64,000 bases of DNA, taken from Patescibacteria group bacterium. Lineage in GTDB: Bacteria > Patescibacteriota > Patescibacteriia > UBA2591 > UBA4787. Below, piece by piece: positions 1 to 64,000 of the stretch. A model generated the notes under the pieces. It was not told where the DNA came from, made no database searches, and saw only the letters and a program-made list of their open reading frames with translations. Positions within the stretch are counted from its first letter, which is position 1. The number at the start of each line of letters is the position of its first letter. The stretch lies in assembly GCA_028715115.1 (NCBI GenBank), contig JAQUSN010000002.1, forward strand, positions 68,944 to 132,943, written 5' to 3'. Both the position numbers and the translations under genes were made by a program.

Positions 1-196
1 TGGCCAAAATGTTATGGTCAATGGCACGGCCAATTCCGATGGTAGCGTTAGCGCTGCTTCAGTCCAAATTAGGCCAACTACATTTCAGACGCCAGGAGGG
101 GACAGCCCTGTTATGCCGTCACAATAATCAACTCAACCGTAAATTAGTTAAAATCAAAAAGACGTTCCCGAGCGAAACGTCTTTTTGCTAATAAGA

Positions 197-1786
197 TTAT
201 TTGACGTTTTTAATAAGATATGTTTGTCTTAGTTGATAGCCAATTCGGCGATAATAATTTCTCACGCCCACGCCGGAAATGACAGCGATTTTTTTATAAC
301 CGGCCTGCCTGGCTAATTTTTCCGCTTCCAGAATTAATTTTTTTCCTAAACCGATGTGTTGAGCAACTTTTTTCTTTTGGCCGATAGGCACCATTTCGCC
401 ATAAGTATGAAGCTCGCGAATAAGAGCTGCGCCGTTTAAGGCGGAAAACGGTGACCTAAACCGCTGGGGTAATCTTAGACGCAAAAAGGCGAGCAATTTA
501 TTTTTATTTTCAAATGATAGGAATATTTCCTGGCCGCCGCTGGCCGAGTAGGTGATTTTTTTTAGTTTAATGTTGCCGATTTTAAATTTTATATCTTTTA
601 TTTCTCGGCAGCGAAGGCAACGGCAAGATAGTCCTGATTTTTTCATTTCTTTTTGTATTACTTCGCGTAAATTAGAAATACGGCTGCCGCTTTCAATTTT
701 AGAAGAAGGGATGTCGCGAATAATGCGAGTTATTCTAACATATGGCGGAATGGTCGATTTTATTTGTGTTAATAGTTTTATTAATTGTTGATTTTGATAA
801 GGCCGATATTTTTTATTTTGCCATAGTTTATAAAGCGGAGAACCTTTAGTTACTACGCATGGATAGATTTTAAGCATATCAGGTTGAAAGTTTGGCAAAG
901 AAAATAATTTTTTAAACATAATCAAATCTTTCTTGACAGTAGCGCCGAACATGCCAGGCATGATATGGTAGCAGACTTTAAACCCAGTATCTTTTAATAA
1001 TTCAGTGGCTTTAATAGTTTCATTAATACTATGTCCGCGTTGATTTTGTTTTAGAATTTTATCGTCGATGTTTTGTACGCCCAATTCAACGCGCGTGCAG
1101 CCAAGCTCGCGCATTTTTTTTATTTCTTGGGCGTTGATATAGTCGGGCCGTGTTTCCAAGGTAATGCCAATTATTCGATGTTCTCCTTTTTCGTTTAGTT
1201 TTTGCGCTTGATTTAAATTTTTTGAAACCTTTCGATTGGCTCCATCAAAGCATCTTTTAATAAACCAAGTTTGATATTTAGTCGGTAGATATGACCAGGT
1301 TCCGCCGATCACGATTAATTCTATTTTATCGGTCGGGTGGCCGTTTTTTGCCAAAACTTCAATTCTTTTTTTAACTTGCCAAAAAGGATCGAAAGACAAT
1401 TTTTTTGCCCTTTCTACTGCGGGTTCGCCAGATAAATAACTTTTGGGGATTCCTTTCTCGGTGGGGCAGTATAAACAATGATGCGGGCAGGACAAGGATT
1501 GCTCCGTCCCGAACGGGCGGGGTGAAGTTAATACGGAAACAACGGCTACGCCGGAAAGCGAGCGGATCGGCCGTTTTTTTAATTTTTTTTCAAAGTAATA
1601 ATTTGGCGATAAATTTTCTTTTTCTTTTAATTCACGATAGATGCTTAAAATAGTTGTATTGTTCGGTGGTTGAATTTTAGTCTGGCTGATTAGTTTTTTC
1701 TTTAAATTTAAAAATTGCTCGCTATTTTTAATATTTTTTTGAGCGAGCTCGCTGACAAAATCATTAAGTTGGTTATTCTTGGTCAT
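197..1786 (-). CDS. ELP3-family radical SAM / GNAT acetyltransferase (tRNA wobble-uridine modification type)
   Basis: CxxxCxxC radical SAM motif (SCPHHCLYCP) in the N-terminal half. C-terminal GNAT-like segment (QHIGLGKKLILEAEKLARQAGYKKIAVISGVGVRNYYRRIGY). Length 529 aa fits Elp3-like proteins. Confidence 0.75.
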   Translation of the reverse strand: MTKNNQLNDFVSELAQKNIKNSEQFLNLKKKLISQTKIQPPNNTTILSIYRELKEKENLSPNYYFEKKLKKRPIRSLSGVAVVSVLTSPRPFGTEQSLSCPHHCLYCPTEKGIPKSYLSGEPAVERAKKLSFDPFWQVKKRIEVLAKNGHPTDKIELIVIGGTWSYLPTKYQTWFIKRCFDGANRKVSKNLNQAQKLNEKGEHRIIGITLETRPDYINAQEIKKMRELGCTRVELGVQNIDDKILKQNQRGHSINETIKATELLKDTGFKVCYHIMPGMFGATVKKDLIMFKKLFSLPNFQPDMLKIYPCVVTKGSPLYKLWQNKKYRPYQNQQLIKLLTQIKSTIPPYVRITRIIRDIPSSKIESGSRISNLREVIQKEMKKSGLSCRCLRCREIKDIKFKIGNIKLKKITYSASGGQEIFLSFENKNKLLAFLRLRLPQRFRSPFSALNGAALIRELHTYGEMVPIGQKKKVAQHIGLGKKLILEAEKLARQAGYKKIAVISGVGVRNYYRRIGYQLRQTYLIKNVK

Positions 1787-1862
1787 TTTTAAAGTATAGC
1801 GTTAATTTCGATTTTTTCAACCCCCACACCAAAATTTTTTGCGTGGGAGTGAAGATAACTAT

Positions 1863-1890
1863 TTGATTTTGTTTAATCTTACGCTATAAT
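1863..1890 (+). promoter_or_regulatory. sigma70-like promoter (TTGATT-16-TATAAT) ending about 8 nt before the ATG at 1899; leaderless-type
   Basis: -35 TTGATT at 1863..1868, 16-nt spacer, -10 TATAAT at 1885..1890, start codon at 1899. Confidence 0.4.
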
Positions 1891-1898
1891 AATGTAAT

Positions 1899-2654
1899 AT
1901 GAAACAAGCCAAGGCTGAACAAATTATTAAGGAGACCAAAGAAAACTATAATGCGTTGGCCCGCGACTTTTCTAATACTCGAGCTTTTCTCTGGAAAGAA
2001 TTTCAAGATTTATTAGTTTATATTAAGAATGGCGACAGGGTTTTAGATTTAGGCTGCGGCAATGGTCGATTGGCCGAACTTTTTAAAAATCGACCGGTTG
2101 AATATGTCGGTGTTGATAATTCAGAAGAATTGATATCTTTGGCTAAAAAAAATCAGCCGGTTAAAATGTTAAAAGAGCCAAAGTTCTTCGTAGCCGACGC
2201 TCTTAATCTGCCCTTTCGTCCATCGGATTTTAACGAAATTTTTTCCACGGCGGTGCTACATCATATTCCTTCTTACAAATTACGCTTAAAATTTTTACAG
2301 GATTGTTATAGTTATCTTAAACCGGGCGGATATCTACTTTTAACGGTTTGGAATTTTTATCAACCAAGATTATTAATGAAATATAAAATTTGGTCAATTA
2401 TTTTCGGTTTTCATAAAAGAGAATTTGACCGCGGCGACGTGGTTGTCCCTTGGAAAATGCCAATTGTCAGCAAGGGAGAAAAACTAAAATTTAAAATTTT
2501 TGAACGATATTATCATGCCTTTACCGAAGGTGAATTACAACGCCTGGTTTCAGCAGCCGGTTTCCAGGTAATTGACCATTATTATGTTTGTAAGGGCAAA
2601 AAGACAAATTGGATTAAGGGATTTAATTTAGTTTTAATTGCTCAAAAGCAATAA
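1899..2654 (+). CDS. class I SAM-dependent methyltransferase
   Basis: Motif I VLDLGCGNGRLAELF followed by an acidic motif II (VGVDNSEE). 251 aa. Confidence 0.7.
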   Translation: MKQAKAEQIIKETKENYNALARDFSNTRAFLWKEFQDLLVYIKNGDRVLDLGCGNGRLAELFKNRPVEYVGVDNSEELISLAKKNQPVKMLKEPKFFVADALNLPFRPSDFNEIFSTAVLHHIPSYKLRLKFLQDCYSYLKPGGYLLLTVWNFYQPRLLMKYKIWSIIFGFHKREFDRGDVVVPWKMPIVSKGEKLKFKIFERYYHAFTEGELQRLVSAAGFQVIDHYYVCKGKKTNWIKGFNLVLIAQKQ

Positions 2655-2665
2655 TATTTTTGGTT

Positions 2666-2735
2666 ATCCCGTAAAAGCCGACTGCTATCGGCTCACGGGA
2701 TACTCAAATTTGTAACGAAATTTACATCGTTACAA
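2666..2735 (+). promoter_or_regulatory. two adjacent perfect hairpins in the methyltransferase-murI intergenic region (possible terminator or attenuator, no T-run)
   Basis: TATCCCGT..(inner GCCGA/TCGGC stem)..ACGGGATA at 2666..2702, and TTGTAACG..CGTTACAA at 2710..2735. Confidence 0.3.
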
Positions 2736-2764
2736 AATAACTCGTAAATTTTGACAAATTTGGT

Positions 2765-3577
2765 ATGATTGGAATTTTTGACTCTGGAATTGGCGGTTTG
2801 ACCGTGGTTAAAAAATTTTTCGATTGGTTTGATAAAGATAATTTATCTTATCGACTTTTGTATTTTGGTGATACGGCCAGAACTCCGTACGGCAACCGAG
2901 GGGAGGAGGTTATAAAACAATACGCGCTTGAAGACGCAAAATTATTAATTGAACGCGGAGCAAAAATAATTGTCATTGCCTGCAATACTGTCTCGGCTAT
3001 AGCAACCGATTATTTAAAAAATAATTTATCAGTACCGGTTTTTGAAGTGGTTAGTCCGGCCGCACAAAAAGCAGTTGCCATTACTCGTCATAATCGCATT
3101 GGTATCTTGGGTACTCGCGCTACGATTAACTCGAAGATTTATGATCATTTAATTAAACAATATGCGGCTAAAGCACACAAAAAAATCGGCGTTTTCGAAA
3201 ATAGCGCCAGCTTGCTGGTGCCGCTAGTAGAAGAAGGCTGGCTTGATACACCTGAAACTAAAAGAATAATTAAAAAATATTTATCGCCATTAAAAGCGGC
3301 TCAAATCGACACTCTTATTTTGGCCTGTACGCATTATCCGTTTTTAATCAAAGAGATTGAGGCCAAATTAAATAAACAAGTAAAATTGGTTGATCCGGCT
3401 CTAGAAGTTGTTTTACAGGTAAAAGAATTTTTAAAAAATAATTCTGCGATAGAACAACAATTAAATCATAAAAGTAAGCATCAATTTTTAGTTTCCGACC
3501 TAACCAATCGCGTGCAAAATTTAGCAGCAAGATGGTTGGGAGAAAAAATTAAATTGGAAAAAGTTAATTTAAAATGA
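2765..3577 (+). CDS. murI: glutamate racemase
   Basis: IGIFDSGIGGLTV N-terminus. Both catalytic Cys motifs present (ACNT, ACTHYP). Confidence 0.9.
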   Translation: MIGIFDSGIGGLTVVKKFFDWFDKDNLSYRLLYFGDTARTPYGNRGEEVIKQYALEDAKLLIERGAKIIVIACNTVSAIATDYLKNNLSVPVFEVVSPAAQKAVAITRHNRIGILGTRATINSKIYDHLIKQYAAKAHKKIGVFENSASLLVPLVEEGWLDTPETKRIIKKYLSPLKAAQIDTLILACTHYPFLIKEIEAKLNKQVKLVDPALEVVLQVKEFLKNNSAIEQQLNHKSKHQFLVSDLTNRVQNLAARWLGEKIKLEKVNLK

Positions 3578-3972
3578 TTTTAAGTATTGATCACGGTACA
3601 AAATATATCGGATTAGCCATTGCGGACGAAAAAATTAGGATTGCTCATCCGCGAGGATTTTTGTTAAATAAAAATTATGAATATGTTTTGGCGGAAATAA
3701 AAAATATAATCACCGAACAAAAAATATCATTAATTGTGGTCGGACAACCCCTTGGCTTGTCTGGCCAGGCGACAGAGCAAACTAAATTGGCCAACAAATT
3801 CATTGAACAACTAAGGAACGATCTAAACTTGCCCGTTGATATTTTCAATGAAACCATGACCACTAAAATGGCTGGTCAGGTAGGCGGTAAAAAAGAGAAT
3901 AGCAGCGGACACGACGCAGCTGCGGCCATAATTTTACAAGATTATTTAGATAGGCTGGGAAACAAAAATTAA
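3574..3972 (+). CDS. ruvX: Holliday-junction resolvase-like / pre-16S rRNA nuclease YqgF
   Basis: ILSIDHGTKYIGLAIAD N-terminus. C-terminal SGHDAAAAIILQDYL motif. 132 aa. 4-nt overlap with murI. Confidence 0.85.
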   Translation: MILSIDHGTKYIGLAIADEKIRIAHPRGFLLNKNYEYVLAEIKNIITEQKISLIVVGQPLGLSGQATEQTKLANKFIEQLRNDLNLPVDIFNETMTTKMAGQVGGKKENSSGHDAAAAIILQDYLDRLGNKN

Positions 3973-3975
3973 TTT

Positions 3976-5118
3976 ATGTTAAATTATTTCGTTATTTTTT
4001 TGGTTAGTTTTTTGACCGGCATAATTTTTACCTGGTTGATTCGCCTTTTGGCAATTAAATTTAAGATTATTGATTGGCCCAAAGCTGACAGCCGCCATAT
4101 TCATCGAGAGGCTACTCCTCTTTTGGGAGGTTTGGCTGTTTTTTTAACCTTTTTCTTAGTTTTGTTCTCCGTTTATTTTAGCTCTGCTTGGCCGGTTAAA
4201 AAAATAGCTCTATTTCAGCCGCTTACCGCTAACATTCATTTAGTTACCCTAAAACAATTGATCGCCATTTTTTTGGCCAGTTGTTTGATAGTTATTGGCG
4301 GTTGGCTGGATGATAAATACCATTTTAAGCCGCGGAAGCAGATAGTTTGGCCGATTTTGGCTACACTCATAGTCATCATTGGTGGCGTAGGTATTAATTA
4401 TTTAAATAATCCGTTTGGTGAGGGTTATCTGTATTTAAATCACTGGCAAATAGAAATTTTTAAAATTAATGGCGTGCCATTTTATTTTACGCCCCTGGCT
4501 GATATTTTTACTTTTATTTGGTTGATGTTGGTTATGTATTCTACAAAGCTGCTTGACGGTTTAGATGGTTTAACGGCCGGTATGGGTCTGATTGGTTCGG
4601 CAGTAATCTTTTGTTTATCAATGCTAACCATTTTCTATCAGCCAGAAATTGCCGTAATGGCTCTAGTGCTTAGCGGAGCTTGTTTAGGATTTTTATTTTT
4701 TAATTTTTATCCAGCTAGAATATTTTTGGGCGAGGGAGGGAGTCTATTGGTCGGATTTCTTCTCGGAACCCTGGCCGTAATTTCAGGAGGAAAAATTGCT
4801 GTTACTTTTTTGGTCTTGGGCGTTCCAATTCTCGATCTGTTATGGGTAGTCGCTCGCAGAGTTTTCCAAGAAAAAAAATCGCCATTTTCAGGCGACCGCA
4901 AGCATCTTCATTTTAGATTACTTGATCTTGGTTTCTCGCATCGCGGTGCGGTAATTTTCATTTGGTTGATTTCTTTGATTTTTGGTCTAGCCTCTTTGTT
5001 TTTAAGAACTAAAGGAAAAATTTTCGTGTTGGTATTTTTTGTTATTTTCATGTCGCTTTTAGCTCTGGTTATAATTTTAAAAGAGAGACGCTTGAAGTTG
5101 AAAAATTATGAAAAATAA
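3976..5118 (+). CDS. glycosyltransferase family 4 polyprenyl-phosphate HexNAc-1-phosphate transferase (WecA/TagO-like)
   Basis: Polytopic membrane protein. DWPKADSRHIHREATPLLGGLAVF motif. KLLDGLDGLTAGMG motif typical of the MraY/WecA superfamily. Confidence 0.65.
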   Translation: MLNYFVIFLVSFLTGIIFTWLIRLLAIKFKIIDWPKADSRHIHREATPLLGGLAVFLTFFLVLFSVYFSSAWPVKKIALFQPLTANIHLVTLKQLIAIFLASCLIVIGGWLDDKYHFKPRKQIVWPILATLIVIIGGVGINYLNNPFGEGYLYLNHWQIEIFKINGVPFYFTPLADIFTFIWLMLVMYSTKLLDGLDGLTAGMGLIGSAVIFCLSMLTIFYQPEIAVMALVLSGACLGFLFFNFYPARIFLGEGGSLLVGFLLGTLAVISGGKIAVTFLVLGVPILDLLWVVARRVFQEKKSPFSGDRKHLHFRLLDLGFSHRGAVIFIWLISLIFGLASLFLRTKGKIFVLVFFVIFMSLLALVIILKERRLKLKNYEK

Positions 5119-5554
5119 ATGGCATTTAATAATTTTCTTACTAATCACTGCGATAATATTGTTTGTTTTTAATTTCGTCCTTTTTGATAAACAATTTACC
5201 AAGGTTACCATAAATCAGCAGGTGATTAAAGCGGAAACAGTTACCACGTCTTCCGAAATTATCAGGGGCTTATCCGGTCGCCAGTCGTTGGCTGATAACT
5301 CCGGAATGTTATTTGTTTTCCCCAAGGTAGATACTTATGACTTTTGGATGAAAGATATGAAATTTTCGATTGATATTATTTGGATCAACGATGGCCGAAT
5401 TATTGATATTTGGCAAAATGCGCCAATACCTCAAAATAGTCAGCCGGCCCGATATCATCCTCGCGATAAAGCGGGCTATGTTTTAGAGGTTGGGGCCGGA
5501 ACCGTTGAAAAAAATGGCTGGAAAATAGGCGATTTTGTTAAACTGGGTCTTTAG
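5108..5554 (+). CDS. DUF192 domain protein with N-terminal TM anchor
   Basis: Matches the DUF192 pattern: GMLFVF..FWMKDMKFSIDIIWI...YVLEVGAG..G.KIGD.V. Confidence 0.75.
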   Translation: MKNKWHLIIFLLITAIILFVFNFVLFDKQFTKVTINQQVIKAETVTTSSEIIRGLSGRQSLADNSGMLFVFPKVDTYDFWMKDMKFSIDIIWINDGRIIDIWQNAPIPQNSQPARYHPRDKAGYVLEVGAGTVEKNGWKIGDFVKLGL

Positions 5555-5597
5555 TTTTTCGCTTGCCAAATCCTTTAAAATACTTTAAAATTAATAT

Positions 5598-7163
5598 ATG
5601 TCGACTAATCCACAATCTAGCCACGAATGTCCAGACCACGAAAACGAGGTTATCTCTTTCGGTGAGGCTAATTATCGTAATATGCACCGCCGTTTTGGTA
5701 TTAAAACGCCGGATCGCCGGTCGCATATGTATTTGGTTGGTAAAACCGGAGTTGGTAAATCAACTTTATTAGAAAATACGATTTATCAAGACCTTCAGCT
5801 GGGACATGGCGTGGCCATAGTTGATCCGCATGGTGATTTGGCTGAAAAGGTTTTAGATTTTGTTCCAAGTTGGCGAATTAACGATGTTATTTATTTTAAT
5901 CCGGCTGACGTTGAATGGCCGATTGCTTTTAATATTTTAGAGAGCGTTGATTCGACACATCGACACTTCGTTGCCTCTGGTTTAATCGGCGTTTTTAAAA
6001 AAATCTGGGCTGATTCTTGGGGCCCGCGTTTAGAATATGTTTTGCGTAATGCCATCTTAGCGCTTTTAGAATATCCGGGCAGTACTTTGCTCGGCATTAT
6101 GCGGCTTTTAATCGACAAAGAATTTAGAAAAAAAGTCGTCGGCCGATTAACCGATCCAATAGTTAGATCTTTTTGGGTAGAAGAATATTCTAAGTATCCG
6201 GACAGATTTCAGGCGGAAGCCATCGCGCCGATTCAAAATAAAGTCGGGCAATTTTTATCCATGAACTTGATTCGCAATATCGTCGGCCAGGTAAAATCAA
6301 AAATCGATATTCGCGAAATCATGGATAAAAAGAAAATTCTCATTATGAATTTAGCTAAGGGCAGAATCGGTGAAGATGCATCGTCTTTAATGGGCGCGAT
6401 GATGATTACAAAATTACAAATGGCGGCCATGAGCCGGGTCGATATTGTCGAAAAGGACAGAAAAGATTTTTATCTCTACGTAGATGAATTTCAAAATTTT
6501 GCTACCGAATCATTCGCTAATATTTTATCCGAGGCGCGCAAATATCGTTTAAACCTAATTTTAGCCCATCAGTATATTGAGCAGCTAGACGAAAAGGTGA
6601 GCTCGGCTGTTTTTGGTAATGTGGGCACGTTGGTTTGTTTTCGTGTTGGCGCTGAAGATGCTGAATTTTTAGCCAAAGAGTTTACTCCTCAATTTGATGA
6701 AACCGATTTGGTCAACTTAGATAAGTTCGAGATTTATATTAAACTGATGATTGGCGGCATTACCTCAGAGCCTTTTTCAGCCAATACCTTACCGCCCTTA
6801 GGCAAGCCAGAGAATAATCATGATAAAATCATTCGGGTTTCACGAGAAAAATATGCCGAAAGCAAAAAGGTGGTCGAAGATAAAATCGTTCGTTGGACCG
6901 GCATGGAACCGCCCTCGACCGATCAGGCCAAATTCGAAGCCAAGTGCGAAGGTTGTGGCAATCCGGTTTTAATTCCTTTTATTCCCGACGGTGTTCGCCC
7001 GATTTTCTGTCGCAAATGTTTAAAAAAAATGAGAAAAGAAGATCAAGACAAGGTCGCAGCAGGTAAACAGCCAGATAACCTACCAACTGGTGAACTAAAG
7101 AATCAAACCGGATCTTTAGTACAATCAACTACCTCCGTACAATTAGAAAATAAACAAGAGTAA
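5598..7163 (+). CDS. VirD4/TraG/TraD-like coupling-protein-family ATPase (T4SS DNA-transfer domain) with C-terminal CxxC..CxxC zinc ribbon; soluble, no TM
   Basis: Walker A YLVGKTGVGKSTLL followed by IVDPHGDL. Walker B region FYLYVDEFQNF. LILAHQYIEQL motif typical of the TraG/TrwB/HerA-FtsK clade. Zn ribbon CEGCGN..CRKC at the C-terminus. Confidence 0.5.
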   Translation: MSTNPQSSHECPDHENEVISFGEANYRNMHRRFGIKTPDRRSHMYLVGKTGVGKSTLLENTIYQDLQLGHGVAIVDPHGDLAEKVLDFVPSWRINDVIYFNPADVEWPIAFNILESVDSTHRHFVASGLIGVFKKIWADSWGPRLEYVLRNAILALLEYPGSTLLGIMRLLIDKEFRKKVVGRLTDPIVRSFWVEEYSKYPDRFQAEAIAPIQNKVGQFLSMNLIRNIVGQVKSKIDIREIMDKKKILIMNLAKGRIGEDASSLMGAMMITKLQMAAMSRVDIVEKDRKDFYLYVDEFQNFATESFANILSEARKYRLNLILAHQYIEQLDEKVSSAVFGNVGTLVCFRVGAEDAEFLAKEFTPQFDETDLVNLDKFEIYIKLMIGGITSEPFSANTLPPLGKPENNHDKIIRVSREKYAESKKVVEDKIVRWTGMEPPSTDQAKFEAKCEGCGNPVLIPFIPDGVRPIFCRKCLKKMRKEDQDKVAAGKQPDNLPTGELKNQTGSLVQSTTSVQLENKQE

Positions 7164-7184
7164 TAATAAAAAATATAGATCTTT

Positions 7185-8234
7185 ATGGTAAAAAAGTACC
7201 TTATTATTTTTGTCGCTTTTTCCATAGGCCTGGTGGGCTTGATTGTTATTTATCATAAAGTAGGTTTAGTAGATATTTCTACTCAGTTACACAAATTGCA
7301 TCTATGGCAATTATTTTTAGTTTTAGGCACTTCGATTGCCATGATGACTTTAACGATTTGCCGTTGGGGATTGATTTTGATTGATCTGAATCAGAAAAAA
7401 ACCTCTTGGCTGACGATGATTAAGGCGCGGCTTGGAGAATTTGCCTTTAGTTATCTTACGCCGATTGCTTATTTTGGCGGTGAATGGATCAGAGCTTACG
7501 TGATGAATAAAGACAAAAACGTTCCGGTTAGCACCAGTTTGACTTCTATTTTTTTGGATAGAATCTCCGAATTCGTAGCCGCTTTCCTCTTTATTTTTTT
7601 TGGGGCGATAGTCATGGCTATTAGTAGAAGTTTTATTTGGGGAATTTTGATGCTGATTTTTTCGGGAATAATTTTCTCTGGGTTATATTTGGCTATTGTT
7701 TTAGTTGGTTTGGACAAAATTTTAATATTCTTGGTTAACTTTTTAAAACTAAATAAGATTCGTTATAGTTCTAAAAATGCCGGTCAAACGACCATAGGAG
7801 AAAGATTTATTTATTTGGGCGGTCAGGTTAACGATTACTTTAAAAAATCGCGCGCTAAATTTGTTTTCACTACCTTTCTTTCGTTTTTAACTCTTTTGGT
7901 TTGGCTTTGGCAAACCAAGTTGATAATTAATTTTTTGGGCATAGACTTGTCTTGGAGTAAAATATTCATCATTAAAATTTTTCTTGCTACCTCGATGTTT
8001 ATGCCGATTCCGGCAAACCTCGGCTCTTATGAAGGCGCGCACGTGTTGGTCTTTAATATTTTCGGCTTGCCCAGTGACTCGGCCTTGGCCTTAAGTGTCG
8101 TTAATCGAGCCCTGGATTTAGTCTGGATTACGGCTGGAATTTTTATGATCAGTCATTCCTTGACGCAAATTTTAGCCAAAATTCTCCAAGCCATTTCTAA
8201 TTTTAGCAATCGCAATGGGCAGTCAACAAGTTAG
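7185..8234 (+). CDS. polytopic membrane protein, UPF0104/flippase-like (LPG-synthase TM-region-like)
   Basis: 349 aa with about 8 hydrophobic helices. The call rests on hydropathy only; no catalytic motif seen. Confidence 0.3.
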   Translation: MVKKYLIIFVAFSIGLVGLIVIYHKVGLVDISTQLHKLHLWQLFLVLGTSIAMMTLTICRWGLILIDLNQKKTSWLTMIKARLGEFAFSYLTPIAYFGGEWIRAYVMNKDKNVPVSTSLTSIFLDRISEFVAAFLFIFFGAIVMAISRSFIWGILMLIFSGIIFSGLYLAIVLVGLDKILIFLVNFLKLNKIRYSSKNAGQTTIGERFIYLGGQVNDYFKKSRAKFVFTTFLSFLTLLVWLWQTKLIINFLGIDLSWSKIFIIKIFLATSMFMPIPANLGSYEGAHVLVFNIFGLPSDSALALSVVNRALDLVWITAGIFMISHSLTQILAKILQAISNFSNRNGQSTS

Positions 8235-10086
8235 ACAAAAATTTTTGGATTTTTTCAAAGAAAAGGGCCATGCCATTATACCTTCGGCTTCTTTAATTCC
8301 CGAAAATGACCCGACGGTTTTATTTACCACGGCCGGCATGCATCCACTAGTTCCGTTTTTATTAGGAGAAAAACATCCGGCCGGAAATAAATTGGCCGAT
8401 GTTCAAATCTGTCTTCGAACCGATGACATTGATGAAGTGGGGGATGAAGCCCATCATACGTTTTTTGAAATGTTAGGAAATTGGTCTCTGGGAAGCTATT
8501 GGAAAGACGATGCTATTAAATGGAGTTTTGAATTTTTAACCAGCAAGAAATGGCTAGGGCTTGAGAAAGAAAAAATAGGCATTACTATTTTCGCCGGCGA
8601 TAAAGATGCGCCGCTTGATGAAGAGACTAAAAAAATTTGGCTTTCTCTGGGCATTTCTGAAAATAAAATTAAACCGCTCCCCAAAAAAGATAATTGGTGG
8701 GGGCCGGCCGGGCAAACCGGGCCGTGCGGACCGGACACAGAAATGTTTTATTGGACCGGCGGAGCGCCGGTGCCGGAATTTGATCCTAAGGACAAGCGCT
8801 GGGTGGAAATTTGGAATGATGTATTCATGCAATATTTTAAAAACATGGATGGCGTTTATGAGTCATTAAAGCAAAAAAATGTTGATACTGGCATGGGTCT
8901 TGAACGCACCGTCGCAGTAATTAATGGTTTAGATGATAATTATAAAACAGATTTGTTTTGGCCGATTATAAAAAAGATAGAAGAATTGTCAGGGAAGAAA
9001 TATGAAGACAACAAAAGAATGTTTAGAATTATTGCCGATCATATCAAGGCTGCGACTTTTATCATTGGAGACAAAAACAGCGTTGAACCATCAAATCTCG
9101 GCCGCGGATATGTGGCTAGGCGATTGATTCGACGGGCTATCAGATGTGGCCGTCAATTAGGCATGAACTTTGTCTTTACCTTTAAAATCGCCGAAGAAGT
9201 AATTAAAATTTATCAAGATATCTATCCGGAATTAAGAAAAAACAAGGATTTAATTATTAATCAATTGGTCAAAGAAGAAGAAAAATTTGGGAAAACACTG
9301 GAGAAAGGAATACAAGAAATAAGAAAAATTAAGGATTGGCTTGGTCATAATTTTAAAAATAACTCCTCTTCAGAAGAGAAGATAAATATAGCTAAAGAGT
9401 TAGGCCTAAAATTATTTTTTATCTACCAAAGCTATGGTTTTCCTTTAGAGCTTTCTGTGGAAGAGCTTGACCTATGGGGGCCAAGGACGCCCCTTGGCGA
9501 TAGATTTACTAATGAAAAATATTGGCTTATTGACGAGGGCTCGAACATAGAAGAATATATTCGAATTGCATTTAATGAGGAGTTTAAACAACATCAAGAA
9601 CTCTCTCGGACCGCTTCGGCCGGAATGTTTAAGGGTGGTTTAGCCGATGGCGGGGAGAAATCAGCGCGATATCATACGGCCACGCACTTACTTTTGGCTG
9701 CTTTGCGGCAAGTTTTGGGTGATCATGTTTATCAACGTGGTAGCAATATTAATGCCGAGCGCTTGAGATTTGATTTTTCGCATCCGGAAAAGATGACCGA
9801 AGAACAGCTTAAAAAAATCGAGGAAATCATTAATCAAAAAATAGAAGAAAATATTCCAGTCGTTTGCCAAGAAATGTCCTTAGAAGAAGCGCGAAAGAAA
9901 AATATGATGGGAATTTTTGAAAATAAATACGGCGATAAAGTTAAAACTTATACCATCGCCGAATTTTCGCGGGAAATCTGTGGTGGACCACATGCCAGTT
10001 GCACTGGCGAACTAGGTCATTTTAAGATTATTAAAGAAGAATCTTCTGGCGCCGGTTTAAGACGCATTAAAGCTGTTTTAGAATAA
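8215..10086 (+). CDS. alaS: alanyl-tRNA synthetase, short form lacking the C-Ala domain
   Basis: N-terminus FLDFFKEKGHAIIPSASLIPENDPTVLFTTAGM..HHTFFEMLGNWS. WGPAGQTGPCGPDTE motif. Editing-domain HTATHLL and CGGPH motifs. Ends right after the editing domain. Confidence 0.9.
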   Translation: MGSQQVRQKFLDFFKEKGHAIIPSASLIPENDPTVLFTTAGMHPLVPFLLGEKHPAGNKLADVQICLRTDDIDEVGDEAHHTFFEMLGNWSLGSYWKDDAIKWSFEFLTSKKWLGLEKEKIGITIFAGDKDAPLDEETKKIWLSLGISENKIKPLPKKDNWWGPAGQTGPCGPDTEMFYWTGGAPVPEFDPKDKRWVEIWNDVFMQYFKNMDGVYESLKQKNVDTGMGLERTVAVINGLDDNYKTDLFWPIIKKIEELSGKKYEDNKRMFRIIADHIKAATFIIGDKNSVEPSNLGRGYVARRLIRRAIRCGRQLGMNFVFTFKIAEEVIKIYQDIYPELRKNKDLIINQLVKEEEKFGKTLEKGIQEIRKIKDWLGHNFKNNSSSEEKINIAKELGLKLFFIYQSYGFPLELSVEELDLWGPRTPLGDRFTNEKYWLIDEGSNIEEYIRIAFNEEFKQHQELSRTASAGMFKGGLADGGEKSARYHTATHLLLAALRQVLGDHVYQRGSNINAERLRFDFSHPEKMTEEQLKKIEEIINQKIEENIPVVCQEMSLEEARKKNMMGIFENKYGDKVKTYTIAEFSREICGGPHASCTGELGHFKIIKEESSGAGLRRIKAVLE

Positions 10087-10114
10087 AAATTTAATTAACA
10101 TAAGAAATAAAATT

Positions 10115-10702
10115 ATGGCTATTCCCAAACCACTTTTGACTTATTTGCAAAAGAGTAAAATTAATTTCGAACCGGTCACGCACAAAACAGTGTTCACGGC
10201 TTTTGATTTAGCGCGTACCTTACGTGTTGATTTTAAAGAAGTTGCTAAGACCCTGATTGTTAAAGGTGATAACAATTATTTTATCGTCGTTTTATCGGCC
10301 GCCCAGATGCTCGATTTTGGCGGATTGAAAAAATTATTAAATGCGAAAAAAATAGAAATTGCTCGCGAAAAAGTAATGGAAACGGTTTTTAAGATTCCTA
10401 TGGGCACGATTACGCCCTTCCCCGGATTTTATAAAACCAGCCAACTTTGCCTGGAAAAAGGATTATTAAAAATGAAAAAAATCGTGGTTGGCGGTGGTAG
10501 CTATAATGACGCGATTAAAATTAAACCCGCTGACTTAGTTAAATTAGAAAAGCCGATTGTCGGCACTTTTGGCGTTAAGGCAAAAATAAAATTACCCAAA
10601 CCCAGTAAACCAAAAGCGAAGAAGCCAGCCGCCAAAAAACCGGCCAAGAAAAATAAAAAAGTGGTCTTAAGAAAGAAAGCAGCGAAGAAAAGAAAATCAT
10701 AA
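10115..10702 (+). CDS. YbaK/ProX-like aminoacyl-tRNA deacylase domain protein with lysine-rich (histone-H1-like) C-terminal tail
   Basis: YbaK-like core (KTLIVKGDNNYFIVVLSAAQMLDFGGLKKLL...GTITPFP). Tail KPKAKKPAAKKPAKKNKKVVLRKKAAKKRKS. Confidence 0.6.
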   Translation: MAIPKPLLTYLQKSKINFEPVTHKTVFTAFDLARTLRVDFKEVAKTLIVKGDNNYFIVVLSAAQMLDFGGLKKLLNAKKIEIAREKVMETVFKIPMGTITPFPGFYKTSQLCLEKGLLKMKKIVVGGGSYNDAIKIKPADLVKLEKPIVGTFGVKAKIKLPKPSKPKAKKPAAKKPAKKNKKVVLRKKAAKKRKS

Positions 10703-10731
10703 AAATAAATAATAATTAATTCAATATTTTT

Positions 10732-11517
10732 ATGTTTAGACTTTTTGGCCGTAGCGACAAAGAACTTAAACTAGGTGACTATAAAAATATTTGGACAAAA
10801 TTTTGTTTTCTTGATGAGAGCGGGAGCCTTAATGATACCAATGCGCCATTCTTCAGTGTCGGTCTGATTAAATGTTCCCAACCATATTATTTGAATAGTT
10901 TACTTACCTATAAAAGAAATGAAAAAAATTTCCACGATGAATTGAAATTTAATAAGTTGTCTCGTAAAAATATTAATTTTGCTAAATTAGCTCTAGAATG
11001 TTTTTTAAACACGAAGAGTATTTGGTTTTATTCTTATCTGGTAGATAAAAAAGGGGTTTATTTTCTTCATGAATTTGATTCTAACCCATGGATTGCGTAT
11101 GAAGAGATATCAATTAAGTTAATTGAAGCAGCATTAGCTCCAAGCGAGATATTAATAGTTATTGCTGATCACGTAACTACTCCTCCGAATATTAAATATG
11201 AGGTTGATGTAAAGAAGAAAATTAATGAACAACATCAATGTTTGTCTGTGGCGGGAGTGTGTAGGATTGATTCAAGAGCCAACGACATGCTACAATTAGT
11301 TGATTTAATGATTGGTGCAATAAATTATGATTTAAAATTAAAGTCGAATTTAGTTAGTGGCGATAAGAATAAAATAGAGTTTCTTGAATATTTTAAAACT
11401 ATTTTAGGGATTAAAGATTTTGTATGTGGTTTTAAAAATAAACAGTTTAATATTTTTGTAGATAAAGACGTTAAAAAAAGACCTTTTGGTCAAAATGAAA
11501 AAGAGCCATCGTCCTAA
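10732..11517 (+). CDS. DUF3800-like protein
   Basis: N-terminal FLDESGS motif, the D-E-S-G signature of DUF3800. 261 aa. Weak call. Confidence 0.35.
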   Translation: MFRLFGRSDKELKLGDYKNIWTKFCFLDESGSLNDTNAPFFSVGLIKCSQPYYLNSLLTYKRNEKNFHDELKFNKLSRKNINFAKLALECFLNTKSIWFYSYLVDKKGVYFLHEFDSNPWIAYEEISIKLIEAALAPSEILIVIADHVTTPPNIKYEVDVKKKINEQHQCLSVAGVCRIDSRANDMLQLVDLMIGAINYDLKLKSNLVSGDKNKIEFLEYFKTILGIKDFVCGFKNKQFNIFVDKDVKKRPFGQNEKEPSS

Positions 11518-11601
11518 CGGTCGACGCCCTTTTTCGATATAAAGATATTATAATATATATATATTAAAAGTCAATTAATTTTTCTGTGGATAACTTAGTT
11601 T

Positions 11602-12309
11602 ATGGCTTATCAAGTTTCTTTAGACAAATTTTCCGGTCCGTTAGATTTGTTGTTACAACTAATCGAGAAAAACGAATTAGACATTATTGAATTATCGTTA
11701 GTTAATATTACTGATGAATTCGTTAAATACGTGGAAACGCTGGAAGAAATAAGACCTGAAGAGTTGGCTGATTTTTTAGTGATGTCGGCGCGGTTGCTTT
11801 TTTTAAAGTCTAACTTGCTTATGCCGGGACTATTGGACAAGGAAGAAGAGCCGGATAATTTAGTCAGTCAGTTAAAAATTTATCGCGAGTATTTCTTAGC
11901 CTCTAAAACAATTCAAAAAATATTAAATAAGAAAAATGTCGCCTTTAATCGCGATAAATTCCCGAGTGGCTTAGTTCAGCAAAGCTTTAGGCTAAAAACT
12001 AAAATTATGCCGGAGACATTAAAAAATTATTGCGAAAATGTTTTACAAGTCGTAGTTTCGCAAATTAAGTTAGCGCAAAAAACCTTGCGTAAAGTCATTT
12101 CTTTAAAAGAAAGAGTCGGTCAAATCATTAAATTATTATCCAGCCAAGCGGAATTAAAAGTCGGTTCGCTGTTTTCGAATAGGGCCGAAGCAGTGGTCAC
12201 GTTTTTGGCAATTTTAGAATTAATTAAAGAGCGCCACGCGGACGCCGATCAGCCAGGATTATTCGAAGAAATAACCGTTACTCGTTGCGATTTAAATTTA
12301 AATAATTAA
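11602..12309 (+). CDS. scpA: segregation and condensation protein A
   Basis: YQVSLDKFSGPLDLLLQLIEKNELDIIELSLVNITDEF N-terminus. Adjacent to scpB. Confidence 0.85.
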   Translation: MAYQVSLDKFSGPLDLLLQLIEKNELDIIELSLVNITDEFVKYVETLEEIRPEELADFLVMSARLLFLKSNLLMPGLLDKEEEPDNLVSQLKIYREYFLASKTIQKILNKKNVAFNRDKFPSGLVQQSFRLKTKIMPETLKNYCENVLQVVVSQIKLAQKTLRKVISLKERVGQIIKLLSSQAELKVGSLFSNRAEAVVTFLAILELIKERHADADQPGLFEEITVTRCDLNLNN

Positions 12310-12315
12310 ATTATT

Positions 12316-12891
12316 ATGCTCAAATCTGCTATCGAAAATTTACTCTACATTGCGACGCGGCCGTTATCTTTTAAAGAAATTGCCAAAATTGTCGATCAAA
12401 AGCTTGGTGACGTTGAAGTGGCAATTAAAGAATTAATAGATGAATATAATTTAAAAGACGGCGGAATTAAAATTGCCCAAAATGGCAATCAGGTGCAGAT
12501 GATTACCAATCCCAAACACACGGAAATGATACAAAAATTTTTAGGCGAAGAGGTGAGCGGCGAGTTAACGCCGGCTTCTATCGAGACCTTATCGATTGTC
12601 GCTTACCGCCAGCCGATTAGTCGCGAAGATCTAGAGCAAATTCGCGGCGTGAATTGTGCGATTATTTTACGCAATTTATTGATTCGCGGATTGGTAGAAG
12701 AAAACAAAGAAGCGGGAAAAGTTTTATATCGCTTAAGTTTGGATTTTATGAAACATTTAGGTGTGGCCGACGTAAAAGAATTGCCGGACTTTGAGCGATT
12801 AAACTCGATCAATATCGTGTCTACGTTGGAACCAATACAAAACGAGGTCAATATTGCGCCAGCTGTTGATGAATTTAATGGTTTAAAGTGA
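12316..12891 (+). CDS. scpB: segregation and condensation protein B
   Basis: Tandem winged-helix pattern (LSFKEIAKIV..; ASIETLSIVAYRQPISREDLEQIRGV). Directly follows scpA. Confidence 0.85.
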   Translation: MLKSAIENLLYIATRPLSFKEIAKIVDQKLGDVEVAIKELIDEYNLKDGGIKIAQNGNQVQMITNPKHTEMIQKFLGEEVSGELTPASIETLSIVAYRQPISREDLEQIRGVNCAIILRNLLIRGLVEENKEAGKVLYRLSLDFMKHLGVADVKELPDFERLNSINIVSTLEPIQNEVNIAPAVDEFNGLK

Positions 12892-12897
12892 TTTATT

Positions 12898-13743
12898 ATG
12901 AAGAAATTTAATATTAACGCTTTTATGCCCCTGATTAAAGTTTGGGGTCAATATAAATCGCCCTGGGTTCCAGAAGGCGAGGAATTAAAAATTTTTGAAA
13001 AGTTTTTACGAAAAGCCCTCAAACAGCATCGAGATAAGCGCGTTTTAATTTTAGGGTCTACTCCTCAATTAAGAGATTTGGCCCATAAACTTGGAGCCGA
13101 AGTAACCGTAGTTGACGTATCGCTCGAGATGATGATCGGGCTTTCATATTTAATGAAATATAAAAAATTAGCAAATCAAGAAATATGGGTAAGACAAAAC
13201 TGGCTTCAAGCGCCGCTAGAAAAGGGTTACTGGTCCATTGTTTTAGGAGACTGGGTTATTTGCAATATATCAAAGAAATTACAATCAACTTTTTCAGCTA
13301 AAATTAGCAGTTTGTTGACCTCAAAGGGATGTTTTATAACTAAAGCTTATTTTGTTTGGGACAAAAAAGTGACCGCCGATGAAGTAATTCAACGTTTTTT
13401 ATCTAAGAACAACCCGTCTTTTCGAAATTATCAAGATTATTTTACAGAATTATTTTATACTCAGGCTAATCCAAAAACCTGGAATCATTCGGTTAATGAT
13501 TTAAGGAGTGTATTAAGGCGTTTCGCTAAAAAATCTTCTAGTTTAAAAATTAAGGCGAAAATTTCTAAGCATTTAAAAATGTTAGATTATCTACTGGGCA
13601 GTGGCGATTTTGTCTGGGCCTGTCCCACAGAAAAAGCCGGAGAAAAAGTGTTCACCAAAAATTTTATTATAAAAAATAAACAATATTCCCGCGAACATCC
13701 ATTTGGCAAGTATAACCCGATTTATCTATTCCAAAAGAAATAA
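12898..13743 (+). CDS. hypothetical protein, possible Rossmann-fold methyltransferase-like
   Basis: RVLILGSTPQLRDLAHKLGAEVTVVDVS resembles a SAM-binding motif I. Otherwise unassigned. Confidence 0.25.
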   Translation: MKKFNINAFMPLIKVWGQYKSPWVPEGEELKIFEKFLRKALKQHRDKRVLILGSTPQLRDLAHKLGAEVTVVDVSLEMMIGLSYLMKYKKLANQEIWVRQNWLQAPLEKGYWSIVLGDWVICNISKKLQSTFSAKISSLLTSKGCFITKAYFVWDKKVTADEVIQRFLSKNNPSFRNYQDYFTELFYTQANPKTWNHSVNDLRSVLRRFAKKSSSLKIKAKISKHLKMLDYLLGSGDFVWACPTEKAGEKVFTKNFIIKNKQYSREHPFGKYNPIYLFQKK

Positions 13744-13745
13744 TT

Positions 13746-14411
13746 ATGCTATACATTATTGCCACGCCGATAGGAAATTTAAAAGACATTACTCTTCGCG
13801 CTTTAGAAGTTTTTAAAGAAGTTGACTATATTTTATGCGAAGACACTAGAGTGACACAAAAATTATTAGCTCATTATCAAATTAGTAAACCATTGATTTC
13901 ATATCATCAGCATTCACGATTGGCAAAAATAGATTATATTGTAAAATTATTAAAAGAAGGCAAGAATTTAGCCCTGGTTTCTGATGCCGGCACGCCGGGC
14001 ATTTCTGATCCGGGCAATCAACTTATCCAATTACTAATTACCAATTACAAATTACCAATTACCGTTATTCCTATTCCCGGACCGAGCGCGGCCATTGCCG
14101 CTTTGTCTATCTCTGGATTCTCGACTGACCGATTTATGTTTTTAGGTTTTCCGCCACACAAAAAGGGGAGGCAAAAATTTCTTAAAGAGGTTGGCGTTGC
14201 CAAAGAAACGGTGGTTTTTTACGAATCAACTCATCGGATTGAAAAACTTTTAAATGAATTAATGACAATGGACGATAAATTGAATATGGTTGTAGCTCGA
14301 GAGTTGACTAAAAAATTCGAAACTATTTATCGCGGCACGCCGAGCGAAATTTTAGAACAAATAAAAAACGACGACAAAAGAGGAGAGTTTGTGGTCGTTA
14401 TTGGTAAATAA
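13746..14411 (+). CDS. rsmI: 16S rRNA (cytidine1402-2'-O)-methyltransferase
   Basis: MLYIIATPIGNLKDITLRALEVFKEVDYILCEDTR, the tetrapyrrole-methylase-family RsmI N-terminus. Confidence 0.85.
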   Translation: MLYIIATPIGNLKDITLRALEVFKEVDYILCEDTRVTQKLLAHYQISKPLISYHQHSRLAKIDYIVKLLKEGKNLALVSDAGTPGISDPGNQLIQLLITNYKLPITVIPIPGPSAAIAALSISGFSTDRFMFLGFPPHKKGRQKFLKEVGVAKETVVFYESTHRIEKLLNELMTMDDKLNMVVARELTKKFETIYRGTPSEILEQIKNDDKRGEFVVVIGK

Positions 14412-14428
14412 ATTTTAATTTAAGACCA

Positions 14429-14860
14429 TTGTCTATGCCGATGAATCTTCCTTTAGAGATACAAAAAATCGTAGAGAACTTAGAATCAGTAAATGATAAG
14501 GAAGAATATTTAAAGAGAGTATATGCTATTTTAATAGATAAGTATCATGGTTCTCGTTTAAAATTTATAACACGCCTTTGGGAGTTATTTGATTCTAATA
14601 TAGATGGGTTGTGGAGAAAAAATGGTTTTATTTATTGCACGCAAACAAACCGTCTTCTTAAGGTTATTCTTGTTGCTAGTAAATTTTTTAATAAAGAGGA
14701 CATTAGGTTTAGATGGACGCTGACCTGGTATATTGTCCCGCATCAATATGCGGTGGTTAAAATTAATGATAATAAATATATAAATGTTGATATCTGGGCA
14801 AATATTTTTGGCATTGAATTCGGCGATTTTGCCCATGGTTTTCATCAATCTAGTAAATAA
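14429..14860 (+). CDS. hypothetical protein
   Basis: 143-aa ORF with an operon-like position. No recognisable motif. Confidence 0.3.
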   Translation: MSMPMNLPLEIQKIVENLESVNDKEEYLKRVYAILIDKYHGSRLKFITRLWELFDSNIDGLWRKNGFIYCTQTNRLLKVILVASKFFNKEDIRFRWTLTWYIVPHQYAVVKINDNKYINVDIWANIFGIEFGDFAHGFHQSSK

Positions 14861-14862
14861 TC

Positions 14863-16380
14863 ATGAACAAAAAATTTTACATTACTACTCCGATTTATTA
14901 CGCTAATGCTGATCCGCATATCGGCGGCGCTTATACTACCGTAGCGGCCGACGTTTTGGCGCGTTATCACCGCTCAAAAGGCGAAGAGGTTTTCTTTTTA
15001 ACTGGTACCGACGAACATGGAGCTAAAATTGCTGAAGCCGCGGCTAAAGAAAAAAAATCGCCCAAGGAGTTTAGTGACCAAATCGCCGCCAAATACCAAT
15101 TATTATGGGATGAGTTACAAATTTCTCATGATAATTTTATTCGCACCACCGATCCGCATCACGAAAAAGTCGTCGCCAGCATTGTTCAAGCGCTCCATGA
15201 CAAAGGATTCATCATCAAAGGAGCTTATTCTGGACTTTATTGTGTTGGTTGCGAACAATATTATACCGAAAAAGAATTGGTTGACGGCAAATGTCCGCTT
15301 CATCTTAAGGAACCAATTCAACTTTCTGAAGATTGTTATTTTTTCAAATTATCAGCCTTTCAAGAACCTCTACTGAAATTAATCGATAGCGGTGAATGGG
15401 TTATTGAACCGAAAGAACGGCGAAATGAAGTTATGGGATTTTTAAAAAGTGAAAAATTACAGGACCTTGCTGTTTCGCGCGCTAAAGCCAAAATGAACTG
15501 GGGCATTACCTTGCCCTGGGACGAGAGCCAAGTGCTTTATGTTTGGGTTGATGCGCTGCTTAATTATCTGACCGGTTTAAAATGGGATGGCAGTTTTAAA
15601 AGAATATCCAGATTTTGGCCGCCAGACGTGCAATTGATGGGCAAAGATATTCTAAGATTTCATGCCGTGATTTGGCCAGCTGTGCTTTTGGCGCTTGAGA
15701 TTGCTCTGCCCAAAAAATTATTCATCCACGGATATTTTACCATTAACGGTCAAAAGATGAGTAAGTCTTTGGGCAACGTCATCGATCCTTATCAATTGAC
15801 TAAAACTTTCGGATTTGATGCGGCCAGATATTTATTACTAAGTTTATTTCCTTTTGGCGCCGATGGCGACATTTCCATGGAAAAATTTTACGATAAATAT
15901 AATTCTAATTTATCGAGCGGTTTGGGTAATCTGGTTTCGCGAGTCATTACTTTAACAAAAAAATATCAAGGCCAATATCAATTTACCGAAAATAAGCAAT
16001 TTTCCGAAAAAATTGAGCAAGTTTGGCAAAAATATGATGAGGCTTTGAATAATTTAGCCTTTGAAGCGGCCATTAACCAGATTCATGATTTTGCTTCATT
16101 TTGCGATAAATACGTGGAAAGCCAAAAGCCCTGGGAACTTGCCAAAACCGATATTGACAAATTCAAAAAAACCATGTACAATCTAATAGAAGGACTGAGA
16201 CAGTTATCTTGGCTGGTAAAACCATTTATGCCTGAAATTAGCCAGAAAATAACCGAGGCGCTTAATTTAAAATTTGAAAATCAAGAAGACCTGGAAGCTG
16301 TTAAAGATTGGGGGCAGGTCAGAGTTTATCGGGTTGGTAATATAAAACCATTATTTCCGCGCTTAGAAAAGGTTAGTTAG
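14863..16380 (+). CDS. metG: methionyl-tRNA synthetase
   Basis: PIYYANADPHIGGAYTTVAADVLARY (HIGH motif). KMSKSLGN. Anticodon-binding helical C-terminus. Confidence 0.9.
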   Translation: MNKKFYITTPIYYANADPHIGGAYTTVAADVLARYHRSKGEEVFFLTGTDEHGAKIAEAAAKEKKSPKEFSDQIAAKYQLLWDELQISHDNFIRTTDPHHEKVVASIVQALHDKGFIIKGAYSGLYCVGCEQYYTEKELVDGKCPLHLKEPIQLSEDCYFFKLSAFQEPLLKLIDSGEWVIEPKERRNEVMGFLKSEKLQDLAVSRAKAKMNWGITLPWDESQVLYVWVDALLNYLTGLKWDGSFKRISRFWPPDVQLMGKDILRFHAVIWPAVLLALEIALPKKLFIHGYFTINGQKMSKSLGNVIDPYQLTKTFGFDAARYLLLSLFPFGADGDISMEKFYDKYNSNLSSGLGNLVSRVITLTKKYQGQYQFTENKQFSEKIEQVWQKYDEALNNLAFEAAINQIHDFASFCDKYVESQKPWELAKTDIDKFKKTMYNLIEGLRQLSWLVKPFMPEISQKITEALNLKFENQEDLEAVKDWGQVRVYRVGNIKPLFPRLEKVS

Positions 16381-16408
16381 CATAAATAATTAACTAAATT
16401 ATTATTTT

Positions 16409-18307
16409 ATGTCTGAACAAACACAACGACCAGAGGAAGAAAATCAGGCAACCGAATCGGCTAATGAAATACCGCAATTTAATATCGAAGCCACAATTGA
16501 CAGAGAGCCTGCCTTTGCGGATTTTTTAGCTAAATTCGAAGACAGCGAAGAATTAATCGAGCAAGGCGACAGTGAAAGGCTTGAACGCAGATATAAATTA
16601 TTTAAATCAAAAAAAGAAACAATTAGCGGAATTGCTTCTATGTTAAGCAAAGAAGTTTCCGCTGATTTAGGTTTAAGTTTAAGAGACAGAGATGTGGCTG
16701 CTTCTATAGAAAAAACATTTGATGAACTGCTTAGTCAGGGGCCAGAAGGATTGGAACGGGCCGAACAAATTGTTGTACAATATACGGAATATTGTCGTTT
16801 GCAATCAGATATTACCAGAGGAGAGCAAGCTTTAAGACAATTAGGTGGTGAAGAAAGAGCCGATCAAATAGTTGATCAAAAGGCTGAAATGGAGAAAAAA
16901 TTAAAAAAGAAAGAAGCCGGCCTGGATAAAGGATTTTTGTTTTTTGCTCCTTCGGCCAAAGAAAAAGCAAAGCGGCAGGTCGTTATAGATGAGTTAAGAA
17001 AGAAAATAGATGCAGCCGGAAGCATCGAAGCTTTGCGGGTTGCTAAGGCTGACATTGCGTCGGGCCTAGAGACTTTTAAAAGAACCATCATTGAAGACGT
17101 ACCTACTATTGGCCAAGGTATAGTGGAGATGGTCAGACAAAGAGTAGCCACAGAATTAGAAATTAGGCCGGACGACGAAACAACCGCTACTACCGCACTA
17201 GAAAAACAACAAAAATTTTTAGATAGAATCCGCACAATTAGAGATTCTTCCGATGCGCGTTTTACTCTAGTTAGTCAAATGCTTGGTCAGGAACAGGTTA
17301 AAATTGATAACATTTTCGGTATTGAGCGGCAGATAAGAGACAAACAACATGAAATAGACCTAAACAGGGAATCTTTGGAAGCATGGCAGAGATATTTGGA
17401 TGGGAAAAGAGAAGATCGCTCTAGGAAAGAAGATGATAAGAAATCGCTTGAAGCATCTTTGGCCACTCACAGGGAAGAACTTTCACAAATTGATGATCAG
17501 GAAAATGTGTGCATACAGAAGGAAAATAAATTAATAGCCGATGCTACTGATTTAAAAAAATTTATTGAGGTTCTCGAATTATTCCAAAGTAACAATGCGG
17601 AGCAGGCTGTTTCTTTATATGAAAGATTGAGCAAAGAACCAGGGGAATACTCTCTGTTGCGCGATATTCGCTTGGGAGCTAATAAAGATGAGTTAGTTTT
17701 GCATGGCGGAGCCGTTCTTACGAAAAACGATGTTGGGAATGTTATTGAAAGAAGCAAACAAAACTTAGAAAGTGTATTAGTAGGGCAACGGGAAAATACC
17801 GAAGCGCACACAAAACTTCTTGAAAAAAGAGAACAATTAAACAAGGTCATCGGCGAAGAAAGCGGACAAATCGACCTTCTTAATGGTGAAATTGAGATTA
17901 TTAACCAAGATATTGACGCAAGAGCTGAGCTACCAAGAAAAATAGGAGAAGAAATAGCAAAAAGTGAACGCGAATTAGAAGATTTAAAAATAGTTCGCCA
18001 AGAGACAATTAGCAGGGAGAAGCCGATTAATATAGATGATATCGAAACCAGATTAAATCGACAAATAGAAGATGCTGTAAAAAGAGAGATAGAGAAAGCC
18101 GTGATTGCAACCGTAAAGCTAAATACGCCAACATCATTAGAGAAAGCGTTATTTAAAATAATTAATCGATCAAAGGTTGGTTCGCTAGATACTGATCAGG
18201 CCAAAGAAATGCTGGGCGATGCTTTGAGGGCTTTATTAAAGGGCAATAAGGTCGAGAAATCTAAAAGAATTTTATTGACGATAATTATTAAAAAACATTT
18301 CTCTTAA
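16409..18307 (+). CDS. hypothetical acidic coiled-coil protein
   Basis: 632 aa, rich in E/K/R/Q/L heptad-like segments, no TM. Function not assignable from sequence. Confidence 0.4.
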   Translation: MSEQTQRPEEENQATESANEIPQFNIEATIDREPAFADFLAKFEDSEELIEQGDSERLERRYKLFKSKKETISGIASMLSKEVSADLGLSLRDRDVAASIEKTFDELLSQGPEGLERAEQIVVQYTEYCRLQSDITRGEQALRQLGGEERADQIVDQKAEMEKKLKKKEAGLDKGFLFFAPSAKEKAKRQVVIDELRKKIDAAGSIEALRVAKADIASGLETFKRTIIEDVPTIGQGIVEMVRQRVATELEIRPDDETTATTALEKQQKFLDRIRTIRDSSDARFTLVSQMLGQEQVKIDNIFGIERQIRDKQHEIDLNRESLEAWQRYLDGKREDRSRKEDDKKSLEASLATHREELSQIDDQENVCIQKENKLIADATDLKKFIEVLELFQSNNAEQAVSLYERLSKEPGEYSLLRDIRLGANKDELVLHGGAVLTKNDVGNVIERSKQNLESVLVGQRENTEAHTKLLEKREQLNKVIGEESGQIDLLNGEIEIINQDIDARAELPRKIGEEIAKSERELEDLKIVRQETISREKPINIDDIETRLNRQIEDAVKREIEKAVIATVKLNTPTSLEKALFKIINRSKVGSLDTDQAKEMLGDALRALLKGNKVEKSKRILLTIIIKKHFS

Positions 18308-18316
18308 TAAAATTTT

Positions 18317-18610
18317 ATGAGCAATATAAACGTTGAACAATTGGAAAAATTATTAGCCGAGGGCAAGCAGGAAGAGGTAAAAAATTTATTACAAGATTAT
18401 TTATCCCAAGACTTATCCGAAGCAGACAAGGGCTCGACTTATTTAAACTTAGCTTCAATTTATATGCAAGTAGTGAATAAATTTAATAAGCGATACTTGG
18501 ATAGTTTAAATAACGCCATTGAGGCCATTAAAGATATTAATCGAGAAGGTCAGGTAATTGATGATAAGGCGGCACTATCGATAGCGCGAGCAAAAATTAA
18601 AGCATCTTAA
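18317..18610 (+). CDS. hypothetical small protein
   Basis: 97-aa ORF tightly following the upstream gene. Confidence 0.3.
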   Translation: MSNINVEQLEKLLAEGKQEEVKNLLQDYLSQDLSEADKGSTYLNLASIYMQVVNKFNKRYLDSLNNAIEAIKDINREGQVIDDKAALSIARAKIKAS

Positions 18611-18633
18611 AAATTAATTTATGATGATTTTTT

Positions 18634-18683
18634 CCGCCAAACCTGCCTATCGGCAGGCAGAGGCGGACCAGCCTATGGCTGGG
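18634..18683. repeat. GC-rich nested palindromes (CCGCC..CCTGCC TATC GGCAGG..GGCGG, then CCAGCC TAT GGCTGG); related to the palindrome at 60660..60679
   Basis: Read directly from the sequence. It is a GC-rich island in an AT-rich intergenic region. Confidence 0.5.
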
Positions 18684-18707
18684 ATTTATAAATTTTGATT
18701 TATTGTT

Positions 18708-19217
18708 ATGATGATTTTTGACTTAGTACTCCTTCTAATTTTATTTGGGTTTGTTTGGTTTGGATTTTGGCTGGGATTGATTCATGTTATCGGTGGGATT
18801 TTGGGCGTGATTATCGCTTCGTTTTTGTCGACCCGATGGTATGATTTTGTCGCTCATAAATTATTATTTTTATTTGGCAACAATTTAAATCTGTCGCGTA
18901 TTATTTGTTTTATAGTTTTATTTATTGTTATCTGGCGCTTAGTCAGTTTATTATTTAATTTTTTGAATCGCGTTTTCAACTGGTTAACTTTTATTCCATT
19001 TTTAAAAACTATCAATCGCTTAGCCGGGGCTATCTTTGGGCTGCTTGAAGGCGCGCTAATTTTAGGAATAATTTTATTTTTCTTGTCCAAATTTCCGATT
19101 TGGGGACTGTCAAACATGATCAGCTCTTCTACTACCGCCCAATTTTTAATGAAAATCGCTAAAATTCTGTGGCCCTTATTGCCTCTGGGCCTAAAAAAAC
19201 TCCAAGAAATAAAATAA
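18708..19217 (+). CDS. CvpA-like small membrane protein
   Basis: 169 aa with four hydrophobic helices, which fits CvpA/colicin-V-production family topology. Topology-based call only. Confidence 0.35.
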   Translation: MMIFDLVLLLILFGFVWFGFWLGLIHVIGGILGVIIASFLSTRWYDFVAHKLLFLFGNNLNLSRIICFIVLFIVIWRLVSLLFNFLNRVFNWLTFIPFLKTINRLAGAIFGLLEGALILGIILFFLSKFPIWGLSNMISSSTTAQFLMKIAKILWPLLPLGLKKLQEIK

Positions 19218-19236
19218 AAGGTGGTGGATAATTTTC

Positions 19237-19264
19237 TTGACGTAAGGTGGTTTTTCTATATAAT
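19237..19264 (+). promoter_or_regulatory. sigma70-like promoter upstream of greA (TTGACG-16-TATAAT)
   Basis: -35 at 19237..19242, -10 at 19259..19264. Confidence 0.45.
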
Positions 19265-19313
19265 TAATTAATCGGTGTAAGGCCGATTTTGTTGTTATTT
19301 TAGGACAAATTTT

Positions 19314-19766
19314 ATGACTCATATTACTAAAAAAGAGCTGGAAAAGCTAAAAAAAGAGCTAGAAACGCGAACAACTAAAACAAGGCAAGAAATTGCCGAA
19401 ATGATGCGTACAGCCAAAGACCAGGGAGATTTAAGCGAAAATGCCGAATATTTTGAGGCGCGCGAAAATCAATGGGAGAATGACAACAGGATCAATGAGT
19501 TACAACAGATAATTAGTGAGGCTGAAATCGTTGAAGAAAGGCGAGGCGGCGGTAAGATTGATGTTGGTAGTACGGTTAAATTAAAATCGGCTTCCGGGAT
19601 CGTTGTTTTTACTATTGTCAGCCCAGAGGGAGTTGATCTGGATAAAAAAATGATTTCCTTTCAATCTCCTTTGGGCCAGGCCTTAATGGGTAAAAAAACT
19701 AGTGACGAAATAGAAATTACTGCGCCAAAAGGTAAAATAAAATACAAAATCATAGAAGTAAAATAA
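19314..19766 (+). CDS. greA: transcription elongation factor GreA
   Basis: N-terminal coiled-coil with DLSENAEYFEARENQ. C-terminal FKBP-like domain. 150 aa. Confidence 0.9.
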   Translation: MTHITKKELEKLKKELETRTTKTRQEIAEMMRTAKDQGDLSENAEYFEARENQWENDNRINELQQIISEAEIVEERRGGGKIDVGSTVKLKSASGIVVFTIVSPEGVDLDKKMISFQSPLGQALMGKKTSDEIEITAPKGKIKYKIIEVK

Positions 19767-19785
19767 ATAAAGTAAAATATTATAA

Positions 19786-19810
19786 AAACGGGCTGCTCGG
19801 CCCGTTTTTT
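19786..19810 (+). terminator. Rho-independent terminator after greA
   Basis: AAAACGGGCTGCTCGGCCCG stem-loop followed by TTTTTT. Confidence 0.7.
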
Positions 19811-19847
19811 AATTGACAATAAGCCAAATTTTTATAAAATAAATTAC

Positions 19848-21056
19848 ATGAAAATATGTTTTATAACCTTTGGCTGTAAATTGAATCAATCGGAAAGTTT
19901 TTCTTGGCAAGATAAATTGTCCGGAAAAAAGATACAAGTTGTTACCGAACAACAAAATCCTGATTTAATAATTGTCAACGCTTGTTCGGTGACGCTTAAG
20001 GCAGAGCGAGAATTACGTCAAAAAGTAAATCAATTAAAAAGAAAATTTCCCCGGGCAGAATTGATATTAACTGGCTGTTTTTTGTTTCCTCCAAAAATTG
20101 TTAGAGTCTTATCCAGAGATAAAATGGCTAGTTTTATTGATAAACTAGCGAAACAATATTTAACTACTGGCGAAAAGTATAAAAGTTTATGCCGGACCAG
20201 AACTTTTATAAAAATTCAAGATGGGTGTAATAATTTTTGCGCTTATTGCATTGTGCCATATTTGCGCGGGCGTATTTATAGCCGCTCAATTTCGGAAATT
20301 ATCAATGAAATAAGAAAGCGGGAAACGCAAGGCTGCCAGGAAATAGTTTTAGTTGGTACAGATTTGCAAAAATTCAAGGATAGAAACAATAATTTAATTG
20401 ATTTATTAAATAAAATCTTGTCAGAAACAAAAATTAATCGTATTCGCATCTCTTCGCTTTGGCCAACGGCGATAAAACAACGATTAATAAATTTAATGAA
20501 AAATAATTCTAGAATTTGTCCGCACTTACATTTATCAATGCAGTCAGGCAGCAATGAGATATTAAAAGTTATGGGTCGGCCTTATCAGGCTAGTCAAATT
20601 CTAAATTTAATTAAACAAGCAAAGAAAATAAAAAATCTATCTTTAACGGCAGATTTAATAGTCGGATTCCCCGGAGAAACTAAAAAAGATTTTTTAAAAA
20701 CCGTTAATTTTGTTAAAAAGGCCGGATTATTGAAAGTTCATGTCTTCAAGTATTCGCCCCGACCGGGTACTAAGGCCGCTAAAATGACAAATCAAGTTTT
20801 AGATGCCATCAAAACAGCCAGAAGCCAAGAATTGAAAGAGGTAAGCGACTTAATTTCTAAAAAATTTAAGAATAAGTACATTAGCAAAGTGATGCGGGTT
20901 TTATTTGAAGCTAAAAGGGATGGTTATTGGAGTGGTTTTACTGATAATTATCTGCGCGTTTATGTGCCCAGCCGAGTTCAATTAACCAATCAGTTTGTGG
21001 AGGTAAAGTTAACGAGCTTATTTAAAGATGGCTATCGCGCCAAAGTCGTAAAATAA
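19848..21056 (+). CDS. radical SAM methylthiotransferase, MtaB/RimO-like (MiaB family)
   Basis: N-terminal MTTase domain with conserved Cys (FGCKLNQSE). Radical SAM CNNFCAYCIVPYLRG. C-terminal TRAM-like domain. 402 aa. Confidence 0.7.
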   Translation: MKICFITFGCKLNQSESFSWQDKLSGKKIQVVTEQQNPDLIIVNACSVTLKAERELRQKVNQLKRKFPRAELILTGCFLFPPKIVRVLSRDKMASFIDKLAKQYLTTGEKYKSLCRTRTFIKIQDGCNNFCAYCIVPYLRGRIYSRSISEIINEIRKRETQGCQEIVLVGTDLQKFKDRNNNLIDLLNKILSETKINRIRISSLWPTAIKQRLINLMKNNSRICPHLHLSMQSGSNEILKVMGRPYQASQILNLIKQAKKIKNLSLTADLIVGFPGETKKDFLKTVNFVKKAGLLKVHVFKYSPRPGTKAAKMTNQVLDAIKTARSQELKEVSDLISKKFKNKYISKVMRVLFEAKRDGYWSGFTDNYLRVYVPSRVQLTNQFVEVKLTSLFKDGYRAKVVK

Positions 21057-21119
21057 TCCCCAAAATGCTTGTATTTTTATTTATTTGCTTTATAATATAA
21101 GTGATATAAATCATTTTTT

Positions 21120-21455
21120 ATGTGTATTTTTTGCCAAATCATTAATAAAGAAATTCCAAAAGATTTTATTTTTGCCGACGATCAGTTGGTGGCATTTAAT
21201 GATTTGCATCCATCTGCTCCAATTCACATTCTAATTGTGTCAAAAAAACATATTGACAGTATTGCTACTTTAAAAGAAGAAGACATAAATCTTATTGGAA
21301 ATATGATTTGGCGAGCCAAAGTTTTGGCCGAAGAAAAGGGGATTGCTAAGAGCGGTTATAAATTAATTTTCAATTGCGGCGAAGACGGCGGACAAATCAT
21401 ACAGCATATTCATCTTCATTTGCTTGGCGGCGAGAAGGTTAAATGTATAGTTTAA
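21120..21455 (+). CDS. HIT-family (histidine triad) nucleotide hydrolase
   Basis: HIHLHLLGG histidine triad motif. 111 aa. Confidence 0.85.
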   Translation: MCIFCQIINKEIPKDFIFADDQLVAFNDLHPSAPIHILIVSKKHIDSIATLKEEDINLIGNMIWRAKVLAEEKGIAKSGYKLIFNCGEDGGQIIQHIHLHLLGGEKVKCIV

Positions 21456-21485
21456 TTTAACAATTAATTTTTTAATTTTAATCTT

Positions 21486-21728
21486 ATGTCTTTCAAAAGA
21501 ACAATAAAAGCAGGATTTTTTGGCGCTTTAGCTGGAATTATTGCCGGACTTTTCTTGGCGAAAAAATCAGGCAAAGAATTAAAAGAAGATCTTAAGGTAA
21601 AGGGAGAAGAATTAAAAAGCAAGGCCGGTGAAATTGCCGAGACCATGGAAACTAAGGCCAAAGAAACCATCGAAGAAGTTAAAAAAGATCTTAGTGATGA
21701 ATCGCGAGACGATCGATTACAAAAATAA
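21486..21728 (+). CDS. YtxH-like small membrane-anchored protein
   Basis: N-terminal TM GFFGALAGIIAGLFLA followed by a charged helical segment. Confidence 0.4.
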   Translation: MSFKRTIKAGFFGALAGIIAGLFLAKKSGKELKEDLKVKGEELKSKAGEIAETMETKAKETIEEVKKDLSDESRDDRLQK

Positions 21729-21761
21729 TTGGCAATTATTTTAATTGGTTAAATCATTTTT

Positions 21762-21968
21762 ATGCCAAAGTTTATAGTCAAAGTGGACGAGGGTAAGTGT
21801 ATTGGCTGTGGGAGTTGCGTAGCCGTTTGTCCGGATAATTTTGAATTGAAAGAAAACGGCCGTTCCCACGCGCTCCAAGAAGAAGTAGATGATCTAGGCT
21901 GCAATCAAATAGCGGCCGAAAGTTGTCCGGTTCAGGCAATCACGGTTGAACCATCAAGCGCCTCGTAA
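21762..21968 (+). CDS. 4Fe-4S ferredoxin
   Basis: CIGCGSCVAVCP and ESCPVQAI cluster-binding motifs. 68 aa. Confidence 0.8.
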   Translation: MPKFIVKVDEGKCIGCGSCVAVCPDNFELKENGRSHALQEEVDDLGCNQIAAESCPVQAITVEPSSAS

Positions 21969-22030
21969 AAAATTTTTAAATTAATGTTTATTTTTAGAAA
22001 TAGTAATTTTTCTTTGGCATTTTTTAAATT

Positions 22031-23890
22031 ATGCAAATTAATAATTCAAAGATAAAACAAGCTCTTTTGTCCGGGAATGAAGCGGTGGTAAGAGGCGCCT
22101 TAGAAGCTGGCGTTAATTTTGCGACCACTTATCCTGGTACGCCGGCCTCGGAAATTGGCGATATTTTCGCTAAAATATCAAAAGAATCGAACTTTTATTT
22201 TGAATATAGTACTAACGAAAAGATTGCCCTAGAAGCTGCCTCTGGTGCAGCTTTTTCTGGTTTAAAATCAATTGTTTCGATGAAGCATTATGGTCTTAAC
22301 GTCGCTCTTGATAGTTTACTGCCGCTCATTTATTTAGAGTGTCCATTAGTAGTTGTTATTTCTGACGATCCGGGTTCGTGGAGTTCAATTCAATCAGAAC
22401 AAGACAGCCGTTGGTTTTCACGATTAGGCCATTTACCAACTCTTGAACCGGCTGATAGTCAAGAAGCGCTGGACATGACCAAGTTTGCTTTTGAATTTAC
22501 TCAAAAATATAAAATACCAATTTTGATCAGGCTAACTACCAGAGTTTGTCATTCCCGAAGTTTGGTAAAATGCAATTCCATTTCCATAGAAAACAAAATC
22601 GGCAAATATATAAAAAAAGAATTTAGCGTAGGCACGGCAGTTACGCTCGAGCGGCATAAAAATTTATTTCTTAAAACCAGGAAGCTGCAAGATGATTTTA
22701 ATAAAAATAATCAGTTTAATTTTATTAAAAACGGCCATGATAGAAAATTAGGAATTGTTACTTCAGGGGTTTCTTATTGTTACGTTAGGGAAATTTTAGA
22801 AAATTTAAATTTGGACTTACCGATACTTAAAATCGGATTTAGTTATCCGATTTTTAAAAATAAATATAAAGAATTTTTTGGCCAAGTTAATGAAATTTTG
22901 ATAGTAGAAGAATTAAATCCGGTTTTAGAAAGAGAGGCGCGTCGTTTGCTGCAAGAATTTGGCTTAACTAAAAAAGTTTATGGCAAAGATTTATTGCCTG
23001 GCGTTGGCGAATTAAAACCAGAATATGTTTTACAAGCCATTTCTAATATTTTAAAGTTGCCATTGCCGCAAGATTTATTAAATCAACAAAAAGAATTTGC
23101 TGAATTATCTATTGCGCCGCGTCCGCCAATTCTTTGCGCCGGCTGTCCGCACCGTTCAACTTTTTGGATGATCAAAAAGGCTGTTGGCGATCAGGCTGTT
23201 TTTGGCGGCGATATCGGTTGTTATTTAATCGGCGCTTTGCCGCCATTTAAATTAGCCGATTATATTGTTTCTATGGGCGCGGGCATGGGCATTTCCCATG
23301 GTGTGGCCAAGGCTACTGGGCAAAAACCCGTTATTTTCATTGGTGATAGCACCTTTTTCCACGCCGGCATTCCGAGCCTGATTAATATGGTTTATAACCA
23401 GTCAGATGTTTTGGTGGTGATTTTAGACAACAGAATCACGGCCATGACTGGTCATCAGCCTAATCCGGGCGTCGGTTTAACTGGTCAAGGAGAATCGACT
23501 AAGGCATTAAAAATAGAAGAAATAGTTAAGGCTTGCGAAGTTGATAATTTAGAAATCATCAATACTTTTAATATTAAAGAGTCGCTGGAAAAAATAAAAA
23601 AAGCTTACGCGGCTAAAGGAGTCTCCGTGGTTATCGCCAAGGGTGAATGCCGATTATTAACGGTCAGAAGATTAACGCAAAAAAATATCAATGTTCCAAA
23701 ATTCGACATTACCGGAGATAGTGACTTTTCAGAATTTAATAATTTTAAATGTCCAGCCATTCGTCGGAATGAAGGTGGTAAATATTATATTGATCAAAAT
23801 ACTTGTTGGGGTTGTGCGGTTTGCGGACAAATTTATCCCGGTAAAATTCACCCCACCACCAAATCAAAAAACCTTAAGATTTATTTTTAG
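22031..23890 (+). CDS. iorA: indolepyruvate:ferredoxin oxidoreductase alpha subunit
   Basis: TPP-enzyme motifs (GDIGCY, GDSTFFHAG). C-terminal Cys-rich 4Fe-4S region (CPAI..CWGCAVCGQ). 619 aa. Followed by the beta subunit. Confidence 0.8.
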   Translation: MQINNSKIKQALLSGNEAVVRGALEAGVNFATTYPGTPASEIGDIFAKISKESNFYFEYSTNEKIALEAASGAAFSGLKSIVSMKHYGLNVALDSLLPLIYLECPLVVVISDDPGSWSSIQSEQDSRWFSRLGHLPTLEPADSQEALDMTKFAFEFTQKYKIPILIRLTTRVCHSRSLVKCNSISIENKIGKYIKKEFSVGTAVTLERHKNLFLKTRKLQDDFNKNNQFNFIKNGHDRKLGIVTSGVSYCYVREILENLNLDLPILKIGFSYPIFKNKYKEFFGQVNEILIVEELNPVLEREARRLLQEFGLTKKVYGKDLLPGVGELKPEYVLQAISNILKLPLPQDLLNQQKEFAELSIAPRPPILCAGCPHRSTFWMIKKAVGDQAVFGGDIGCYLIGALPPFKLADYIVSMGAGMGISHGVAKATGQKPVIFIGDSTFFHAGIPSLINMVYNQSDVLVVILDNRITAMTGHQPNPGVGLTGQGESTKALKIEEIVKACEVDNLEIINTFNIKESLEKIKKAYAAKGVSVVIAKGECRLLTVRRLTQKNINVPKFDITGDSDFSEFNNFKCPAIRRNEGGKYYIDQNTCWGCAVCGQIYPGKIHPTTKSKNLKIYF

Positions 23891-23968
23891 ATTATCTAAA
23901 ATATTTATCCAAACACAAAATATGAATTAGAATCATATTTGGTGAGGGGGCTAAACCCAATTTAAATA

Positions 23969-24565
23969 ATGGAAAATCTTAACGATAAGAAATTTTTTAA
24001 CGTCATTATCTCTGGCTATGGCGGGCAGGGTGTTTTGACATTGGCAGAGATTTTAGCCAATGCGGCTCAATTAGCCGATTATGACGTTAAGCAGGCTGAG
24101 CTACATGGTTTGGCTCAGCGCGGCGGATCACTGGAATGTCATTTGCGGTTCGGTAAAAAAATTATTTCACCGCTAATAAGACAGGCTGACGCAGATATTA
24201 TTATTGGTTTAGAATTATTAGAAACATTGCGTGCCTGTTATTATGCTAATAAAAATAAAACGATAATTTTAACTAATAATAAATATTTTAATCCCGATCC
24301 TTGCGCAAAAGACAACGGTGAGAGTGAAAAAATAAAAAAAGAAATAGAAAAATTTTCATGTGTGTTGCACTCAATTCCCGCCGATAAAATTTTAAAAGAA
24401 AATAATTTGAGTTTATCATTGATTAACACTTTTATGTTGGGCTTTTTAGTTAAGGAGAATGCCTTACCGATAAAAAAAGAATTGATTTGGCGAGCAATTA
24501 GCGAAAAGATAAAGCCGGAATTCTTGGATAAAAACGAAAAAGTATTTAATTTAGCTCAACAATAA
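23969..24565 (+). CDS. iorB: indolepyruvate oxidoreductase beta subunit
   Basis: IISGYGGQGVLT pyruvate-flavodoxin/ferredoxin oxidoreductase gamma-type domain. Confidence 0.7.
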   Translation: MENLNDKKFFNVIISGYGGQGVLTLAEILANAAQLADYDVKQAELHGLAQRGGSLECHLRFGKKIISPLIRQADADIIIGLELLETLRACYYANKNKTIILTNNKYFNPDPCAKDNGESEKIKKEIEKFSCVLHSIPADKILKENNLSLSLINTFMLGFLVKENALPIKKELIWRAISEKIKPEFLDKNEKVFNLAQQ

Positions 24566-24566
24566 C

Positions 24567-25442
24567 TTGATGTCATTATTATCGGATACAAAAAATTATT
24601 GTTCAGCCTATAGCTTAAAGCCGCGGCGGGAAAGAGGGCAGAATTTTTTAATAAACCCTTTGATTTATAGGCAAATTATTGAAGCGGCTGATATTCAAAG
24701 AGATGATACAGTTTTAGAGATTGGCCCAGGTTTGGGTTATTTGACGGAGCTATTAGCCGAACGGTCAGGAAGGGTGGTTGCCGTAGAAATTGATAAAAAT
24801 TTACTGACCATTTTAAGACAAAAATTTACTTACAGTAAAAACATAGAATTAGTCGGCGATGATGCGCTGAAAATTAATTTAGAAAAATTAAAATTAAAAA
24901 ATTATAAATTAGTTGCCAACTTACCGTATAATATTACCGGCGCAATCTTAAGAAAGTTTTTAGATAGCGACAGGAAACCAAAATCATTAATTCTGATGTT
25001 GCAGAAAGAAGTGGCGCAAAGAATTATCAGCTTACCGCCGAAAGAAAATTTATTATCGCTCATGGTGCAATTCTATGGACGGCCTAAAATAGTAAAAATA
25101 GTTTCAAAAAATAATTTTTGGCCCAAACCAAAAATTGACAGCGCTATTATTAAAATTACTACTACAAATCAAGAATCAAATACCCTGGTCCGTCCCGTTT
25201 GCTGGACGAACGGGTCTAGGACGAATAGACAAATTGACAAAAAGAAATTTTTTAGTTTATTACGAGCGGGATTTTGTTCGCCGAGAAAATATTTAATTAG
25301 TAATTTAATAAAACAAGAAATTTTTTCTCGCACCGACGGAGAAAGTGTCTGGCGAGAGTTAAAATTTAATCCCAAGGTTAGAGCTCAGGAATTATCTTTG
25401 GAACAATGGGAAAAATTATTTAAGCTCTCATTGCTTTTATGA
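24567..25442 (+). CDS. rsmA: 16S rRNA (adenine1518/1519-N6)-dimethyltransferase
   Basis: GQNFLINP, LEIGPGLGYLTELL, NLPYNIT motifs. Confidence 0.85.
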   Translation: MMSLLSDTKNYCSAYSLKPRRERGQNFLINPLIYRQIIEAADIQRDDTVLEIGPGLGYLTELLAERSGRVVAVEIDKNLLTILRQKFTYSKNIELVGDDALKINLEKLKLKNYKLVANLPYNITGAILRKFLDSDRKPKSLILMLQKEVAQRIISLPPKENLLSLMVQFYGRPKIVKIVSKNNFWPKPKIDSAIIKITTTNQESNTLVRPVCWTNGSRTNRQIDKKKFFSLLRAGFCSPRKYLISNLIKQEIFSRTDGESVWRELKFNPKVRAQELSLEQWEKLFKLSLLL

Positions 25443-26200
25443 ATAAAAAATCGGCTAAAACAAATTTTTTATTAATCGGTCTAATTGGTTTGACCCTAAT
25501 TTTTATTGTTGGCAGTTATTTTGAATTTAAAAGCTTAATCAGAGGACCATTTGAAAAAAACAAGACAAAACAAGCGAGCGTAGACGTTGAAAATTTATTG
25601 ATTCAAGCGCAAACTACCGACACGGATAGTGACGGTTTAACCGATTTTCAAGAACAATATGTTTATAAAACCTCGGCTTATTTAGCCGATTCTGATAGCG
25701 ACGGATATTTTGATGCTGATGAAATTTTGGCCACAAGTAATCCTTTAGATCCGCAATCAACACCTTTAAACAAACAAAGTTCGAAGACAAATCTAGAGCA
25801 AACGTTTCAAAATTTACAACAAAATCAAGAATTAAATCAGCCAGACATGTCACCACAAGAAATCCGAGATTTGCTAATAAATAAAGGGGGTTTAAGCCAA
25901 GACGTTGTGGATAAACTGGATGACAAAACGTTAATTCAGCTTTATAATGAGACTAAGGCGGAAACTGGTATAAATCCAAAATCCGCCGAGCAAAATCAAC
26001 AAGATCAATCCCAACAATCGACGACTTCATTGGCCGGCGCTAGTTTATCTGCTGACCAAATTACCGCTTTACAAGCTTTAACTCCCCAGGAGATTAGGCA
26101 ATTATTAATTTCCGGAGGCATGAACGCCGATGAATTAAATAAAATCGACGATCAAGCTCTTCAAATAATTTTTTTACAAACACTAAGCGAGCAGAAATAG
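25439..26200 (+). CDS. secreted or membrane-anchored protein with thrombospondin-type-3-like Ca-binding motifs and an internal duplication
   Basis: N-terminal TM. DTDSDGLTDFQE and DSDSDGYFDADE motifs. Duplicated segments PQEIRDLLINKGGLSQDVVDKLDDKTLIQLYN and PQEIRQLLISGGMNADELNKIDDQALQIIFL. Confidence 0.5.
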   Translation: MNKKSAKTNFLLIGLIGLTLIFIVGSYFEFKSLIRGPFEKNKTKQASVDVENLLIQAQTTDTDSDGLTDFQEQYVYKTSAYLADSDSDGYFDADEILATSNPLDPQSTPLNKQSSKTNLEQTFQNLQQNQELNQPDMSPQEIRDLLINKGGLSQDVVDKLDDKTLIQLYNETKAETGINPKSAEQNQQDQSQQSTTSLAGASLSADQITALQALTPQEIRQLLISGGMNADELNKIDDQALQIIFLQTLSEQK

Positions 26201-26277
26201 AAATATCATTAGAGGCTGGTAATTAGAAATTAATTGATTTGTATATTTGTCCTAGATTTGTAAATTCGTAGTAGATT

Positions 26278-29200
26278 ATGCAACTTAAAAAGAATTTTCA
26301 ATTTAAAATAATTACCGGAGCAGTTTTACTGACCATATTTTGTTCAATATTCACTCCGGTTTTGTTTTATCCTCAAGTTGCCAAGGCTCAATGGGTGGTG
26401 ACAAATCCGCATGATTTTGTGAAAGACATTTTAGAAAAAATCGGCGAAGCGTTAAAAACTGCCGGCTATGTTGCTTATCGAAATTCTTTGAATTTAGTTT
26501 TAGGTCAGATGGCGCAACAAAGCGCTGAGTACTTAGCTACTGGTACTCCGGGGCAGAAGCCGATGTTTTTAAGCAGCTCTAAGTATTGGCTTGATCTTGG
26601 CGATAGCGTATTAGGAGATTTCATCGATACTACGGCCAAGTCGGGCGGTTTCCTTAATCAGAGCTTGTGTGACCCGATTGACCCGACCATTCGTTTTCAA
26701 ATGCTAGTTTCTCTTGATCCAAAATATCAAAAAATGACCTGGAATTCTGAAGCCCGCTGTTCTTTGTCACAAATAGCCGAACGAGCCAGAGAAATGGGAA
26801 AACAAAAATTAATTGATTTTGATGTTAATCTTACCGAAGGCCCGGTCGGCGGTTATAAATCAGATTTAGGGACTATAATTTTAGGCGATGGTCAGTTATC
26901 GCCCACTCAAAAAAAATTACTCTATGGCACCGTTGATAATAAAGGCAATTTTACTTATAAAGGAGTTATTGGCAATTTAATCGACATTCAAGATGAATTC
27001 AGCGCGTTTATTAAAGCAGAAGTTAATAACCAAGTTACCCCGGGCGCAGATATAATTAAAATGACCATAGAGCGGCTTAGTTCCAAGCTAGACGCTGATA
27101 TTTTACATGAGAGTGGGCCAACGGGAGCAAAATGGTGGCACAATTATGCCGTAACTTGTTTAGGCTATGATAAAAAAGAAAATTATTGCAGCGATGTTAA
27201 TTGCGTAACCTATTTTTGTGACACCACTCAGAGCGGTTGTTCTAATAATTTTGAACAGTGTACGCTCCGAACCCAAAGAGTTAATGATTACGCAAAAAAA
27301 ATCATTGACTGGGCTATGAGTTTAAAACAGATGATGAACGAGATTAATCCTGATGATTTTCAGCCTCCCGCTGCAGCCAGTCTTGAGGATTTAAGCAAAA
27401 TGTTTAATCCGGAAGGCAGTTCCGTTGGAGTCGCTTTGAGTTTAAACAGTAGTTTATTTGATAAACAGACTACCGCAGTAGAAAATTCTAAATTTTGGCA
27501 ATTGCTTCAAGGAAGAATTAACGACGTGACTAGCGCTATCTCCGGTTTAACAAAAACTCCATCAACCTTGGTCAGTGAAACTGCTCGCCAGTCGGTCGTC
27601 GAAGGAACGGCCAGTATTAAAACTGTGACTGGCGTAGCGCTAGCTGACGCGGTTGGCGTTTTTACTAACACCTTGATCAATAAAATGATCAAGAACGTAA
27701 TTTACGGCACCGGTCTTAATCCAGAGCTTAACCCAGATCTTAGTAATAATTTGACTGGCGGTGGTTTTTCTGCGCCAGGGCAGAAAGAAGCCAGGGCGAT
27801 GTTCTCAGATTTATCGACCGTTGTTTTAAAAAGGGGAGACAAATTAGATATTTTATCTGAGTTAAGCGCTTGTCCGACAGATAGTAAATATGCCTTGCCG
27901 AATAATTGCACCATTGATTCCGGATTGGTTCGCGCCGCCGAAGCATCAATGACGATTAAGGATGCCATTGATCAGGGATTTTTGCATGGCGATTGGGTAG
28001 TTGGCGGATATAACGTTAAAGATACGAATCGAGATTATGCAACTCGCTATAGCTTGAATAACATCAAAAAAATGCGTCGCAACAGAATCATGCCAGTAGG
28101 TTTAGAAATTGCCGCGCAGAAAATTAATCGAGGCGAATTAGAAGACGCGAAAATAACTCTGTCGCGAATAGTTAATGAATTTAACAAGGTTAATGATAGC
28201 GGAAATTGTGACGGCGGCACTGCTTCGCCGTTTTGTCATCTAGTTGATCCCAATTGGGTCGTTAAGGCTCCGGAAATGAAATGTAAAACAGTTGCTTATT
28301 CAGCTATACCAATGGCCAACAGTAACCAGCGCCAAGAGATTTGTATTGATATGCAAGATTGCATCCACGAAAACGATCGGGGAGAATGTGATACCTATGC
28401 TTACTGTACAAAAGAAAAAAACATTTGGCGGATGGGTGGAGATATTTGTGAATCCCAAAATGCCACCTGCCAAACTTATACCCGCGTTAGAGATGGCCAA
28501 CAATTTTCTTATTTAAATAATACCTTAGACTTTAGCGGTTGCGATCAAAATAATGCTGGTTGCAAATGGTATTGCGATCGTTTTACTAAAGGCCTAGCGG
28601 CCAACGGTGAAAATACTTGGGCTTGTAAAGAGCCGGGAATTTCTTTGAGAAAAGTCGGTACACAGTGGACCGATGATAGCGATCCGTCAAATCATCTTTT
28701 CTTTAATAACAAGGTTTCGCTCTGCAGCTCTACGGCTGAAGGTTGTTCTCAGTTTATTCGTTTAAGTAATAATTCGGGTGTAAATATTTTAGCTAATGGC
28801 AGCTTTGAAATTTATCCAAGCACACAAACTTTTCCTGCCACCACCGTTGACGGCTGGATGGCTAAAACAAATAGCGGCACCTTACATAGTCAATTTATAA
28901 ACGATGGTGGTTTAGCTCGAACCGGAAATATTGTAGCCGGTATTGATTCGGCTCGCGACGATTGGGGCGGAGTGAAACTAGCGGTCGGATCAAACTTAGC
29001 AAGCTTTTTAGTCGACAATAATTCATATTTGATTTCGATTTGGGTCAACAACAAAGACCTTAACCGATCGCACAACATTCATCTTTTTGTTAGCACTAAC
29101 AGCGGTTGGAAGAGTTTATATAATAAAATCATTCCTAGAAATTCTGGTTGGCAAAGATTGATTTATCCTTTTGTTTATCGCGTTGGCGATGGTTATAATT

Positions 29201-32200
29201 TTAATAATTTAAGCTGGGAGGTTGCAAACGACACTGGCGCTCAGGGCCTTGTTTATTTTGACGATCTTCAATTGGAACCAGGCACGAGCGTTTCTTCTTA
29301 TAAAGATTATGGCGCTGTAAATCAAAGTTATTTTAAAAAAGCGCCAGACTTCATGAAGTGTTATAATCGTTATAGCGACGGCACCCTTAATACTTCTGAC
29401 GACGATTTGAATTGTTCAAATTATGTTTTGGCTTGCAAAAAAAATGAAGCTGGCTGTGAAATGTATCGGCCGATTAATGGAGATCCGTCTTTACCAGCCG
29501 TGGCTCGTGACGCTGATCGTTGTCCGGCAGAATGTTCTGGTTATCAAATTTTTAAGGAATCGGCGACTAACTTCTCAAGCGGCGTCTTAGCGGTTAATTT
29601 AATTCCTTCAACTGCCCGAACTTGTGTGGCCAATGAAACAGGCTGTGAAGAGTTTACCAATTTAGATCAGTTTTCGCAGGGCGGCGAGGGTAAGGAATAT
29701 TACAATTCAATTCGACCCTGTCGCAAGCCAGATGATGGTTGTTCATATTTTTACACTTGGGTTGGATCTGACACCAGTGGTTATCAATTAAAGCGTTATT
29801 ATTTGCAGAAGAGAGGTGTTATTAAACAAGGAGAAGCAGGTTTAGGCCCGGATGAATTTTTATCAGACTTTGATGCATTAAAATTATGGGGTGAGTGCAA
29901 TAGTGAAGATGATATTTTTTCTAATCCACGCTGCAAACAATTCTTTGATAATAGTGGCAACAGTTATTTGCGACTTTATGAAAATACAATTTCTTGCTCC
30001 AACGATTGCCATCCACTCCGAAAAACAACAGCTGTAACGCAAGAATTTTGTCAGACCACTACGCAGTCGGGAGTGACCATTCCTGGCATGAGTTATAGCA
30101 ACGGCATTTGTACTTATATGGCCATTCCTTCCGAGGGTACGACTTGCAATAGAGTTAATGTTGGTTGTCGTGAATATAAGGGCAACGCTGCGGAAAATAT
30201 TCGGCAAATTTTCTTAGAAGATTTTGAAAGCGGTGTTGGCGATTGGAAGGTGGCGCCGCAAAACGCTCTTATTCGCTCCAGCACAGACTCTATTTATGCC
30301 GGCGGTCATTCGGCGCAGGTTATAAATTCGAATAAAGTTGCAACAACTATTTCAAAAGACGTATCTAATGAGATTACTGTGGGCAAAGAATATCAATTGT
30401 CTTTATGGGTTAAGGGCATCACCGGCGATATTTCTTTTGGCATTACTGGTAATCAGGTTTCGTCTCCGATAAATGTGGGAGATGTAAATGATTGGCGATT
30501 GATAACCTTCAGCCCTTATTATATTTCTACATTGCCAACAGGAACTATTGAAATAGCAATTCAGGCAACACCCAACTTAAGATCTGATGTGGCACCCGTT
30601 ACTTACAGTTTTGTCATTGATAATATTTTACTTAAAGAAGCGCAGAGCAGTCTTTATTTGATAAAAGATTCTTGGACTACGCCGCAAGTTTGCGACAAAA
30701 ACGAACAGGGTCAAAATATGCCAGGGTTTATGATCGGTTGCGCGGCCTATAAAGATACCGAGAACGCCGATAATTATTTTAAAACATTTAGTTATTTGTG
30801 TTCGGAAAAATCAGTCGGCTGCGAGGCCATGATCGAAACCCATAATTCTTCAAATCCTTTTGCCCAGAGCTTTAATGATGATAAGTATACGGTTCCGGCC
30901 GACAGTATTGAATATTTAATTAATGATGGCAAAAAAACTTGCGCGGCCGCAGACAAGGGGTGTGAACGTTTTGGTTTGCCAAGTTTGTCGGCATCTAATC
31001 AGGGCGGACAAATTACTTATAAAGTTACTGGCTGGACTGATAAATATTTAAAAAACGACCCAGATCTTTACACACAAAAACCGATTTTATGTTCTGATAA
31101 TGGTATGGCTTGCGAAGAATTTATGGCTAAAGGATCTAATACGTCGGTTTATTTTAAAGATCCGGGCGATAAGGCTTGTGAATACAAGGCTAAAATTTCC
31201 GAAACAGATGAATATGGCTGGTATAAACAGGGTACCAATGAACCGTGTTATTCAGATTCGCCGGTTAATGGATTCTATAAAATAAAAAAGACAACCGACA
31301 ACAACTATCTGGGCTTTGCCGGACTTTGTCCGAGCAGTCAATCTAGTTGTACGAAATTTACCGATCCCCTAGATAACAAATCTTATTATTATTTAAATAA
31401 CAGCAAATTAGATAAATCTTCTTGCCAAGGTGTTAGCCAAAAAGAAGGGTGTATTTTAATTAACGATACCAATCAATCAGCTAAGACTTATAGCAGCAAG
31501 GCTACTTATAATAAAAGCAAAGATAAGCAATATGCGGCCGTTGGACCGATTAATTGCGAAGTTCAAGCTGATTGTTCTAATCCCGAAAACTTAGAAACAG
31601 ATTTTTGTAAATATTGTAAAATTTGCGTTAACGGCACCAATACGGGCGGTTCTTGTTTAAATGATGGTGGTTGTCCGGGTGGATTTTGTCAGCAAATACT
31701 TAATAATGATTCTAACACAATCGTAAAGGTTCAGCGCGATAGGACTTGTGGCGAATGGTTAAGCTGTGCTGGTGGGCAGATGGTTTGGGATAAGTCGGCT
31801 AATGAATATAAAAATCAATGTACCAGTCTAATTCGTTGTCAGGGTTTGGTCGGTTCGGGCGATGAGGAGCGCTGTAGTAATTTTATTCTTGATACGCCGC
31901 AACAATTAACAGAATCTCTTTATAAGAGTCGAAATGTTTCTTGGGCTGATATGGATTATTCGGGTTATTCTTTGTACGAATTTTATCCAGTTGATACTTT
32001 AACTCCTTATAATTATGGTACGTCGGATCAACCTGACTATAAGTTAACCTATAAGGACAACATTCAAGATCATGGTGTTAATAATTTAACCTGTTCATCA
32101 ACGCAATCATGTCCGACAGGAATGGATTGTCAGACCGGACATTGTGTCATTCCTAAAACTTGCCAGGCCTATCCAGAACAAGATTCGCCATTTATTTCAG

Positions 32201-34293
32201 CCAATCAGATCGGTGATTATTATTCAAAAGTTAATTTCTGTGAAGATGCCAACGGAGATGGTTGCCAATGTTTTTATCAAAAAGCAGAATATGGTAATAA
32301 GTTAGCTACTAAATATTTTAATCTAGATACCGACTTAACCGCTAAAAAGGTCTGTACTCAGGGTGATCCTGGTATGTTGGGGAAATTATGCGATAATCTT
32401 GATAAATGTGGGCCAGACCCGGAAGATGGACAGCCAGATGTGCGCCGTTGTGAAGAACCATCTAATATTATTAAAAATTACGGTCAAAGAGACTTTTGCT
32501 TGGAGCCTGATTTAACTAAATTAGACAAGGTTAATGCATGTTTAACCTGGTGGCCGGCTAATGGCAGTATTGGTGATTCGGACATTAATAATATGTTCCA
32601 AAGCGCGGGTTATTTCCCGAGTACAAGCCGACAATGGTATTGTGTGGGGAATACGACTACACCGTCTTCTTTAAGTGGCGTTGGTTTTTTCCCAGATCAA
32701 CAAGACGCCGTAAATACTTGCGGGCATGGTTATATTAACAGAAATCCATATTATTATTCACGAAACCCGGATCAATACAAAGGATTTAAGCTAACTTCAG
32801 GAAGCTATACATGGACGTGGCCCGTTACAAATAATCAAAGTTTTGGCAGTCAAGCTTTCACCTATTGGCACACCGGCATACAAAATATTACTTTAGGAAT
32901 GATAAGCGGTGTTTCAGCAACTGTTTGCGGTGATTTTGGTGGTACAAATACTAAATGCGGCGCTTGCGGCGATATTGGTGGTGGTTCTGGGGGAGTCAAA
33001 CCTCTTACTTGGGATAGCGTAAGTAATTGTTTCGTTTATCAACAAGCTGCTAGACCTCAAGACAGTACTCCATCGGGAGCTACGCCAGAAGAGTTTATTT
33101 TTAAGGTTTGTTTTAATGGTAGTTCGGTTGATTCTAGATTAATTAAGGCAGAATTAAATTTGAATAATGCTGGTAATACTTTTGGCGATGCCCTTTGGGG
33201 ATTGATTGAAGATGTAGGGTTTGATTTTAAAAGCGGATGTTCAACCATTGCCAGAATAGCAAGTAATGGCGATACCAAAGCCTATACCAATAAGATAAAT
33301 AGCATGGATGAAAATAAAAATTATACCGGACAAGGGGTAGACAATAAAACAGACGTTAATCAATGTAAGCCTTGGGGCGCAGTAAACTATAATTCGGATA
33401 AAACTAATTTTATTAATACTAATACTGCCGGCACTTGCTGGATGCAACAGGTAGCAAGTGATTCGATTTATTCTAACCGCGATGTTCTAGAGAATAATTT
33501 ATTTGCTAAAAGTTTCGAGATATATACTTATGACAGAAATACTTTTAGCTATGTATCTTCTTCGGGAGATGATCGGACGGATATTAATTCTAATTCTACT
33601 AAGGCGCCGAAAGTTGCCGCGGTTTGTTTTAATCAGCAAAATGGCTCTTCGTCAATTTGTCGCGATGGCAACAACAACCCCATTGCCGGTTTAACAATTG
33701 GTAATACTTATAATCTGAATATTGTTCGAGAACAAGCTTATTATGCGGCGATAAAATTTTATGCTTGGGCTGACGCAAATCAAATGCCAGTTCGCGAAAT
33801 AGCTATAGATTGGACCGGTGGGAGTAGGCCCTCTATCTTTGACAACAACAGCATTATTGCTAAAAATCATAAAGATGCTTGTCCAACAAAATGTATGCGA
33901 GATGGTTTTTGTAGGGACAAAAATAATAATAAAGTTAGTTGTGATAGTATTGATGCGATAGTTTGCAATAATATTAATGATTGTCCTGCTGGTGGTGTGG
34001 GGCAAGGGCCTGCGACTTGCGAAATAACTAATTTTGGAGATTCATATGATGCTTGCGCGACTCAATTTTGGCAGTTTAATCATCTTTATATTTGTACCAA
34101 AGATAGTGATTATTATGATCCGCAACGAGGGGCCTGCATTTTTAAGCCCAGGGTTTTCGTAAGAGACAATTGGGGTTGGTGTAGTGGTGGAGTTTATGTC
34201 GGGAACACTCCTTGTACTAGTACTCCTGGAATATCTTTTGCCAAAGAAATAATAATTTATCCACCTAGCACTAGCGGTCAGCAACAAGAGTAA
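26278..34293 (+). CDS. giant (2671 aa) secreted Cys-rich surface protein with two CBM-like beta-sandwich modules; putative adhesin of the downstream T4SS-like system
   Basis: Single uninterrupted ORF with an N-terminal signal/TM. Recurrent G-C-E/R-x-F/Y Cys-rich repeats. Two galactose-binding-like modules (about 28800..29280 and 30210..30650). Stop is 3 nt before the VirB6-like gene. Confidence 0.6.
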   Translation: MQLKKNFQFKIITGAVLLTIFCSIFTPVLFYPQVAKAQWVVTNPHDFVKDILEKIGEALKTAGYVAYRNSLNLVLGQMAQQSAEYLATGTPGQKPMFLSSSKYWLDLGDSVLGDFIDTTAKSGGFLNQSLCDPIDPTIRFQMLVSLDPKYQKMTWNSEARCSLSQIAERAREMGKQKLIDFDVNLTEGPVGGYKSDLGTIILGDGQLSPTQKKLLYGTVDNKGNFTYKGVIGNLIDIQDEFSAFIKAEVNNQVTPGADIIKMTIERLSSKLDADILHESGPTGAKWWHNYAVTCLGYDKKENYCSDVNCVTYFCDTTQSGCSNNFEQCTLRTQRVNDYAKKIIDWAMSLKQMMNEINPDDFQPPAAASLEDLSKMFNPEGSSVGVALSLNSSLFDKQTTAVENSKFWQLLQGRINDVTSAISGLTKTPSTLVSETARQSVVEGTASIKTVTGVALADAVGVFTNTLINKMIKNVIYGTGLNPELNPDLSNNLTGGGFSAPGQKEARAMFSDLSTVVLKRGDKLDILSELSACPTDSKYALPNNCTIDSGLVRAAEASMTIKDAIDQGFLHGDWVVGGYNVKDTNRDYATRYSLNNIKKMRRNRIMPVGLEIAAQKINRGELEDAKITLSRIVNEFNKVNDSGNCDGGTASPFCHLVDPNWVVKAPEMKCKTVAYSAIPMANSNQRQEICIDMQDCIHENDRGECDTYAYCTKEKNIWRMGGDICESQNATCQTYTRVRDGQQFSYLNNTLDFSGCDQNNAGCKWYCDRFTKGLAANGENTWACKEPGISLRKVGTQWTDDSDPSNHLFFNNKVSLCSSTAEGCSQFIRLSNNSGVNILANGSFEIYPSTQTFPATTVDGWMAKTNSGTLHSQFINDGGLARTGNIVAGIDSARDDWGGVKLAVGSNLASFLVDNNSYLISIWVNNKDLNRSHNIHLFVSTNSGWKSLYNKIIPRNSGWQRLIYPFVYRVGDGYNFNNLSWEVANDTGAQGLVYFDDLQLEPGTSVSSYKDYGAVNQSYFKKAPDFMKCYNRYSDGTLNTSDDDLNCSNYVLACKKNEAGCEMYRPINGDPSLPAVARDADRCPAECSGYQIFKESATNFSSGVLAVNLIPSTARTCVANETGCEEFTNLDQFSQGGEGKEYYNSIRPCRKPDDGCSYFYTWVGSDTSGYQLKRYYLQKRGVIKQGEAGLGPDEFLSDFDALKLWGECNSEDDIFSNPRCKQFFDNSGNSYLRLYENTISCSNDCHPLRKTTAVTQEFCQTTTQSGVTIPGMSYSNGICTYMAIPSEGTTCNRVNVGCREYKGNAAENIRQIFLEDFESGVGDWKVAPQNALIRSSTDSIYAGGHSAQVINSNKVATTISKDVSNEITVGKEYQLSLWVKGITGDISFGITGNQVSSPINVGDVNDWRLITFSPYYISTLPTGTIEIAIQATPNLRSDVAPVTYSFVIDNILLKEAQSSLYLIKDSWTTPQVCDKNEQGQNMPGFMIGCAAYKDTENADNYFKTFSYLCSEKSVGCEAMIETHNSSNPFAQSFNDDKYTVPADSIEYLINDGKKTCAAADKGCERFGLPSLSASNQGGQITYKVTGWTDKYLKNDPDLYTQKPILCSDNGMACEEFMAKGSNTSVYFKDPGDKACEYKAKISETDEYGWYKQGTNEPCYSDSPVNGFYKIKKTTDNNYLGFAGLCPSSQSSCTKFTDPLDNKSYYYLNNSKLDKSSCQGVSQKEGCILINDTNQSAKTYSSKATYNKSKDKQYAAVGPINCEVQADCSNPENLETDFCKYCKICVNGTNTGGSCLNDGGCPGGFCQQILNNDSNTIVKVQRDRTCGEWLSCAGGQMVWDKSANEYKNQCTSLIRCQGLVGSGDEERCSNFILDTPQQLTESLYKSRNVSWADMDYSGYSLYEFYPVDTLTPYNYGTSDQPDYKLTYKDNIQDHGVNNLTCSSTQSCPTGMDCQTGHCVIPKTCQAYPEQDSPFISANQIGDYYSKVNFCEDANGDGCQCFYQKAEYGNKLATKYFNLDTDLTAKKVCTQGDPGMLGKLCDNLDKCGPDPEDGQPDVRRCEEPSNIIKNYGQRDFCLEPDLTKLDKVNACLTWWPANGSIGDSDINNMFQSAGYFPSTSRQWYCVGNTTTPSSLSGVGFFPDQQDAVNTCGHGYINRNPYYYSRNPDQYKGFKLTSGSYTWTWPVTNNQSFGSQAFTYWHTGIQNITLGMISGVSATVCGDFGGTNTKCGACGDIGGGSGGVKPLTWDSVSNCFVYQQAARPQDSTPSGATPEEFIFKVCFNGSSVDSRLIKAELNLNNAGNTFGDALWGLIEDVGFDFKSGCSTIARIASNGDTKAYTNKINSMDENKNYTGQGVDNKTDVNQCKPWGAVNYNSDKTNFINTNTAGTCWMQQVASDSIYSNRDVLENNLFAKSFEIYTYDRNTFSYVSSSGDDRTDINSNSTKAPKVAAVCFNQQNGSSSICRDGNNNPIAGLTIGNTYNLNIVREQAYYAAIKFYAWADANQMPVREIAIDWTGGSRPSIFDNNSIIAKNHKDACPTKCMRDGFCRDKNNNKVSCDSIDAIVCNNINDCPAGGVGQGPATCEITNFGDSYDACATQFWQFNHLYICTKDSDYYDPQRGACIFKPRVFVRDNWGWCSGGVYVGNTPCTSTPGISFAKEIIIYPPSTSGQQQE

Positions 34294-34296
34294 ATT

Positions 34297-37155
34297 ATGA
34301 AGTTTAACTGGATAAAAAAAATCAACTTCCGCAAAGGGCTGATAATTTTATTAGTTGCCGTTTTTGTTTTGTCCATTTTACCTCGCGTCATTAATGCAGC
34401 CGACTCCGCCGAGCCAGCCGATCAATCTTCAGTTAATAGTATAGAACATCTTTCTCTAACCGTTAGCGGATTGATAACTAGCGCAGTGGTAGCGGCAATT
34501 GGTAAATTAATGGTCGTGGTTATTCGAGTTTTGGTCAGCTTGGCTCAGTATAATGATTTTCTGAAGTCGCCAGTAGTTGATATAGGCTGGAGACTGATTC
34601 GTGATCTTTGCAACATGCTATTTATAGTAATTCTTTTGGTAATTGCTTTTGCGACAGTATTACAGAGAGAACAATATTCTTATAAAAGAATGTTGGGCGC
34701 GCTGGTTCTGGCGGCGGTGTTGGTTAATTTTTCGAAATTAATCTGCGGAGTTATTATTGATTTTTCGCAAGTAGTCATGTTGACCTTTGTCAACGCGATA
34801 AAAGACGCGGCCGAAGGCAACTTTGCCGAATTGATTGGTATTAAGCAGCTTCTTTCCATGACGGCAGATCCTAGTAAACCTTTGACTATAAATTCTTTTG
34901 AATTATCAGTTACTTATTTATTGGCTTTAATTTTTTCTATTGTCGGTTTAGTTATCTTTATTGTTGTTACGGTAATAGTTCTTTTAAGAATAATTATACT
35001 TTGGTTTTTGGTCATGCTTTCACCGGTTGCTTTTATCGCCACAATTTTGCCGCGAACTAATGCTTATGCAAGTCGATGGTGGGATAAGTTTACCAATCAA
35101 GTAATCGTGGGCCCGGTTTTAATGATTTTTATTTGGTTATCGCTATCTATTGTTCAACAAAGTATGAATGACGGAGGTATGTTAAACCATTTAAAGATGG
35201 GAAGTTCTTTACAAAAAACTACTGATTTATTAGGAAATGCCGTGGGCGTGAATAATAATGCAATAGCAGCGGGCGTGGCCGATATTGGTCAGGCGCCTAA
35301 TGTTTTAGGATTTATGGTCGGTATTGCTTTGTTGGTTGGATCGGTGGCTATGGCTCAAGAATTGTCTGCCGCTGGATCTGGTATGGCCATGAACGCGGTT
35401 AATAAAATGAAACAAATCGGCGCCGGCGCTGCGGCTATGCCAGGTAGGTTGGGCGGCAAGGCCTTAAAAGCCGTAGGTCAAAGCGCCGTGGAACGATTTG
35501 AGGCAAAAACGGGTATACCTATTCAACCTAAACACTACAGAGCTGCTTGGGAGAATCGTAAAAGAATAGTACGCGGTCAAAGAGCCGCTCAAATGATGGA
35601 GAAAATGGAGGGGCATCGATTCCTTCGTCCGCCAACGGAATTCGTTAATAATATGTTTTCTACAAAAGGATGGAAAGCTGGCGTTCAGAGAATGTTTGGA
35701 GTTGATGTAGTTAAAAGAAATCAAGCTGCTGAGCTTAATAGACAGCTTGAAGAGCAAAGAGCTAAAATAAACGGAAGATTTACCAGCGATGAAATCGCTA
35801 AGAGCATTACTCAATTAGGAGGCGAGACAGGAGAAGAAGGAGAAATAGGCATGTTAGCAAGAGAACTAGAAGTCTATAAGAGTAAGTTAACCGAAGAAGA
35901 CCGAACTAAATTAGCAAAGGGAGAAAAAATAGAGGAGAAAAAACAGGCTAAAATTGATCAATTGACAGATTTAATTGATTTAAAACGAGCCCGACTGGAG
36001 GAGTTTGAAAACTATAATAGCCAAGCATGGAGAGAACAAAAAGCAAAAGAAGCTGGGGAAGCCGGGGCACAACTTGAGGGAAAAAGAGCAGAACTAAAAG
36101 CCGCAGAAGCCGAGGAAAACCCAGATCAAGCAGATCAAGAAAAAATTAAACAATTAAGAAGAGAAATCGATACATTAGAAGCCCATAAACAGCAGCTTGA
36201 CTTAGAGGCAAATATTATTATAACTCCGGAGCAAAAAGAGCAGGTTTCGGCCGAATTAGCGAAAATAGGTAAGAAATTTGGCGTTAAGATTGACGAGGCA
36301 GACGAAAAGAATCTCCAAAAACAATTAAGAGATTTATCAACGAAAAGAGATAAATTGCGCGTTGAAGGAGAGGTTATTATGCCTACCAGCATGCCATATG
36401 AAGATCAGGCCACGATAAACGCCGCTATATCTCAAGAATCGAAAAATTTACAAGGCATAGAGGATGCTGATGAGTTAGTTACTTTATATCAGGTAGCCAA
36501 AGATAAAAAAGATTTAATTAAAATGAGAGCTATTATTTTGAAATTGACCGAAAATAGAGACTTAAATGAATTACTGGATAAATTGGGGCATGAACAAAAT
36601 TATAAGGGACTTCAAGAATTAATCGAAGAAGATTTTGTTAAGCATATTGGCGGTTCGGCACAAGCGCATTATTCTTTTGGAAACGACGTTACGATGTTGA
36701 ATAAACATGAGGCGGCCTTTGAATTTAGTGGCGCCTATATAAGGGGTACTAATGGAAAATTAAGGACTACTACCGACAAGGAACACAGAAACTTTGTTTT
36801 AATAGAATCAGGTAAGCGAGACAGAGAAACCTTGTTTCGTAAAGATTGGTGGGGGTGGTTAATAGGCAAGCGAGTTGATCCGAATACTGGCAAACGAGTC
36901 CCGATTTGGACTCAAACGATTGAGCAGATCGTTAGAAGGGATTTAGGTATGTTAAAAACAGAGATAGATAAGTCTAGGCTTAATTCCGAGTTAGAATCAT
37001 GTTTCTCCCATCCAGAATTTATAGCTCATTTTCAGGATTTGCAGCAACGGTTTGTTGAAGAGGGCAGAAAGGGCGCAGTTGAACAGATAAAGGGAGTTAT
37101 TAAACACTTGCAGATGAAACAAGGCCAATATTGGCCGACTATAGAAGAAAAATAA
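34297..37155 (+). CDS. VirB6/TrbL/PrgH-like polytopic membrane protein with long charged coiled-coil C-terminal domain
   Basis: Signal peptide (..RVINA/ADS). At least 6 TM helices in the first about 330 aa. About 600-aa E/K-rich C-terminal extension. Position immediately upstream of VirB3/VirB4-like genes. Confidence 0.5.
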   Translation: MKFNWIKKINFRKGLIILLVAVFVLSILPRVINAADSAEPADQSSVNSIEHLSLTVSGLITSAVVAAIGKLMVVVIRVLVSLAQYNDFLKSPVVDIGWRLIRDLCNMLFIVILLVIAFATVLQREQYSYKRMLGALVLAAVLVNFSKLICGVIIDFSQVVMLTFVNAIKDAAEGNFAELIGIKQLLSMTADPSKPLTINSFELSVTYLLALIFSIVGLVIFIVVTVIVLLRIIILWFLVMLSPVAFIATILPRTNAYASRWWDKFTNQVIVGPVLMIFIWLSLSIVQQSMNDGGMLNHLKMGSSLQKTTDLLGNAVGVNNNAIAAGVADIGQAPNVLGFMVGIALLVGSVAMAQELSAAGSGMAMNAVNKMKQIGAGAAAMPGRLGGKALKAVGQSAVERFEAKTGIPIQPKHYRAAWENRKRIVRGQRAAQMMEKMEGHRFLRPPTEFVNNMFSTKGWKAGVQRMFGVDVVKRNQAAELNRQLEEQRAKINGRFTSDEIAKSITQLGGETGEEGEIGMLARELEVYKSKLTEEDRTKLAKGEKIEEKKQAKIDQLTDLIDLKRARLEEFENYNSQAWREQKAKEAGEAGAQLEGKRAELKAAEAEENPDQADQEKIKQLRREIDTLEAHKQQLDLEANIIITPEQKEQVSAELAKIGKKFGVKIDEADEKNLQKQLRDLSTKRDKLRVEGEVIMPTSMPYEDQATINAAISQESKNLQGIEDADELVTLYQVAKDKKDLIKMRAIILKLTENRDLNELLDKLGHEQNYKGLQELIEEDFVKHIGGSAQAHYSFGNDVTMLNKHEAAFEFSGAYIRGTNGKLRTTTDKEHRNFVLIESGKRDRETLFRKDWWGWLIGKRVDPNTGKRVPIWTQTIEQIVRRDLGMLKTEIDKSRLNSELESCFSHPEFIAHFQDLQQRFVEEGRKGAVEQIKGVIKHLQMKQGQYWPTIEEK

Positions 37156-37175
37156 TTTCGTATTTTATATAAATC

Positions 37176-39293
37176 ATGGCCTCCGAATTAATTAATTCTG
37201 AAAAATTAAATCAGCTGAAAAGGGAACTTTTTTTAGATGAAGGTTTTTATAATGGTTTAATTAAAAAATACCGTCAGAATCAAAAATTATTAGAAGATTT
37301 TTTGAAACAAAATCCTAGTTTAAGCAATATTGATCCCAGATTTTTTCAGGAAGTTCAGGATATGCTATTAATGTTAAAATGGTATTCATTTAATTATTTA
37401 ACCGACCAAGAAATCATAGAGATGTTTAGGAATCATGTTAGTGTCGTTCTAAATGATGATACTTTCCCGATTGAAGAAGCGCTGAAAATAGCTTTCTTGG
37501 GTATGTCGATATTAAACGATCGCGACGTTCTAAAGAAGCAAATTAAGGAAGCTTTATTGCAGAATAAGGAAAAAATAACCAGTCAATTAATTAAATTAAA
37601 AGATTCCAGCGTTGAGGGAACGATTGGCAATTGGTTACAGTTATATAATTCGGTTGTTGGGGTTGAGCTGGTTGATAGTTTAAAATTAGCAGAATTTTTT
37701 GTTAAAAATAAAAATTTTACGGCCCTAATGGATTTAGAGGCCGGAAAAATTAAAAAACTATTAGCTCTTTATGAAAAACTAAAATTATCATCCTTAACCC
37801 CTGAGGGCCTAGAAGAGGAAGAATTAGAAGAGGCCGGAGAAGGTCGTGTAATTTTAATGACCGGAACCGGCGCTAAAGAAGTTTATGATATCGAGGGAGA
37901 CAAAAAAGAAGGACTCGTAAAAGAAGAGCTATTAACGCCAGAAACAAAAGCAGCTATAGCCGTTGCCTCGCCGTCAACAATAAAGGAAAATTTAGTGGTT
38001 ACACCTATAGTTAATCAAGCTAAAGAGTTCGTTAAAGATTTGGAAAATATGAATTTGCCAAATTCATCCGAATTTACAAATAATGTTATCTCGACAAAAA
38101 CAGAACCTGATTTTGAAAAAATAATTCAAAATATCGTTGGACAGGCCGGCCTGTCTTTTACCGACGAGAATCTAAAGACCAGGTTTATTGGTCTCATTAC
38201 TTCTTATTTAAAAGGCGTACGAAAAGAATTAGACTTACGCGACGCTTTAATGCGCGGTGAAAAAGTGGGCGGTATGGGTTATGATCAACAAAAAATTACG
38301 GCAATTATGAATATTTTAGCCGGTAGCCGGATCGAAGAAAAAGAAAGCATGCAAAAAGAAACTACCAAACCAGCCCTAGCCGAAGGATTAACTTCGCCGA
38401 TAGAAATTATTAATCCAGTAACGCCTGATTTATCTAGAGAGCCAGGCAAATTATTAGAAGAAGGAGAAGACGCTTTATTAACTGGATCGACGCAAAAGAC
38501 ATCAGACAATATAGAAGTGCAACAAGAAAAATTTTCTTCAGGTTCGCTTGCGCCCGTTGTTGATGATAGTAAAATACCGGAAAACGTTTCTTCGTCTTTT
38601 GAAAATATAGTAACATCCGAAGAAGAGCCGATTAAACAGCCTCCGGCAGAAGATTTTTTGGCAAAATTTGACTTGTCGTCGGCATTTGGTTCTGATAAAA
38701 CCGAAGAAGCCGATCAGGGAATAAAATCACAAGAAGCAAGCGATATGAACATTGATGCTTCGATTGAAGATTTGAATTCCCAACTAGCTGCTAATAATGT
38801 TTTACCGACAGAAGAGGCTAAGCCAACAGAACTTGTCGAGCCCGCGTCTATTTCGGAACCAGAGCAGAAAATTGTCGAGCCCTCAGATGGTGCTATTAAA
38901 AATATCTATCGTGCTCCGGAGCCGGAAGAAGCGCCTCAGCCGCCCATAGAAGAGGTCAGGGTAACCCCAAGAGCCTATGGCCCGGTTGACGAGCTTAGAA
39001 GTCTAACCTTAGAAGATTGGCGACGTTGGGGAGGTGTGGGTGAAGCAGTAAAACTTATTTTAGATAAAATTAATTTATTAGCAGAAGAATCTTTGACTAA
39101 AAAATCTGAAGGCATCGCCGCCTGGAAAGGCTCAGAAATAAACAAAATGTATTTGGATATAGGTACCGAGGCAATTAATAATGGATTGTCGGTTGAGCAA
39201 GCTATTGAAAAAAGGAAAAGTGCTAATTTACCGACTTTAACCATTGACGAATTTAATGCTATTTCGGAAATAAATCAAAAACTACGTTTTTAA
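37176..39293 (+). CDS. hypothetical acidic protein (T4SS-cluster accessory)
   Basis: 705 aa, no TM, with an E/P/S-rich low-complexity central region. Sits within the operon. Confidence 0.4.
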   Translation: MASELINSEKLNQLKRELFLDEGFYNGLIKKYRQNQKLLEDFLKQNPSLSNIDPRFFQEVQDMLLMLKWYSFNYLTDQEIIEMFRNHVSVVLNDDTFPIEEALKIAFLGMSILNDRDVLKKQIKEALLQNKEKITSQLIKLKDSSVEGTIGNWLQLYNSVVGVELVDSLKLAEFFVKNKNFTALMDLEAGKIKKLLALYEKLKLSSLTPEGLEEEELEEAGEGRVILMTGTGAKEVYDIEGDKKEGLVKEELLTPETKAAIAVASPSTIKENLVVTPIVNQAKEFVKDLENMNLPNSSEFTNNVISTKTEPDFEKIIQNIVGQAGLSFTDENLKTRFIGLITSYLKGVRKELDLRDALMRGEKVGGMGYDQQKITAIMNILAGSRIEEKESMQKETTKPALAEGLTSPIEIINPVTPDLSREPGKLLEEGEDALLTGSTQKTSDNIEVQQEKFSSGSLAPVVDDSKIPENVSSSFENIVTSEEEPIKQPPAEDFLAKFDLSSAFGSDKTEEADQGIKSQEASDMNIDASIEDLNSQLAANNVLPTEEAKPTELVEPASISEPEQKIVEPSDGAIKNIYRAPEPEEAPQPPIEEVRVTPRAYGPVDELRSLTLEDWRRWGGVGEAVKLILDKINLLAEESLTKKSEGIAAWKGSEINKMYLDIGTEAINNGLSVEQAIEKRKSANLPTLTIDEFNAISEINQKLRF

Positions 39294-39368
39294 CCCTACC
39301 ACTAAACTACTAAAACTGGCGTAAAATTCAGGAGAATAGGGTATTTTAATTCGTAATTTGTAGTAGTA

Positions 39369-39788
39369 ATGCAGTTTATTGTTCCTCAATTTATCGACAT
39401 TGAACCTAAAATTATCGGGCCGGTTACGCCACGGCAGTTTATTATTTTAATTATTACCGGTGCGTTTATTTTTGTCGCTTATAAATTATCTGATTTTTCT
39501 TTATTTATTATCGAAGCGGTAGCTTTATTAGGCCTAGGAGGGACTCTAGCTTTTTTGAAAATAAACGGCCAACCGGTTCACTATTTTTTATTAAACTTAA
39601 CCCAGACTTTTAAACGACCAATGTTAAGAATTTGGAGAAAAGATTTTATTATGGCAAAAGAATTAGCGGTTAAAGAAAAAGTAAAGATAGCGCCGGTAGC
39701 TATTCCGCGTAAAACGCTTTCTAATGCCCGGCTTTCAAATTTATCAATTTTAGTTGATACGGGCGGAATGTATCATGAGGAGGTTTGA
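39369..39788 (+). CDS. VirB3/PrgI-like small two-TM T4SS protein
   Basis: 139 aa. Two TM helices around PRQFIILIITGAFIFVAYKL and FIIEAVALLGLGGTLAFL. Directly precedes the VirB4 N-domain, as PrgI precedes PrgJ. Confidence 0.45.
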   Translation: MQFIVPQFIDIEPKIIGPVTPRQFIILIITGAFIFVAYKLSDFSLFIIEAVALLGLGGTLAFLKINGQPVHYFLLNLTQTFKRPMLRIWRKDFIMAKELAVKEKVKIAPVAIPRKTLSNARLSNLSILVDTGGMYHEEV

Positions 39789-39799
39789 TTTAAATTTTT

Positions 39800-40468
39800 A
39801 TGAGTAAAACTGCAGCCATTTCATCAACACAAAAATATTTAGACATCTCCGAGGTGCGAAGTGATTGTATTATTTTAAAAGACGGAACCATGCGAGCCGT
39901 GCTTTTGGTTTCTTCAATCAACTTTTCCTTAAAGTCAGAGGACGAGCAAAAGGCGACCGTTTCGGCTTATGTTCAATTTTTAAATACCTTGGAGCACCCC
40001 TTACAAATAATAATCCAGTCTCGTCGCCTGAATATCGAGAATTATTTAGTTGACCTAAATACCCGCCAAAAAGAGCAAACCAACAATTTATTAAAAGCTC
40101 AAATGGCCGAATATATTGATTTTATAAAAGAATTAGTCGATTTGGGAGAAATAATGACCAAGAAATTTTATGTTGTCGTGCCCTACAGTCCTATGGGTGA
40201 TAAAAAATTAAAATTTTTCTCCCGCCTATCGAGCGCTTTTACGGCCGGATCAGCTATTAGACTGAAGCGCGAGCGATTTGAGGCCTATCGAGAGCAATTA
40301 TTTAGAAGAGTTGATAATGTTAGTTCGGCGTTGTCGAGCATGGGGTTAAGAGTCGTGCCACTTGATACTCAAAGTTTAATTGAATTATTATATAATAGTT
40401 ACAATCCGGTCGAATCGGCAGTTCAAAAATTAGCCGAAATAAATAAGCTTAACATCGAAACGATTTAA
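39800..40468 (+). CDS. VirB4/TraE/PrgJ N-terminal domain, separate ORF ending in an in-frame TAA
   Basis: LDISEVRSDCIILKDGTMRAVLLVSSINFSLKSEDEQKATVSAYVQFLNTLEHPLQIIIQSRRLNIENYL matches the CagE/TrbE/VirB4 N-terminal pattern. Same reading frame as the next ORF. Confidence 0.55.
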   Translation: MSKTAAISSTQKYLDISEVRSDCIILKDGTMRAVLLVSSINFSLKSEDEQKATVSAYVQFLNTLEHPLQIIIQSRRLNIENYLVDLNTRQKEQTNNLLKAQMAEYIDFIKELVDLGEIMTKKFYVVVPYSPMGDKKLKFFSRLSSAFTAGSAIRLKRERFEAYREQLFRRVDNVSSALSSMGLRVVPLDTQSLIELLYNSYNPVESAVQKLAEINKLNIETI

Positions 40469-40471
40469 TTT

Positions 40472-42442
40472 ATGGCTATTCGTCCATCAGCTATTAATCG
40501 CGCCACTGCAATGCCAGAGAAGAAACCGACTCCTCAACAAAAGGAGCAGGTTAAAATTGTTCAAGAAAAGCAAATAAAAAATCTTTTAGATTCGGAAGAG
40601 GCATATTTAAAGGGACTAATGTCGGTTCGCGACTTGATTGCGCCGGCCGCGCTTAAGGTTAATCCTTCCTTTTTGCAATTAGGAGATAAATATATTAGAA
40701 CGCTTTTCGTGACCGCTTATCCTCGTTATATTTCTGTAGGTTGGTTTGCGCCAGTAATAAATTTTAATGCTTCTCTTGATGTGGCCATGTTTTTCTATCC
40801 GGTTAATTCGGGTGTGGTTTTGAAACAACTGCAAAAGAGAGTGGGCAATATTGAAGCGGAATTATCAGCTGAGCGTGATAAAGGGATGCCTCGAGATCCG
40901 ATTAAAGAGACCGCTTTACAAGATATTGAGAAGCTTCGCGACGACCTAACGACGGGAGTAGAACATTATTTTCAATTTGCTCTTTATGTAACCATGTATG
41001 CGAATTCATTGAAAGACCTTGATTCAATGACGGAAAAAATAGAAGCGCTATTCGGTTCAAAATTGATTTACACCAGACAAGTATTTTACCAAGCCGAACA
41101 AGGATTTAATTCGACCTTGCCTTTAGCTAGCGACGAGCTGATGGTGACCTTTAACATGAGTTCTTCTCCCTGTGCCTCATCTTTTCCTTTTATCTCCGCT
41201 GACGTTACTTCAGATACCGGGATTTTATATGGTATTAACAGGCACAACAATGGCCTGATTATCTTTGATAGATTTAGTATGCAGAATGCTAATATGAATG
41301 TTTTTGCTACTAGTGGCGCTGGCAAAAGCTACGCTATTAAGCTCGAGGTTTTGCGCTCAATGATGTTTGGCACCGATGTAATTATTATTGACCCAGAAAG
41401 AGAATATAAATATTTATCAGATGCCGTAGGAGGAACATATGTGAATATTTCTTTATCTTCGGATAGCAAAATTAATCCTTTTGATTTGCCCAGGGCTACT
41501 TCGGCCGATATGACTGCAGCTGACATAATTCGTTCGGCAGTTATTACTATTAAAGGATTGTTAAGAATTATGATTGGCAAGACCGACGAAAGAGGAACAA
41601 AGCAGTTTTCGCCGGAAGAGGATTCAATTATTGATCGCGCTCTACTTGAGACTTATGCTAAAAGAGATATTACGCCATCTGCTGACTTAAGCCAAATTAC
41701 TGAAATGCCGACCATGTCTGATTTGCAAAATATTTTAGAGGGCATGGAGGGCGGGGCCCAGTTGTCAGAAAGGCTGAAAAAGTATACCGAAGGCACCTTT
41801 GCCGGACTATTAAATAATCCGACCAACGTTAAAGTTAATAATCAATTAATAGTTTTTTCGGTTCGCGACTTAGAAGATGAGCTTCGGCCGATAGCTATTT
41901 ATACTATTGTCAATTATATTTGGAACATCGTCCGTTCTGAACTTAAAAAAAGAATTCTCGTCATTGATGAGGCTTGGTGGTTAATGCAGCAAGAGGATTC
42001 GGCAAAATTTATTTATGCTTTAGTCAAACGTTGCCGAAAATATTATCTAGGTGTGACTACGATCACTCAAGACGTTAACGATTTTTTGGTTTCTCCTTAT
42101 GGCAAAGCTATTGTAAATAACTCGGCGCTGCAACTTTTATTAAAACAAGCTCCGGCGGCGATTGATTTAGTGGCGCAAACATTCATGTTAACCGAAGGAG
42201 AAAAATATTTACTATTAGAGTGCGGGGTAGGTGAAGGGATTTTTTTCGCTGGCGCCAAACACGCAGCCATTAAGATTATTGCTTCGTACTCCGAAGATCA
42301 ATTAATTACTTCTGATCCGCGGCAAATCTTAGAAATCGAACAGGCCAAAAGGGAGTTTTCTCAAAAAGAGGCTGGCGATGCCGTGGTTGATCAGGGCGGG
42401 CAAAAAGAATTTGTTAAGGGTGTTGGTGATTTAGAAATTTAA
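40472..42442 (+). CDS. VirB4/TraE/PrgJ-family T4SS ATPase, C-terminal ATPase domain
   Basis: Walker A ATSGAGKSY. IIDPEREYKYL..GGTYVNISL...INPFDL. Walker B RILVIDEAWW. This is the canonical VirB4 motif series. Confidence 0.85.
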   Translation: MAIRPSAINRATAMPEKKPTPQQKEQVKIVQEKQIKNLLDSEEAYLKGLMSVRDLIAPAALKVNPSFLQLGDKYIRTLFVTAYPRYISVGWFAPVINFNASLDVAMFFYPVNSGVVLKQLQKRVGNIEAELSAERDKGMPRDPIKETALQDIEKLRDDLTTGVEHYFQFALYVTMYANSLKDLDSMTEKIEALFGSKLIYTRQVFYQAEQGFNSTLPLASDELMVTFNMSSSPCASSFPFISADVTSDTGILYGINRHNNGLIIFDRFSMQNANMNVFATSGAGKSYAIKLEVLRSMMFGTDVIIIDPEREYKYLSDAVGGTYVNISLSSDSKINPFDLPRATSADMTAADIIRSAVITIKGLLRIMIGKTDERGTKQFSPEEDSIIDRALLETYAKRDITPSADLSQITEMPTMSDLQNILEGMEGGAQLSERLKKYTEGTFAGLLNNPTNVKVNNQLIVFSVRDLEDELRPIAIYTIVNYIWNIVRSELKKRILVIDEAWWLMQQEDSAKFIYALVKRCRKYYLGVTTITQDVNDFLVSPYGKAIVNNSALQLLLKQAPAAIDLVAQTFMLTEGEKYLLLECGVGEGIFFAGAKHAAIKIIASYSEDQLITSDPRQILEIEQAKREFSQKEAGDAVVDQGGQKEFVKGVGDLEI

Positions 42443-42456
42443 TATAAAATTATTTT

Positions 42457-43020
42457 ATGAAAAAAGTAATCATCATTATTATCATTATACTTATAATCGG
42501 CGTTATTTTTTATTATTTAAATTGGCGCGGCAAAAACACCGCAAATCCTTTAATCCCAAGTAACAACCAGACCCAAATTAATGAACAGAACAATGATTTT
42601 ACGAATGAGGGCCAAACTGACAATACGCCCGTAGACCCAACTGCTAAATTAGAAAACGATTTAACCGTGATGGCTCGCGCTTTTATTGAACAATACGGCT
42701 CATGGTCAAACCAATCTACCTTTTCCAATTTTACAGACCTTTATCCTTATATGACTAGCTCATTAATGGCGCAAACTCAAAACCTAGTTAACCAGAAAAT
42801 AGCCGAAAAAAAATTATCCTTGAGTTATTATGGCATTACTACCAAAATATTATCTTTAGAATTGAAAAATTTGGCCGAGCCGACTGGCGAATTTTTTGCC
42901 AATATCCAACAACAAGAAACAAAAGGCGACACTACTACGGTTTTATACAAAACAGTAAAATTGGTTTTATTAAAAGAAGGGTCTCAATGGAAGGTCAATG
43001 ACATCATTTTTAATCCATAA
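42457..43020 (+). CDS. N-terminally anchored secreted protein, possible VirB8/PrgL/TcpC-like (NTF2-like) T4SS component
   Basis: One N-terminal TM, then a domain of about 140 aa ending ..EGSQWKVNDIIFNP. Size and position after VirB4 fit PrgL-like proteins. No diagnostic motif. Confidence 0.3.
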   Translation: MKKVIIIIIIILIIGVIFYYLNWRGKNTANPLIPSNNQTQINEQNNDFTNEGQTDNTPVDPTAKLENDLTVMARAFIEQYGSWSNQSTFSNFTDLYPYMTSSLMAQTQNLVNQKIAEKKLSLSYYGITTKILSLELKNLAEPTGEFFANIQQQETKGDTTTVLYKTVKLVLLKEGSQWKVNDIIFNP

Positions 43021-43031
43021 TTTTATTAATT

Positions 43032-43985
43032 ATGGGTGACTTTGTTGATCCAAAAATAAGAGAGGAAATAGAACGAAAGGATGCTTCGGATGCTGAAAAA
43101 TATAATCTTGACACTTCTGATCCTGACTATCTAGCTGCTCAAAAGCGCGGCAGAGGAGAAGATGAAGAATTTGAAGAATCAATTAGGCAAATAAAAGAGC
43201 AACGCCAAGCCAGGGAATTAAAACAACAAAGACTTAAAGAAGCTTCTAGTCGAAAAGCAGCAATAAATCGACAAGTGCAAACTCCCGAAATGCAACAGAC
43301 ATATCGGGACTTCAAAGATCATAAAGGTTACTCTGATTTTAGTGAAGAAAGAGCCAGGGCCAGAGACAATAAAGAATATATGAATAAGGCCCGTGCATTA
43401 TCTAACGTTGCCGTTGACGCAGCGGCAACAAGCATAAAGCGAGGCGATATTAAAGGAGCCATCACTGCTGGCCTAAAGGCTGCCGGAGAGATGGGAGGTC
43501 AAATAGCAACTGCCAAAATTTTGCAGTTCATGTGGGAAAATTTTTATTATGTGTTGCCAATATTTTATATAGATTTTCATTTTATAATGCGGTATATTGC
43601 TGGCTCTAAGTTGTTTTGTCGCCTAGGACAGGAATGGCTTATGAAAGGCAGTGGTAAGGCTGCTTCTGGAGCGCAAAAAGCATCAACAGCCGAACAAGGG
43701 TTAGAGGCGGCAAAATCTTCTACAACGGGAGCACAAGCGACTGCAGGACAAACAAGCGGAGATTTAAACAAGCTAGCTGATCAAATCGCCGAAGCCCCTA
43801 ATAAATTTTTGGAAATTATCGAAATCGCTGCTTTAATGGTTTGTAATTTGATAATTGGCGCTGCAATTTATTTAATCCTGATATATATTTTTATCATGAC
43901 TCATCCTTGCCAGTCAGCGGCTATTGTTACTCATTCCGAGGGCATTTTGAAGGCCTTTAAAAGTATTGGTATTAATTGTAAATAA
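43032..43985 (+). CDS. hypothetical protein, charged N-terminus and hydrophobic C-terminal segments (T4SS-cluster accessory)
   Basis: 317 aa. C-terminal TM-like IIEIAALMVCNLIIGAAIYLILIYIFIM. Overlaps the next ORF. Confidence 0.35.
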   Translation: MGDFVDPKIREEIERKDASDAEKYNLDTSDPDYLAAQKRGRGEDEEFEESIRQIKEQRQARELKQQRLKEASSRKAAINRQVQTPEMQQTYRDFKDHKGYSDFSEERARARDNKEYMNKARALSNVAVDAAATSIKRGDIKGAITAGLKAAGEMGGQIATAKILQFMWENFYYVLPIFYIDFHFIMRYIAGSKLFCRLGQEWLMKGSGKAASGAQKASTAEQGLEAAKSSTTGAQATAGQTSGDLNKLADQIAEAPNKFLEIIEIAALMVCNLIIGAAIYLILIYIFIMTHPCQSAAIVTHSEGILKAFKSIGINCK

Positions 43986-45207
43986 TTGTATGTTAATTAA
44001 TAAAAACATTCTCGGCATATTTATCTTTATTCTTTTATTGTTTGTTTTTTTAATTGGCGGCGCTCATATTATTAAGGCGCAAACTACTTTCACCCCCTCG
44101 GTCGGGATAGGAGATAGTAATTTTCAAGCTGGTTCGGGCGTAGAAATTACAGGACTATCAATAGCTGATTATATTATTGCCGTTTATAAATGGTCAATTA
44201 GGGTTATCGCGATTTTAGCCGTTATTGTTATCATGGTGGCTGGCTTTCGTTGGGTTAGCGCTGCCGGAAATGCATCAGTAATCGGCCAAGCGAAGAATCA
44301 GATGATCGATGCATTTATCGGATTAATTTTAGTGATTGGCGCTAATTTATTGTTATATTTTATTAATCCGGCCTTGGTGAGGTTTAACGATCTTTCAATA
44401 ACGCACATAAAGAAGGTTAGTTTGGATAATTATGATTTTCCGATAGAGCAAGCCATTATGCCTAATATCTGGGACGAAAGCGAAAAACAGCCAAATATTA
44501 AGGCTAGCGCCTGTGGAATACAGGCCGTGGATCAGGAAGATGGGAGAACTTATCTTGGGGTCAAATGTTCGTCGGCCGGAGTGCCGGGTGCTTCCATTAG
44601 GAAGCCTTGTGTTTTACAATTTAGTTTAACATCACAGGACTATCAAGATGATATTAATAAAAAAGCAGATATAGCCGAATATTTGGCAGATATTTATTAT
44701 CTTGGCAAAGATTCTGGTTATAACGTAGAGTCTGGTTGTATTAGTAGGGGGTCGGTATTTAAATACATGATCCCGATTTACGGATTAATTGAGGCAGCGA
44801 CTACGACGTATGGGAAGGTAAGTTTGCCCTTCAGAGATGATCCAACCGTAATGTACGATTTTGCTCTTGATCCATCAACTAATTGCGGCGTTAAAAAAGG
44901 AGAAGGAGATATTATAAAAAATAAGATTGGGATGAAAGTTGGGATAAAATGTCCTAATTCGAATTCAACGTGTGTCTTTGCTCTGGTTAATGTTACTGAT
45001 GATAAAATAAATAAGACTGCCGTTAAATTTTATAGTTTTTGTAAACCAGATAGCGGAATGCCTATGTGTGAACCAAGTGAGAGAAGAGTAAATTGTGAAA
45101 GATATACTAATTGTAAAGTATCAGGATGCACAAATGAGATAGACGCATCCGGAAAATCAATTTGTTGCCAGCAGGCAGTTGATAGGGCGGTTTTGAGGAA
45201 TTTTTAG
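43966..45207 (+). CDS. pilin-like (VirB2/TrbC-type two-TM hairpin) module fused to Cys-rich extracellular domain; paralog of the N-terminal module of the 46510 protein
   Basis: Module YIIAVYKWSIRVIAILAVIVIMVAGFRWVSAAGNASVIGQAKNQMIDAFIGLILVIGANLLLYFINP (about 44160..44390). A likelier start is the ATG at 43990, just after the upstream stop. Confidence 0.5.
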   Translation: MVLIVNNCMLINKNILGIFIFILLLFVFLIGGAHIIKAQTTFTPSVGIGDSNFQAGSGVEITGLSIADYIIAVYKWSIRVIAILAVIVIMVAGFRWVSAAGNASVIGQAKNQMIDAFIGLILVIGANLLLYFINPALVRFNDLSITHIKKVSLDNYDFPIEQAIMPNIWDESEKQPNIKASACGIQAVDQEDGRTYLGVKCSSAGVPGASIRKPCVLQFSLTSQDYQDDINKKADIAEYLADIYYLGKDSGYNVESGCISRGSVFKYMIPIYGLIEAATTTYGKVSLPFRDDPTVMYDFALDPSTNCGVKKGEGDIIKNKIGMKVGIKCPNSNSTCVFALVNVTDDKINKTAVKFYSFCKPDSGMPMCEPSERRVNCERYTNCKVSGCTNEIDASGKSICCQQAVDRAVLRNF

Positions 45208-45225
45208 TCGTCAAATTTTTATATC

Positions 45226-46506
45226 ATGAATAAAAGAATACTATTGATAGTTTTGTTTTTTGTGGCGGTTATAGCCATAGCTTTGGTTTTGTATTTTTTT
45301 ATTTTTAGGACCAATATTTCCGCGCCGCCGATTAATGAGGCGCAAAACTTAATCAACGAGCAAACCGGCAAATTGCCAGTAAGTCGTGAACAATGGGAGG
45401 GCATGACTATAAATGAGCGGGCTAGCGCCAATTTACCTTTATACGAATGGCAGGAAGCGGCGCCTGCTCAATCTTCAGAAGCACAGCCGGTAGTTTTGCA
45501 AGTCTCTGAGATAGCCAACGGCGGTAAAACCATTATTAATCCTGTTTCCAATGATTCGGCGCAAAGTGCCACATTGTCTTTCGATGGACAAAATAGCTTA
45601 TTCTATAACTCAACTGATGGTAAATTCTATCAGGTAGATAAGAACGGCATTAAAACGTCTTTAAGCAATCAAGTTTTTCATAATGTCAGTAATGTTAATT
45701 GGGCGCCAAATAAGGACAGAGCGATTATCGAATATCCCGATGGCTTTAAAATAATGTATGATTTTAAAAATCAGAAACAATACACCCTGCCGAACAATTG
45801 GGAAGACTTTTCTTGGGATTCTCGCGGGAATCAAATTGTTTTCAAGGCTACTTCGCAATATTCACAAAATAATTGGTTAGCCGTAGCTAATTCCGATGGA
45901 ACCGGGGCGAGGGCCATAGAAAATATGGGTGATAACGGCGATAAGGTTACCGTCTCCTGGTCGCCCAATAATCAAGTCGTTGCTTTTTCGGCTACTGGTC
46001 AAGCGCAATCAGCTTGGCAGCAAGAGGTTTTATTAATCGGCCAAAATGGAGAAAATTTTAAATCTTTGATTATCGATGGCCGTGGTTTTGAAACTCAATG
46101 GAATCCGCGAGGCGATAGCATAGCTTATAGTGTTTATAGTGCCGACAGCGGCTATAAACCAACATTATATTTAGTAAAAGCGCAGGGAGATGAAATCGGT
46201 AACGATAAAATTAACACAGGCCTTAACACCTGGTCTCATAAATGCGCTTATAATTCTAGCGGCAGTTATCTTTTTTGCGCCGTTCCTAAAAGTTTACCAG
46301 AGGGGTCGGGGATGATGAGCGAGTTAGCTACTAATCTGCAAGATAATTTTTATAAAATTAACGCCATTACCGGCGAAAAGACATTTTTAGCCGAAGGAGC
46401 AATGGGTGGTTATGATGTTTCCCAGCTATTTATTTCGGGAGACGATGGTACGTTATATTTTATTGATAAAAATTCAGGAATATTAAGATACATAAAATTA
46501 AGATAG
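45226..46506 (+). CDS. TolB-like beta-propeller protein with N-terminal TM anchor
   Basis: Repeating blade motifs WAPNKDRAI, FSWDSRGNQIVF, VSWSPNNQVVAF, TQWNPRGDSIAY. Confidence 0.5.
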   Translation: MNKRILLIVLFFVAVIAIALVLYFFIFRTNISAPPINEAQNLINEQTGKLPVSREQWEGMTINERASANLPLYEWQEAAPAQSSEAQPVVLQVSEIANGGKTIINPVSNDSAQSATLSFDGQNSLFYNSTDGKFYQVDKNGIKTSLSNQVFHNVSNVNWAPNKDRAIIEYPDGFKIMYDFKNQKQYTLPNNWEDFSWDSRGNQIVFKATSQYSQNNWLAVANSDGTGARAIENMGDNGDKVTVSWSPNNQVVAFSATGQAQSAWQQEVLLIGQNGENFKSLIIDGRGFETQWNPRGDSIAYSVYSADSGYKPTLYLVKAQGDEIGNDKINTGLNTWSHKCAYNSSGSYLFCAVPKSLPEGSGMMSELATNLQDNFYKINAITGEKTFLAEGAMGGYDVSQLFISGDDGTLYFIDKNSGILRYIKLR

Positions 46507-46509
46507 ATT

Positions 46510-47823
46510 GTGATCAATTTTTTCTTAAAAAATAGATTTTTTAGAACTTCCAAGCTCGGTTATCTCTTGGTGGTTTTTGTCTTAATGGGTTTTTTGTTTT
46601 TTTTATTTCAAAACGTGCTGGCTATTAGCTGTTGCTATGGTTCTAATATCGAGCCAAGGTGCAAAGATATTACTACTGGATTTTGTCCACTGCCATATAC
46701 CATGCAGGCGAAAGATACTACTTGCGCTAATTGTACTGATTGTTTTTGCCAGGGCAGCTTCGCGCCAGCCGATGCTACTGATCCTGTGCCAACAAAAAAT
46801 ACAGAACAAAAAACTCCAGATATTATCCCTACTCTTCAAGTTCAAATTCCCGGTTTTTCTGGATTTTCCAAAGATATCCAAGTTTGTTTAGAGGAGGGCA
46901 AGACTTTAGACGAGTGTCAAAAGGGCAAAACAGGCTATTCAATTCCATGGATAGGGGAATATTTAATCGCTGTTTATAAATGGGCGGTTAGAGCTATCGC
47001 TATTTTGGCCGTGATAATTATTATGTGGGGCGGGTTGCAGTGGATATTAGCTCGTGGCAATTCCTCGGCCATTACGGAAGCTAAATCAAAAATAAGTTCA
47101 GCTTTGATCGGCATAGTAATTATCGTTGGTATGAATGTTTTTTTGTCGGCTATTAACCCCAATTTAACAATCTTAAAACCTATTACCCTGGGCAAGATTG
47201 AACCAATAATTATCACTCCATTAGATTCAGACAAAGAAGAGGGCGGTATTAGTGGTCCTAATGCCGGTACCAGCATAGATATGGGGGGCAATTGTTTTCC
47301 TGTTAGTGCGGATAGCATCAAACAAACCCAATGGAATTTTGGTAATAGCCGTAGTAGCGGCAAACGTTGTCATGCTGGCATTGATATTTTAACCAATTGG
47401 CGGTCGGGTAATGATAGTGTAGTGGCTATAGGGGACGGTCGCGTTTTGGCTGTTTACGGTTTTTATACTTGTAGTACCGAAACCGGTAAGGGTGGACACG
47501 TTAGTGCAATTTTTATTGATCACAAAAAATTAAATTATACAGTTTTATATGGTGAAGTAGATGATGATAGTATTCTGGTAAAAAATGGAGATGAAGTGAG
47601 GGCTGGTCAACTTTTAGGCCAAGCAAGCCGTTGTGGGATGTTACACCTTGAAATGTATGAAGCCGGTGCCAGAGGAAATAAAACATGGTATCCTCCAAAT
47701 GGACAAAGAGTTGAGAATCAACCTAATTATTGCCAACAAAATTTTTTAAATACAAAGCCGTCAACATTATTGGACCCAACGGCCACTTTAAAATATTTAG
47801 ATGGCAAAAGATGTAGTATTTAA
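46510..47823 (+). CDS. pilin-like module fused to M23 (LytM-type) peptidase domain; putative cell-wall hydrolase of the T4SS-like system
   Basis: N-terminal TM plus a Cys-rich segment. Module YLIAVYKWAVRAIAILAVIIIMWGGLQWILARGNSSAITEAKSKISSALIGIVIIVGMNVFLSAINP. M23 core HAGIDI ... GGHVSAIFIDH ... GMLHLEMYE (HxxxD present; second motif reads HLE rather than HxH). Confidence 0.55.
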   Translation: MINFFLKNRFFRTSKLGYLLVVFVLMGFLFFLFQNVLAISCCYGSNIEPRCKDITTGFCPLPYTMQAKDTTCANCTDCFCQGSFAPADATDPVPTKNTEQKTPDIIPTLQVQIPGFSGFSKDIQVCLEEGKTLDECQKGKTGYSIPWIGEYLIAVYKWAVRAIAILAVIIIMWGGLQWILARGNSSAITEAKSKISSALIGIVIIVGMNVFLSAINPNLTILKPITLGKIEPIIITPLDSDKEEGGISGPNAGTSIDMGGNCFPVSADSIKQTQWNFGNSRSSGKRCHAGIDILTNWRSGNDSVVAIGDGRVLAVYGFYTCSTETGKGGHVSAIFIDHKKLNYTVLYGEVDDDSILVKNGDEVRAGQLLGQASRCGMLHLEMYEAGARGNKTWYPPNGQRVENQPNYCQQNFLNTKPSTLLDPTATLKYLDGKRCSI

Positions 47824-49174
47824 AATTATGGCCTCTAATAAATTAAAAATAATATTTAATTGTTCGAAGTGCGACGCTCAATTTCCTAAATGGTTTGGTC
47901 AGTGTCCGGAGTGTGGTTCGTGGGGAACATTGCAAGAGATGGTTGAAAAACAAACGAGAGCTAAAAGTTTAAACGTCTCAGCTGGCGATGTTATTGATTT
48001 CGAAGAAGTGAAAGGCAGGGAGTTTCCTCGTACCAAAACTGGGCTAGAAGAATTAGATCGTGTTTTAGGTGGTGGCATAGTGCCGGGCTCCTTGATTTTA
48101 CTGGGCGGTGAGCCTGGTATTGGTAAATCGACTCTAGTTCTGCAATTAGCCGCTAAATTAGCTAATAATTCAATTTTATATATTTCTGGAGAAGAGTCGG
48201 CCGAACAAATTAAGATGCGATTGGATCGTCTTAAGTTGCCGACGACGAATTTAAAATTTTTAGGCGAAACCGATATAGAAGTAATTTGCGCTACTATCGA
48301 AAAAGTAAAACCATCTTTGGCGATCATAGATTCAATTCAAACAATTTGGTTTTCTAATCTTCCTTCTGAGGCTGGCAACGTTAACCAAATTAAGGCTTGC
48401 ACGGCAAAATTATTGGAAACTGCCAAAAAAAATAATGTACCTACGGTTATTATTGGTCACGTTACTAAAGAAGGGTTTGTCGCTGGACCAAAAACGCTAG
48501 AACATCTAGTTGATACAGTTCTTTATCTTGAAGGAGACCAATTTCACAACTTTAGACTATTACGCGCGGTAAAAAATCGTTTTGGCGCAACCAATGAAGT
48601 GGGTGTTTTTGATATGCGCGAAGGGGGATTAATAGAAGTTAAAAATCCTTCGGAAATATTTTTAGCTTCGCGAGACAAAGATTTGCCCGGAGTAGTAGTC
48701 GGCGCTATTGTTGAAGGTACGAGATCTTTTTTGGTTGAAGTTCAGGCCCTGGTAACTCAAACGCATTTTGGCTATCCCCAGCGCCGATCTATCGGCTTTG
48801 ACAATAATCGGTTGCAATTAATTACTGCTATTTTATCGCGCCGTTGCGGGATAAATTTAGGTAATTATGATGTTCATATTAATATTGCTGGCGGCATTGA
48901 TATCCGCGAGCCAGCCGTAGACCTACCGGTTTGTTTGTCGATTATTTCGGCTTTTAAAAATAAACCATTTGACCCGAAGATAGCGGCGTGTGGCGAGGTA
49001 GGCTTAGGAGCAGAAGTGCGACCAATAAATAGTATTGAAAAAAGAATCAAAGAAGCGGAGAGATTGGGTTTTAATAAAATATTAGTACCCAGGTCAGATC
49101 TTAAATCAATTAATCGTAAAATAGAGATAATTCAAATTAAAAATTTAAATGACGCAATGAAGTTATGGCTGTAA
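47801..49174 (+). CDS. radA: DNA repair protein RadA (Sms)
   Basis: Zn finger CSKCDAQFPKWFGQCPECGSWGT. Walker A GGEPGIGKSTL. KNRFG motif. Lon-protease-like C-terminal domain. Confidence 0.9.
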   Translation: MAKDVVFKIMASNKLKIIFNCSKCDAQFPKWFGQCPECGSWGTLQEMVEKQTRAKSLNVSAGDVIDFEEVKGREFPRTKTGLEELDRVLGGGIVPGSLILLGGEPGIGKSTLVLQLAAKLANNSILYISGEESAEQIKMRLDRLKLPTTNLKFLGETDIEVICATIEKVKPSLAIIDSIQTIWFSNLPSEAGNVNQIKACTAKLLETAKKNNVPTVIIGHVTKEGFVAGPKTLEHLVDTVLYLEGDQFHNFRLLRAVKNRFGATNEVGVFDMREGGLIEVKNPSEIFLASRDKDLPGVVVGAIVEGTRSFLVEVQALVTQTHFGYPQRRSIGFDNNRLQLITAILSRRCGINLGNYDVHINIAGGIDIREPAVDLPVCLSIISAFKNKPFDPKIAACGEVGLGAEVRPINSIEKRIKEAERLGFNKILVPRSDLKSINRKIEIIQIKNLNDAMKLWL

Positions 49175-49965
49175 GGAACAAAAAAACATTAAGCATAATT
49201 TTAATTATTGTTTTTCTATTTTTTTTACTCAAAATAGGAGCCTTTAATTTTATAGCTGATTGGTTTAATCCTTCCCTTAGAGCAGCAACTAATGGAGGCG
49301 TAAAAACAGGTTCTTTCTTAAATAATTTAGAAAAAAATAATTTATTATCTGAATTGGACAATCTTAAGAATCAAAACACTGAGCTGCAAAAAGAGGTTGT
49401 TTCTTTGCGCGCCGAATTGGTTCAGTTTGATTTATTATCACGGCAAGTTGGGTTTATTGATCAACAAAAATATCATTATGTTCTGTCCAATGTTATCGGT
49501 CAAAACACAGAAGTCGGTATTAATTATTATATAGTCGACAGGGGAAGAGACGATAGAATCAGAGAGGGCGCAGCGGTTATTGTTAATGACGGATATTTGG
49601 TGGGCAAAATTGCCAAGGTCGATAAAAATTATGCTTATTTTTTACCGATTTACGATAATCATTTTTTAACCAGTGTTGATTTTTTAACCAAAGATCCCAA
49701 GGCCGGAGTAATTTCCGGTTTAGCCAAGGGCAAGCATGGCTTGAATATGCAAATAGACTTTGTGCCTTTGGATAAGAATATTAATAATGGTGACTATATT
49801 ATCACCTCTGGCGTAGAAAAAGATATACCGCGAGGATTGATCGTCGGGCAGGTTGAAACGGTAGAAAGAAAGAATGAATCCGCATTTCAAAACATAATAA
49901 CCAAACCCCTTGTTTCCCTGGGAGATTTAAGAATAGTGAGTATAGAGGTTAACGATAATTTATAA
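49165..49965 (+). CDS. mreC: rod shape-determining protein MreC
   Basis: N-terminal TM. Coiled-coil LKNQNTELQKEVVSLRAEL. Beta-barrel domain with G..V...G.LVG.I..V. Followed by mreD-like and PBP2. Confidence 0.65.
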   Translation: MAVRNKKTLSIILIIVFLFFLLKIGAFNFIADWFNPSLRAATNGGVKTGSFLNNLEKNNLLSELDNLKNQNTELQKEVVSLRAELVQFDLLSRQVGFIDQQKYHYVLSNVIGQNTEVGINYYIVDRGRDDRIREGAAVIVNDGYLVGKIAKVDKNYAYFLPIYDNHFLTSVDFLTKDPKAGVISGLAKGKHGLNMQIDFVPLDKNINNGDYIITSGVEKDIPRGLIVGQVETVERKNESAFQNIITKPLVSLGDLRIVSIEVNDNL

Positions 49966-49969
49966 TCAT

Positions 49970-50470
49970 ATGAGATACTTTTTATTTGACCTTTTATTGA
50001 TTTTTTTTATTTTTGCCCAAATAAGCTTTATGCCTCATTTAGGAGTTTTGAGATATTTAAATCTGCCACTTTGTTTTTTAATGGTTTATTTTTTTTGCCG
50101 TAGAAAATTTTTACTAATTTATTTTTTATTAACTGCTATTGTTTTAGATCTATATTCCATTTTTCCACGAGGAATATATTTTGTTATTTTCATTTTAATA
50201 TTTTTACTGCTTAATTGGCTTCAAAAACGCTTTATCGACATTTCGTCAGGCATGAACCTGTTGATTACTATTACGGTCCTATTTGCCTATCAGCTATTTC
50301 TTACCTTTTTGGTTATATTGATTCATTATTTTAGAATATTTTCTTGGCCAGTTATTTTCGATAGGATATATTTTAGAGAAATAATTTTATTTATTTTATT
50401 AAATACGGTTTTAATTTTTATAGTTAATCAATTATGTTCGATCCTTTTAAAGTCGAAACGATTGACTTGA
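49970..50470 (+). CDS. mreD: MreD-like membrane protein
   Basis: 166 aa with 5 hydrophobic helices. Position between mreC and mrdA. Confidence 0.45.
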   Translation: MRYFLFDLLLIFFIFAQISFMPHLGVLRYLNLPLCFLMVYFFCRRKFLLIYFLLTAIVLDLYSIFPRGIYFVIFILIFLLLNWLQKRFIDISSGMNLLITITVLFAYQLFLTFLVILIHYFRIFSWPVIFDRIYFREIILFILLNTVLIFIVNQLCSILLKSKRLT

Positions 50471-52347
50471 GAGCAAGAGAATCGCACATGCACAGTGGTT
50501 CTCGACGCACTTGGGCAGGTGAGGATGGTATTTTTAATGTTGCTGGCGGAGAGCTTCTGATATCACCCGTTAATTCTAAGAAAATCATTGTTTTATATAT
50601 TTTTATAGGCCTTATTTTTTGTTTATTTCTGGGCCGAATTTTTTATTGGCAAGTTTTAGAGGGTAGTCATCGCTCGCTAATTTCTCGCGGTCAGAGCTCA
50701 AGAGTTGAGGTTTTAAAATCCAAACGGGGTTTATTTTATGATCGTAATTTAAATCCATTAGTAAAAAATGCGCCAATTTTTTCTTTGAATGTCGTTCCGG
50801 CAAAATTTGATCGCAAAAATAGCAATGAAACAATTAGTGCTATAGAGCAATTTTTATCTGAAGATCAAAAAAAAGAACTACAAGACAATCTTTCGCAGCT
50901 GCCTATTTATGCTAATGAGTCCATCTTACTTTTAAAGGAGCTAAACTACGATCAAGCCATTTTAATCCAAACGATTTTATCTTCTAATAAGGGAATAGAT
51001 GTTGAATTGCAAGACCAGCGGGTTTATGCTGATTCTTTGGCGTTTTCTCATGTTTTAGGTTACGTAGGAAAGGTTTCTAGAGATGAACTAGCGCAACACC
51101 GTGATTATTTATTTAATGATCTGATAGGCAAGAGCGGTCTAGAAAGTTATTATGAAAGTTACTTAAGAGGGCAATATGGCCAGCAGCGTATTGATATTTT
51201 ACCAACTGGCGAAGAAGAAATATCTTATAATAAACCAGCGATAAATGGAGATAATTTAGTTTTATCAATCGATGGCGATTTACAAAAAAAGTTATTTGAA
51301 TCCTTGGCTGCGCATATTAGAGCTAATGGTAATCGAGGCGGTTCTGCCGTAGCCTTGAATCCAAATACCGGAGAGGTTTTGGCGTTAGTATCTTATCCTT
51401 CATTTAATAGCACCTCTTTGGGTAAAGGGATAAGCATTAACGAATATAATAATATATATCAAAATTCTCATAAGCCATTGTTTTTTAGGACCATTACTGG
51501 CGAATATCCTTCTGGTTCTGTGATTAAGCCGGTTGTTGCCATTGGGGCCCTGGAAGAAAAGATTATTACGCCAATAACAACAGTACTTAGCACCGGAGGA
51601 ATTAGTTTGGGGGGTTGGTTTTTCCCCGACTGGAAGGCCGGTGGACATGGTATATCCAACGTCACTAAGGCCTTAGCTGAATCTGTAAATACTTTTTTCT
51701 ATTACGTTGGCGGTGGTTATAATAATTTCAAAGGTTTGGGGGTAGACGGACTAGATTTTTGGATGAAAAGGTTCGGTTTGGGCAATTTAACCGGCATTGA
51801 CGTAGCCGGTGAGAAATCCGGTTTTGTACCGACTCAACGATGGAAAGAAGAACAGCGTAACGAGCCATGGTATCCGGGCGACACTTATCATTTATCAATT
51901 GGCCAGGGAGACTTGCTGGTAACGCCACTTCAGGTTGCTAATTATACGGCTGCTATTGCCAATGATGGCACTTTATACAAACCATACCTCTTAAAAGAAA
52001 TTATTGATGATGGCAATAAAACTATTTTAAAGATATCACCTAAAATTTTAGCCAATAGGTTAGCTAGTCATGAAAATTTAAGCGTGGTTCGTGATGGCAT
52101 GCGTGCGGCAGTTACCGAAGGAAGCGCCCGCAGTTTATCGACTTTGCCAATTGAGGTGGCGGCTAAAACCGGCACGGCGCAAAATGAAGCCGGTGCTCCT
52201 CATGCCTGGTTTACTTGTTTTGCGCCATATCAAAATCCGCAGATTGTCATAACTGTTTTAGTTGAGAATGGTGTAGAGGGCGGTACGGCCGCGGCGCCAG
52301 TTGCCAAAGATGTTTTGAATTGGTGGGCGGAAAATAGAAATAAATAA
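50434..52347 (+). CDS. mrdA: penicillin-binding protein 2 (peptidoglycan D,D-transpeptidase)
   Basis: N-terminal TM. Dimerisation domain. Transpeptidase motifs SGSVIKP (SxxK), SxN region, KTGTAQ (KTG). Confidence 0.8.
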   Translation: MFDPFKVETIDLRARESHMHSGSRRTWAGEDGIFNVAGGELLISPVNSKKIIVLYIFIGLIFCLFLGRIFYWQVLEGSHRSLISRGQSSRVEVLKSKRGLFYDRNLNPLVKNAPIFSLNVVPAKFDRKNSNETISAIEQFLSEDQKKELQDNLSQLPIYANESILLLKELNYDQAILIQTILSSNKGIDVELQDQRVYADSLAFSHVLGYVGKVSRDELAQHRDYLFNDLIGKSGLESYYESYLRGQYGQQRIDILPTGEEEISYNKPAINGDNLVLSIDGDLQKKLFESLAAHIRANGNRGGSAVALNPNTGEVLALVSYPSFNSTSLGKGISINEYNNIYQNSHKPLFFRTITGEYPSGSVIKPVVAIGALEEKIITPITTVLSTGGISLGGWFFPDWKAGGHGISNVTKALAESVNTFFYYVGGGYNNFKGLGVDGLDFWMKRFGLGNLTGIDVAGEKSGFVPTQRWKEEQRNEPWYPGDTYHLSIGQGDLLVTPLQVANYTAAIANDGTLYKPYLLKEIIDDGNKTILKISPKILANRLASHENLSVVRDGMRAAVTEGSARSLSTLPIEVAAKTGTAQNEAGAPHAWFTCFAPYQNPQIVITVLVENGVEGGTAAAPVAKDVLNWWAENRNK

Positions 52348-52496
52348 ATCGAGTTATCCACAAAGGCTAAAACATGATTTAATAAATTTTTCACTCTTGA
52401 AAGCCGCGATTTTCTTAAACAATAGGACACAAAATTTTATAAATGCAAAATAATTAAATTTTAACGAAAAAGCCGCCAATTTTTGATTTTTGGGGC

Positions 52497-54632
52497 TTGT
52501 TTTTTATCAATTTTTATAGTATACTTATCATATCTATGAAGAAGCAAATAACTAAAAAAATCAATGAAATCAAAGAAAGTAAGCCGACCGGCGATTTAGT
52601 CAAAGACAAAGACAAGAAAGCGGCCAGCCAGGAATATAGCGCTAGCCAAATTACGGTTCTTGACGGATTGGAGCCGGTTAGGAGGCGGCCGGCCATGTAC
52701 ATTGGTTCGGTTGGGCCAGACGGTTTACATCATTTGATTTGGGAAGTTGTTGATAATTCAATCGATGAAGCGATCGGAGGATTTTGTAATAAAATTATTA
52801 TTGAATTATTACCGGATAATTTAATCAGAGTTACTGATAATGGTCGAGGTATTCCTGTTGATATGCACAAGCAAGTCGGTAAATCTGCTCTTGAAGTTGT
52901 TTTAACTAAATTGCATGCCGGCGGTAAATTTAGCCATGATGCTTATAAAGTTTCTGGCGGTTTGCATGGCGTTGGCGTGTCAGTGGTAAACGCCTTGTCA
53001 ATTTATTTAAAAGCAGAGGTTCGCCGCGACGGTGGTTTATGGATGCAAGAATATAAAAAGGGTCAGCCCGTATCAAAAGCTAAACAAGTCGGGAAATCAT
53101 CAGAAAGGGGTACGACCATCACCTTCCAGGCTGATCCGGAAATTTTCCCTAAAATAGAATATAATTGGAATACTATTTTAAATCATTTACGCCAGCAGGC
53201 TTATCTAACTAAGGGCGTAAGAATAATTGTTGTTGATTCTCGCAAGGCCAGTGACATTACTAAACATCAATTTTATTTCGAGGGAGGCATTATTGCTTAT
53301 GTGCAGCATTTGAATCGTACAAATAAAATTAGAAATCAAAATATTTTTTATGTGAACAAAGAATCCGAGGGTATAATAGTTGAAACCGCCTTTCAATATA
53401 TCGACGACTTTATAGAAACGGCTTATAGTTTCGCTAATAATATTTATACGCCCGAAGGCGGAACGCATATATTGGGTTTTCGTACGGCCTTGACCCGCAT
53501 TTTAAATACTTATGGCCGCGCTCATAATTTATTAAAAGAGAAAGACGATAATTTAACCGGTGAAGATACGCGTGAAGGCCTAACAGCCGTGGTCAGCATT
53601 AAGATCCGTGATCCGCAATTCGAAGGTCAAACCAAGGCCAAACTTGGCAATACTGAAGCTAGGCCAGTGGTAGAAACGGTGGTTGGCGAAGCTTTAACCA
53701 CGTTTTTAGAGGAACATCCCCGCGACGCCGAAGATATGATTGCTAAATGTGTTTTGGCAGCTCGGGCCCGGCAAGCGGCTAAAAGCGCTCGCGATGCAGT
53801 ACTGCGCAAAAGCGCTCTAGAAGGGTTTACCTTGCCCGGGAAATTAGCTGATTGTTCTTCTCGCGAGGCTGAAAAATGCGAATTATTTATTGTTGAGGGT
53901 GATTCGGCCGGTGGCAGCTGTAAAATGGGTCGCGATCGTCAGTTTCAGGCTATTTTGCCGCTGAGAGGTAAGGTTTTAAACGTCGAGCGGGCCCGTTTAG
54001 ATAAAATTTTAGCTAATCAAGAATTAAAATCACTAATTATTGCCTTGGGCACTAATATCGGCGAGCAGTTTGATATAACAAAGTTGCGTTATCATAAAAT
54101 TATTATTATGTCTGATGCTGACGTCGATGGTATGCATATCAGAACTTTACTTTTGACTTTTTTCTATCGTTATATGCCGCAGCTTATTGAAAATAATTAT
54201 TTATATATTGCTCAGCCGCCGTTATATAGAATTAATTATAATCGTGAAATAAAATATTTTTATTCTGACGAAGAAAAAGATAATTTTTTGGAAAGCGTTC
54301 CTAGTCATAAAAAATCAGTTGCAGCCACAAAAAAGATTGCCAAGGGTTTCGTTGTGCAGAAAATAGGCGAAACTACTCAGCCAGAGCAAGAAGAAAAGAA
54401 AGAAGTTGAGGCCGGCGTAAATATCCAGCGCTATAAAGGTTTGGGCGAGATGAATCCTGAAGAATTATTTACCACCACCATGGATTATAATAAAAGAACC
54501 CTAAAACAGGTGGCAATTGACGATATTTCTTTGGCTGACGAGGTTTTTGACATATTAATGGGCAAGGAGGTTGAGCCTCGCAAAAAGTTCATCCAAACTC
54601 ATGCCAAGACCGTCCAAAACCTTGACATTTAA
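52497..54632 (+). CDS. gyrB: DNA gyrase subunit B (type IIA topoisomerase ATPase subunit; ParE not excluded)
   Basis: GHKL ATPase motifs (LHHLIWEVVDNSIDE, GLHGVGVSVVNALS). Toprim EGDSAGGS. C-terminal QRYKGLGEMNPEEL. The true start may be the internal Met at 52536 (MKKQITKK). Confidence 0.8.
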   Translation: MFFINFYSILIISMKKQITKKINEIKESKPTGDLVKDKDKKAASQEYSASQITVLDGLEPVRRRPAMYIGSVGPDGLHHLIWEVVDNSIDEAIGGFCNKIIIELLPDNLIRVTDNGRGIPVDMHKQVGKSALEVVLTKLHAGGKFSHDAYKVSGGLHGVGVSVVNALSIYLKAEVRRDGGLWMQEYKKGQPVSKAKQVGKSSERGTTITFQADPEIFPKIEYNWNTILNHLRQQAYLTKGVRIIVVDSRKASDITKHQFYFEGGIIAYVQHLNRTNKIRNQNIFYVNKESEGIIVETAFQYIDDFIETAYSFANNIYTPEGGTHILGFRTALTRILNTYGRAHNLLKEKDDNLTGEDTREGLTAVVSIKIRDPQFEGQTKAKLGNTEARPVVETVVGEALTTFLEEHPRDAEDMIAKCVLAARARQAAKSARDAVLRKSALEGFTLPGKLADCSSREAEKCELFIVEGDSAGGSCKMGRDRQFQAILPLRGKVLNVERARLDKILANQELKSLIIALGTNIGEQFDITKLRYHKIIIMSDADVDGMHIRTLLLTFFYRYMPQLIENNYLYIAQPPLYRINYNREIKYFYSDEEKDNFLESVPSHKKSVAATKKIAKGFVVQKIGETTQPEQEEKKEVEAGVNIQRYKGLGEMNPEELFTTTMDYNKRTLKQVAIDDISLADEVFDILMGKEVEPRKKFIQTHAKTVQNLDI

Positions 54633-54695
54633 AATAGGTGTTTTATAATATTTAAACAACCCTGCGGGGGTTCTTTTAAAATAGTTTACTTCATT

Positions 54696-54878
54696 ATGAT
54701 CAATAAACTTGTGGAATACATAAAAAATTCCCGACTAGAATTACAAAAAGTAGTTTGGCCAACTCGCAAAGTATTAATCAAGCATACTTTGTCCGTGATT
54801 GCTTTTAGTTTGGTTATGGCTTTCTTCTTGGGAATTATTGATTTCGGCTTAACTAGAGTTGTTCAATTATTAATTTAA
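54696..54878 (+). CDS. secE: preprotein translocase subunit SecE
   Basis: ELQKVVWPTRKVLIKHTLSVIAFSLVMAFFLGIIDFG single-TM SecE pattern. Precedes nusG. Confidence 0.8.
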   Translation: MINKLVEYIKNSRLELQKVVWPTRKVLIKHTLSVIAFSLVMAFFLGIIDFGLTRVVQLLI

Positions 54879-54891
54879 TCGAATATAAATT

Positions 54892-55434
54892 ATGGCTAAA
54901 CAGGTAGAACAAGGTAAAAGATGGTATGCGATTCATACCTATTCCGGCTATGAAGAGAACGTGATAGAAAGTCTTAAACAGAGAATTGCCTCTATGGGAA
55001 TGCAGGACAAAATTTTTAACGTTTTGATTCCTACTGAAAAAAGAATTAAGATAAAGGGCGGGAAAAGGAAAATTATTACTGAAAAAATGTTTTCAGGCTA
55101 TGTTTTAGTCGAGATGATTGTAACTGACGATTCTTGGTATGTAGTTAGAAATACTCCGAACGTGACAGGTTTTATTGGTACCGGCACCATTCCTACGCCA
55201 TTGTCGGAAGAAGAAATTAAAGTTATTCAAAAAAGAATGGGCATTGAAGAGCCAAAATATAAAATTGACATTAAAGTCGGAGACTTAGTTAAAATCACCG
55301 ATGGCCCATTTAAAAACTTCGAAGGCAAGGTGGCTGAAACTGACGAAGAAAGAGGCAAGGTTAAAGTGTTGATTTCCGTTTTTAGTCGAGAAACGCCCGC
55401 CGAATTGGACTTTTTACAAGTCAAAAAAATATAA
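54892..55434 (+). CDS. nusG: transcription termination/antitermination factor NusG
   Basis: [19 protein letters not shown] domain. C-terminal KOW ([18 protein letters not shown]). Confidence 0.9.
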
Positions 55435-55451
55435 TACATAAAAATAATAAT

Positions 55452-55880
55452 ATGGCAGTTAAAAAAATTAAAACAGTCATTAAACTTCAAATTCCGGCTT
55501 CTCAGGCTACGCCAGCTCCGCCAGTTGGTCCGGCTTTGGGCCAGCATGGTTTAAATATTGCAGAATTTTGTAAAAAGTTTAATGATCAAACTAAAGATAA
55601 AGCCGGCAATACTGTTCCGGTCGAAATCACCGTTTATGAAGACAGAAGCTATACTTTTATTTTAAAAACTCCGCCTACTCCAGAGTTGATTAAAAAGGCA
55701 ATTGGCATTGAAAAGGGTTCAGGTAAATCTTTGCGGGAAAAGGCCGGCAAAATAACGCGCAAACAAATTGCCGATATTGCTAAAATAAAAATGCCAGATC
55801 TGAACGCCAATAGCTTGGAAGCAGCCATGAGAACGGTTGAGGGTACAGCTAAACAAATGGGAGTTCAAGTGATTGATTAA
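55452..55880 (+). CDS. rplK: 50S ribosomal protein L11
   Basis: [26 protein letters not shown]. Confidence 0.95.
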
Positions 55881-55902
55881 TCAATAATTTATATTTTAAT
55901 AT

Positions 55903-56583
55903 ATGGCACGAGGTAAAAAATATCAAGAAATTAAAGCAAAGGTTAACATTAACAAAGCCTATACATTAGACGAGGTGATTGATTTTATTAAAAATAATCA
56001 CGTTGCCAAATTTGATGAAAGTATTGAACTTCACATAAAATTAGGCATTGATCCGACCAAAACAGAACAGAACGTTCATGGTTCGGTAGTTTTGCCGAGC
56101 GGTTCTTTAAAGAAAAAAAGAATTGCTGTTTTTGCTACTCCGGCTAAAATAGAAGAAGCCAAAAGCGCTGGTGCCGATATTGTCGGCGGGCAAGAATTAA
56201 TTGAACAGATTAAGGCGAGCGGTAAATGCGATTTTGACGTGGCCATAGCTGAGCCGGCAATTATGAAAGATTTAGCCCAAGTTGCTAAGGTGCTGGGACC
56301 AAAAGGCTTAATGCCGACCCCAAAAACCGAGGCTATCACGACTGATTTTAAGAAAACTATTGCCGAATTAAGCGGCGGTAAAACGAACTTTAAGAGCGAT
56401 GCTAGCGGAATTGTGCATCAGGCTGTGGCTAGAATCTCTTGGCCAACTGATAAAATAAAAGCAAATATTGTTAAACTTTTTGAGGCCGTTAAGAAATCGA
56501 AACCATCAACCTCCAAGGGTATTTTTATTCAGGGTGTTACAATTGCTTCGACTATGGGCCCAGGATTAAAGGTTCAACTATAA
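55903..56583 (+). CDS. rplA: 50S ribosomal protein L1
   Basis: Canonical secE-nusG-rplK-rplA order. L1 fold motifs (GKKYQE.. ; ..VLGPKGLMP..). Confidence 0.9.
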   Translation: MARGKKYQEIKAKVNINKAYTLDEVIDFIKNNHVAKFDESIELHIKLGIDPTKTEQNVHGSVVLPSGSLKKKRIAVFATPAKIEEAKSAGADIVGGQELIEQIKASGKCDFDVAIAEPAIMKDLAQVAKVLGPKGLMPTPKTEAITTDFKKTIAELSGGKTNFKSDASGIVHQAVARISWPTDKIKANIVKLFEAVKKSKPSTSKGIFIQGVTIASTMGPGLKVQL

Positions 56584-56604
56584 TTGAATAATTTATATAG
56601 AAAA

Positions 56605-56640
56605 AGAGGGCAACTCAATCGAGTTGACCTCTTTTATGTT
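56605..56640 (+). terminator. probable Rho-independent terminator after rplA
   Basis: Imperfect hairpin GAGGGCAACTC AATC GAGTTGACCTC followed by TTTTATGTTT. Confidence 0.45.
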
Positions 56641-56678
56641 TAGGATTATAATATAATAAACATCGTCTTTGATTATTT

Positions 56679-58055
56679 ATGAAAAAAGCAGAACTTTTTT
56701 TCACGGCCATTTTGTTGCCGATTGATTATTTGATGGTAGTTAGTGCCGGTCTTTTGGCATATTTTTTGCGTTTTAATGCCCTGGCCCAACTTAGACCGAT
56801 AATTTTTGAGTTGCCATTTTGGCATTATTTAGGAATTATTTTGCTGGTCGCCCTGTTTTCTATAATAGTTTTCGCTTTTAATGGATTATATCGAATAGGT
56901 CGTCAACGGTTTAGTCGAGAGCTGGCTAAAATATTTTTCGGCGTAACAACCGCCGTTATGTTGATAGTTTTATTTGTTTTTTTTCAGCGAACCCTTTTTT
57001 CTTCAAGGTTTATCGTTTTAATGGGCTGGTTGTTAGCGATAATTTTGGTTGCCTTGGGTAGATTTTTTATCCATCTGGCCCGGCTTAACATCTATAAATT
57101 AGGCAGAGGGTTAGAGCCGACAGTTATAGTGGGCGATGGCCCATTCGCTCGCGATATTTTAGACCAATTAATTAAAGAAAGAGGGTTTGGTTATCGAATT
57201 ATTGACAACTCAAAGTCAGTTGACGAATTTATTACGCGTTGGCAAGATCGAGCTCAAGAAATTAGGGTGGTTATTTTGGGGGACGTGACAACCACCAATC
57301 AAGAAATTTATCGTTTGGTTAATTTTTGTAATGAACATCAAATAGTTTTTAAATACGTGGTTGATTCTTATGGCGCTCTTTTAACTAACATAAAGAGTGA
57401 AACCATTGCCGGCGTGCCGGTTATAGAAATAAAGAGAACCGCTCTTGATGGTTGGGGCAGAATTATAAAAAGATTTTTCGATATAATTATTTCCTTCTTG
57501 GCTTTAATAATTTTATCTCCTTTATTTTTAATAATAGCTGTTATTATAAAATTAGATTCGCCGGGGCCAATTTTTGTTAAGCTTAAAAGAGTCGGCTGTC
57601 GCAATCAATGTTTTCCGGTCTACAAGTTTCGTTCTATGGTTATTGGGGCCGAGAAGATGAAGGAAGACCTTATGTCATACAATGAACGAGGGGATGGCCC
57701 ATTATTTAAAATGCAAAATGATCCGCGCGTAACCCGTTTTGGCAAATTCATTAGAAAAACCAGTCTTGATGAATTGCCCCAGCTATACAATGTTTTAATT
57801 GGGCAAATGAGCCTGGTTGGCCCGCGGCCCCATGAACCCCAGGAAGTAGAAAGGTACAAAAGCAATCATAAGCAACTCTTGACGATTAAACCTGGTATTA
57901 CCGGTTTGGCACAAATCAGCGGTCGCTCTAATCTCACCTTTGATGATGAAGCAAATTTGGATATTTATTATATTGAAAACTGGTCATTGGGTTATGATGG
58001 ACAAATTTTAATAAAAACCCTACCGGTTGTTTTAAGTAAAAAAAACGTAGCTTAA
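56679..58055 (+). CDS. polyprenyl-phosphate sugar phosphotransferase (WbaP/bacterial sugar transferase family)
   Basis: N-terminal 4-5 TM. C-terminal catalytic domain with GPRPH and [12 protein letters not shown] motifs. Confidence 0.8.
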
Positions 58056-58059
58056 TACT

Positions 58060-59550
58060 ATGGAATTAGAACCAATTATTGGCCTGGAAATTCATTTACA
58101 ACTTAAAACCAAAAGCAAAATGTTTTGCGACTGCCAGAATGAGTGGCTTGACGCTAGTCCAAATGTTAATATTTGCCCGATTTGCTTTGGTCACCCCGGC
58201 GTCTTGCCGGTAATTAACCGTGGCGCCGTAGAAATGGCCCTTAATTTAGGATTAGCATTAGAGGGCGACGTTGCCCAGTATTCTAAATTTGATAGAAAAA
58301 ATTATTTCTATCCAGATTTGCCTAAGGGATATCAAATTAGCCAATATGCGATTCCGATTGTCAAAAAAGCCAAATTAAAATTAAACGAAGACAGAACGAT
58401 TAGAATAAACAGAATTCATCTTGAAGAAGATACGGCAAAATTAATTCATACCCCTGATTATAAATGGAGCCTGTTGGATTACAATCGAGCCGGAATTCCA
58501 CTGTTGGAAGTAGTGACCGAACCTGACTTTAAATCTCCAGAAGAGGCGAAATTATTTTTACGTGAATTACAGCTCCTGGCCCGCTATTTAAACATTTCCT
58601 GGGCTGACATGGAAAAAGGCCAAATGCGCTGTGATACCAACATATCGTTGCGACCTAAGGGAGATAAGAAACTTTATCCTAAAGCTGAGATAAAGAATCT
58701 AAATTCTTTCCGCGCCGTGGAGGAATCTTTAAGGTATGAGATTAAAAGGCAATCAAAACTATGGGAAGCCGGCAATCCGCCCAGTGGCGATGTGACCTTT
58801 GGTTGGGATGAAAAGAAAAAAATAACCATTGAACAGCGAACCAAAGAAGGAGAAATGGATTATCGCTATTTTCCTGAGCCTGACTTGCCGCCGCTTTTAC
58901 TAACAGCATTTAATCTAAATGCCATTAAAAAGGATCTGACCGAATTGCCGATGGCTAAGAGGGGAAGATTTATGAAGTCTTTTGGTTTTAGCGAGATTGA
59001 AGCGAGGATATTGACCGATGATATAATCTTAGCTCATTTTACCGAAAAAACGCTTAGCGAATTAAAAGCTTGGCTAATTTCGATTGAAGAAGTCGAAGGT
59101 AGTGAGCAAAAAATATGGGAAAAACATAAAGAAAAGTTCGTGAAATTAGTTGGTAGTTGGTTGATTAATCGTTTAATGCATTTAATGGATAAATATAAAA
59201 CCGCTTCTTTTGAGCTTAAAATTACGCCGGAGAATTTTGCCGAATTTATAATTTTATTATATAAAGGCAATGTTTCGAGTACCTTGGGACAGCAAATTTT
59301 AGAAAAAATGTTTTTAGAAGGGCTAGATGCCGACGAAGCCATTAAAAGGGGATCAATGAACCAGATTGACGATCAAAAACAGCTCGAAAAAATAATTGAT
59401 AAAATTATCAAGAATAATCCCAAGGTTGTCGCTGATTATAAAAAAGGTAAAACCAATGCCATTGCTTTTCTAGTCGGCTTAATTATGAGAGAGACCAAGG
59501 GTCGTGCTAAAGTTGAATTGGTTAAAGAAATACTAGAAGAAAAATTATAA
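58060..59550 (+). CDS. gatB: Asp-tRNA(Asn)/Glu-tRNA(Gln) amidotransferase subunit B
   Basis: MELEPIIGLEIHLQLKTKSKMFCDC N-terminus. GatB/YqeY C-terminal domain. Confidence 0.9.
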   Translation: MELEPIIGLEIHLQLKTKSKMFCDCQNEWLDASPNVNICPICFGHPGVLPVINRGAVEMALNLGLALEGDVAQYSKFDRKNYFYPDLPKGYQISQYAIPIVKKAKLKLNEDRTIRINRIHLEEDTAKLIHTPDYKWSLLDYNRAGIPLLEVVTEPDFKSPEEAKLFLRELQLLARYLNISWADMEKGQMRCDTNISLRPKGDKKLYPKAEIKNLNSFRAVEESLRYEIKRQSKLWEAGNPPSGDVTFGWDEKKKITIEQRTKEGEMDYRYFPEPDLPPLLLTAFNLNAIKKDLTELPMAKRGRFMKSFGFSEIEARILTDDIILAHFTEKTLSELKAWLISIEEVEGSEQKIWEKHKEKFVKLVGSWLINRLMHLMDKYKTASFELKITPENFAEFIILLYKGNVSSTLGQQILEKMFLEGLDADEAIKRGSMNQIDDQKQLEKIIDKIIKNNPKVVADYKKGKTNAIAFLVGLIMRETKGRAKVELVKEILEEKL

Positions 59551-59562
59551 ATTAATATTATA

Positions 59563-59598
59563 AAAAAAGACCGGTTAATTTACTGGTCTTTTTTGTTT
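59563..59598. terminator. bidirectional Rho-independent terminator between gatB (+) and miaA (-)
   Basis: AAAAAAAGACCGG TTAATTTA CTGGTCTTTTTTGTTTT, with A-run and T-run on both sides of the hairpin. Confidence 0.65.
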
Positions 59599-59603
59599 TA
59601 GAA

Positions 59604-60614
59604 TTAATTTTTTAAGAATTTTTTAATTAATTTTTTAGCTTTTTCCGTACTTTCATAATTTAACCATTTAACGGTTTTGTCTCTTTTGAACCAGGATAAT
59701 TGACGTTTAGCATAATGACGAGTTTCGGTTTTGATTAGTTCGACAGCCTGTTCAAGCGTTAATTTATTATTTAAATATAAGTTAATTTGCCGGTAACCGA
59801 TGCCGGTCATTGACGGAAGCAGGGGAGAGTATTTATTATTCAGTTTTTTAACTTCATTGATCAGCCCGTTTTTTATCATTTGCTCGACGCGGTCGTTGAT
59901 ACGCTGATAGAGTTTTTGGCGTGGCAACTTAAGCCCAATTTGTAAAATATCAAAAGATGATTTTTTATTATTCCTTGTTTCTGAAAATGGCTGACCAGTT
60001 TTAAGGCAAACCTCGAGGGCGCGGATAATTCGGCGCGGATTTTTCGGATCAATGAAGTCTTTAGCTCCGGGGTCAAGCTTGATTAATTTTTTATATAAAT
60101 AAGTTAAACCGTATTTTTTTATGTCCTTTTCTATTTTTTTTCTTAATTTTAGATCGGCCGCTATAGGCGGGATATTTAAATCATTAATAATTGAGGATAC
60201 GTATAAACCAGTGCCGCCTACTAAAAATGGAATCTTGCCGCGCGATTGAACGTTTCTAATAATTTTAAGCGCCATATCTTTAAAGTCAGCTACGCTGAAG
60301 CCTTCATTTGGCTTTTTTATATCAATTAAATAATGAGGCACTTGCTGAATTATGAATATTGGTTTTTTGTCAATTCTGTTCAAAAAATCTGATTTTTTGT
60401 TTACAGAATTGAGCGCCCCGATCCGCCGGCTGGCAAAGAGGGGTAACCTTATTGTGGGCTTGGCAGTGCCAATATCCATACCCTTATAAACAGTGCGGCT
60501 ATCAGCGCAAATGATTTCCCCTTTGAATTTTTTAGCTAATTTAATAGCAAAATCGGTCTTTCCCGAGCCGGTCGGGCCGATGATGACTATTAATTTATTG
60601 TTTAGAGTAGACAT
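59604..60614 (-). CDS. miaA: tRNA dimethylallyltransferase
   Basis: P-loop IVIIGPTGSGKTDFAIKLAKKF. ICADSRTVYKGMDIGTAKP. Confidence 0.9.
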   Translation of the reverse strand: MSTLNNKLIVIIGPTGSGKTDFAIKLAKKFKGEIICADSRTVYKGMDIGTAKPTIRLPLFASRRIGALNSVNKKSDFLNRIDKKPIFIIQQVPHYLIDIKKPNEGFSVADFKDMALKIIRNVQSRGKIPFLVGGTGLYVSSIINDLNIPPIAADLKLRKKIEKDIKKYGLTYLYKKLIKLDPGAKDFIDPKNPRRIIRALEVCLKTGQPFSETRNNKKSSFDILQIGLKLPRQKLYQRINDRVEQMIKNGLINEVKKLNNKYSPLLPSMTGIGYRQINLYLNNKLTLEQAVELIKTETRHYAKRQLSWFKRDKTVKWLNYESTEKAKKLIKKFLKN

Positions 60615-60659
60615 AATTTAAGAATGTTTTATAATAGAAGGAGAATGCCTCCATTGTTG

Positions 60660-60679
60660 CCTGCCTGCCGGCAGGCAGG
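60660..60679. repeat. perfect 20-nt GC-rich palindrome CCTGCCTGCC|GGCAGGCAGG; same core as the palindrome at 18634..18683
   Basis: Read directly. Followed by a second imperfect GC-rich hairpin (GCCAGCG CTC GCTTGGC). Confidence 0.5.
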
Positions 60680-60725
60680 CCAGCCAGCGCTCGCTTGGCA
60701 ATAATAAGGGTATAATCATATAAAT

Positions 60726-61499
60726 ATGAATGTTCAAGCTTTAAAAGAATTTTTCCTTTCTTTAGATCCGCAAAATATTGTTTTATTTACTTTGATAACC
60801 GCGTTATTATGTTTAGCGTGGATTTTTTTGTGCTTGCGCTTGGATCGCGAATCTCCAGAGCCAAAAGAACAAATCGTGAGAATATTTTTCTGGGGAGGCC
60901 TGATGGTTTTTCCGGCCCTGTTTATTGCCGGACCGATTACCGTTTTTATAAATAAGTTCACTTTTCTGAGTTCTTTAGCTCAAATTTTAATCCTTTCTTT
61001 TTTAGTTGACGGACTAATCGAAGAATTTATTAAGTTTAGCATCATTTCGGAGAAGGTTTATCGAAAGCCGTTTTTTGACGAGCCGCGCGATGGTTTAATT
61101 TATGGTATGATTCTTGGCATCGGGTTTTCCTTTTTAGAAAGTTTTTTCTACAGCTTAACCCTAGTGGGCGAGCAGCACGCGTTTTTAATTATTCTAATGA
61201 GGGGATTAATGACAACTTTCATGCATCTTTTGGCTGGTGGGATTATTGGTTATCATTTTGGTCTGGCAAAATTTGCGCATTTTTATCGTCATAAGCTGGC
61301 GACAAAGGGCTATCAAAGAATGCTGGTTTGGCGTGGTTTAATTTTGGCCATCTGCTTCCATGCCTTATATAATTTAGTCATTCGTTTCAATTATGTTTGG
61401 CTGATGATTCCTTTGGCAGTGTTATTAATCGGAGTTTATATTTCGATTATTTTGGGCTTAAGAAAAACTCAGACCTTATTCAAGTCGAACGCCCTCTAA
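60726..61499 (+). CDS. PrsW-family intramembrane metalloprotease-like protein
   Basis: Polytopic membrane protein with EExxK (LIEEFIKFS), FxxxH-like (TFMHLL) and HxxxN (FHALYN) motifs. Confidence 0.5.
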   Translation: MNVQALKEFFLSLDPQNIVLFTLITALLCLAWIFLCLRLDRESPEPKEQIVRIFFWGGLMVFPALFIAGPITVFINKFTFLSSLAQILILSFLVDGLIEEFIKFSIISEKVYRKPFFDEPRDGLIYGMILGIGFSFLESFFYSLTLVGEQHAFLIILMRGLMTTFMHLLAGGIIGYHFGLAKFAHFYRHKLATKGYQRMLVWRGLILAICFHALYNLVIRFNYVWLMIPLAVLLIGVYISIILGLRKTQTLFKSNAL

Positions 61500-62729
61500 A
61501 CAGAAATCAGCTGCTTTGATAATTTTAACTTTTATAATATCGCCGATTTTTATATTCGGTGATTTTTTAATTTTTACGGTTTTAAAGGTTTTGGTTTTGC
61601 CGTAGAAGTAACCTTTATCATGGTTATTAATCAATACTTCAACTATTTTTTTCAAGTAATTTTTATTATTTTTTAAGGCTGATTTTTTTAAGATTTCATT
61701 TAGAATTTTCCATCGGCGAGATTTTTCTGCCGCCGGCACATTATCTTCCAGCTTCGCGGCTGCAGTGCCGGGCCGAGGCGAATATTCGGCGAGATATGCC
61801 ATATCAAAATTAATCTGTTTCATCAGTTTTGCCGTATTATTGAATTGTGCCTTGGTTTCTTTGGGAAAGCCAACGATAATATCTGTAGAAATAGCAATGT
61901 CGGGCATAGCTTTTCTTATTTTTTTGATCAAATTTTTATAATGTACGGATGTATAATGGCGATTCATAGCTTTTAAAACCTTATTGTCGCCAGCCTGAAC
62001 TGGCAAATGCATGTATTGGCAGATTTTTTTGCCGTTAGCCATTATTTTTATTAATTCATCGGATAGATCTTTCGGGTGGGAGGTAACGAAATTAAGCCAA
62101 AAATTTCCAGGCAAATCATTAATAGTTTTTAATAATTTCGGAAAATTATAATTCTCGGAATAATAGCTGTTAACATTCTGGCCCAAAAGCGTTGTTTCTT
62201 TATAACCGCTGTTGATTAGTGACTTCACTTCATTAATAATTTCTTTGGCCGGCCGTGAGATTTCCGGGCCTCGAGCATATGGTACAACACAATATGTGCA
62301 ATAATTGTTGCAACCGGTTGAAATCGGCACGTAGGCCTGGAATTTAGATTGGTATTTGGGGGTAACAGAAAAATAGTCGGATGAGATAGGCCTCTCTTTT
62401 TTCAGTAATTTAGGTAGTTTATTCAGGTTTTTGATATCAAAAATTAAATCAAACGATTGACTTAATTTTTTTTGGTCTGATTTTAAGACACAACCGGTCA
62501 ATAGAGTGACGATTTTCTTGTTCTTTTTAAGTTTATTCCAAATTTTTATTTTTCCGTAAATACGGTCAACGGCACTCTGTCGGACCGAGCAGGCGACAAC
62601 AGCAATTAAGTCAGCCGATTTTTCGTTATCAGTTTTTTGATAACCCAAGCCTTCCAGAATCGCGGCTAAGCGTTCGGCATCTGACTTGTTCATCTGACAC
62701 CCAAATGCAATAATGTGATAATATTTCAT
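61476..62729 (-). CDS. miaB: tRNA-2-methylthio-N6-dimethylallyladenosine synthase (MiaB)
   Basis: MTTase N-domain (IIAFGCQMNKSDAE). Radical SAM STGCNNYCTYCVVPYARG. C-terminal TRAM domain. Adjacent to miaA. Confidence 0.8.
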   Translation of the reverse strand: MKYYHIIAFGCQMNKSDAERLAAILEGLGYQKTDNEKSADLIAVVACSVRQSAVDRIYGKIKIWNKLKKNKKIVTLLTGCVLKSDQKKLSQSFDLIFDIKNLNKLPKLLKKERPISSDYFSVTPKYQSKFQAYVPISTGCNNYCTYCVVPYARGPEISRPAKEIINEVKSLINSGYKETTLLGQNVNSYYSENYNFPKLLKTINDLPGNFWLNFVTSHPKDLSDELIKIMANGKKICQYMHLPVQAGDNKVLKAMNRHYTSVHYKNLIKKIRKAMPDIAISTDIIVGFPKETKAQFNNTAKLMKQINFDMAYLAEYSPRPGTAAAKLEDNVPAAEKSRRWKILNEILKKSALKNNKNYLKKIVEVLINNHDKGYFYGKTKTFKTVKIKKSPNIKIGDIIKVKIIKAADFCLEGVRLE

Positions 62730-62740
62730 AAATAATTTTA

Positions 62741-62830
62741 CTTGCCCCGTGAATTTTACGAAGTAAAATTTTTACGGGGTTCATTCTTGCCCCGTTGTTT
62801 GACGAAGTCAAGTGTTGCGGGGTGGCAGCC
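62741..62830. repeat. tandem related stem-loops / direct repeat (CTTGCCCCGT..ACGAAGT twice) in the region upstream of miaB
   Basis: Unit 1 is 62741..62764. Unit 2 is 62786..62808. Each CCCCGT pairs with a downstream ACGGGG/GCGGGG. Confidence 0.4.
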
Positions 62831-63040
62831 AAATGTGATTATATGGTATTTCATGGTTTGTATATTTTAGCAAAAAATACATAAAAATCAATCCCTTACC
62901 TAGAAATTTTAGCCAGACCCCTTTGATTGATTTTAACGATTCTTTAAGTTAATTAAATTAGCGAATAGATTTTGTTTAAAAAAATTACGTTTATTAAGGG
63001 TCTGTCTAAAAATCAATCAAAATTTTTAGGTGAGGGACTA

Positions 63041-63069
63041 TTGACTTTTTGTCAAAAATATGCTAGAAT
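63041..63069 (+). promoter_or_regulatory. near-consensus sigma70 promoter TTGACT-17-TAGAAT upstream of the GC-rich cassette
   Basis: -35 at 63041..63046. Spacer 17 nt. -10 at 63064..63069. Confidence 0.5.
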
Positions 63070-63123
63070 AGTAACATAAGAATTAAGGAGGATAAATATA
63101 GTTCTTTAAAATACTTGCGAAAT

Positions 63124-63267
63124 TGGTGGTCATAGCCAGAAGATTCTAATCTCCGCCTCCGCCGGCTGGTGGATAACTGATTAATGTTTTCTGGCTATGA
63201 CTGCCACGCTTCCGCGATATGCGTGAGAAGAAGAGGGTAGTCCTCTAGTACAACCGAGGAGGTTGTT
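63124..63267 (+). promoter_or_regulatory. GC-rich structured leader with long inverted repeat (GTCATAGCCAGAA .. TTCTGGCTATGAC) and strong SD GAGGAGG before the ATG at 63268
   Basis: 13-bp perfect inverted repeat with an about 50-nt intervening loop that contains CCGCCTCCGCCGGCTGGTGG. SD at 63256..63262. Confidence 0.4.
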
Positions 63268-63786
63268 ATGTCAAAAATAGCGCTCTGCGATGCTCGTGGA
63301 CCGCTAAAACAGCTTTTTGATTGTCTCGCCGGAGACAACGGAAGCGATTGGCTGGACGAGCTAAAGAAGATGCTCCGCAAGGACGGCATCATCGACCTCG
63401 ATGCTGACCCATTCCTGCCCAACGGCTGGCAAGTGGAGCAGCACATCAAGGGCGGCTCCTTCAAGTGTGACCCCAACCAAGTGGAGCTCTATCTGGCCAA
63501 CGGCCAGAAGGGCGGCAAGGTCATTCGTGGCCACGAACTCCGCAAGGAGCTTGAAGGCAAGTCGGTTTTCAATGCCAACCTGCTTGATTGGCTGTTGGCC
63601 CATCCTCAGTTCATTCCGGACAGCTGGAAGGGCAAGGCAGTCTTCTTTTGGGGGACCGTCTATCGTAACGCCAATGGCGATCTGTGCGTGCGCTGCCTCT
63701 ATTGGAGTGGCAGCGGGTGGAGCTGGAACTACAACTGGCTTGACTACAGCTTCTACGACAACAATCCGGCGCTGCTTCGCAAGTAA
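63268..63786 (+). CDS. hypothetical 172-aa protein encoded by an anomalously GC-rich (~55-60%) gene with foreign codon usage
   Basis: ORF with strong SD. Uses CTC/GGC/AAG-type codons, unlike the rest of the window. No recognisable motif (W/G/N-rich C-terminus WSGSGWSWNYNWLDYSFYDNN). Confidence 0.45.
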   Translation: MSKIALCDARGPLKQLFDCLAGDNGSDWLDELKKMLRKDGIIDLDADPFLPNGWQVEQHIKGGSFKCDPNQVELYLANGQKGGKVIRGHELRKELEGKSVFNANLLDWLLAHPQFIPDSWKGKAVFFWGTVYRNANGDLCVRCLYWSGSGWSWNYNWLDYSFYDNNPALLRK

Positions 63787-63878
63787 CTCTCGGGACCTGG
63801 GATCCTTGTTCCTTTGGTCCGCCGTCCGCCAACTGGCGGAGGCGGATTGGACCCTTGGAATTTTGGTCTTTGGTTCTA

Positions 63879-63913
63879 GCCCTGCGCGCTTTCGCGCAGG
63901 GCCTTTTCTTTTT
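63879..63913 (+). terminator. Rho-independent terminator after the GC-rich ORF
   Basis: GCCCTGCGCG CTTTC GCGCAGGGC stem-loop followed by CTTTTCTTTTT. Confidence 0.7.
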
Positions 63914-64000
63914 AATTATTTCTAGTAAAATAATATTTGGCGGTAGGTGAATACGCAGGCGGTCAAGGCTTCTTGCTACCGAGGCCAGTGTTTATGCAAC

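Follow-up and report, generated by a model that had tools for sequence, protein, structure and literature searches.

A monoderm-type T4SS operon encoding two hairpin proteins

The window (the whole 64 kb stretch of DNA analysed here, from an uncultured ultra-small bacterium of the Patescibacteria) contains a monoderm-type type IV secretion system (T4SS) operon. Its genes run in the order VirB6-like, PrgI/VirB3, TrsD, VirB4, two accessory genes, P1, a TolB-like propeller and P2. All lie on the same strand, tightly packed with short gaps, which places P1 and P2 1.5-4 kb downstream of VirB4, TrsD and PrgI. The features, in window coordinates, are:

26278..34293 (+): giant Cys-rich secreted protein (2671 aa) that heads the gene block, with a carbohydrate-binding module (PF02018 CBM_4_9, E = 8e-8)
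34297..37155 (+): polytopic 952-aa protein, weak VirB6/TrbL-like candidate (PF04610, E = 0.003, under the gathering score)
39369..39788 (+): PrgI/VirB3-like two-TM protein (PF12666, E = 7.6e-5; orthologues also match PF12666)
39800..40468 (+): TrsD/TraC-like protein, VirB4 N-terminal-domain-like (NF041427 TrsD, E = 3e-9; NF045975, E = 2e-9; PF26593 TraC-like in orthologues)
40472..42442 (+): VirB4-type ATPase (PF19044 TraG P-loop, E = 3.5e-28)
42457..43985 (+): conserved pair of accessory membrane proteins of 187 aa and 317 aa, encoded between VirB4 and P1
43990..45207 (+): P1, 405 aa (ORF), signal peptide, pilin-type hairpin and 14-Cys tail
43990..44079 (+): P1 predicted signal peptide, aa 1-30 (...HIIKA/QTT), the first hydrophobic segment
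44146..44397 (+): P1 hairpin module, aa 53-136 (profile match, i-E-value 5e-34)
44398..45204 (+): P1 C-terminal tail, 269 aa, with 14 cysteines
45226..46506 (+): TM-anchored TolB-like beta-propeller between P1 and P2 (TIGR02800, partial match, E = 4e-5)
46510..47823 (+): P2, 437 aa (ORF), signal peptide, Cys-rich N-region, pilin-type hairpin and M23 peptidase
46510..46623 (+): P2 predicted signal peptide, aa 1-38 (...QNVLA/ISCC), a basic n-region followed by a hydrophobic segment (aa 13-43)
46624..46935 (+): P2 extracytoplasmic N-region, aa 39-142, with 10 cysteines followed by a conserved motif
46936..47187 (+): P2 hairpin module, aa 143-226, with junction motif NPNLT-ILKPI (profile match, i-E-value 1.6e-38)
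47371..47667 (+): P2 M23 peptidase domain, Pfam aa 288-386 (PF01551, E = 5.7e-8)

The T4SS setting proposed in a preliminary description of this DNA is thus borne out by a VirB4/VirB3/VirB6-type operon, in which the VirB6/TrbL-like assignment of the 952-aa protein is tentative. That description placed the two module genes in the interval 43966-47823. Both are present, but a third gene, the propeller, lies between them, and an ATG at 43990 is a more likely start for P1 than the mechanical ORF start, a TTG at 43966.

The order P1-type gene, propeller, P2-type gene is complete in three other metagenomic operons (L001, L002 and L005), and a fourth (L007) is comparable only in part, its contig stopping within the propeller gene. 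In the loci compared, the propeller is every time sandwiched between P1-type and P2-type genes (in L007 as far as the contig extends), with 63, 51, 50 and 41% identity in L001, L002, L005 and L007, respectively. Placement near PrgI, TrsD and VirB4 is common to all four. VirB4 is 82% identical to its L001 orthologue and 63% identical in the more distant L002 and L005. The two accessory proteins have orthologues in the same four operons and give weak family hints.

The shared hairpin and its pilin family

The preliminary description reported about 70 residues that are more than 50% identical between the proteins starting at 43966 and 46510 and that form an internal helix-loop-helix hairpin; each of these points holds. 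The two 70-residue stretches (aa 61-130 in P1) agree at 36/70 positions (51.4%), and a whole-protein BLASTP comparison returns a single significant segment, which spans 98 aa at 41% identity (E = 6e-18). The module alignment scores 201, against 33 +/- 6 when module 2 is shuffled 2000 times (maximum 69, z = 27.7) and 42 for the next-best ORF of the window aligned to module 1. Six-frame HMM searches with 2-sequence and 287-instance profiles recovered exactly two module copies in the 64 kb window. Since the two copies are not linked by any repeat at the DNA level, they are old paralogues and do not stem from a recent duplication.

Hydropathy analysis identified three hydrophobic segments per protein, one in the signal peptide and two in the hairpin (aa 61-94 and 103-132 in P1), so that both modules lie behind a separate N-terminal signal peptide. 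The P1 signal segment reaches a Kyte-Doolittle peak of 3.03, and its A/Q junction is kept in P1-type orthologues; cleavage of both signal peptides is inferred from sequence. An AlphaFold2 (AF2) model based on a 74-sequence alignment predicts two long helices in the P2 module region (residues 147-180 and 185-215, each with pLDDT above 90) joined by a 4-residue loop, with a pLDDT of 90.5 for the region. Strands are assigned in both flanks of the hairpin, including DSSP strands in the P2 N-region, which carries the conserved pre-module motif IPxLxVxIPGF...C...C...IPW. The hairpin loop has a net positive charge. Cysteines occur only outside the hairpin and in even numbers, 14 in P1 and 16 in P2.

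Relative to L001, the P1 and P2 modules are 63% and 61% identical and the N-regions 32-38%, while the tails share no identity. The hairpin is thus apparently under sequence-specific constraint beyond what a hydrophobic anchor requires.

P2 matches the T4SS_pilin family PF18895 at 26.8 bits (gathering threshold 26.6; E = 5.5e-6; model positions 7-71 of 71). P1 falls 1 bit under this threshold (25.6 bits, E = 1.3e-5), and its orthologues exceed it (29.3 bits in L001, 34.7 in P0133 and 32.8 in P0097). PF18895 also matches 104 of 109 close single-module relatives, and an identical NCBI protein to P1 (P0017) is named 'pilin [Patescibacteria group bacterium]'. The hairpin is not a plain signal peptide plus anchor without a pilin-family match, and the module did not appear broadly in unrelated non-T4SS contexts.

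The earlier label 'VirB2/TrbC-like' finds no direct backing in P1 and P2 themselves. Neither protein matches PF04956 at E <= 0.1, the module profile finds nothing among PDB sequences at E <= 10, and fold searches gave non-specific matches. Alignment with hhalign assigned insignificant probabilities of 3% to Agrobacterium tumefaciens VirB2 (8cue/8exh sequence) and 1% to F TraA (5ler). None of these comparisons establishes direct homology to characterised VirB2/TraA. The label rests on the computational family PF18895 together with weak cross-matches of relatives to PF04956, found in 3 of the 109 close relatives (best E = 3.8e-13) and more weakly in a 338-aa protein of L004, P0097 and P0137.

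P1 and P2 share the PF18895 layout, in which a signal peptide precedes a hydrophobic hairpin of two helices and a short loop. Unlike typical members, which are ~120-190 aa and end soon after helix 2 (an example is the 127-aa P0242, with the JGI name 'VirB2 component (pilin)'), they are long, with 269 aa after the module in P1, and 142 aa before and 211 aa after it in P2.

Scans of the six frames of the 64 kb window with module HMMs detected no short classical pilin in the operon, so any pilus subunits would be P1 and P2 themselves or encoded elsewhere. One reading, which we consider unlikely, is that P1 and P2 polymerise as true (major or minor) pilins. VirB4 would extract the hairpins and stack them into a conjugative-type filament, and the N- and C-terminal domains would decorate its surface or tip, where enzymes and adhesin-like domains would drill the host envelope. 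The pilin-anchored display suggested in the preliminary description is, as display on a pilus, conjectural.

In the 74-sequence alignment, no columns are invariant other than the P and L of the NPxL motif, which lies just past the last position of the Pfam model. This motif could mark a processing site. P1 and P2 would then be pro-pilins cut at the junction into a classical short pilin and a free enzyme, with the N-region also cleaved off. TrbC/VirB2 pilins undergo trimming at both ends, and multi-module 'poly-pilin' proteins, which do exist, would require cleavage to yield monomers. We regard such processing as very unlikely, as the residues after the junction form a confident strand (pLDDT 82-91) beside the pre-module strands, suggesting a retained folded neck. 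With V or T at -1, the junction is also ill suited to signal peptidase, and family-model scans found no TraF-like peptidase encoded in the operon.

The M23 domain of P2 and the exchange of tails

A Cys-rich C-terminal domain in one protein and an M23 peptidase in the other had been described, and both are found. The P1 tail has no Pfam match, no PDB sequence match and no homologues in 5.8 billion proteins or in the syntenic loci. The P2 tail spans aa 227-437, and its M23 domain passes the PF01551 gathering threshold (33.3 against 28.7 bits); an identical, though partial, entry at NCBI bears the name 'M23 family metallopeptidase'. A profile of the P2 subfamily matches M23 structures including Vibrio cholerae TagE (5j1l, E = 1.5e-5), 8s3m, 4rny and lysostaphin. 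The zinc ligands do not vary within the subfamily: H288 and D292 (HxxxD) and H379 (second H of HxH) line up with the motifs of TagE and 8s3m. Both auxiliary catalytic histidines (LytM H260 and H291) are replaced. An invariant E349 takes the place of the 'YxH' histidine, and at the first H of HxH the subfamily has, after a short deletion, an invariant M377. The peptidase activity of P2 is uncertain, though conceivable, because both LytM-type auxiliary histidines are absent; by analogy with other zinc peptidases, a Glu could act as general base. P2 is the sole recognisable wall enzyme of the operon, and Pfam searches found no VirB1/TrsG/CD419-type domain (SLT, lysozyme or CHAP) in P2 or in the rest of the operon.

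A search with the module profile matched 60,969 cluster representatives. Among the 115 closest module-bearing relatives, 102 have tails of at least 100 aa. Recognisable tail domains are mostly wall hydrolases (M23, VanY/M15/M15_4, Amidase_2, SLT, 3D, NlpC/P60 and CHAP), and the commonest single tail family consists of C39-like peptidases. The position of the hydrolase fusion in the T4SS operon is common to the window, L001, L002 and L005. Related T4SS loci do carry multiple modules with variable C-terminal domains, a pattern that the preliminary description had proposed looking for. Other loci contain DsbA-led arrays of 4-5 hairpin-tail fusions; in L004 and L006, these are 4-5 different hydrolase fusions.

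In this variety, C-terminal enzymatic domains are exchanged behind an N-terminal part that is conserved, a trait of polymorphic toxin/effector systems. The Cys-rich region and hairpin might accordingly be a delivery module, and the C-terminal enzymes effectors against a host wall, in parallel with the Xanthomonas X-T4SS effectors, in which one recognition domain is combined with M23, SLT, amidase or NlpC/P60 heads. The enzyme is exchanged at the orthologous position, M23 in P2 and VanY in its closest relative, at a fixed point directly after ...LKPIxxG: P0006, whose module is 93% identical to that of P2, ends in VanY. The closest operon, L001, likewise has VanY, though the more distant L002 and L005 keep the M23 tail of P2 (46-48% identity). 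Glycan, amide and peptide bonds are all covered by the arrays of 4-5 fusions, and C70-like as well as C39-like protease tails occur. The 4-5 different hydrolase fusions of the L004 and L006 arrays are more than assembly of the machine should require; they count against the role that we favour below and suggest an offensive or nutritional one. We nevertheless judge effector delivery to be distinctly unlikely. No conserved immunity-like gene is present; directly downstream of P2 lies radA, as also in L002. No coupling protein (T4CP) was seen in the operon, T4SS effectors are not known to reach the machine by Sec export and a membrane hairpin, and wall hydrolases working from outside require no injection.

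The downstream genes bear on a further possibility. P2 is immediately upstream of radA-mreC-mreD-PBP2 (radA starts at 47801 and overlaps the last 23 nt of P2), M23 enzymes often serve division, and no VirB4 was found near the L004 and L006 arrays within the 10-21 kb covered. These observations would fit a hairpin that is a passive two-TM anchor of pilin ancestry, holding surface proteins or autolysins for growth and division and having no part in the T4SS. We consider this highly improbable. The mre/PBP2 surroundings are not conserved, since in L002 radA is followed by recG, enolase and other genes, whereas the place downstream of VirB4 is kept in the window and four operons (L007 in part). 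The hairpin identity to L001 is on par with that of conserved neighbours (63% for the propeller) and far above the needs of a hydrophobic anchor. Moreover, the giant protein at the start of the T4SS block in the window has a homologue directly beside the L004 array (27% identity over 871 aa, E = 1e-56).

Proposed role and comparison with known systems

We slightly favour the interpretation that P1 and P2 are conserved long-tailed members of the T4SS_pilin family, in which the hairpin tethers or recruits extracytoplasmic domains to the T4SS and P2 serves in breaching the wall. The N-terminal signal peptide would export each protein, and the hairpin would insert in the membrane with both ends outside, leaving the Cys-rich N-region and the entire C-terminal domain on the cell surface. 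We infer that the hairpin is the machine-recruitment part, treated by the T4SS as a pilin; it presumably docks on the VirB6-like and VirB4 components and would thereby put the attached domains at the secretion site. The P2 tail would act as an M23/LAS-type zinc peptidase cutting peptidoglycan cross-links, making P2 a functional analogue of VirB1/PrgK that opens the wall of the producer itself to let the machine through and possibly also that of a host bacterium at the contact site. The P1 tail would be a hypervariable surface domain rich in disulfides, and our guess for its function is contact or recognition, the simplest option.

Monoderm T4SS hydrolases (VirB1 analogues) are required for wall passage, VirB1 is reported to be missing from most Patescibacteria that have VirB2 homologues, and the hydrolases adjoining virB4 are essential in S. 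epibionticum (PMC12102498). Fusion with interchangeable wall-degrading enzymes may be a way in which the secretion machine of these parasites passes cell walls. We found no description of a pilin-hairpin/hydrolase fusion in the literature.

The preliminary description called the arrangement not typical. This is correct for classical pilins, but VirB2-like pilin arrays at Patescibacteria T4SS loci have already been published, for S. epibionticum (SEML1_0014-0019) and in a 3,035-genome survey (PMC10633639, PMC12102498). These arrays belong to the same family, PF18895, and are likewise encoded near virB4; the present locus has two copies, 51% identical, with one gene between them. The S. epibionticum pilins listed there are short (three of the genes measure 381-417 nt, and PF18895 ends by residue 99-180), and the hydrolases adjoining virB4 (SEML1_0006/0007) carry no PF18895 annotation (PMC10633639, PMC12102498). 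P1 and P2, by contrast, have large extracytoplasmic domains to one or both sides of the hairpin, one of them an enzyme.

With X-Tfes, the present proteins share a conserved module and interchangeable wall-degrading heads linked to a T4SS; X-Tfe heads also include lysozyme domains (PMC6536674). X-Tfes differ in having a soluble C-terminal XVIPCD recognised by VirD4, paired immunity proteins and a diderm system, whereas the locus described here combines an N-proximal membrane hairpin with a monoderm cell and no immunity or coupling gene was seen.

VirB2/TrbC/TraA pilins (PF04956; pili 8exh and 5ler) resemble P1 and P2 in their signal peptide, two hydrophobic helices and short basic loop, and in being encoded alongside VirB3, VirB4 and VirB6 homologues. 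They differ in being ~65-75 residues when mature and in lacking appended domains.

Finally, PrgK of pCF10, TraG of pIP501 and CwlT of ICEBs1 are, like P2, membrane-tethered peptidoglycan hydrolases encoded in T4SS operons. Enzymes of this type have one N-terminal TM segment as their anchor and combine SLT/lysozyme with CHAP/NlpC-P60 domains, whereas P2 combines M23 with a pilin-family hairpin. SLT and CHAP tails do sit on the same hairpin in relatives of P2.

A pilin-family hairpin in two putatively exported proteins

The interval 43966–47823 holds three genes, the outer two of which encode proteins (P1 and P2) that share a two-helix hairpin, referred to here as the module.

43966–45207, + strand: P1, as called mechanically; NCBI holds the same protein under the name 'pilin [Patescibacteria group bacterium]', with a start at the ATG at 43990 and a length of 405 aa
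45226–46506, + strand: the middle gene, encoding a 426-aa TolB-like propeller
46510–47823, + strand: P2, 437 aa

A preliminary description of this DNA reported more than 50% identity between P1 and P2 over about 70 residues. Both of the stretches it quoted are present, and 36 of 70 residues are identical. BLASTP returns a single significant segment (41% identity over 98 aa, E = 6e-18). The local alignment score of the module (201) far exceeds that of 2000 composition-preserving shuffles (33 ± 6, z = 27.7) and of the next-best ORF in the window (at most 42), and hydrophobic composition thus does not explain the similarity. Whether the profile was narrow or broad (287 instances), six-frame scanning found exactly two module copies in the 64 kb. 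The two modules share no DNA-level repeat, and P1 and P2 are therefore old paralogues.

Both proteins have three hydrophobic segments: the two module helices and, at the N-terminus, one that resembles a signal peptide. The module is an internal domain in both, with a Cys-rich tail in P1 and an M23 peptidase in P2, as originally proposed.

Layout of P1 and P2
P1, residues 1–30: predicted signal peptide (ending IKA, followed by Q)
P1, after the signal peptide: about 22 residues, the module, NPALV and then the tail
P1 tail: 269 aa, 14 cysteines
P2, residues 1–38: predicted signal peptide (ending VLA, followed by ISCC)
P2 N-region: about 100 aa, 10 cysteines, ending in the conserved motif IPxLxVxIPGFxGFS..C....C...IPWIGEY
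P2 module: helix 1, loop RGNS and helix 2, the first turns of which are polar and bear a conserved AK
P2 C-terminal part: junction NPNLT-ILKPI, a linker and the M23 domain (Pfam residues 288–386)

No relatives of the P1 tail were detected in Pfam, PDB sequences, a protein homologue search or the syntenic loci. The cysteines of P1 and P2 are even in number and all lie outside the hairpin, and the inter-helix loop carries a net positive charge in both proteins. Cysteine placement and loop charge would put both hairpin ends outside the cytoplasmic membrane, irrespective of signal-peptide removal. Taken together with hydropathy, they suggest that the N-region and tail are extracytoplasmic. An AlphaFold2 model of P2 residues 101–240, based on an alignment of 74 sequences (pLDDT 90.5), contains helices at residues 147–180 and 185–215, as well as three strands: two short ones ahead of the module and a third directly after the junction (residues 225–228). 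We read these strands, with their putative pairing, as a small extracellular sheet that would clamp both flanks into a neck atop the hairpin.

Nearly all P2-type proteins have a CC or CCC sequence no more than a few residues from the predicted signal-peptide cleavage site (46624–46650 in the window; retrieved relatives P0002–P0016). We rejected a lipoprotein signal here, as the −3 to −1 residues are inconsistent with a lipobox across homologues. Also rejected were a sortase-type signal in NPxLT (located after the TM helix, not before it), a signal-peptidase site at the junction (unfavourable −1 residue) and a holin-like role (in the predicted topology, a signal peptide precedes a hairpin with both ends outside).

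The module had been described as VirB2/TrbC-like, a designation that holds in part. P2 is a member of the Pfam T4SS_pilin family (PF18895; 26.8 bits, threshold 26.6), and P1 is borderline (25.6 bits), with P1-type orthologues above the threshold. The more specific sequence comparisons were negative: neither P1 nor P2 matches VirB2/TrbC (PF04956), the module profile matches no PDB sequences, and hhalign gave the module profile a probability of 3% for Agrobacterium tumefaciens VirB2 and 1% for F TraA (both pilin sequences checked as identical to the PDB chains). Fold searches gave nothing specific, and Foldseek returned no matches. The connection between PF18895 and experimentally characterised conjugative pilins is weaker and runs indirectly through PF04956 cross-matches among module relatives (best E = 3.8e-13), the dual PF18895/PF04956 matches likewise reported for S. 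epibionticum pilins, and gene neighbourhood. Accordingly, we class the module as a hairpin of the T4SS_pilin family; we infer that it is VirB2-like and do not claim pilus formation.

Exchange of tail domains

Out of 1.84 billion cluster representatives, 60,969 match the module profile at E ≤ 1e-3. Architectures were counted mainly in the best 150 of these matches, a sample biased to the query's subfamily, in which 102 of 115 single-module proteins have a tail of at least 100 residues (median tail 193 aa, with a median of 9 cysteines). A separate homologue search with the 74-sequence profile gave only proteins of at most 248 aa; shorter family members thus exist. Pfam scans of 109 single-module relatives from the best-match sample found T4SS_pilin in 104, and tails matching Peptidase_C39_2 (9), Peptidase_M15_4 (6), VanY (5), Amidase_2 (4), SLT (3), 3D (3), Peptidase_M15 (2), M23 (1), CHAP (1), NlpC/P60 (1) and Peptidase_C70 (1). 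A tblastn search of 72,556 plasmids gave no match to the module, and a tighter alignment used to search for related loci recovered one genome locus only.

Two orthogroups can be distinguished. P1-type proteins have a short N-region with FxPQIxIG, an NPAL junction and Cys-rich tails (median 236 aa, 14 cysteines), with no Pfam domain in the ten tails scanned. P2-type proteins combine a PWIGEY motif with an NPxLTxLKPI junction; their N-region is long and Cys-rich and, in many members, the tail is an enzyme. One relative, P0006, shares 93% identity with P2 over the module and 64% over the N-terminal half but has a VanY tail. VanY also occupies the P2 position in L001, the closest related operon, while P2's M23 tail is present in the more distant loci L002 and L005 (46–48% identity). 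These sequence comparisons indicate that one enzyme replaces another at a constant junction point. Another reading of this site, which we regard as improbable, is that the proteins are processed at the invariant NPxL sequence.

The M23 domain of P2 (47371–47667, residues 288–386) exceeds the Pfam threshold, and a profile of its M23 subfamily matches M23 structures. The zinc ligands align (H288 and D292 of the HxxxD motif, and H379), and zinc binding is likely retained. The positions of the two auxiliary catalytic histidines of LytM-type enzymes are instead occupied by invariant E349 and M377, a pattern also found in hairpin-less M23 relatives (P0011 and P0014). E349 may serve as the general base in the predicted catalysis; the domain may use a variant catalytic mechanism or be inactive.

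The occurrence elsewhere of multiple modules with variable C-terminal domains, raised in the preliminary description, is borne out by two arrays. In each, a DsbA/thioredoxin gene precedes tandem single-hairpin genes, four at L004:8297–14071 and five at L006:560–8417, with tails that include M15-like, 3D, NlpC/P60, Amidase_2 and M23 domains. No VirB4 was found near either array within the retrieved 10–21 kb. These hydrolase arrays, together with tail swapping and a parallel with X-T4SS effectors, lend support to a reading in which the proteins are polymorphic effectors directed at the host wall. We consider this reading unlikely, since neither an immunity gene nor a coupling protein was seen.

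Multi-hairpin proteins form a separate class: 41 of 156 retrieved module-bearing proteins in the best-match sample carry 2–16 tandem hairpins per polypeptide (for example, P0020, 552 aa; P0035, 1147 aa; P0111, 1775 aa), with short linkers and no internal signal peptides. Such 'poly-pilins' could be covalently linked pilin stacks, cleaved precursors or polytopic membrane proteins.

Operon context and synteny

P1 and P2 lie in a tightly packed + strand gene block.

Genes of the block, in order (all + strand)
26278–34293: giant protein heading the block, 2671 aa, Cys-rich, CBM_4_9 domain
34297–37155: polytopic 952-aa protein, weak TrbL/VirB6 match (E = 0.003)
705-aa protein
PrgI/VirB3-like protein (E = 7.6e-5)
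TrsD/TraC-like protein (E = 3e-9)
VirB4, TraG P-loop (E = 3.5e-28)
187-aa and 317-aa proteins, between VirB4 and P1
P1, the TM-anchored TolB-like propeller and P2, ending the block

This gene set is of the monoderm type (related to the FATA conjugation class) described for Patescibacteria (PMC12102498). Three other loci (L002, L005 and L001, the last from a Patescibacteria MAG) show this succession from VirB4 through two small genes, a P1-type gene and the propeller to a P2-type gene, and L007 keeps the window's gene order until its contig ends inside the propeller gene. Identities of window proteins to their L001 orthologues are 82% for VirB4, 74% for TrsD, 73% for PrgI, 63% for the propeller, 63% and 61% for the P1 and P2 modules, 45% for the 187-aa protein and 32–38% for the P1 and P2 N-regions; similarity is undetectable for the P1 tail, and the P2 tail is another enzyme. 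The hairpins are thus about as conserved as the conserved neighbours, implying a sequence-specific constraint beyond the need of a passive anchor. This conservation and that of T4SS synteny speak against the hairpin being a passive anchor on housekeeping autolysins, a reading to which we give little credence.

The propeller gene (45226–46506) always lies between P1-type and P2-type genes, with 41–63% identity in four other loci. A TolB-like propeller of this kind is not known to have a role in any T4SS. The giant protein is secreted, and a 27%-identical homologue of it adjoins the L004 array; its role may be that of an adhesin or wall-binding partner.

radA begins (ATG at 47801) 23 nt ahead of the P2 stop codon (overlap 47801–47823), suggesting co-transcription, and perhaps translational coupling, of radA with the gene that closes the T4SS block. 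P2-type followed by radA is also found in L002. A link to the downstream mreCD-PBP2 genes was rejected, as that neighbourhood is not kept in L002.

L007 carries two small 23S_rRNA_IVP (PF05635) genes, at the start of (L007:35–403) and inside (L007:3883–4137) the syntenic T4SS operon, the former with a weak bAvd-like match (PF22296). Diversity-generating retroelements are accompanied by bAvd-like proteins, but the 8.5 kb L007 contig has no reverse transcriptase. In the window, neither direct repeats nor DGR-like pairs of template and variable repeats explain P1's variable tail.

Possible roles in wall breaching

We favour, with moderate confidence, a reading in which the hairpin recruits extracytoplasmic domains to the T4SS. 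The machine would recognise the hairpin as a pilin, and the hairpin would tether or recruit the attached domains to it; P2 would provide wall-cutting activity as a VirB1 analogue and P1 a variable surface domain. True polymerisation into an enzyme-bearing pilus is a lesser possibility. We think it similarly doubtful that Patescibacteria build a VirB2-like filament that cuts through the host wall, its subunits or tip subunits being covalently joined to peptidoglycan hydrolases and to hypervariable, disulfide-rich binding domains. If such a pilus exists, lineages would exchange its enzyme cassette to suit the wall chemistry of their hosts, and it would explain both the apparent VirB1 absence and the essential, unexplained T4SS of epibionts. 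These readings overlap; recruitment, pilus and effector differ mainly in the fate of the protein after membrane insertion.

Some lineages, at least, carry their wall-cutting enzymes on a pilin-family hairpin at a conserved operon position, where the enzyme type differs even among close relatives. Whole arrays in some genomes span the main peptidoglycan bond types (glycan, amide and peptide). The secretion machine would thereby be physically linked to wall breaching, which suggests host-wall attack or host-range adaptation. The tail domains, hairpin and NPxL junction offer experimenters defined constructs.

Parts of this system are already on record. VirB2-like pilin arrays near virB4 have been published for Patescibacteria (PMC12102498, PMC10633639), as has array essentiality in S. 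epibionticum (PMC10633639); existing database labels are 'pilin' for P1 and 'M23 family metallopeptidase' for P2, and precomputed Pfam tables pair PF01551 with PF18895. Within our incomplete coverage of the literature, we found no description of a pilin hairpin that lies inside a larger protein and is joined to wall hydrolases, of the conserved P1–propeller–P2 arrangement, or of enzyme-tail exchange and DsbA-led arrays. According to a recent perspective, what the T4SS does in Saccharibacteria, the cultivated Patescibacteria, is 'completely unknown' (PMC11665869), and the T4SS is essential to epibiotic growth in the single species tested (PMC10633639). In a survey of 3,035 genomes, a VirB1-type wall hydrolase was absent in most (PMC12102498); the hydrolase–hairpin fusions are a concrete, testable candidate for this missing VirB1-type activity.

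What the first reader, a model, noticed from the sequence alone, without database searches (positions are those of the whole stretch)
46510..47823. M23 (LytM-type) peptidase with variant second active-site motif as the T4SS-associated wall hydrolase
The C-terminal domain fits the M23 pattern throughout (HAGIDI = HxxxD; G..V.A...G.V; GG.V.I.H; G.V..GQ.LG). Where the canonical HxH usually sits, the sequence reads GMLHLEMYE, that is H-L-E with Glu in place of the second His. It could be a catalytically altered or regulatory (EnvC/NlpD-like) LytM domain, or an active variant in which Glu acts as the ligand. Its position mirrors the PrgK/CwlT/VirB1 hydrolases that open peptidoglycan for T4SS assembly. 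In an episymbiont it could instead act on the host wall.
Basis: partly seen in the sequence, partly recalled or inferred. Interest (0 to 1): 0.55.

Follow-up and report, generated by a model that had tools for sequence, protein, structure and literature searches.

The report
Pilin-tethered variant M23 wall peptidase
The last gene of a type IV secretion cluster in an ultrasmall (Patescibacteria) bacterium encodes a pilin-like membrane module joined to a zinc peptidase-like domain. The domain keeps its zinc-binding residues but has swapped both catalytic histidines, and related genomes attach other cell-envelope-cutting enzymes to the same pilin module.

Summary
The ORF (46510-47823, +, 437 aa) is real, and its C-terminal domain is an M23/LytM fold: Pfam above threshold, AF2 pLDDT 92.9, and the top 42 PDB fold matches are all M23.

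HMM and HHalign alignments to solved M23 enzymes place M377-L-H379-L-E381 on the canonical H-L-H-F-E.
- H379 is the zinc-ligand histidine.
- E381 is the ordinary Glu that follows the motif.
- The zinc triad H288/D292/H379 is intact.

The real deviations are different ones:
- The first (water-activating) His of HxH is Met377.
- The second catalytic His, 30 residues upstream, is Glu349.

Both changes are near-invariant in a large undescribed subfamily (signature HxxxD...YGE...MLH[LF]ExY...W).

The pilin-M23 fusion recurs widely in Patescibacteria at a conserved position: VirB4 ... pilin - TolB-like propeller - pilin-M23 - RadA. Sister pilin modules carry M15/VanY, C39-like, 3D or GDSL-lipase heads instead.

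Most likely it is an extracellular, pilin-anchored peptidoglycan peptidase that works with the T4SS. Activity and target (own wall or host wall) are untested.

The parts
46510..47823 (+). Whole ORF, 437 aa plus stop: pilin-M23-variant fusion protein
   Evidence: ORF list. Homologues of 36-44% identity lie in the same gene order in other Patescibacteria.
46510..46623 (+). aa 1-38: basic N-region plus hydrophobic helix ending in VLA|IS. Likely a Sec signal peptide or signal anchor.
   Evidence: Hydrophobic segment 13-43. AF2 helix 16-37. The cleavage site is inferred from the sequence only.
46624..46920 (+). aa 39-137: Cys-rich (10 Cys), low-confidence extracellular region
   Evidence: Cysteine positions. 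pLDDT 25-50 in the full-length model.
46930..47193 (+). aa 141-228: VirB2-like T4SS pilin module, two long hydrophobic helices joined by a short basic loop (ARGNSSAITEAKSK)
   Evidence: Pfam PF18895, 26.8 bits against a cut-off of 26.6. Custom pilin HMM E=1e-42. Hydrophobic segments 151-183 and 193-221. AF2 helices 148-180 and 185-215.
47194..47274 (+). aa 229-255: flexible linker, and the junction at which related proteins switch to other enzyme domains
   Evidence: pLDDT about 30. P0006 is 76% identical up to NPNLTILKPITLG and unrelated afterwards.
47275..47820 (+). aa 256-437: M23/LytM-fold domain of the variant subfamily, with six Cys conserved in the close clade
   Evidence: Pfam, AF2 pLDDT 92.9, Foldseek, HHalign 99.1%, family HMM E=1.7e-84.
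47371..47385 (+). H288-A-G-I-D292: HxxxD zinc-ligand motif
   Evidence: Aligned to the canonical HxxxD. H in 217/218 and D in 216/218 of the aligned family domains that have a residue there.
47554..47556 (+). Glu349 (in Y-G-E): occupies the position of the catalytic His of the 'Y-a-H' motif (LytM H260, lysostaphin H329), 30 residues before H379
   Evidence: Alignments. E in 219/226 family domains. Role of the canonical His from PMC9662197.
47638..47652 (+). M377-L-H379-L-E381: equivalent of the canonical H-L-H-F-E. Met replaces the first (water-activating) His, H379 is the zinc ligand, and E381 is the conserved following Glu.
   Evidence: Alignments. M 203, H 222 and E 220 out of roughly 226 family domains; none has His at position 377.
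43966..45207 (+). Upstream paralogous pilin-module protein (413 aa) with a Cys-rich C-terminal domain of unknown fold
   Evidence: Pfam PF18895, 25.6 bits. Custom pilin HMM E=2e-31.
45226..46506 (+). Membrane-anchored TolB-like beta-propeller protein (426 aa), conserved between the two pilin genes
   Evidence: Weak TIGR02800 hit. Orthologues next to pilin-M23 in L001, L003, L009, L016, L018 and L022.
34297..43985 (+). Core of the T4SS cluster: VirB6/TrbL-like (952 aa), 705-aa protein, PrgI/VirB3-like, 222-aa TraC-like, VirB4 (40472-42442), 187-aa and 317-aa proteins
   Evidence: Pfam hits. The same order is found in L001 and L003.

Best explanation
The protein is a secreted, membrane- or pilus-anchored cell-wall peptidase that belongs to the T4SS of a Patescibacteria (CPR) bacterium.

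Topology (inferred): a signal peptide takes the N-terminus out of the cell. A VirB2-like helical hairpin (aa 148-215) sits in the membrane with its short basic loop inside. A flexible linker of about 30 residues then holds the C-terminal M23-fold domain outside the cell.

Active site: the domain binds zinc through H288, D292 and H379. That the residues are present and aligned is shown; metal binding is inferred. The two histidines that position and activate the water in canonical M23 enzymes are replaced by Glu349 and Met377. I infer that Glu349 acts as a carboxylate general base, as in most zinc peptidases and in the related LAS enzyme VanX; Glu381 is the less likely candidate. On this reading the domain still cuts peptidoglycan peptide bonds.

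Role: the pilin module recruits the enzyme to the T4SS. It either acts as a membrane anchor next to the channel or serves as a minor pilin that VirB4 extracts and that decorates the pilus. This places the peptidase where the apparatus must cross a wall.

The protein is one member of an interchangeable set of pilin-tethered envelope hydrolases. Whether the substrate is the bacterium's own wall or the host's is not resolved; the cassette-like swapping and the accompanying lipases favour the host.
For: Fold and family:
- Pfam M23 above threshold; HHalign 99.1%; AF2 pLDDT 92.9; the top 42 Foldseek PDB hits are all M23.

Residue mapping:
- Five PDB chains and HHalign agree on M377=H1, H379=H2 and E349=His of YaH.

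Conservation:
- The pattern H,D / E / M,H,E holds in 187 of 229 aligned domains, and most of the rest are fragments.
- Members that lose E349 also tend to lose M377.
- The family has 768 clusters at E<=1e-10.

An enzyme-like role for the domain:
- It is the only catalytic-type domain next to PG_binding_1 x2 (P0074) or SH3_3 (P0018).
- It is combined with SLT, Hydrolase_2, GDSL or lipase domains in larger proteins.

T4SS link:
- The gene order VirB4 ... pilin - propeller - pilin-M23 - RadA is conserved in L001, L003, L009, L016, L018 and L022 at only 36-46% identity.
- No other PG-hydrolase domain was found in the window's cluster.

Pilin fusion:
- Recurrent in about 46 of 235 retrieved proteins.
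- Hairpin and topology supported.

Interchangeable heads:
- VanY/M15, 3D and C39_2; M15_4, GDSL x2, C39_2 x2 and a weak glucosaminidase in tandem arrays.
- The nearest N-terminal relative (76% identical) carries a different head.

Literature:
- Patescibacterial T4SS clusters carry essential VirB2-like pilin arrays, and peptidase/lysozyme genes next to virB4 are essential (PMC12102498, PMC10633639).
Against: - In canonical M23 enzymes, loss of the first His of HxH abolishes activity: EnpA H109A is the inactive variant used for crystallography (PMC8269130). Activity here therefore requires a rewired mechanism that nobody has demonstrated.
- I could not read the model coordinates, so the distance of Glu349 and Glu381 from the zinc site is unverified.
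- The LytM domain of the T4SS hydrolase PrgK is described as regulatory rather than catalytic (PMC12857230), and LECT2 keeps zinc but is not an enzyme.
- The Pfam pilin hit is only just above its cut-off.
- Whether a pilin carrying a 200-residue head can polymerise is unknown.
- The full-length AF2 model is poor (pLDDT 58).
Confidence: 0.55

Rival explanations
1. The domain is a non-catalytic, zinc-containing LytM-type module. It binds peptidoglycan or a partner protein, for example to regulate or position another hydrolase or to dock the pilus on a wall, rather than cutting anything.
For: Both water-activating histidines are absent. EnpA H109A is inactive. The PrgK LytM domain is regulatory. 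LECT2 keeps zinc but lacks the catalytic His and is not a peptidase.
Against: Known degenerate LytM factors such as EnvC and NlpD lose zinc ligands, whereas here H288, D292 and H379 are invariant. The replacement residues E349 and M377, together with E381, Y383 and W393, are conserved as strictly as an active site. In proteins such as P0074 and P0018 it is the only enzyme-type domain beside wall-binding modules. In pilin arrays it occupies the slot otherwise filled by ordinary hydrolase domains.
Confidence: 0.25
2. One reading: H379 is the catalytic first His of HxH, and Glu381 replaces the second His as the third zinc ligand.
For: H379, E381 and Y383 lie on the same face of one beta-strand (strand 377-384), so the register cannot be excluded on geometry alone. 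E381 is invariant. Glu is a common zinc ligand (general knowledge).
Against: All HMM alignments to five solved M23 chains, and HHalign, choose the other register: L-H-[LF]-E on L-H-[FYL]-E. LysTt72 (8s3m), which reads S-H-L-H-L-E, bridges the two forms. The strand starts at M377, as it does at the first His in canonical enzymes. This reading would still leave E349 in place of the other catalytic His.
Confidence: 0.05
3. It is a housekeeping wall-remodelling endopeptidase for the bacterium's own growth. Its position next to radA-mreC-mreD-PBP2 would be the meaningful context, and the T4SS neighbourhood would be incidental.
For: MreC, a probable MreD and PBP2 follow within 3 kb on the same strand. 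M23 endopeptidases commonly act in elongation (PMC9662197).
Against: In relatives the gene stays with the pilin/propeller/VirB4 genes and RadA, while the genes beyond RadA differ. In L001 these are cupin, RecG and enolase, with no Mre genes. It is fused to a T4SS pilin module. Its head is swapped for unrelated enzymes in close relatives, which is unlike a housekeeping enzyme.
Confidence: 0.1

Closest known systems
Canonical M23B peptidoglycan endopeptidases (LytM, lysostaphin, zoocin A, Csd3, ShyA, phage LysTt72)
   Same: Same fold. Same HxxxD and terminal-His zinc ligands, same FGxR, 'Y-x-x' and 'L-H-[FL]-E' sequence blocks. Often joined to wall-binding modules.
   Different: Both non-ligand catalytic histidines are replaced: His to Glu349 and His to Met377. 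The Gly-rich loop before the last strand is shortened. The C-terminus is extended by about 50 residues with a conserved W393/DPT block and, in the CPR clade, three probable disulfides.
Degenerate LytM factors (EnvC, NlpD, Csd2, DipM, the PrgK LytM domain) and LECT2
   Same: M23 fold with an incomplete catalytic set. PrgK's LytM domain is also T4SS-associated.
   Different: EnvC/NlpD-type factors have lost zinc ligands and show relaxed active-site conservation. Here the ligands and the substituted positions are near-invariant. No amidase partner is evident in the window.
VirB1-type T4SS wall hydrolases of monoderms (PrgK of pCF10, TraG of pIP501, Orf14 of Tn916, CwlT of ICEBs1)
   Same: A membrane-anchored, extracellular wall-hydrolase-type protein encoded inside a T4SS cluster of the monoderm type.
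   Different: No SLT, muramidase, CHAP or NlpC/P60 domain. The anchor is a VirB2-like pilin hairpin. The enzyme head is exchangeable between close relatives.
VirB2-like pilin arrays of Patescibacteria (S. epibionticum SEML1_0014-0019; arrays of 2-11 pilins)
   Same: PF18895 pilin modules in tandem next to virB4, with low identity between paralogues.
   Different: The described pilins are small (about 130-190 aa). Here and in relatives they are 350-660 aa and carry enzyme domains. I found no mention of such fusions in the papers searched.
Effectors of bacteria-killing T4SSs (Xanthomonadales X-Tfes)
   Same: A constant module joined to a variable cocktail of PG peptidase (including M23), glycosidase, lytic transglycosylase and lipase domains, encoded with a T4SS (PMC6536674).
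   Different: In X-Tfes the constant module is a C-terminal XVIPCD recognised by VirD4. Here it is an N-terminal pilin hairpin, and no coupling protein was seen in the cluster. Translocation is not shown.

Membership tests
Peptidase family M23 (MEROPS M23 / Pfam PF01551) | M23 beta-sheet fold | tested here: met
   AF2 pLDDT 92.9. The top 42 Foldseek PDB matches are all M23/LytM, probability 1.00.
Peptidase family M23 (MEROPS M23 / Pfam PF01551) | Sequence match above the curated Pfam threshold | tested here: met
   33.3 bits against a cut-off of 28.7, E=5.7e-8. HHalign 99.1% to a canonical profile.
Peptidase family M23 (MEROPS M23 / Pfam PF01551) | H(x)nD motif supplying two zinc ligands | tested here: met
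   H288 and D292 align to the canonical motif and are invariant in the family.
Peptidase family M23 (MEROPS M23 / Pfam PF01551) | HxH motif, second His as zinc ligand | tested here: met
   H379 aligns to the second His in all alignments.
Peptidase family M23 (MEROPS M23 / Pfam PF01551) | HxH motif, first His (not a ligand; activates the water) | tested here: not met
   Met377 occupies this position. Among 229 family domains it is M in 203, then L/T/Q/I, and never H. Role of the His from PMC9662197.
Peptidase family M23 (MEROPS M23 / Pfam PF01551) | Catalytic His about 30 residues before HxH (LytM H260, lysostaphin H329) | tested here: not met
   Glu349 occupies this position, 30 residues before H379. 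E in 219/226 domains.
Peptidase family M23 (MEROPS M23 / Pfam PF01551) | Zinc-dependent cleavage of peptidoglycan peptide bonds | not testable with these tools
   Needs recombinant protein, metal analysis and muropeptide assays.
Degenerate LytM activators (EnvC/NlpD type) | Loss of zinc ligands or zinc | tested here: not met
   H288, D292 and H379 are all present and invariant.
Degenerate LytM activators (EnvC/NlpD type) | Activates a partner amidase | not testable with these tools
   No amidase was recognised among the neighbouring genes scanned. Activation itself cannot be tested here.
VirB1-like T4SS peptidoglycan hydrolases (PrgK/TraG/Orf14/CwlT) | Encoded within a T4SS gene cluster | tested here: met
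   It is the last gene of a cluster with VirB6-like, PrgI, TraC-like and VirB4 genes. The gene order is conserved in relatives.
VirB1-like T4SS peptidoglycan hydrolases (PrgK/TraG/Orf14/CwlT) | Glycan-cleaving (SLT or muramidase) and/or CHAP or NlpC/P60 domain | tested here: not met
   Only M23 and T4SS_pilin were found by Pfam.
VirB1-like T4SS peptidoglycan hydrolases (PrgK/TraG/Orf14/CwlT) | Required for T4SS assembly or function | not testable with these tools
   Needs genetics.
VirB2-like T4SS pilins (Pfam PF18895 T4SS_pilin) | Sequence match above the curated threshold | tested here: met
   Marginal: 26.8 bits against 26.6. Homologous modules score up to 39 bits. Custom HMM E=1e-42.
VirB2-like T4SS pilins (Pfam PF18895 T4SS_pilin) | Signal peptide followed by two hydrophobic helices joined by a short basic loop | tested here: met
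   Hydrophobic segments 13-43, 151-183 and 193-221. AF2 helices 16-37, 148-180 and 185-215.
VirB2-like T4SS pilins (Pfam PF18895 T4SS_pilin) | Small single-module protein (about 100-190 aa) | tested here: not met
   437 aa, with a Cys-rich N-terminal region and a 180-aa enzyme-like head.
VirB2-like T4SS pilins (Pfam PF18895 T4SS_pilin) | Polymerises into a pilus | not testable with these tools
   Needs microscopy or biochemistry.
Xanthomonadales-type antibacterial T4SS effectors (X-Tfe) | C-terminal XVIPCD secretion domain recognised by VirD4 | not tested
   No XVIPCD model was available. The C-terminus is fully occupied by the M23 domain, and no VirD4-like gene was recognised in the cluster.

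The most novel reading that the evidence does not exclude
In many Patescibacteria the VirB2-like pilin module serves as a delivery or display handle for a polymorphic set of envelope-degrading enzymes: variant M23, M15/VanY, C39-like, 3D, glucosaminidase and GDSL lipases. The T4SS would then assemble a pilus or channel studded or tipped with these enzymes and use it to open the host's wall and membrane at the contact site. This would be effector delivery by fusion to the pilin itself. It would also give a concrete function to the essential T4SS of these episymbionts, which is so far unexplained. Within it, the M23 variant would be an active zinc peptidase that uses a glutamate instead of the histidine pair.
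Probability: 0.3. Interest if true: 0.85.

Novelty: new variant of a known kind. Interest (0 to 1): 0.62.

Why it matters
There are two separate points.

First, the enzymology. This is a large, strictly conserved branch of the M23 family (hundreds of 50%-identity clusters). It keeps the metal site but replaces both catalytic histidines with a Glu/Met pair. It therefore does not fit either recognised category, active HxH enzymes or degenerate zinc-less LytM factors. If it is active, it shows a second catalytic solution on the M23 scaffold. It would also change how 'M23' annotations are read in uncultivated lineages, including DPANN-labelled genomes.

Second, the biology. The T4SS of Patescibacteria is essential for epibiotic growth in the one species tested, yet its function was described as completely unknown in 2024 (PMC11665869). 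Its pilin genes turn out to be fused to interchangeable wall- and lipid-cutting domains. This gives a directly testable hypothesis for what the machine does at the host surface.

Tried and rejected
- A single-sequence search of the PDB with the C-terminal domain gave mostly spurious DARPin hits and one weak, mis-registered TagE alignment. I replaced it with profile searches.
- NCBIfam has no model for this protein. PHROGs gave only generic metallo-endopeptidase and endolysin families.
- Genomic contexts of the small (160-190 aa) distant family members were uninformative.
- Model coordinates are not exposed. The zinc-site geometry and the position of E349/E381 could not be measured, so the residue mapping rests on sequence-profile alignments plus strand boundaries.
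- The full-length AF2 model was of low confidence (pLDDT 58.4). I used it only for helix and strand boundaries.
- I first suspected that EnpA is a natural 'AxH' precedent because of the PDB title 'A109H mutant'. The paper shows that the wild type has His109 and that H109A is the inactive variant, so this counts against easy dispensability of that His, not for it.
- Literature searches for a described Glu/Met M23 variant or for pilin-enzyme fusions found nothing. This is absence of evidence within the held library only.
Full report
**1. What is in the sequence**

The ORF at 46510-47823 (+) starts with GTG and encodes 437 aa. It is the last gene of a co-directional block that Pfam identifies as a monoderm-type T4SS cluster:
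- a 2671-aa protein with a CBM_4_9 domain
- a 952-aa TrbL/VirB6-like protein
- a 705-aa protein
- a PrgI/VirB3-like protein
- a 222-aa protein (TraC-like in the orthologous locus L001)
- VirB4 (TraG P-loop, E=3.5e-28)
- two small proteins (187 and 317 aa)
- a 413-aa protein with a T4SS_pilin module
- a 426-aa protein with a weak TolB-propeller match
- the ORF in question

RadA, MreC, a probable MreD, PBP2 and GyrB follow. A 100%-identical partial protein in NCBI is labelled 'Patescibacteria group bacterium'.

**2. The domain is a genuine M23 fold**

- Pfam Peptidase_M23 matches aa 288-386 at 33.3 bits (cut-off 28.7, E=5.7e-8).
- A 37-sequence family profile hits 40-odd solved M23/LytM chains, best E=2e-11.
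- The profile aligns to a small canonical M23 profile with 99.1% HHalign probability.
- AF2 on aa 249-437 gives pLDDT 92.9 and pTM 0.88.
- The first 42 Foldseek matches in the PDB are all M23/LytM domains: lysostaphin, LytM, Csd1-3, ShyA, EnpA, LysTt72, DipM, PrgK-LytM and LECT2.

**3.

- HMM alignments to TagE (5j1l), Csd3 (4rny) and phage LysTt72 (8s3m), to 9gy1, zoocin A and LysTt72 again, and HHalign all align M377-L-H379-L-E381 with the canonical H-L-H-[FYL]-E.
- LysTt72, which reads S-H-L-H-L-E, is a clear bridge between the two forms.
- H379 is therefore the second histidine, the zinc ligand. E381 is the Glu that commonly follows the motif. The residue missing is the first histidine, replaced by Met377.
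- The same alignments place Glu349 (in L-Y-G-E) on the His of the 'Y-a-H-L' block. E349 lies exactly 30 residues before H379.
- The M23 review states that the first His of HxH is not a ligand and is proposed to activate the water. It also states that a second His about 30 residues upstream (LytM H260, lysostaphin H329, EnpA H78, LasA H81) sits next to that water (PMC9662197).
- The correct description is therefore: zinc triad H288/D292/H379 intact, and both non-ligand catalytic histidines replaced, by Glu349 and Met377.
- Caveat: I could not read model coordinates. The mapping rests on concordant profile alignments and on the predicted strand starting at M377, not on measured metal-site geometry.

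**4. The deviation defines a large subfamily**

- A profile of the domain finds 3323 50%-identity clusters at E<=1e-3, 768 at <=1e-10 and 94 at <=1e-30.
- Among 229 aligned domains from the retrieved proteins, conservation at the key positions is:

| Position | Residue | Count |
|---|---|---|
| 288 | H | 217 |
| 292 | D | 216 |
| 349 | E | 219 |
| 377 | M | 203 (otherwise L/T/Q/I, never H) |
| 379 | H | 222 |
| 381 | E | 220 |
| 383 | Y | 190 |
| 393 | W | 211 |

- The few members lacking E349 mostly also lack M377, which suggests the two positions are coupled.
- The signature is HxxxD ... Y-G-E ... M-L-H-[LF]-E-x-Y ... W ... LLDPT.
- The close (CPR/DPANN) clade adds six conserved cysteines, consistent with an extracellular disulfide-bonded domain.
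- Neither NCBIfam nor PHROGs has a dedicated model. I found no paper describing the variant.

**5. Is the domain an enzyme?**

Arguments against:
- The canonical enzymes need those histidines. EnpA H109A (first His) is the inactive variant (PMC8269130).
- The LytM domain of PrgK is regulatory.
- LECT2 keeps zinc without being a peptidase.

Arguments for:
- Degenerate LytM factors lose their zinc ligands, whereas here the ligands and the substituted positions are conserved like an active site.
- The domain is the sole enzyme-type module beside two PG_binding_1 domains (P0074) or an SH3_3 domain (P0018).
- It is combined with SLT+GDSL, Hydrolase_2, lipase or phosphoesterase domains in large proteins of DPANN-labelled MAGs.
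- In pilin arrays it takes the slot otherwise filled by ordinary hydrolases.
- A carboxylate general base is the rule in zinc peptidases. Within the related LAS group, VanX uses Glu (my own knowledge of Bochtler et al. 2004 and Bussiere et al. 1998; not checked here).

I therefore favour an active enzyme in which Glu349 takes over the role of the histidine pair (about 0.55-0.6). The alternative is a zinc-containing binding or regulatory module (about 0.25).

**6.

- Residues 150-215 match Pfam T4SS_pilin (PF18895), just above threshold.
- An HMM built from the homologous modules scores E=1e-42 here and E=2e-31 on the upstream 413-aa protein.
- There are three hydrophobic segments: 13-43, 151-183 and 193-221.
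- The full-length AF2 model is poor overall (pLDDT 58). It still predicts helix 16-37, a long helical hairpin at 148-180/185-215 (pLDDT about 65-76), a disordered Cys-rich 39-120 and a disordered linker at 220-254.
- With a signal peptide and a basic inter-helix loop (ARGNSSAITEAKSK), the inferred topology puts both the Cys-rich N-region and the M23 head outside the cell. This matches VirB2-type pilins, whose termini face outward.

**7. The fusion is recurrent and syntenic**

- About 46 of the 235 retrieved proteins, most of them 50%-identity cluster representatives, have the pilin module 30-40 residues upstream of the variant M23 domain.
- Loci from other Patescibacteria (Buchananbacteria, Uhrbacteria, Parcubacteria and others) show the same neighbourhood: PrgI - TraC-like - VirB4 - p187 ... 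pilin - propeller - pilin-M23 - RadA. The M23-domain matches in these loci are 29-46% identical to the window's.
- The genes beyond RadA differ between loci. This argues against a functional tie to the Mre/PBP2 genes of the window.

**8. Interchangeable heads**

- The nearest relative of the N-terminal half (P0006) is 76% identical up to NPNLTILKPITLG. It then switches to a VanY/M15-type domain that is unrelated beyond the junction.
- True M23 orthologues, by contrast, share only about 42% identity in the N-terminal half.
- Other modules carry a 3D domain (P0007) or Peptidase_C39_2 (P0008).
- In tandem arrays the neighbours of the pilin-M23 gene carry M15_4, GDSL lipase (twice), C39_2 (twice) and a weak glucosaminidase match.
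- This resembles the cocktail of PG peptidases, glycosidases and lipases carried by effectors of bacteria-killing T4SSs, where a constant XVIPCD module is joined to variable enzymes (PMC6536674). Here the constant module is the pilin.
- The literature on patescibacterial T4SS describes essential arrays of small, divergent VirB2-like pilins, and separate peptidase and lysozyme genes next to virB4 (PMC12102498, PMC10633639). It calls the function of the system unknown (PMC11665869).
- I found no mention of pilin-enzyme fusions in the papers searched.

**9. Most likely mechanism**

Shown:
- M23 fold, with intact ligand residues and substituted catalytic residues
- pilin-type hairpin
- conserved T4SS synteny
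- exchangeable heads

Inferred:
- The protein is exported.
- The hairpin anchors it at the T4SS, or feeds it into the pilus.
- The zinc domain, using Glu349, cleaves peptidoglycan cross-links where the apparatus crosses a wall.

Own wall or host wall is not resolved. The organism makes peptidoglycan (MreC and PBP2 are present), so self-remodelling is possible. The cassette swapping and the accompanying lipases point towards the host envelope.

**10. Verdict**

- The specific 'HxE, Glu as ligand' idea is very probably wrong.
It is an undescribed, strictly conserved Glu/Met variant of the M23 active site, mounted on a T4SS pilin module. That module belongs to a family of pilin-tethered envelope hydrolases in episymbiotic bacteria.
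- Novelty: a new variant of a known kind.
- Interest: 0.62.

Noticed in passing
window 43966-45207 (+): The upstream 413-aa protein has the same pilin module (aa about 71-147) followed by a roughly 270-residue Cys-rich C-terminal domain with no Pfam or NCBIfam match. By analogy with its neighbours it may be another, unrecognised enzyme or adhesin head.
   Followed up: partly
window 45226-46506 (+); orthologues in L001, L003, L009, L016, L018, L022: A membrane-anchored protein with a weak TolB-like beta-propeller match is conserved immediately beside the pilin-M23 gene across distant Patescibacteria. It could be a partner, an adhesin or an immunity/inhibitor protein.
   Followed up: partly
L008, L010, L013, L014, L019 (records labelled Woesearchaeota or Nanoarchaeota): The same Cys-rich clade of the variant M23 domain occurs in genomes labelled as DPANN archaea. 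There it sits in 380-1067-aa proteins without a pilin module, combined with SLT+GDSL or a Hydrolase_2 domain. It is thus shared between the two groups of ultrasmall episymbionts.
   Followed up: partly
L005, L009, L016, L020, L011, L017, L021: Several records carrying typical patescibacterial pilin arrays, propeller and RadA neighbours are titled 'uncultured Gammaproteobacteria' or 'Methanosarcinales'. These automatic MAG labels look wrong.
   Followed up: no
P0038, P0041, P0046, P0057 and similar (160-190 aa); P0050 and P0053: A distant branch of the variant family consists of small proteins that start directly with the domain and have no obvious signal peptide. Two are fused to a NADAR domain. 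Their chromosomal contexts were uninformative. A cytoplasmic variant M23 would be odd for a wall hydrolase.
   Followed up: partly
window 26278-34293 (+): A 2671-aa protein with a CBM_4_9 carbohydrate-binding domain heads the T4SS block. It is possibly a giant surface adhesin. Large proteins also precede the cluster in L001 and L003.
   Followed up: no
window 47801-47823: The radA start codon (47801) overlaps the end of the pilin-M23 ORF by 23 nt. RadA follows the gene in several relatives (L001, L002, L016, L022), which suggests co-transcription of a DNA-repair gene with the T4SS/pilin block.
   Followed up: no
window 1-64000: Nearly all ORFs over 120 aa are on the + strand. GC skew is positive in every 2-kb window and the cumulative skew rises monotonically, so the whole window appears to lie on one replichore with genes co-oriented with replication.
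   Followed up: no

Follow-up and report, generated by a model that had tools for sequence, protein, structure and literature searches.

The window (the whole stretch of 64,000 nucleotides analysed) ends in a compositionally deviant region. GC content is 0.505 in the last 1-kb bin, and ranges from 0.31 to 0.43 in all the others. In steps of 100 nt it rises from 0.29 (63050-63149) to 0.49-0.62 (63150-63899), and then settles at 0.41-0.43. The region hosts, on the plus strand, an ORF encoding 172 aa (63268..63786) with a GC content of 0.56 and a GC3 of 0.72. The median GC3 is 0.35 among the 46 ORFs of the window spanning at least 150 aa; the only other value above 0.41 (0.56) belongs to an out-of-frame ORF (63401-63925) overlapping the one just mentioned. 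Codon choice is inverted, AAG:AAA being 12:2 in the ORF and 368:1247 in the rest of the window. The GC2 of the ORF (0.38) is far below its GC3, a coding signature. The jump to high GC with different codon usage, described in an earlier sequence-only reading of this DNA, is reproduced by these recomputed values, and the spurious antisense ORFs expected in the GC-rich stretch are present in the ORF list.

The ORF is part of a self-contained expression unit, the components of which were found where that reading had placed them. The near-consensus promoter, putatively of the sigma-70 type (63041..63069, plus strand), is formed by TTGACT (63041-63046) and TAGAAT (63064-69), separated by 17 nt. It fits the consensus at 10 of 12 positions, and a TG precedes the -10 element. 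A conserved AGTTCTTT motif is located 30 nt from the -10 element, at a distance which is about 8 nt in most homologues. Transcription may start at about 63076, as placed by the TAGAAT box, or at about 63100, at a conserved AGTTC. The leader includes a perfect inverted repeat of 13 bp, described below. The strong Shine-Dalgarno site GAGGAGG (63256-63262) is correctly spaced, 5 nt upstream of the ATG at 63268, and is held by a small ACAACC/GGTTGT hairpin (63250..63266, plus strand) present both in the minimum-free-energy and in the centroid structures. An analogous hairpin is seen, by eye and not by statistics, directly before the AAGGAG site of homologues. The unit is closed by a textbook intrinsic terminator (63879..63912, plus strand), in which GCCCTGCGCG-CTTT-CGCGCAGGGC (63879-63902) forms a stem of 10 bp, nine of which are G-C, with a 4-nt loop, and is followed by a T run.

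Repeats, reverse transcriptase and target protein

A direct repeat of 127 nt, 93% identical, joins the 3' end of the ORF to a copy located 505 nt downstream. Contigs identical to the window run past base 64000, and their continuation hosts a template repeat (TR), a minus-strand bAvd gene and a gene for a reverse transcriptase (RT). TR, avd and RT all lie outside the window, and are known from these identical overlapping contigs. This remaining part of the element, a diversity-generating retroelement (DGR), begins about 170 nt beyond the window end, and escaped notice in the sequence-only reading for this reason. In the continuing contig L002 the TR spans 5880-6006, corresponding to window positions 64167-64293. 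The variable repeat (VR; 63662..63782, plus strand) corresponds to the last 121 nt of the ORF, codons 132-172 of 172. VR and TR differ internally at seven positions (63679, 63695, 63707, 63715, 63745, 63749, 63754). All seven sit at TR adenines and are nonsynonymous, and 7 of the 33 TR adenines are thus changed in the VR. The TR codons AAT, AAC, TAC and AGG are converted to GAT, TAC, AGC, TGC, AGT and GGG in the VR, and are variable codons of the AAY type. Two further mismatches (C in TR, G or A in VR) are found at and past the homology boundary. The VR end includes an adenine-free, GC-rich tract of 16 nt (TCCGGCGCTGCTTCGC, 63765..63780, plus strand), which occupies the position of the initiation of mutagenic homing (IMH) site. 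Identity between VR and TR stops after ...GCAA (63782), as observed in 35 cassettes out of 35; past this point, VRs continue with GT(T/A)(G/A)A and TRs with CTCTC.TCATTTCTC.

The antisense avd gene (L002 6007-6399, minus strand) meets the TR with its 3' end, and has a precomputed match to PF22296, as observed also in contigs L005-L007. The RT gene (L002 6400-7422) is PF00078-positive, and encodes the motifs LGNLTSQ and YADD, which fit the (I/L)GxxxSQ and YxDD motifs marking the DGR clade. The RT frame is open for about 340 codons, and aligns with the 332-aa RT of contig L005. The resulting order target-TR-avd(minus strand)-RT is found also in the homologue P0095, and in about 35 of 80 species-representative genomes, the TR being located 310-420 nt after the stop codon. 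In the cassettes of other genomes, mismatches are almost all at TR adenines (12/12, 19/20 and 23/24, for example). No VR variation was found among the four assemblies covering the locus, which have one VR in common. The DGR RNA that contains the TR probably has its promoter and 5' end at 63926..64000 (plus strand), where the window edge cuts it off; the interval includes a -10-like TAAAAT (63926-63931) and GGCGGTAGGTGAATACGC (63939-63956), the putative 5' end of the RNA, which may start near 63938. Similar motifs come after the terminator in homologues too, as judged by eye. Between terminator and TR, just past the window, a weak match to the Rfam motif RT-7 was detected (24.9 bits, vs a gathering score of 116.8).

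The presence of a 172-aa ORF with GC-rich codons was confirmed, and the opinion that it has no recognisable family needs to be split. It is correct for curated libraries, as scans of Pfam and PHROGs with the ORF yielded no family, and a profile search of PDB sequences yielded chance integrin matches only (E ~1). It is incorrect in general, since 581 homologues (E<=0.01), sharing 46-68% identity and conserved columns, exist. These are overwhelmingly from Patescibacteria MAGs. Loci of the family number more than 395 in genomes and more than 506 in metagenomes. The named homologues are all from Patescibacteria-type MAGs, except for a few bins labelled, as given, Gammaproteobacteria, Micavibrio and Methylocapsa; none is actinobacterial, and phage records did not match the family. 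The protein is the single member of its 90% cluster, and neither a second VR nor a paralogue of the target was found within the window. The N-terminal part is variable and helical, the C-terminal domain, spanning about 130 aa, is conserved, and the alignment of the family reveals a fixed scaffold with hypervariable C-terminal positions. The AlphaFold model of the target has a pLDDT of 89, with block means of at least 94 from residue 41 on. Fold comparison of the model returned weak matches only, mostly to C-type-lectin-like domains including those of the DGR proteins TvpA and Mtd, so that the domain bearing the VR may be C-type-lectin-like.

The TR/VR adenine pattern, the RT motifs, the Avd gene, the location of the VR at the 3' end of the target, and the VR end, IMH-like in sequence, accompanied by an inverted repeat, are all features of DGRs. 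We conclude, with a probability of about 0.95, that a Patescibacteria genome carries a chromosomal DGR here, and that the interval 63041-63913 is its target-gene module. Targeted-mutation systems of this known kind are common in Patescibacteria. [quoted passage not shown] Here, reverse transcription of the TR RNA would similarly introduce changes opposite adenines, and the mutated cDNA would replace the VR at the 3' end of the ORF. About 30 codon positions would be diversified, in a small domain that is probably C-type-lectin-like, on the face which binds the ligand. The element may be active at present.

The leader RNA and the long-range helix P0

The leader is a conserved structured RNA, which is found in the DGR target family and is absent from Rfam 15. 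The covariance model R1 matches it at 63099..63256 (plus strand; 57.3 bits, E 8e-13), and has no other match in the window. R1 matches on the plus strand were found directly upstream of the homologous ORF at about 48 of 80 genome loci, and at 38 of 64 metagenome loci. None of 200 shuffled sequences folds as well as the leader (z = -5.8). The perfect inverted repeat (63129-63141 / 63189-63201) lies inside a longer hairpin, P1 (63124..63206, plus strand), with arms at 63124-63151 and 63179-63206. Across 36 sequences, pairing in P1 amounts to 94.9%, and compensatory changes on both sides are seen in 17 of its 21 pairs; such pairing was equalled by none of 500 shuffles, and was 35-50% in slid controls. 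Conserved G-U pairs in P1 point to a plus-strand RNA. The suggestion of the sequence-only reading that the leader may be a cis-regulatory RNA gains support from the P1 covariation and from the position of the R1 matches upstream of homologous ORFs.

No credible Rfam match was found in 63070-63267 at E<=10, and at the same threshold the interval 62000-64000 gave noise only, including miRNA-like matches on an AT-rich palindrome. In the continuing contig, leader, 3' hairpin and the stretch preceding the TR had no Rfam match other than the sub-threshold RT-7 one, and no match reached the gathering score in 18 homologous loci. The leader hairpin looks new. The P1 apex hosts a GC-rich TCCGCC-TCCGCC module (63152..63173, plus strand), a locus-specific insertion absent from the other leaders of alignment A3. 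The module occurs twice in the window, at 63152 and 63818, and the apex copy is 86% complementary to 63825-63846.

The 5' flank of the leader is in turn complementary to the stop-codon region. The 5' strand of this helix, denominated P0 (TACTTGCGAA, 63112..63121, plus strand), pairs at 10 of 10 positions with the end of the ORF. The 3' strand (TTCGCAAGTA, 63776..63785, plus strand), located about 650 nt away, spans the VR/TR divergence point and reaches into the TAA stop codon, of which it covers TA, the first two bases. P0 covaries across loci, a result replicated in a second set of loci, and covariation involves VR-specific bases including the stop codon. Like the leader, it appears to be new.

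A long imperfect hairpin (63792..63877, plus strand) is found right after the stop codon, and its apex (63818-63846) consists of a GC-rich stem closed by a loop of 4 nt. [quoted passage not shown] The 3' UTR folds better than each of 200 shuffled sequences (z = -5.85), and post-stop hairpins of a similar kind are predicted in most of the homologues listed. With a hand-set structure on a sequence-only alignment, 68% of the positions are paired, vs 22-60% in slid controls, which denotes moderate covariation. RNAalifold predicted no pairs on a MAFFT alignment of 31 post-stop regions, owing to register shifts. The P0 inverted repeat was also considered as the boundary of a mobile cassette, similar to an integron attC or to a MITE. 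This idea was discarded, since conservation goes on beyond P0 as far as the promoter upstream, and since the conserved G-U pairs speak for a structure at the RNA level.

Leader and P0 are likely real, undescribed elements which control the stability or the translation of the variable-protein mRNA, plausibly through the pairing of its two ends in P0. A less probable view is that they serve to define the DGR target site rather than gene expression, either by marking the VR end against the TR end, or by recruiting an RT-Avd-cDNA complex to the transcribed target. The divergence point of VR and TR falls exactly within P0, which covaries with bases found only in the VR and would join P1 and the post-VR hairpin into one junction, all of which is in keeping with such a task. 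Leader and P0 are however present also in members of the family that have no TR, avd or RT within 4 kb (L019, L076, L041, L058 and L027, among others), and the hypothesis is doubtful. Similarly, it is unlikely that P1 and P0 are an undescribed RNA component of Patescibacteria DGR targets taking part in retrohoming itself. If they were, P0 could mark the VR-specific junction as an equivalent of the IMH, and P0 and the post-VR hairpin could make a composite junction recognised by the RT-Avd-cDNA complex.

Origin of the high GC content

According to the sequence-only reading, the unit may be a foreign gene acquired recently, and a high-GC host of the episymbiont, such as an actinobacterium, is a plausible donor. 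Such a gene would not yet have drifted to the composition of the recipient. The ORF composition, compared to the window median, is what such an import would look like, and the correlation of target GC with host GC is weak (r = 0.38). Moreover, atypical GC has been taken as evidence of lateral transfer in about 20% of DGRs (PMC5758913). However, the functionally coupled avd and RT genes next door are AT-rich and host-like (GC 0.36-0.37). The GC content of avd/RT follows host GC (r = 0.81), and is lower than that of the adjacent target in 30 cassettes out of 30. Within one cassette, target GC3 is about 0.5-0.9, and the co-located RT follows host GC3 down to 0.26. The family is overwhelmingly patescibacterial, with neither actinobacterial nor phage relatives in the sets mentioned above, and four assemblies are in agreement on the flanking genes and on the junction. 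A recent import is accordingly very improbable. High GC is a family-wide property of the target gene and of its structured UTRs, and is no sign of recent import. Adenine avoidance, as a guard against mutagenesis of this base, was considered as the reason for the high GC3, and was set aside because A3 is 0.145 and T3 is 0.20, C3 is the highest, and no strong A-specific signal emerges. In the comparison of target and RT for co-evolution, the Mantel r was 0.18, a value reached by 151 of 2000 permutations, with identities saturated at about 61%.

The second explanation given in the sequence-only reading, a chimeric join of an AT-rich genome with unrelated GC-rich DNA, was suggested by the abrupt composition step at about 63120. 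The junction is spanned by two NCBI MAG assemblies and two Logan run assemblies, with 0-3 mismatches, none of which at the junction. Three of the four have no mismatches to the window over 5.7-10.7 kb; the fourth has three, all about 3 kb upstream of the junction (60276-60333). AT-rich DNA resumes after the terminator, and carries the cognate TR, avd and RT. The architecture of promoter, leader and ORF is conserved in other genomes, and the layout recurs in dozens of them, so that an assembly artefact is extremely unlikely.

Structured RNAs often form GC islands in AT-rich genomes. The region might accordingly be one large non-coding RNA hosting a spurious 172-codon ORF, as leader and 3' UTR are strongly structured and the ORF region itself folds somewhat better than shuffles (z = -2.57, not decisive), yet the excess of GC3 over GC2, the conserved columns of the 581 protein homologues, the confident fold prediction, the nonsynonymous VR/TR differences in AAY-type codons and the correctly spaced Shine-Dalgarno site leave this with hardly any likelihood.

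Comparison with known systems and implications

According to Roux et al. 2021 (PMC8144416), DGR clade 2 occurs in Patescibacteria only, and no recognisable domains are found in its targets. The element resembles this clade and the CPR set with VR classes UVR1-6 (Wu et al. 2018, PMC5758913), being cell-encoded, rather than phage-encoded, in a Patescibacterium host. It shares with CPR DGRs a small target with a C-terminal VR and with neither transmembrane segments nor recognisable domains, an Avd-type accessory gene, a compact RT and adenine-specific mutagenesis. In contrast, the GC3 contrast, the leader RNA and the helix pairing the 5' flank with the stop codon were found in none of the searched passages of the two accounts, and the target family was not matched to any VR class named in them. 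The family-wide contrast between a GC-rich target and host-like avd and RT genes looks new.

The prototype DGR of BPP-1 (mtd-avd-TR-brt) similarly features Avd and RT genes and a VR at the 3' end of the target, with a TR about 94% identical to the VR and differences all at TR adenines. A GC-rich, adenine-free VR end is found in both at the VR/TR divergence, and an inverted repeat follows the VR. The order of the elements differs, as here the TR precedes a minus-strand avd and abuts its 3' end. The post-VR hairpin is about 85 nt long and multi-layered, and that of BPP-1 is an 8-bp stem with a GRNA loop; compared to the canonical DGR hairpin (stem of 7-10 bp, GRNA loop), the one described here has a lower GC content and is far longer. 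In place of the phage tail fibre of BPP-1, the target is a small protein, in which neither a signal nor an anchor was recognised. Finally, a conserved leader is present here, and BPP-1 requires nothing upstream of the VR (PMC3240598).

Structured RNAs located near retroelement RT genes are known as the Rfam motifs RT-1 to RT-19 (Weinberg et al. 2017, PMC5737381); RT-10, for instance, sits between TR and RT in BPP-1 (PMC5737381). The leader differs from them, since it is located upstream of the target gene rather than next to the RT gene, and has no Rfam match.

A functional analogy may be drawn with the fold-back inhibition of hok mRNA in type I toxin-antitoxin systems, which involves pairing of 5' with 3' sequences (fbi/tac). 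In both cases a short, covarying helix links the extreme 5' region of the mRNA to the 3' end and encloses the entire ORF, and P0 could by analogy lock or stabilise the mRNA. The two systems are homologous neither in sequence nor in structure; the one described here has neither a toxin nor an antisense RNA partner, and the 3' strand of P0 covers the stop codon itself.

The contrast between target GC3 and RT GC3 points to a gene-specific compositional force, which is unexplained by amelioration models. If P1 and P0 did take part in retrohoming, the family-wide GC3 excess of targets would be a footprint of that process. When a compositional island lies at the edge of a contig or window in Patescibacteria, a DGR target should be looked for first, and horizontal transfer or misassembly considered only afterwards. 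To our knowledge, few regulatory RNAs have been described in this phylum, and the leader is a well-supported RNA motif with hundreds of potential members. The discrimination of VR from TR by DGRs still lacks, as far as we know, a mechanistic understanding. A helix that spans the VR/TR junction and covaries with it may offer a handle on how DGRs choose their targets.

The target gene and its retroelement

GC content, 0.31-0.43 in 1-kb bins across the window, rises to 0.505 in the last kb, in agreement with the jump that the sequence-only reading had proposed. In 100-nt windows, the change is from 0.29 (63050-63149) to 0.49-0.62 (63150-63899), and then to 0.41-0.43. The parts of the cassette are all confirmed. 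The promoter TTGACT-17-TAGAAT (63041-63069) agrees with the consensus at 10 of 12 positions; a longer hairpin (63124-63151/63179-63206) encloses the perfect inverted repeat of 13 bp (63129-63141/63189-63201); GAGGAGG (63256-63262) is spaced 5 nt from the ATG at 63268 of the 172-aa ORF (63268-63786), and a terminator is found at 63879-63902. Both untranslated regions fold much more strongly than shuffled sequences (z = -5.8 and -5.85). Codon usage is deviant as claimed, the preference being opposite to that of the rest of the window: GC3 is 0.72, against a median of 0.35 in the 46 window ORFs of at least 150 aa. Besides the target, a single one of these ORFs has GC3 above 0.41 (0.56; 63401-63925), and it overlaps the target out of frame.

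The exact protein is encoded in four assemblies, three of which show no difference from the window over 5.7-10.7 kb; the 3 mismatches of the fourth all lie some 3 kb upstream. With four assemblies differing at only 0-3 positions, the suspected chimeric join is unsupported. Overlapping contigs extending beyond the window end encode, directly downstream, the accessory protein bAvd (PF22296, minus strand) and a reverse transcriptase (RT; PF00078, plus strand). Repeats were searched on L002, the longest contig identical to the window and continuing beyond base 64000 (window coordinate = L002 + 58287). A 127-nt direct repeat was found, one copy being the 3' end of the target ORF and the other lying 505 nt downstream. 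In the alignment of the copies, 7/7 internal differences (63679, 63695, 63707, 63715, 63745, 63749, 63754) have adenine in the downstream copy, which contains 33 adenines, and another base in the ORF; all change amino acids, in AAY-type codons. Differences so restricted to adenines mark a diversity-generating retroelement (DGR): its variable repeat (VR) is the copy in the ORF, and its template repeat (TR) the one downstream. The element is a Patescibacteria DGR of clade 2 type (PMC8144416, PMC5758913). The RT frame is open for about 340 codons, and features the DGR motif LGNLTSQ and the catalytic YADD. It is open for 86 codons before the first ATG/GTG/TTG (L002 6400-6660, equivalent to window 64687-64947), and the N-terminus of the L005 RT can be aligned to these codons. 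The probable start codon is a non-standard ATA with AAGGAAG ahead of it; the L002 RT is shortened to 254 aa by gene callers. Projected from L002, TR, avd (minus strand) and RT (plus strand) would lie at 64167-64293, 64294-64686 and about 64687-65709, so the window contains the target-gene module only, the remaining DGR parts being beyond its end.

The statement that the ORF belongs to no recognisable family holds for Pfam, PHROG and PDB-sequence searches, which returned no relative, and fails overall, as 581 homologues were found at E<=0.01. All are annotated as hypothetical, one NCBI homologue matches the target exactly, and those named come from Patescibacteria, Parcubacteria or Minisyncoccia MAGs. 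Phage records gave no match to the family. Among genomes, scanned at one per GTDB species, 395 loci encode relatives, the best 80 of which are from Patescibacteria-type MAGs, except for a few bins with doubtful-looking labels; at least 506 further loci were found in metagenomes. Of these 80 genome loci, about 35 have a TR 310-420 nt past the stop codon, and VR/TR mismatches there fall overwhelmingly at TR adenines (e.g. 12/12, 19/20, 23/24). No TR was found in the 4 kb fetched for the other loci; those with neither TR nor avd nor RT in that distance include L013, L014, L016, L019, L025-L027, L041, L058 and L076. Loci of this kind, about half of the family, retain the GC-rich ORF, the leader, the helix P0 and the post-stop hairpin described below, and may be remote, or orphan or retired, DGR targets. 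The two repeats of each cassette agree up to ...GCAA, past which the VR reads GT(T/A)(G/A)A, including the stop codon, and the TR reads CTCTC.TCATTTCTC. Some genomes host tandem target genes, each with its own leader (second leaders at L021 4564-4674 and L010 2970-3098).

The TR end coincides with the 3' end of antisense avd (L002 6001-6010) in all TR-bearing loci, and the RNA segment following the TR, the place of the priming spacer in BPP-1, is thus antisense to avd coding sequence. In several loci this segment has a TCTCCC...GGGAGA hairpin. Past the terminator (63926-64000, and L002 5639-5879), a -10-like TAAAAT occurs together with the motif GG(C/T)GGTAG(T)AGGTGAATA, which several of the homologous cassettes also have; a structured 5' part of the TR RNA, about 240 nt long, probably begins here. 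Rfam RT-7 matches weakly, below threshold, at L002 5713-5778. In one Patescibacteria-type MAG, the TR (L056 4759-4885) is followed after about 1.6 kb, past the expected avd and RT, by a c-di-GMP-II riboswitch (L056 6496-6615), whose 60.2 bits exceed the gathering score.

GC excess of the target family

The GC excess belongs to the gene family, not to this genome. Mean GC is 0.55 in the ORF and 0.455 in the flanks of 79 loci, the difference exceeding 0.05 in 61. Target GC (0.549; non-VR part 0.525) is higher than that of avd plus RT (0.428) in 30/30 cassettes. The latter follows host GC (r = 0.81), the target only weakly (r = 0.38), and within one element GC3 may be 0.77 in the target and 0.27 in the RT. 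Structured untranslated regions account simply for part of the GC island. As to other candidate causes, the structure of the target ORF is only mildly in excess; a test of whether target and RT are exchanged independently gave a Mantel r of 0.18, on identities saturated at about 61%; no marked avoidance of adenine was seen. The suggested foreign high-GC origin is unsupported, the excess being family-wide and avd and RT of the same element host-like; co-transfer from a GC-rich donor cannot yield such a contrast inside single cassettes.

Leader RNA and long-range helix

Thirteen aligned upstream regions share a common architecture: a conserved start AGTTCTTT(A/G)A, an ..ACTTGCG segment, the long hairpin P1 (63124-63206; consensus TTTGCCATAGCAGAAAG ... 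CTTTCTGCTATGGCAAA), a short variable hairpin and a conserved AGCCCGCTGGCA segment. With the covariance model built from this alignment, about 48 of the 80 genome loci give a plus-strand match immediately before the ORF, and the window gives one (63099-63256, 57.3 bits). No Rfam 15 family matches the leader. P1 is 94.9% paired in 36 sequences, with 17 of 21 pairs changed on both sides; 0/500 shuffles were as good, and slid controls reached 35-50%. Model matches and P1 covariation support the earlier suggestion of a cis-acting RNA. Conserved G-U pairs and the higher score of the plus strand indicate that P1 is an RNA structure, not a DNA palindrome.

Upstream of P1, TACTTGCGAA (63112-63121) is complementary at every base to TTCGCAAGTA (63776-63785), made of the last bases of the VR and the first two of the TAA stop codon. 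A lone 10-mer could pair by chance. Across loci the leader segment covaries with the ORF end (TCAACTTGC/GCAAGTTGA, TTACTTGCA/TGCAAGTAA, CTACTTGCA/TGCAAGTAG), and concordant double changes occur at two individual positions of this helix, P0. The mean longest Watson-Crick run is 6.85 in 33 genome loci, against 5.81±0.19 for permuted partners (0/200 permutations as high). The result was replicated in 38 independent, non-redundant metagenome loci (7.29 vs 5.93±0.20; 0/300), which feature further compensatory pairs (CTAAC/GTTAG, CTCAAC/GTTGAG, GCTTGCGAG/CTCGCAAGC). P0 covers exactly the point where the VR ceases to resemble the TR, and would bring P1 together with the post-VR hairpin. A role at the mRNA level, in stability or termination-initiation coupling, is favoured, in part because P0 is present also in family members without nearby TR or RT; a role in DGR target recognition is improbable.

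Some homologue leaders (e.g. L028 2270-2304, L032 690-724, L054 3820-3862) carry a CGC(A/G)AC...GT(T/C)GC hairpin just before the AAGGAG ribosome-binding site. By eye, its arms look similar to the end of VR/TR (CGCAA) and to the P0 5' strand (TTGCG), so that alternative pairings of leader 5' flank, Shine-Dalgarno region and stop-codon region are possible.

Post-stop hairpin and neighbouring repeats

An 86-nt multi-layered hairpin (63792-63877) directly follows the stop codon and precedes the terminator. Comparable hairpins are predicted in most homologues, among those listed, with modest covariation (68% paired vs 22-60% slid, in a sequence-only alignment). The position is that of the DGR hairpin/cruciform, required for target recognition (PMC3240598), but the form differs from the canonical 7-10 bp GC stem with GRNA loop. 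The apexes of P1 and of this hairpin share a TCCGCC.TCCGCC ... GGCGGA module (63152-63173 and 63818-63846), the two copies being 86% mutually complementary. No further copy was found in the 64-kb window, and the module is absent from the hairpins of homologues; a kissing interaction, a common protein site or a small palindromic insertion are possible explanations.

Between the miaB-like gene and the target promoter lies a 150-nt AT-rich imperfect palindrome (62890-63040; arms 62892-62934/62998-63037), lacking a second copy in the window; its Rfam matches to plant miRNAs (E = 0.005) are spurious. Just upstream of the start (62729) of the minus-strand miaB-like gene, two related tandem hairpins (62741-62825), CCCCGT...ACGGGG and CCCCGT...GCGGGG, include the direct repeat CTTGCCCCGT, 45 nt apart, and match no Rfam family.

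DGRs of this type are already known in Patescibacteria (PMC8144416, PMC5758913). The GC3 contrast, the leader RNA and P0 appear to be so far undescribed, and merit follow-up as features of the family.
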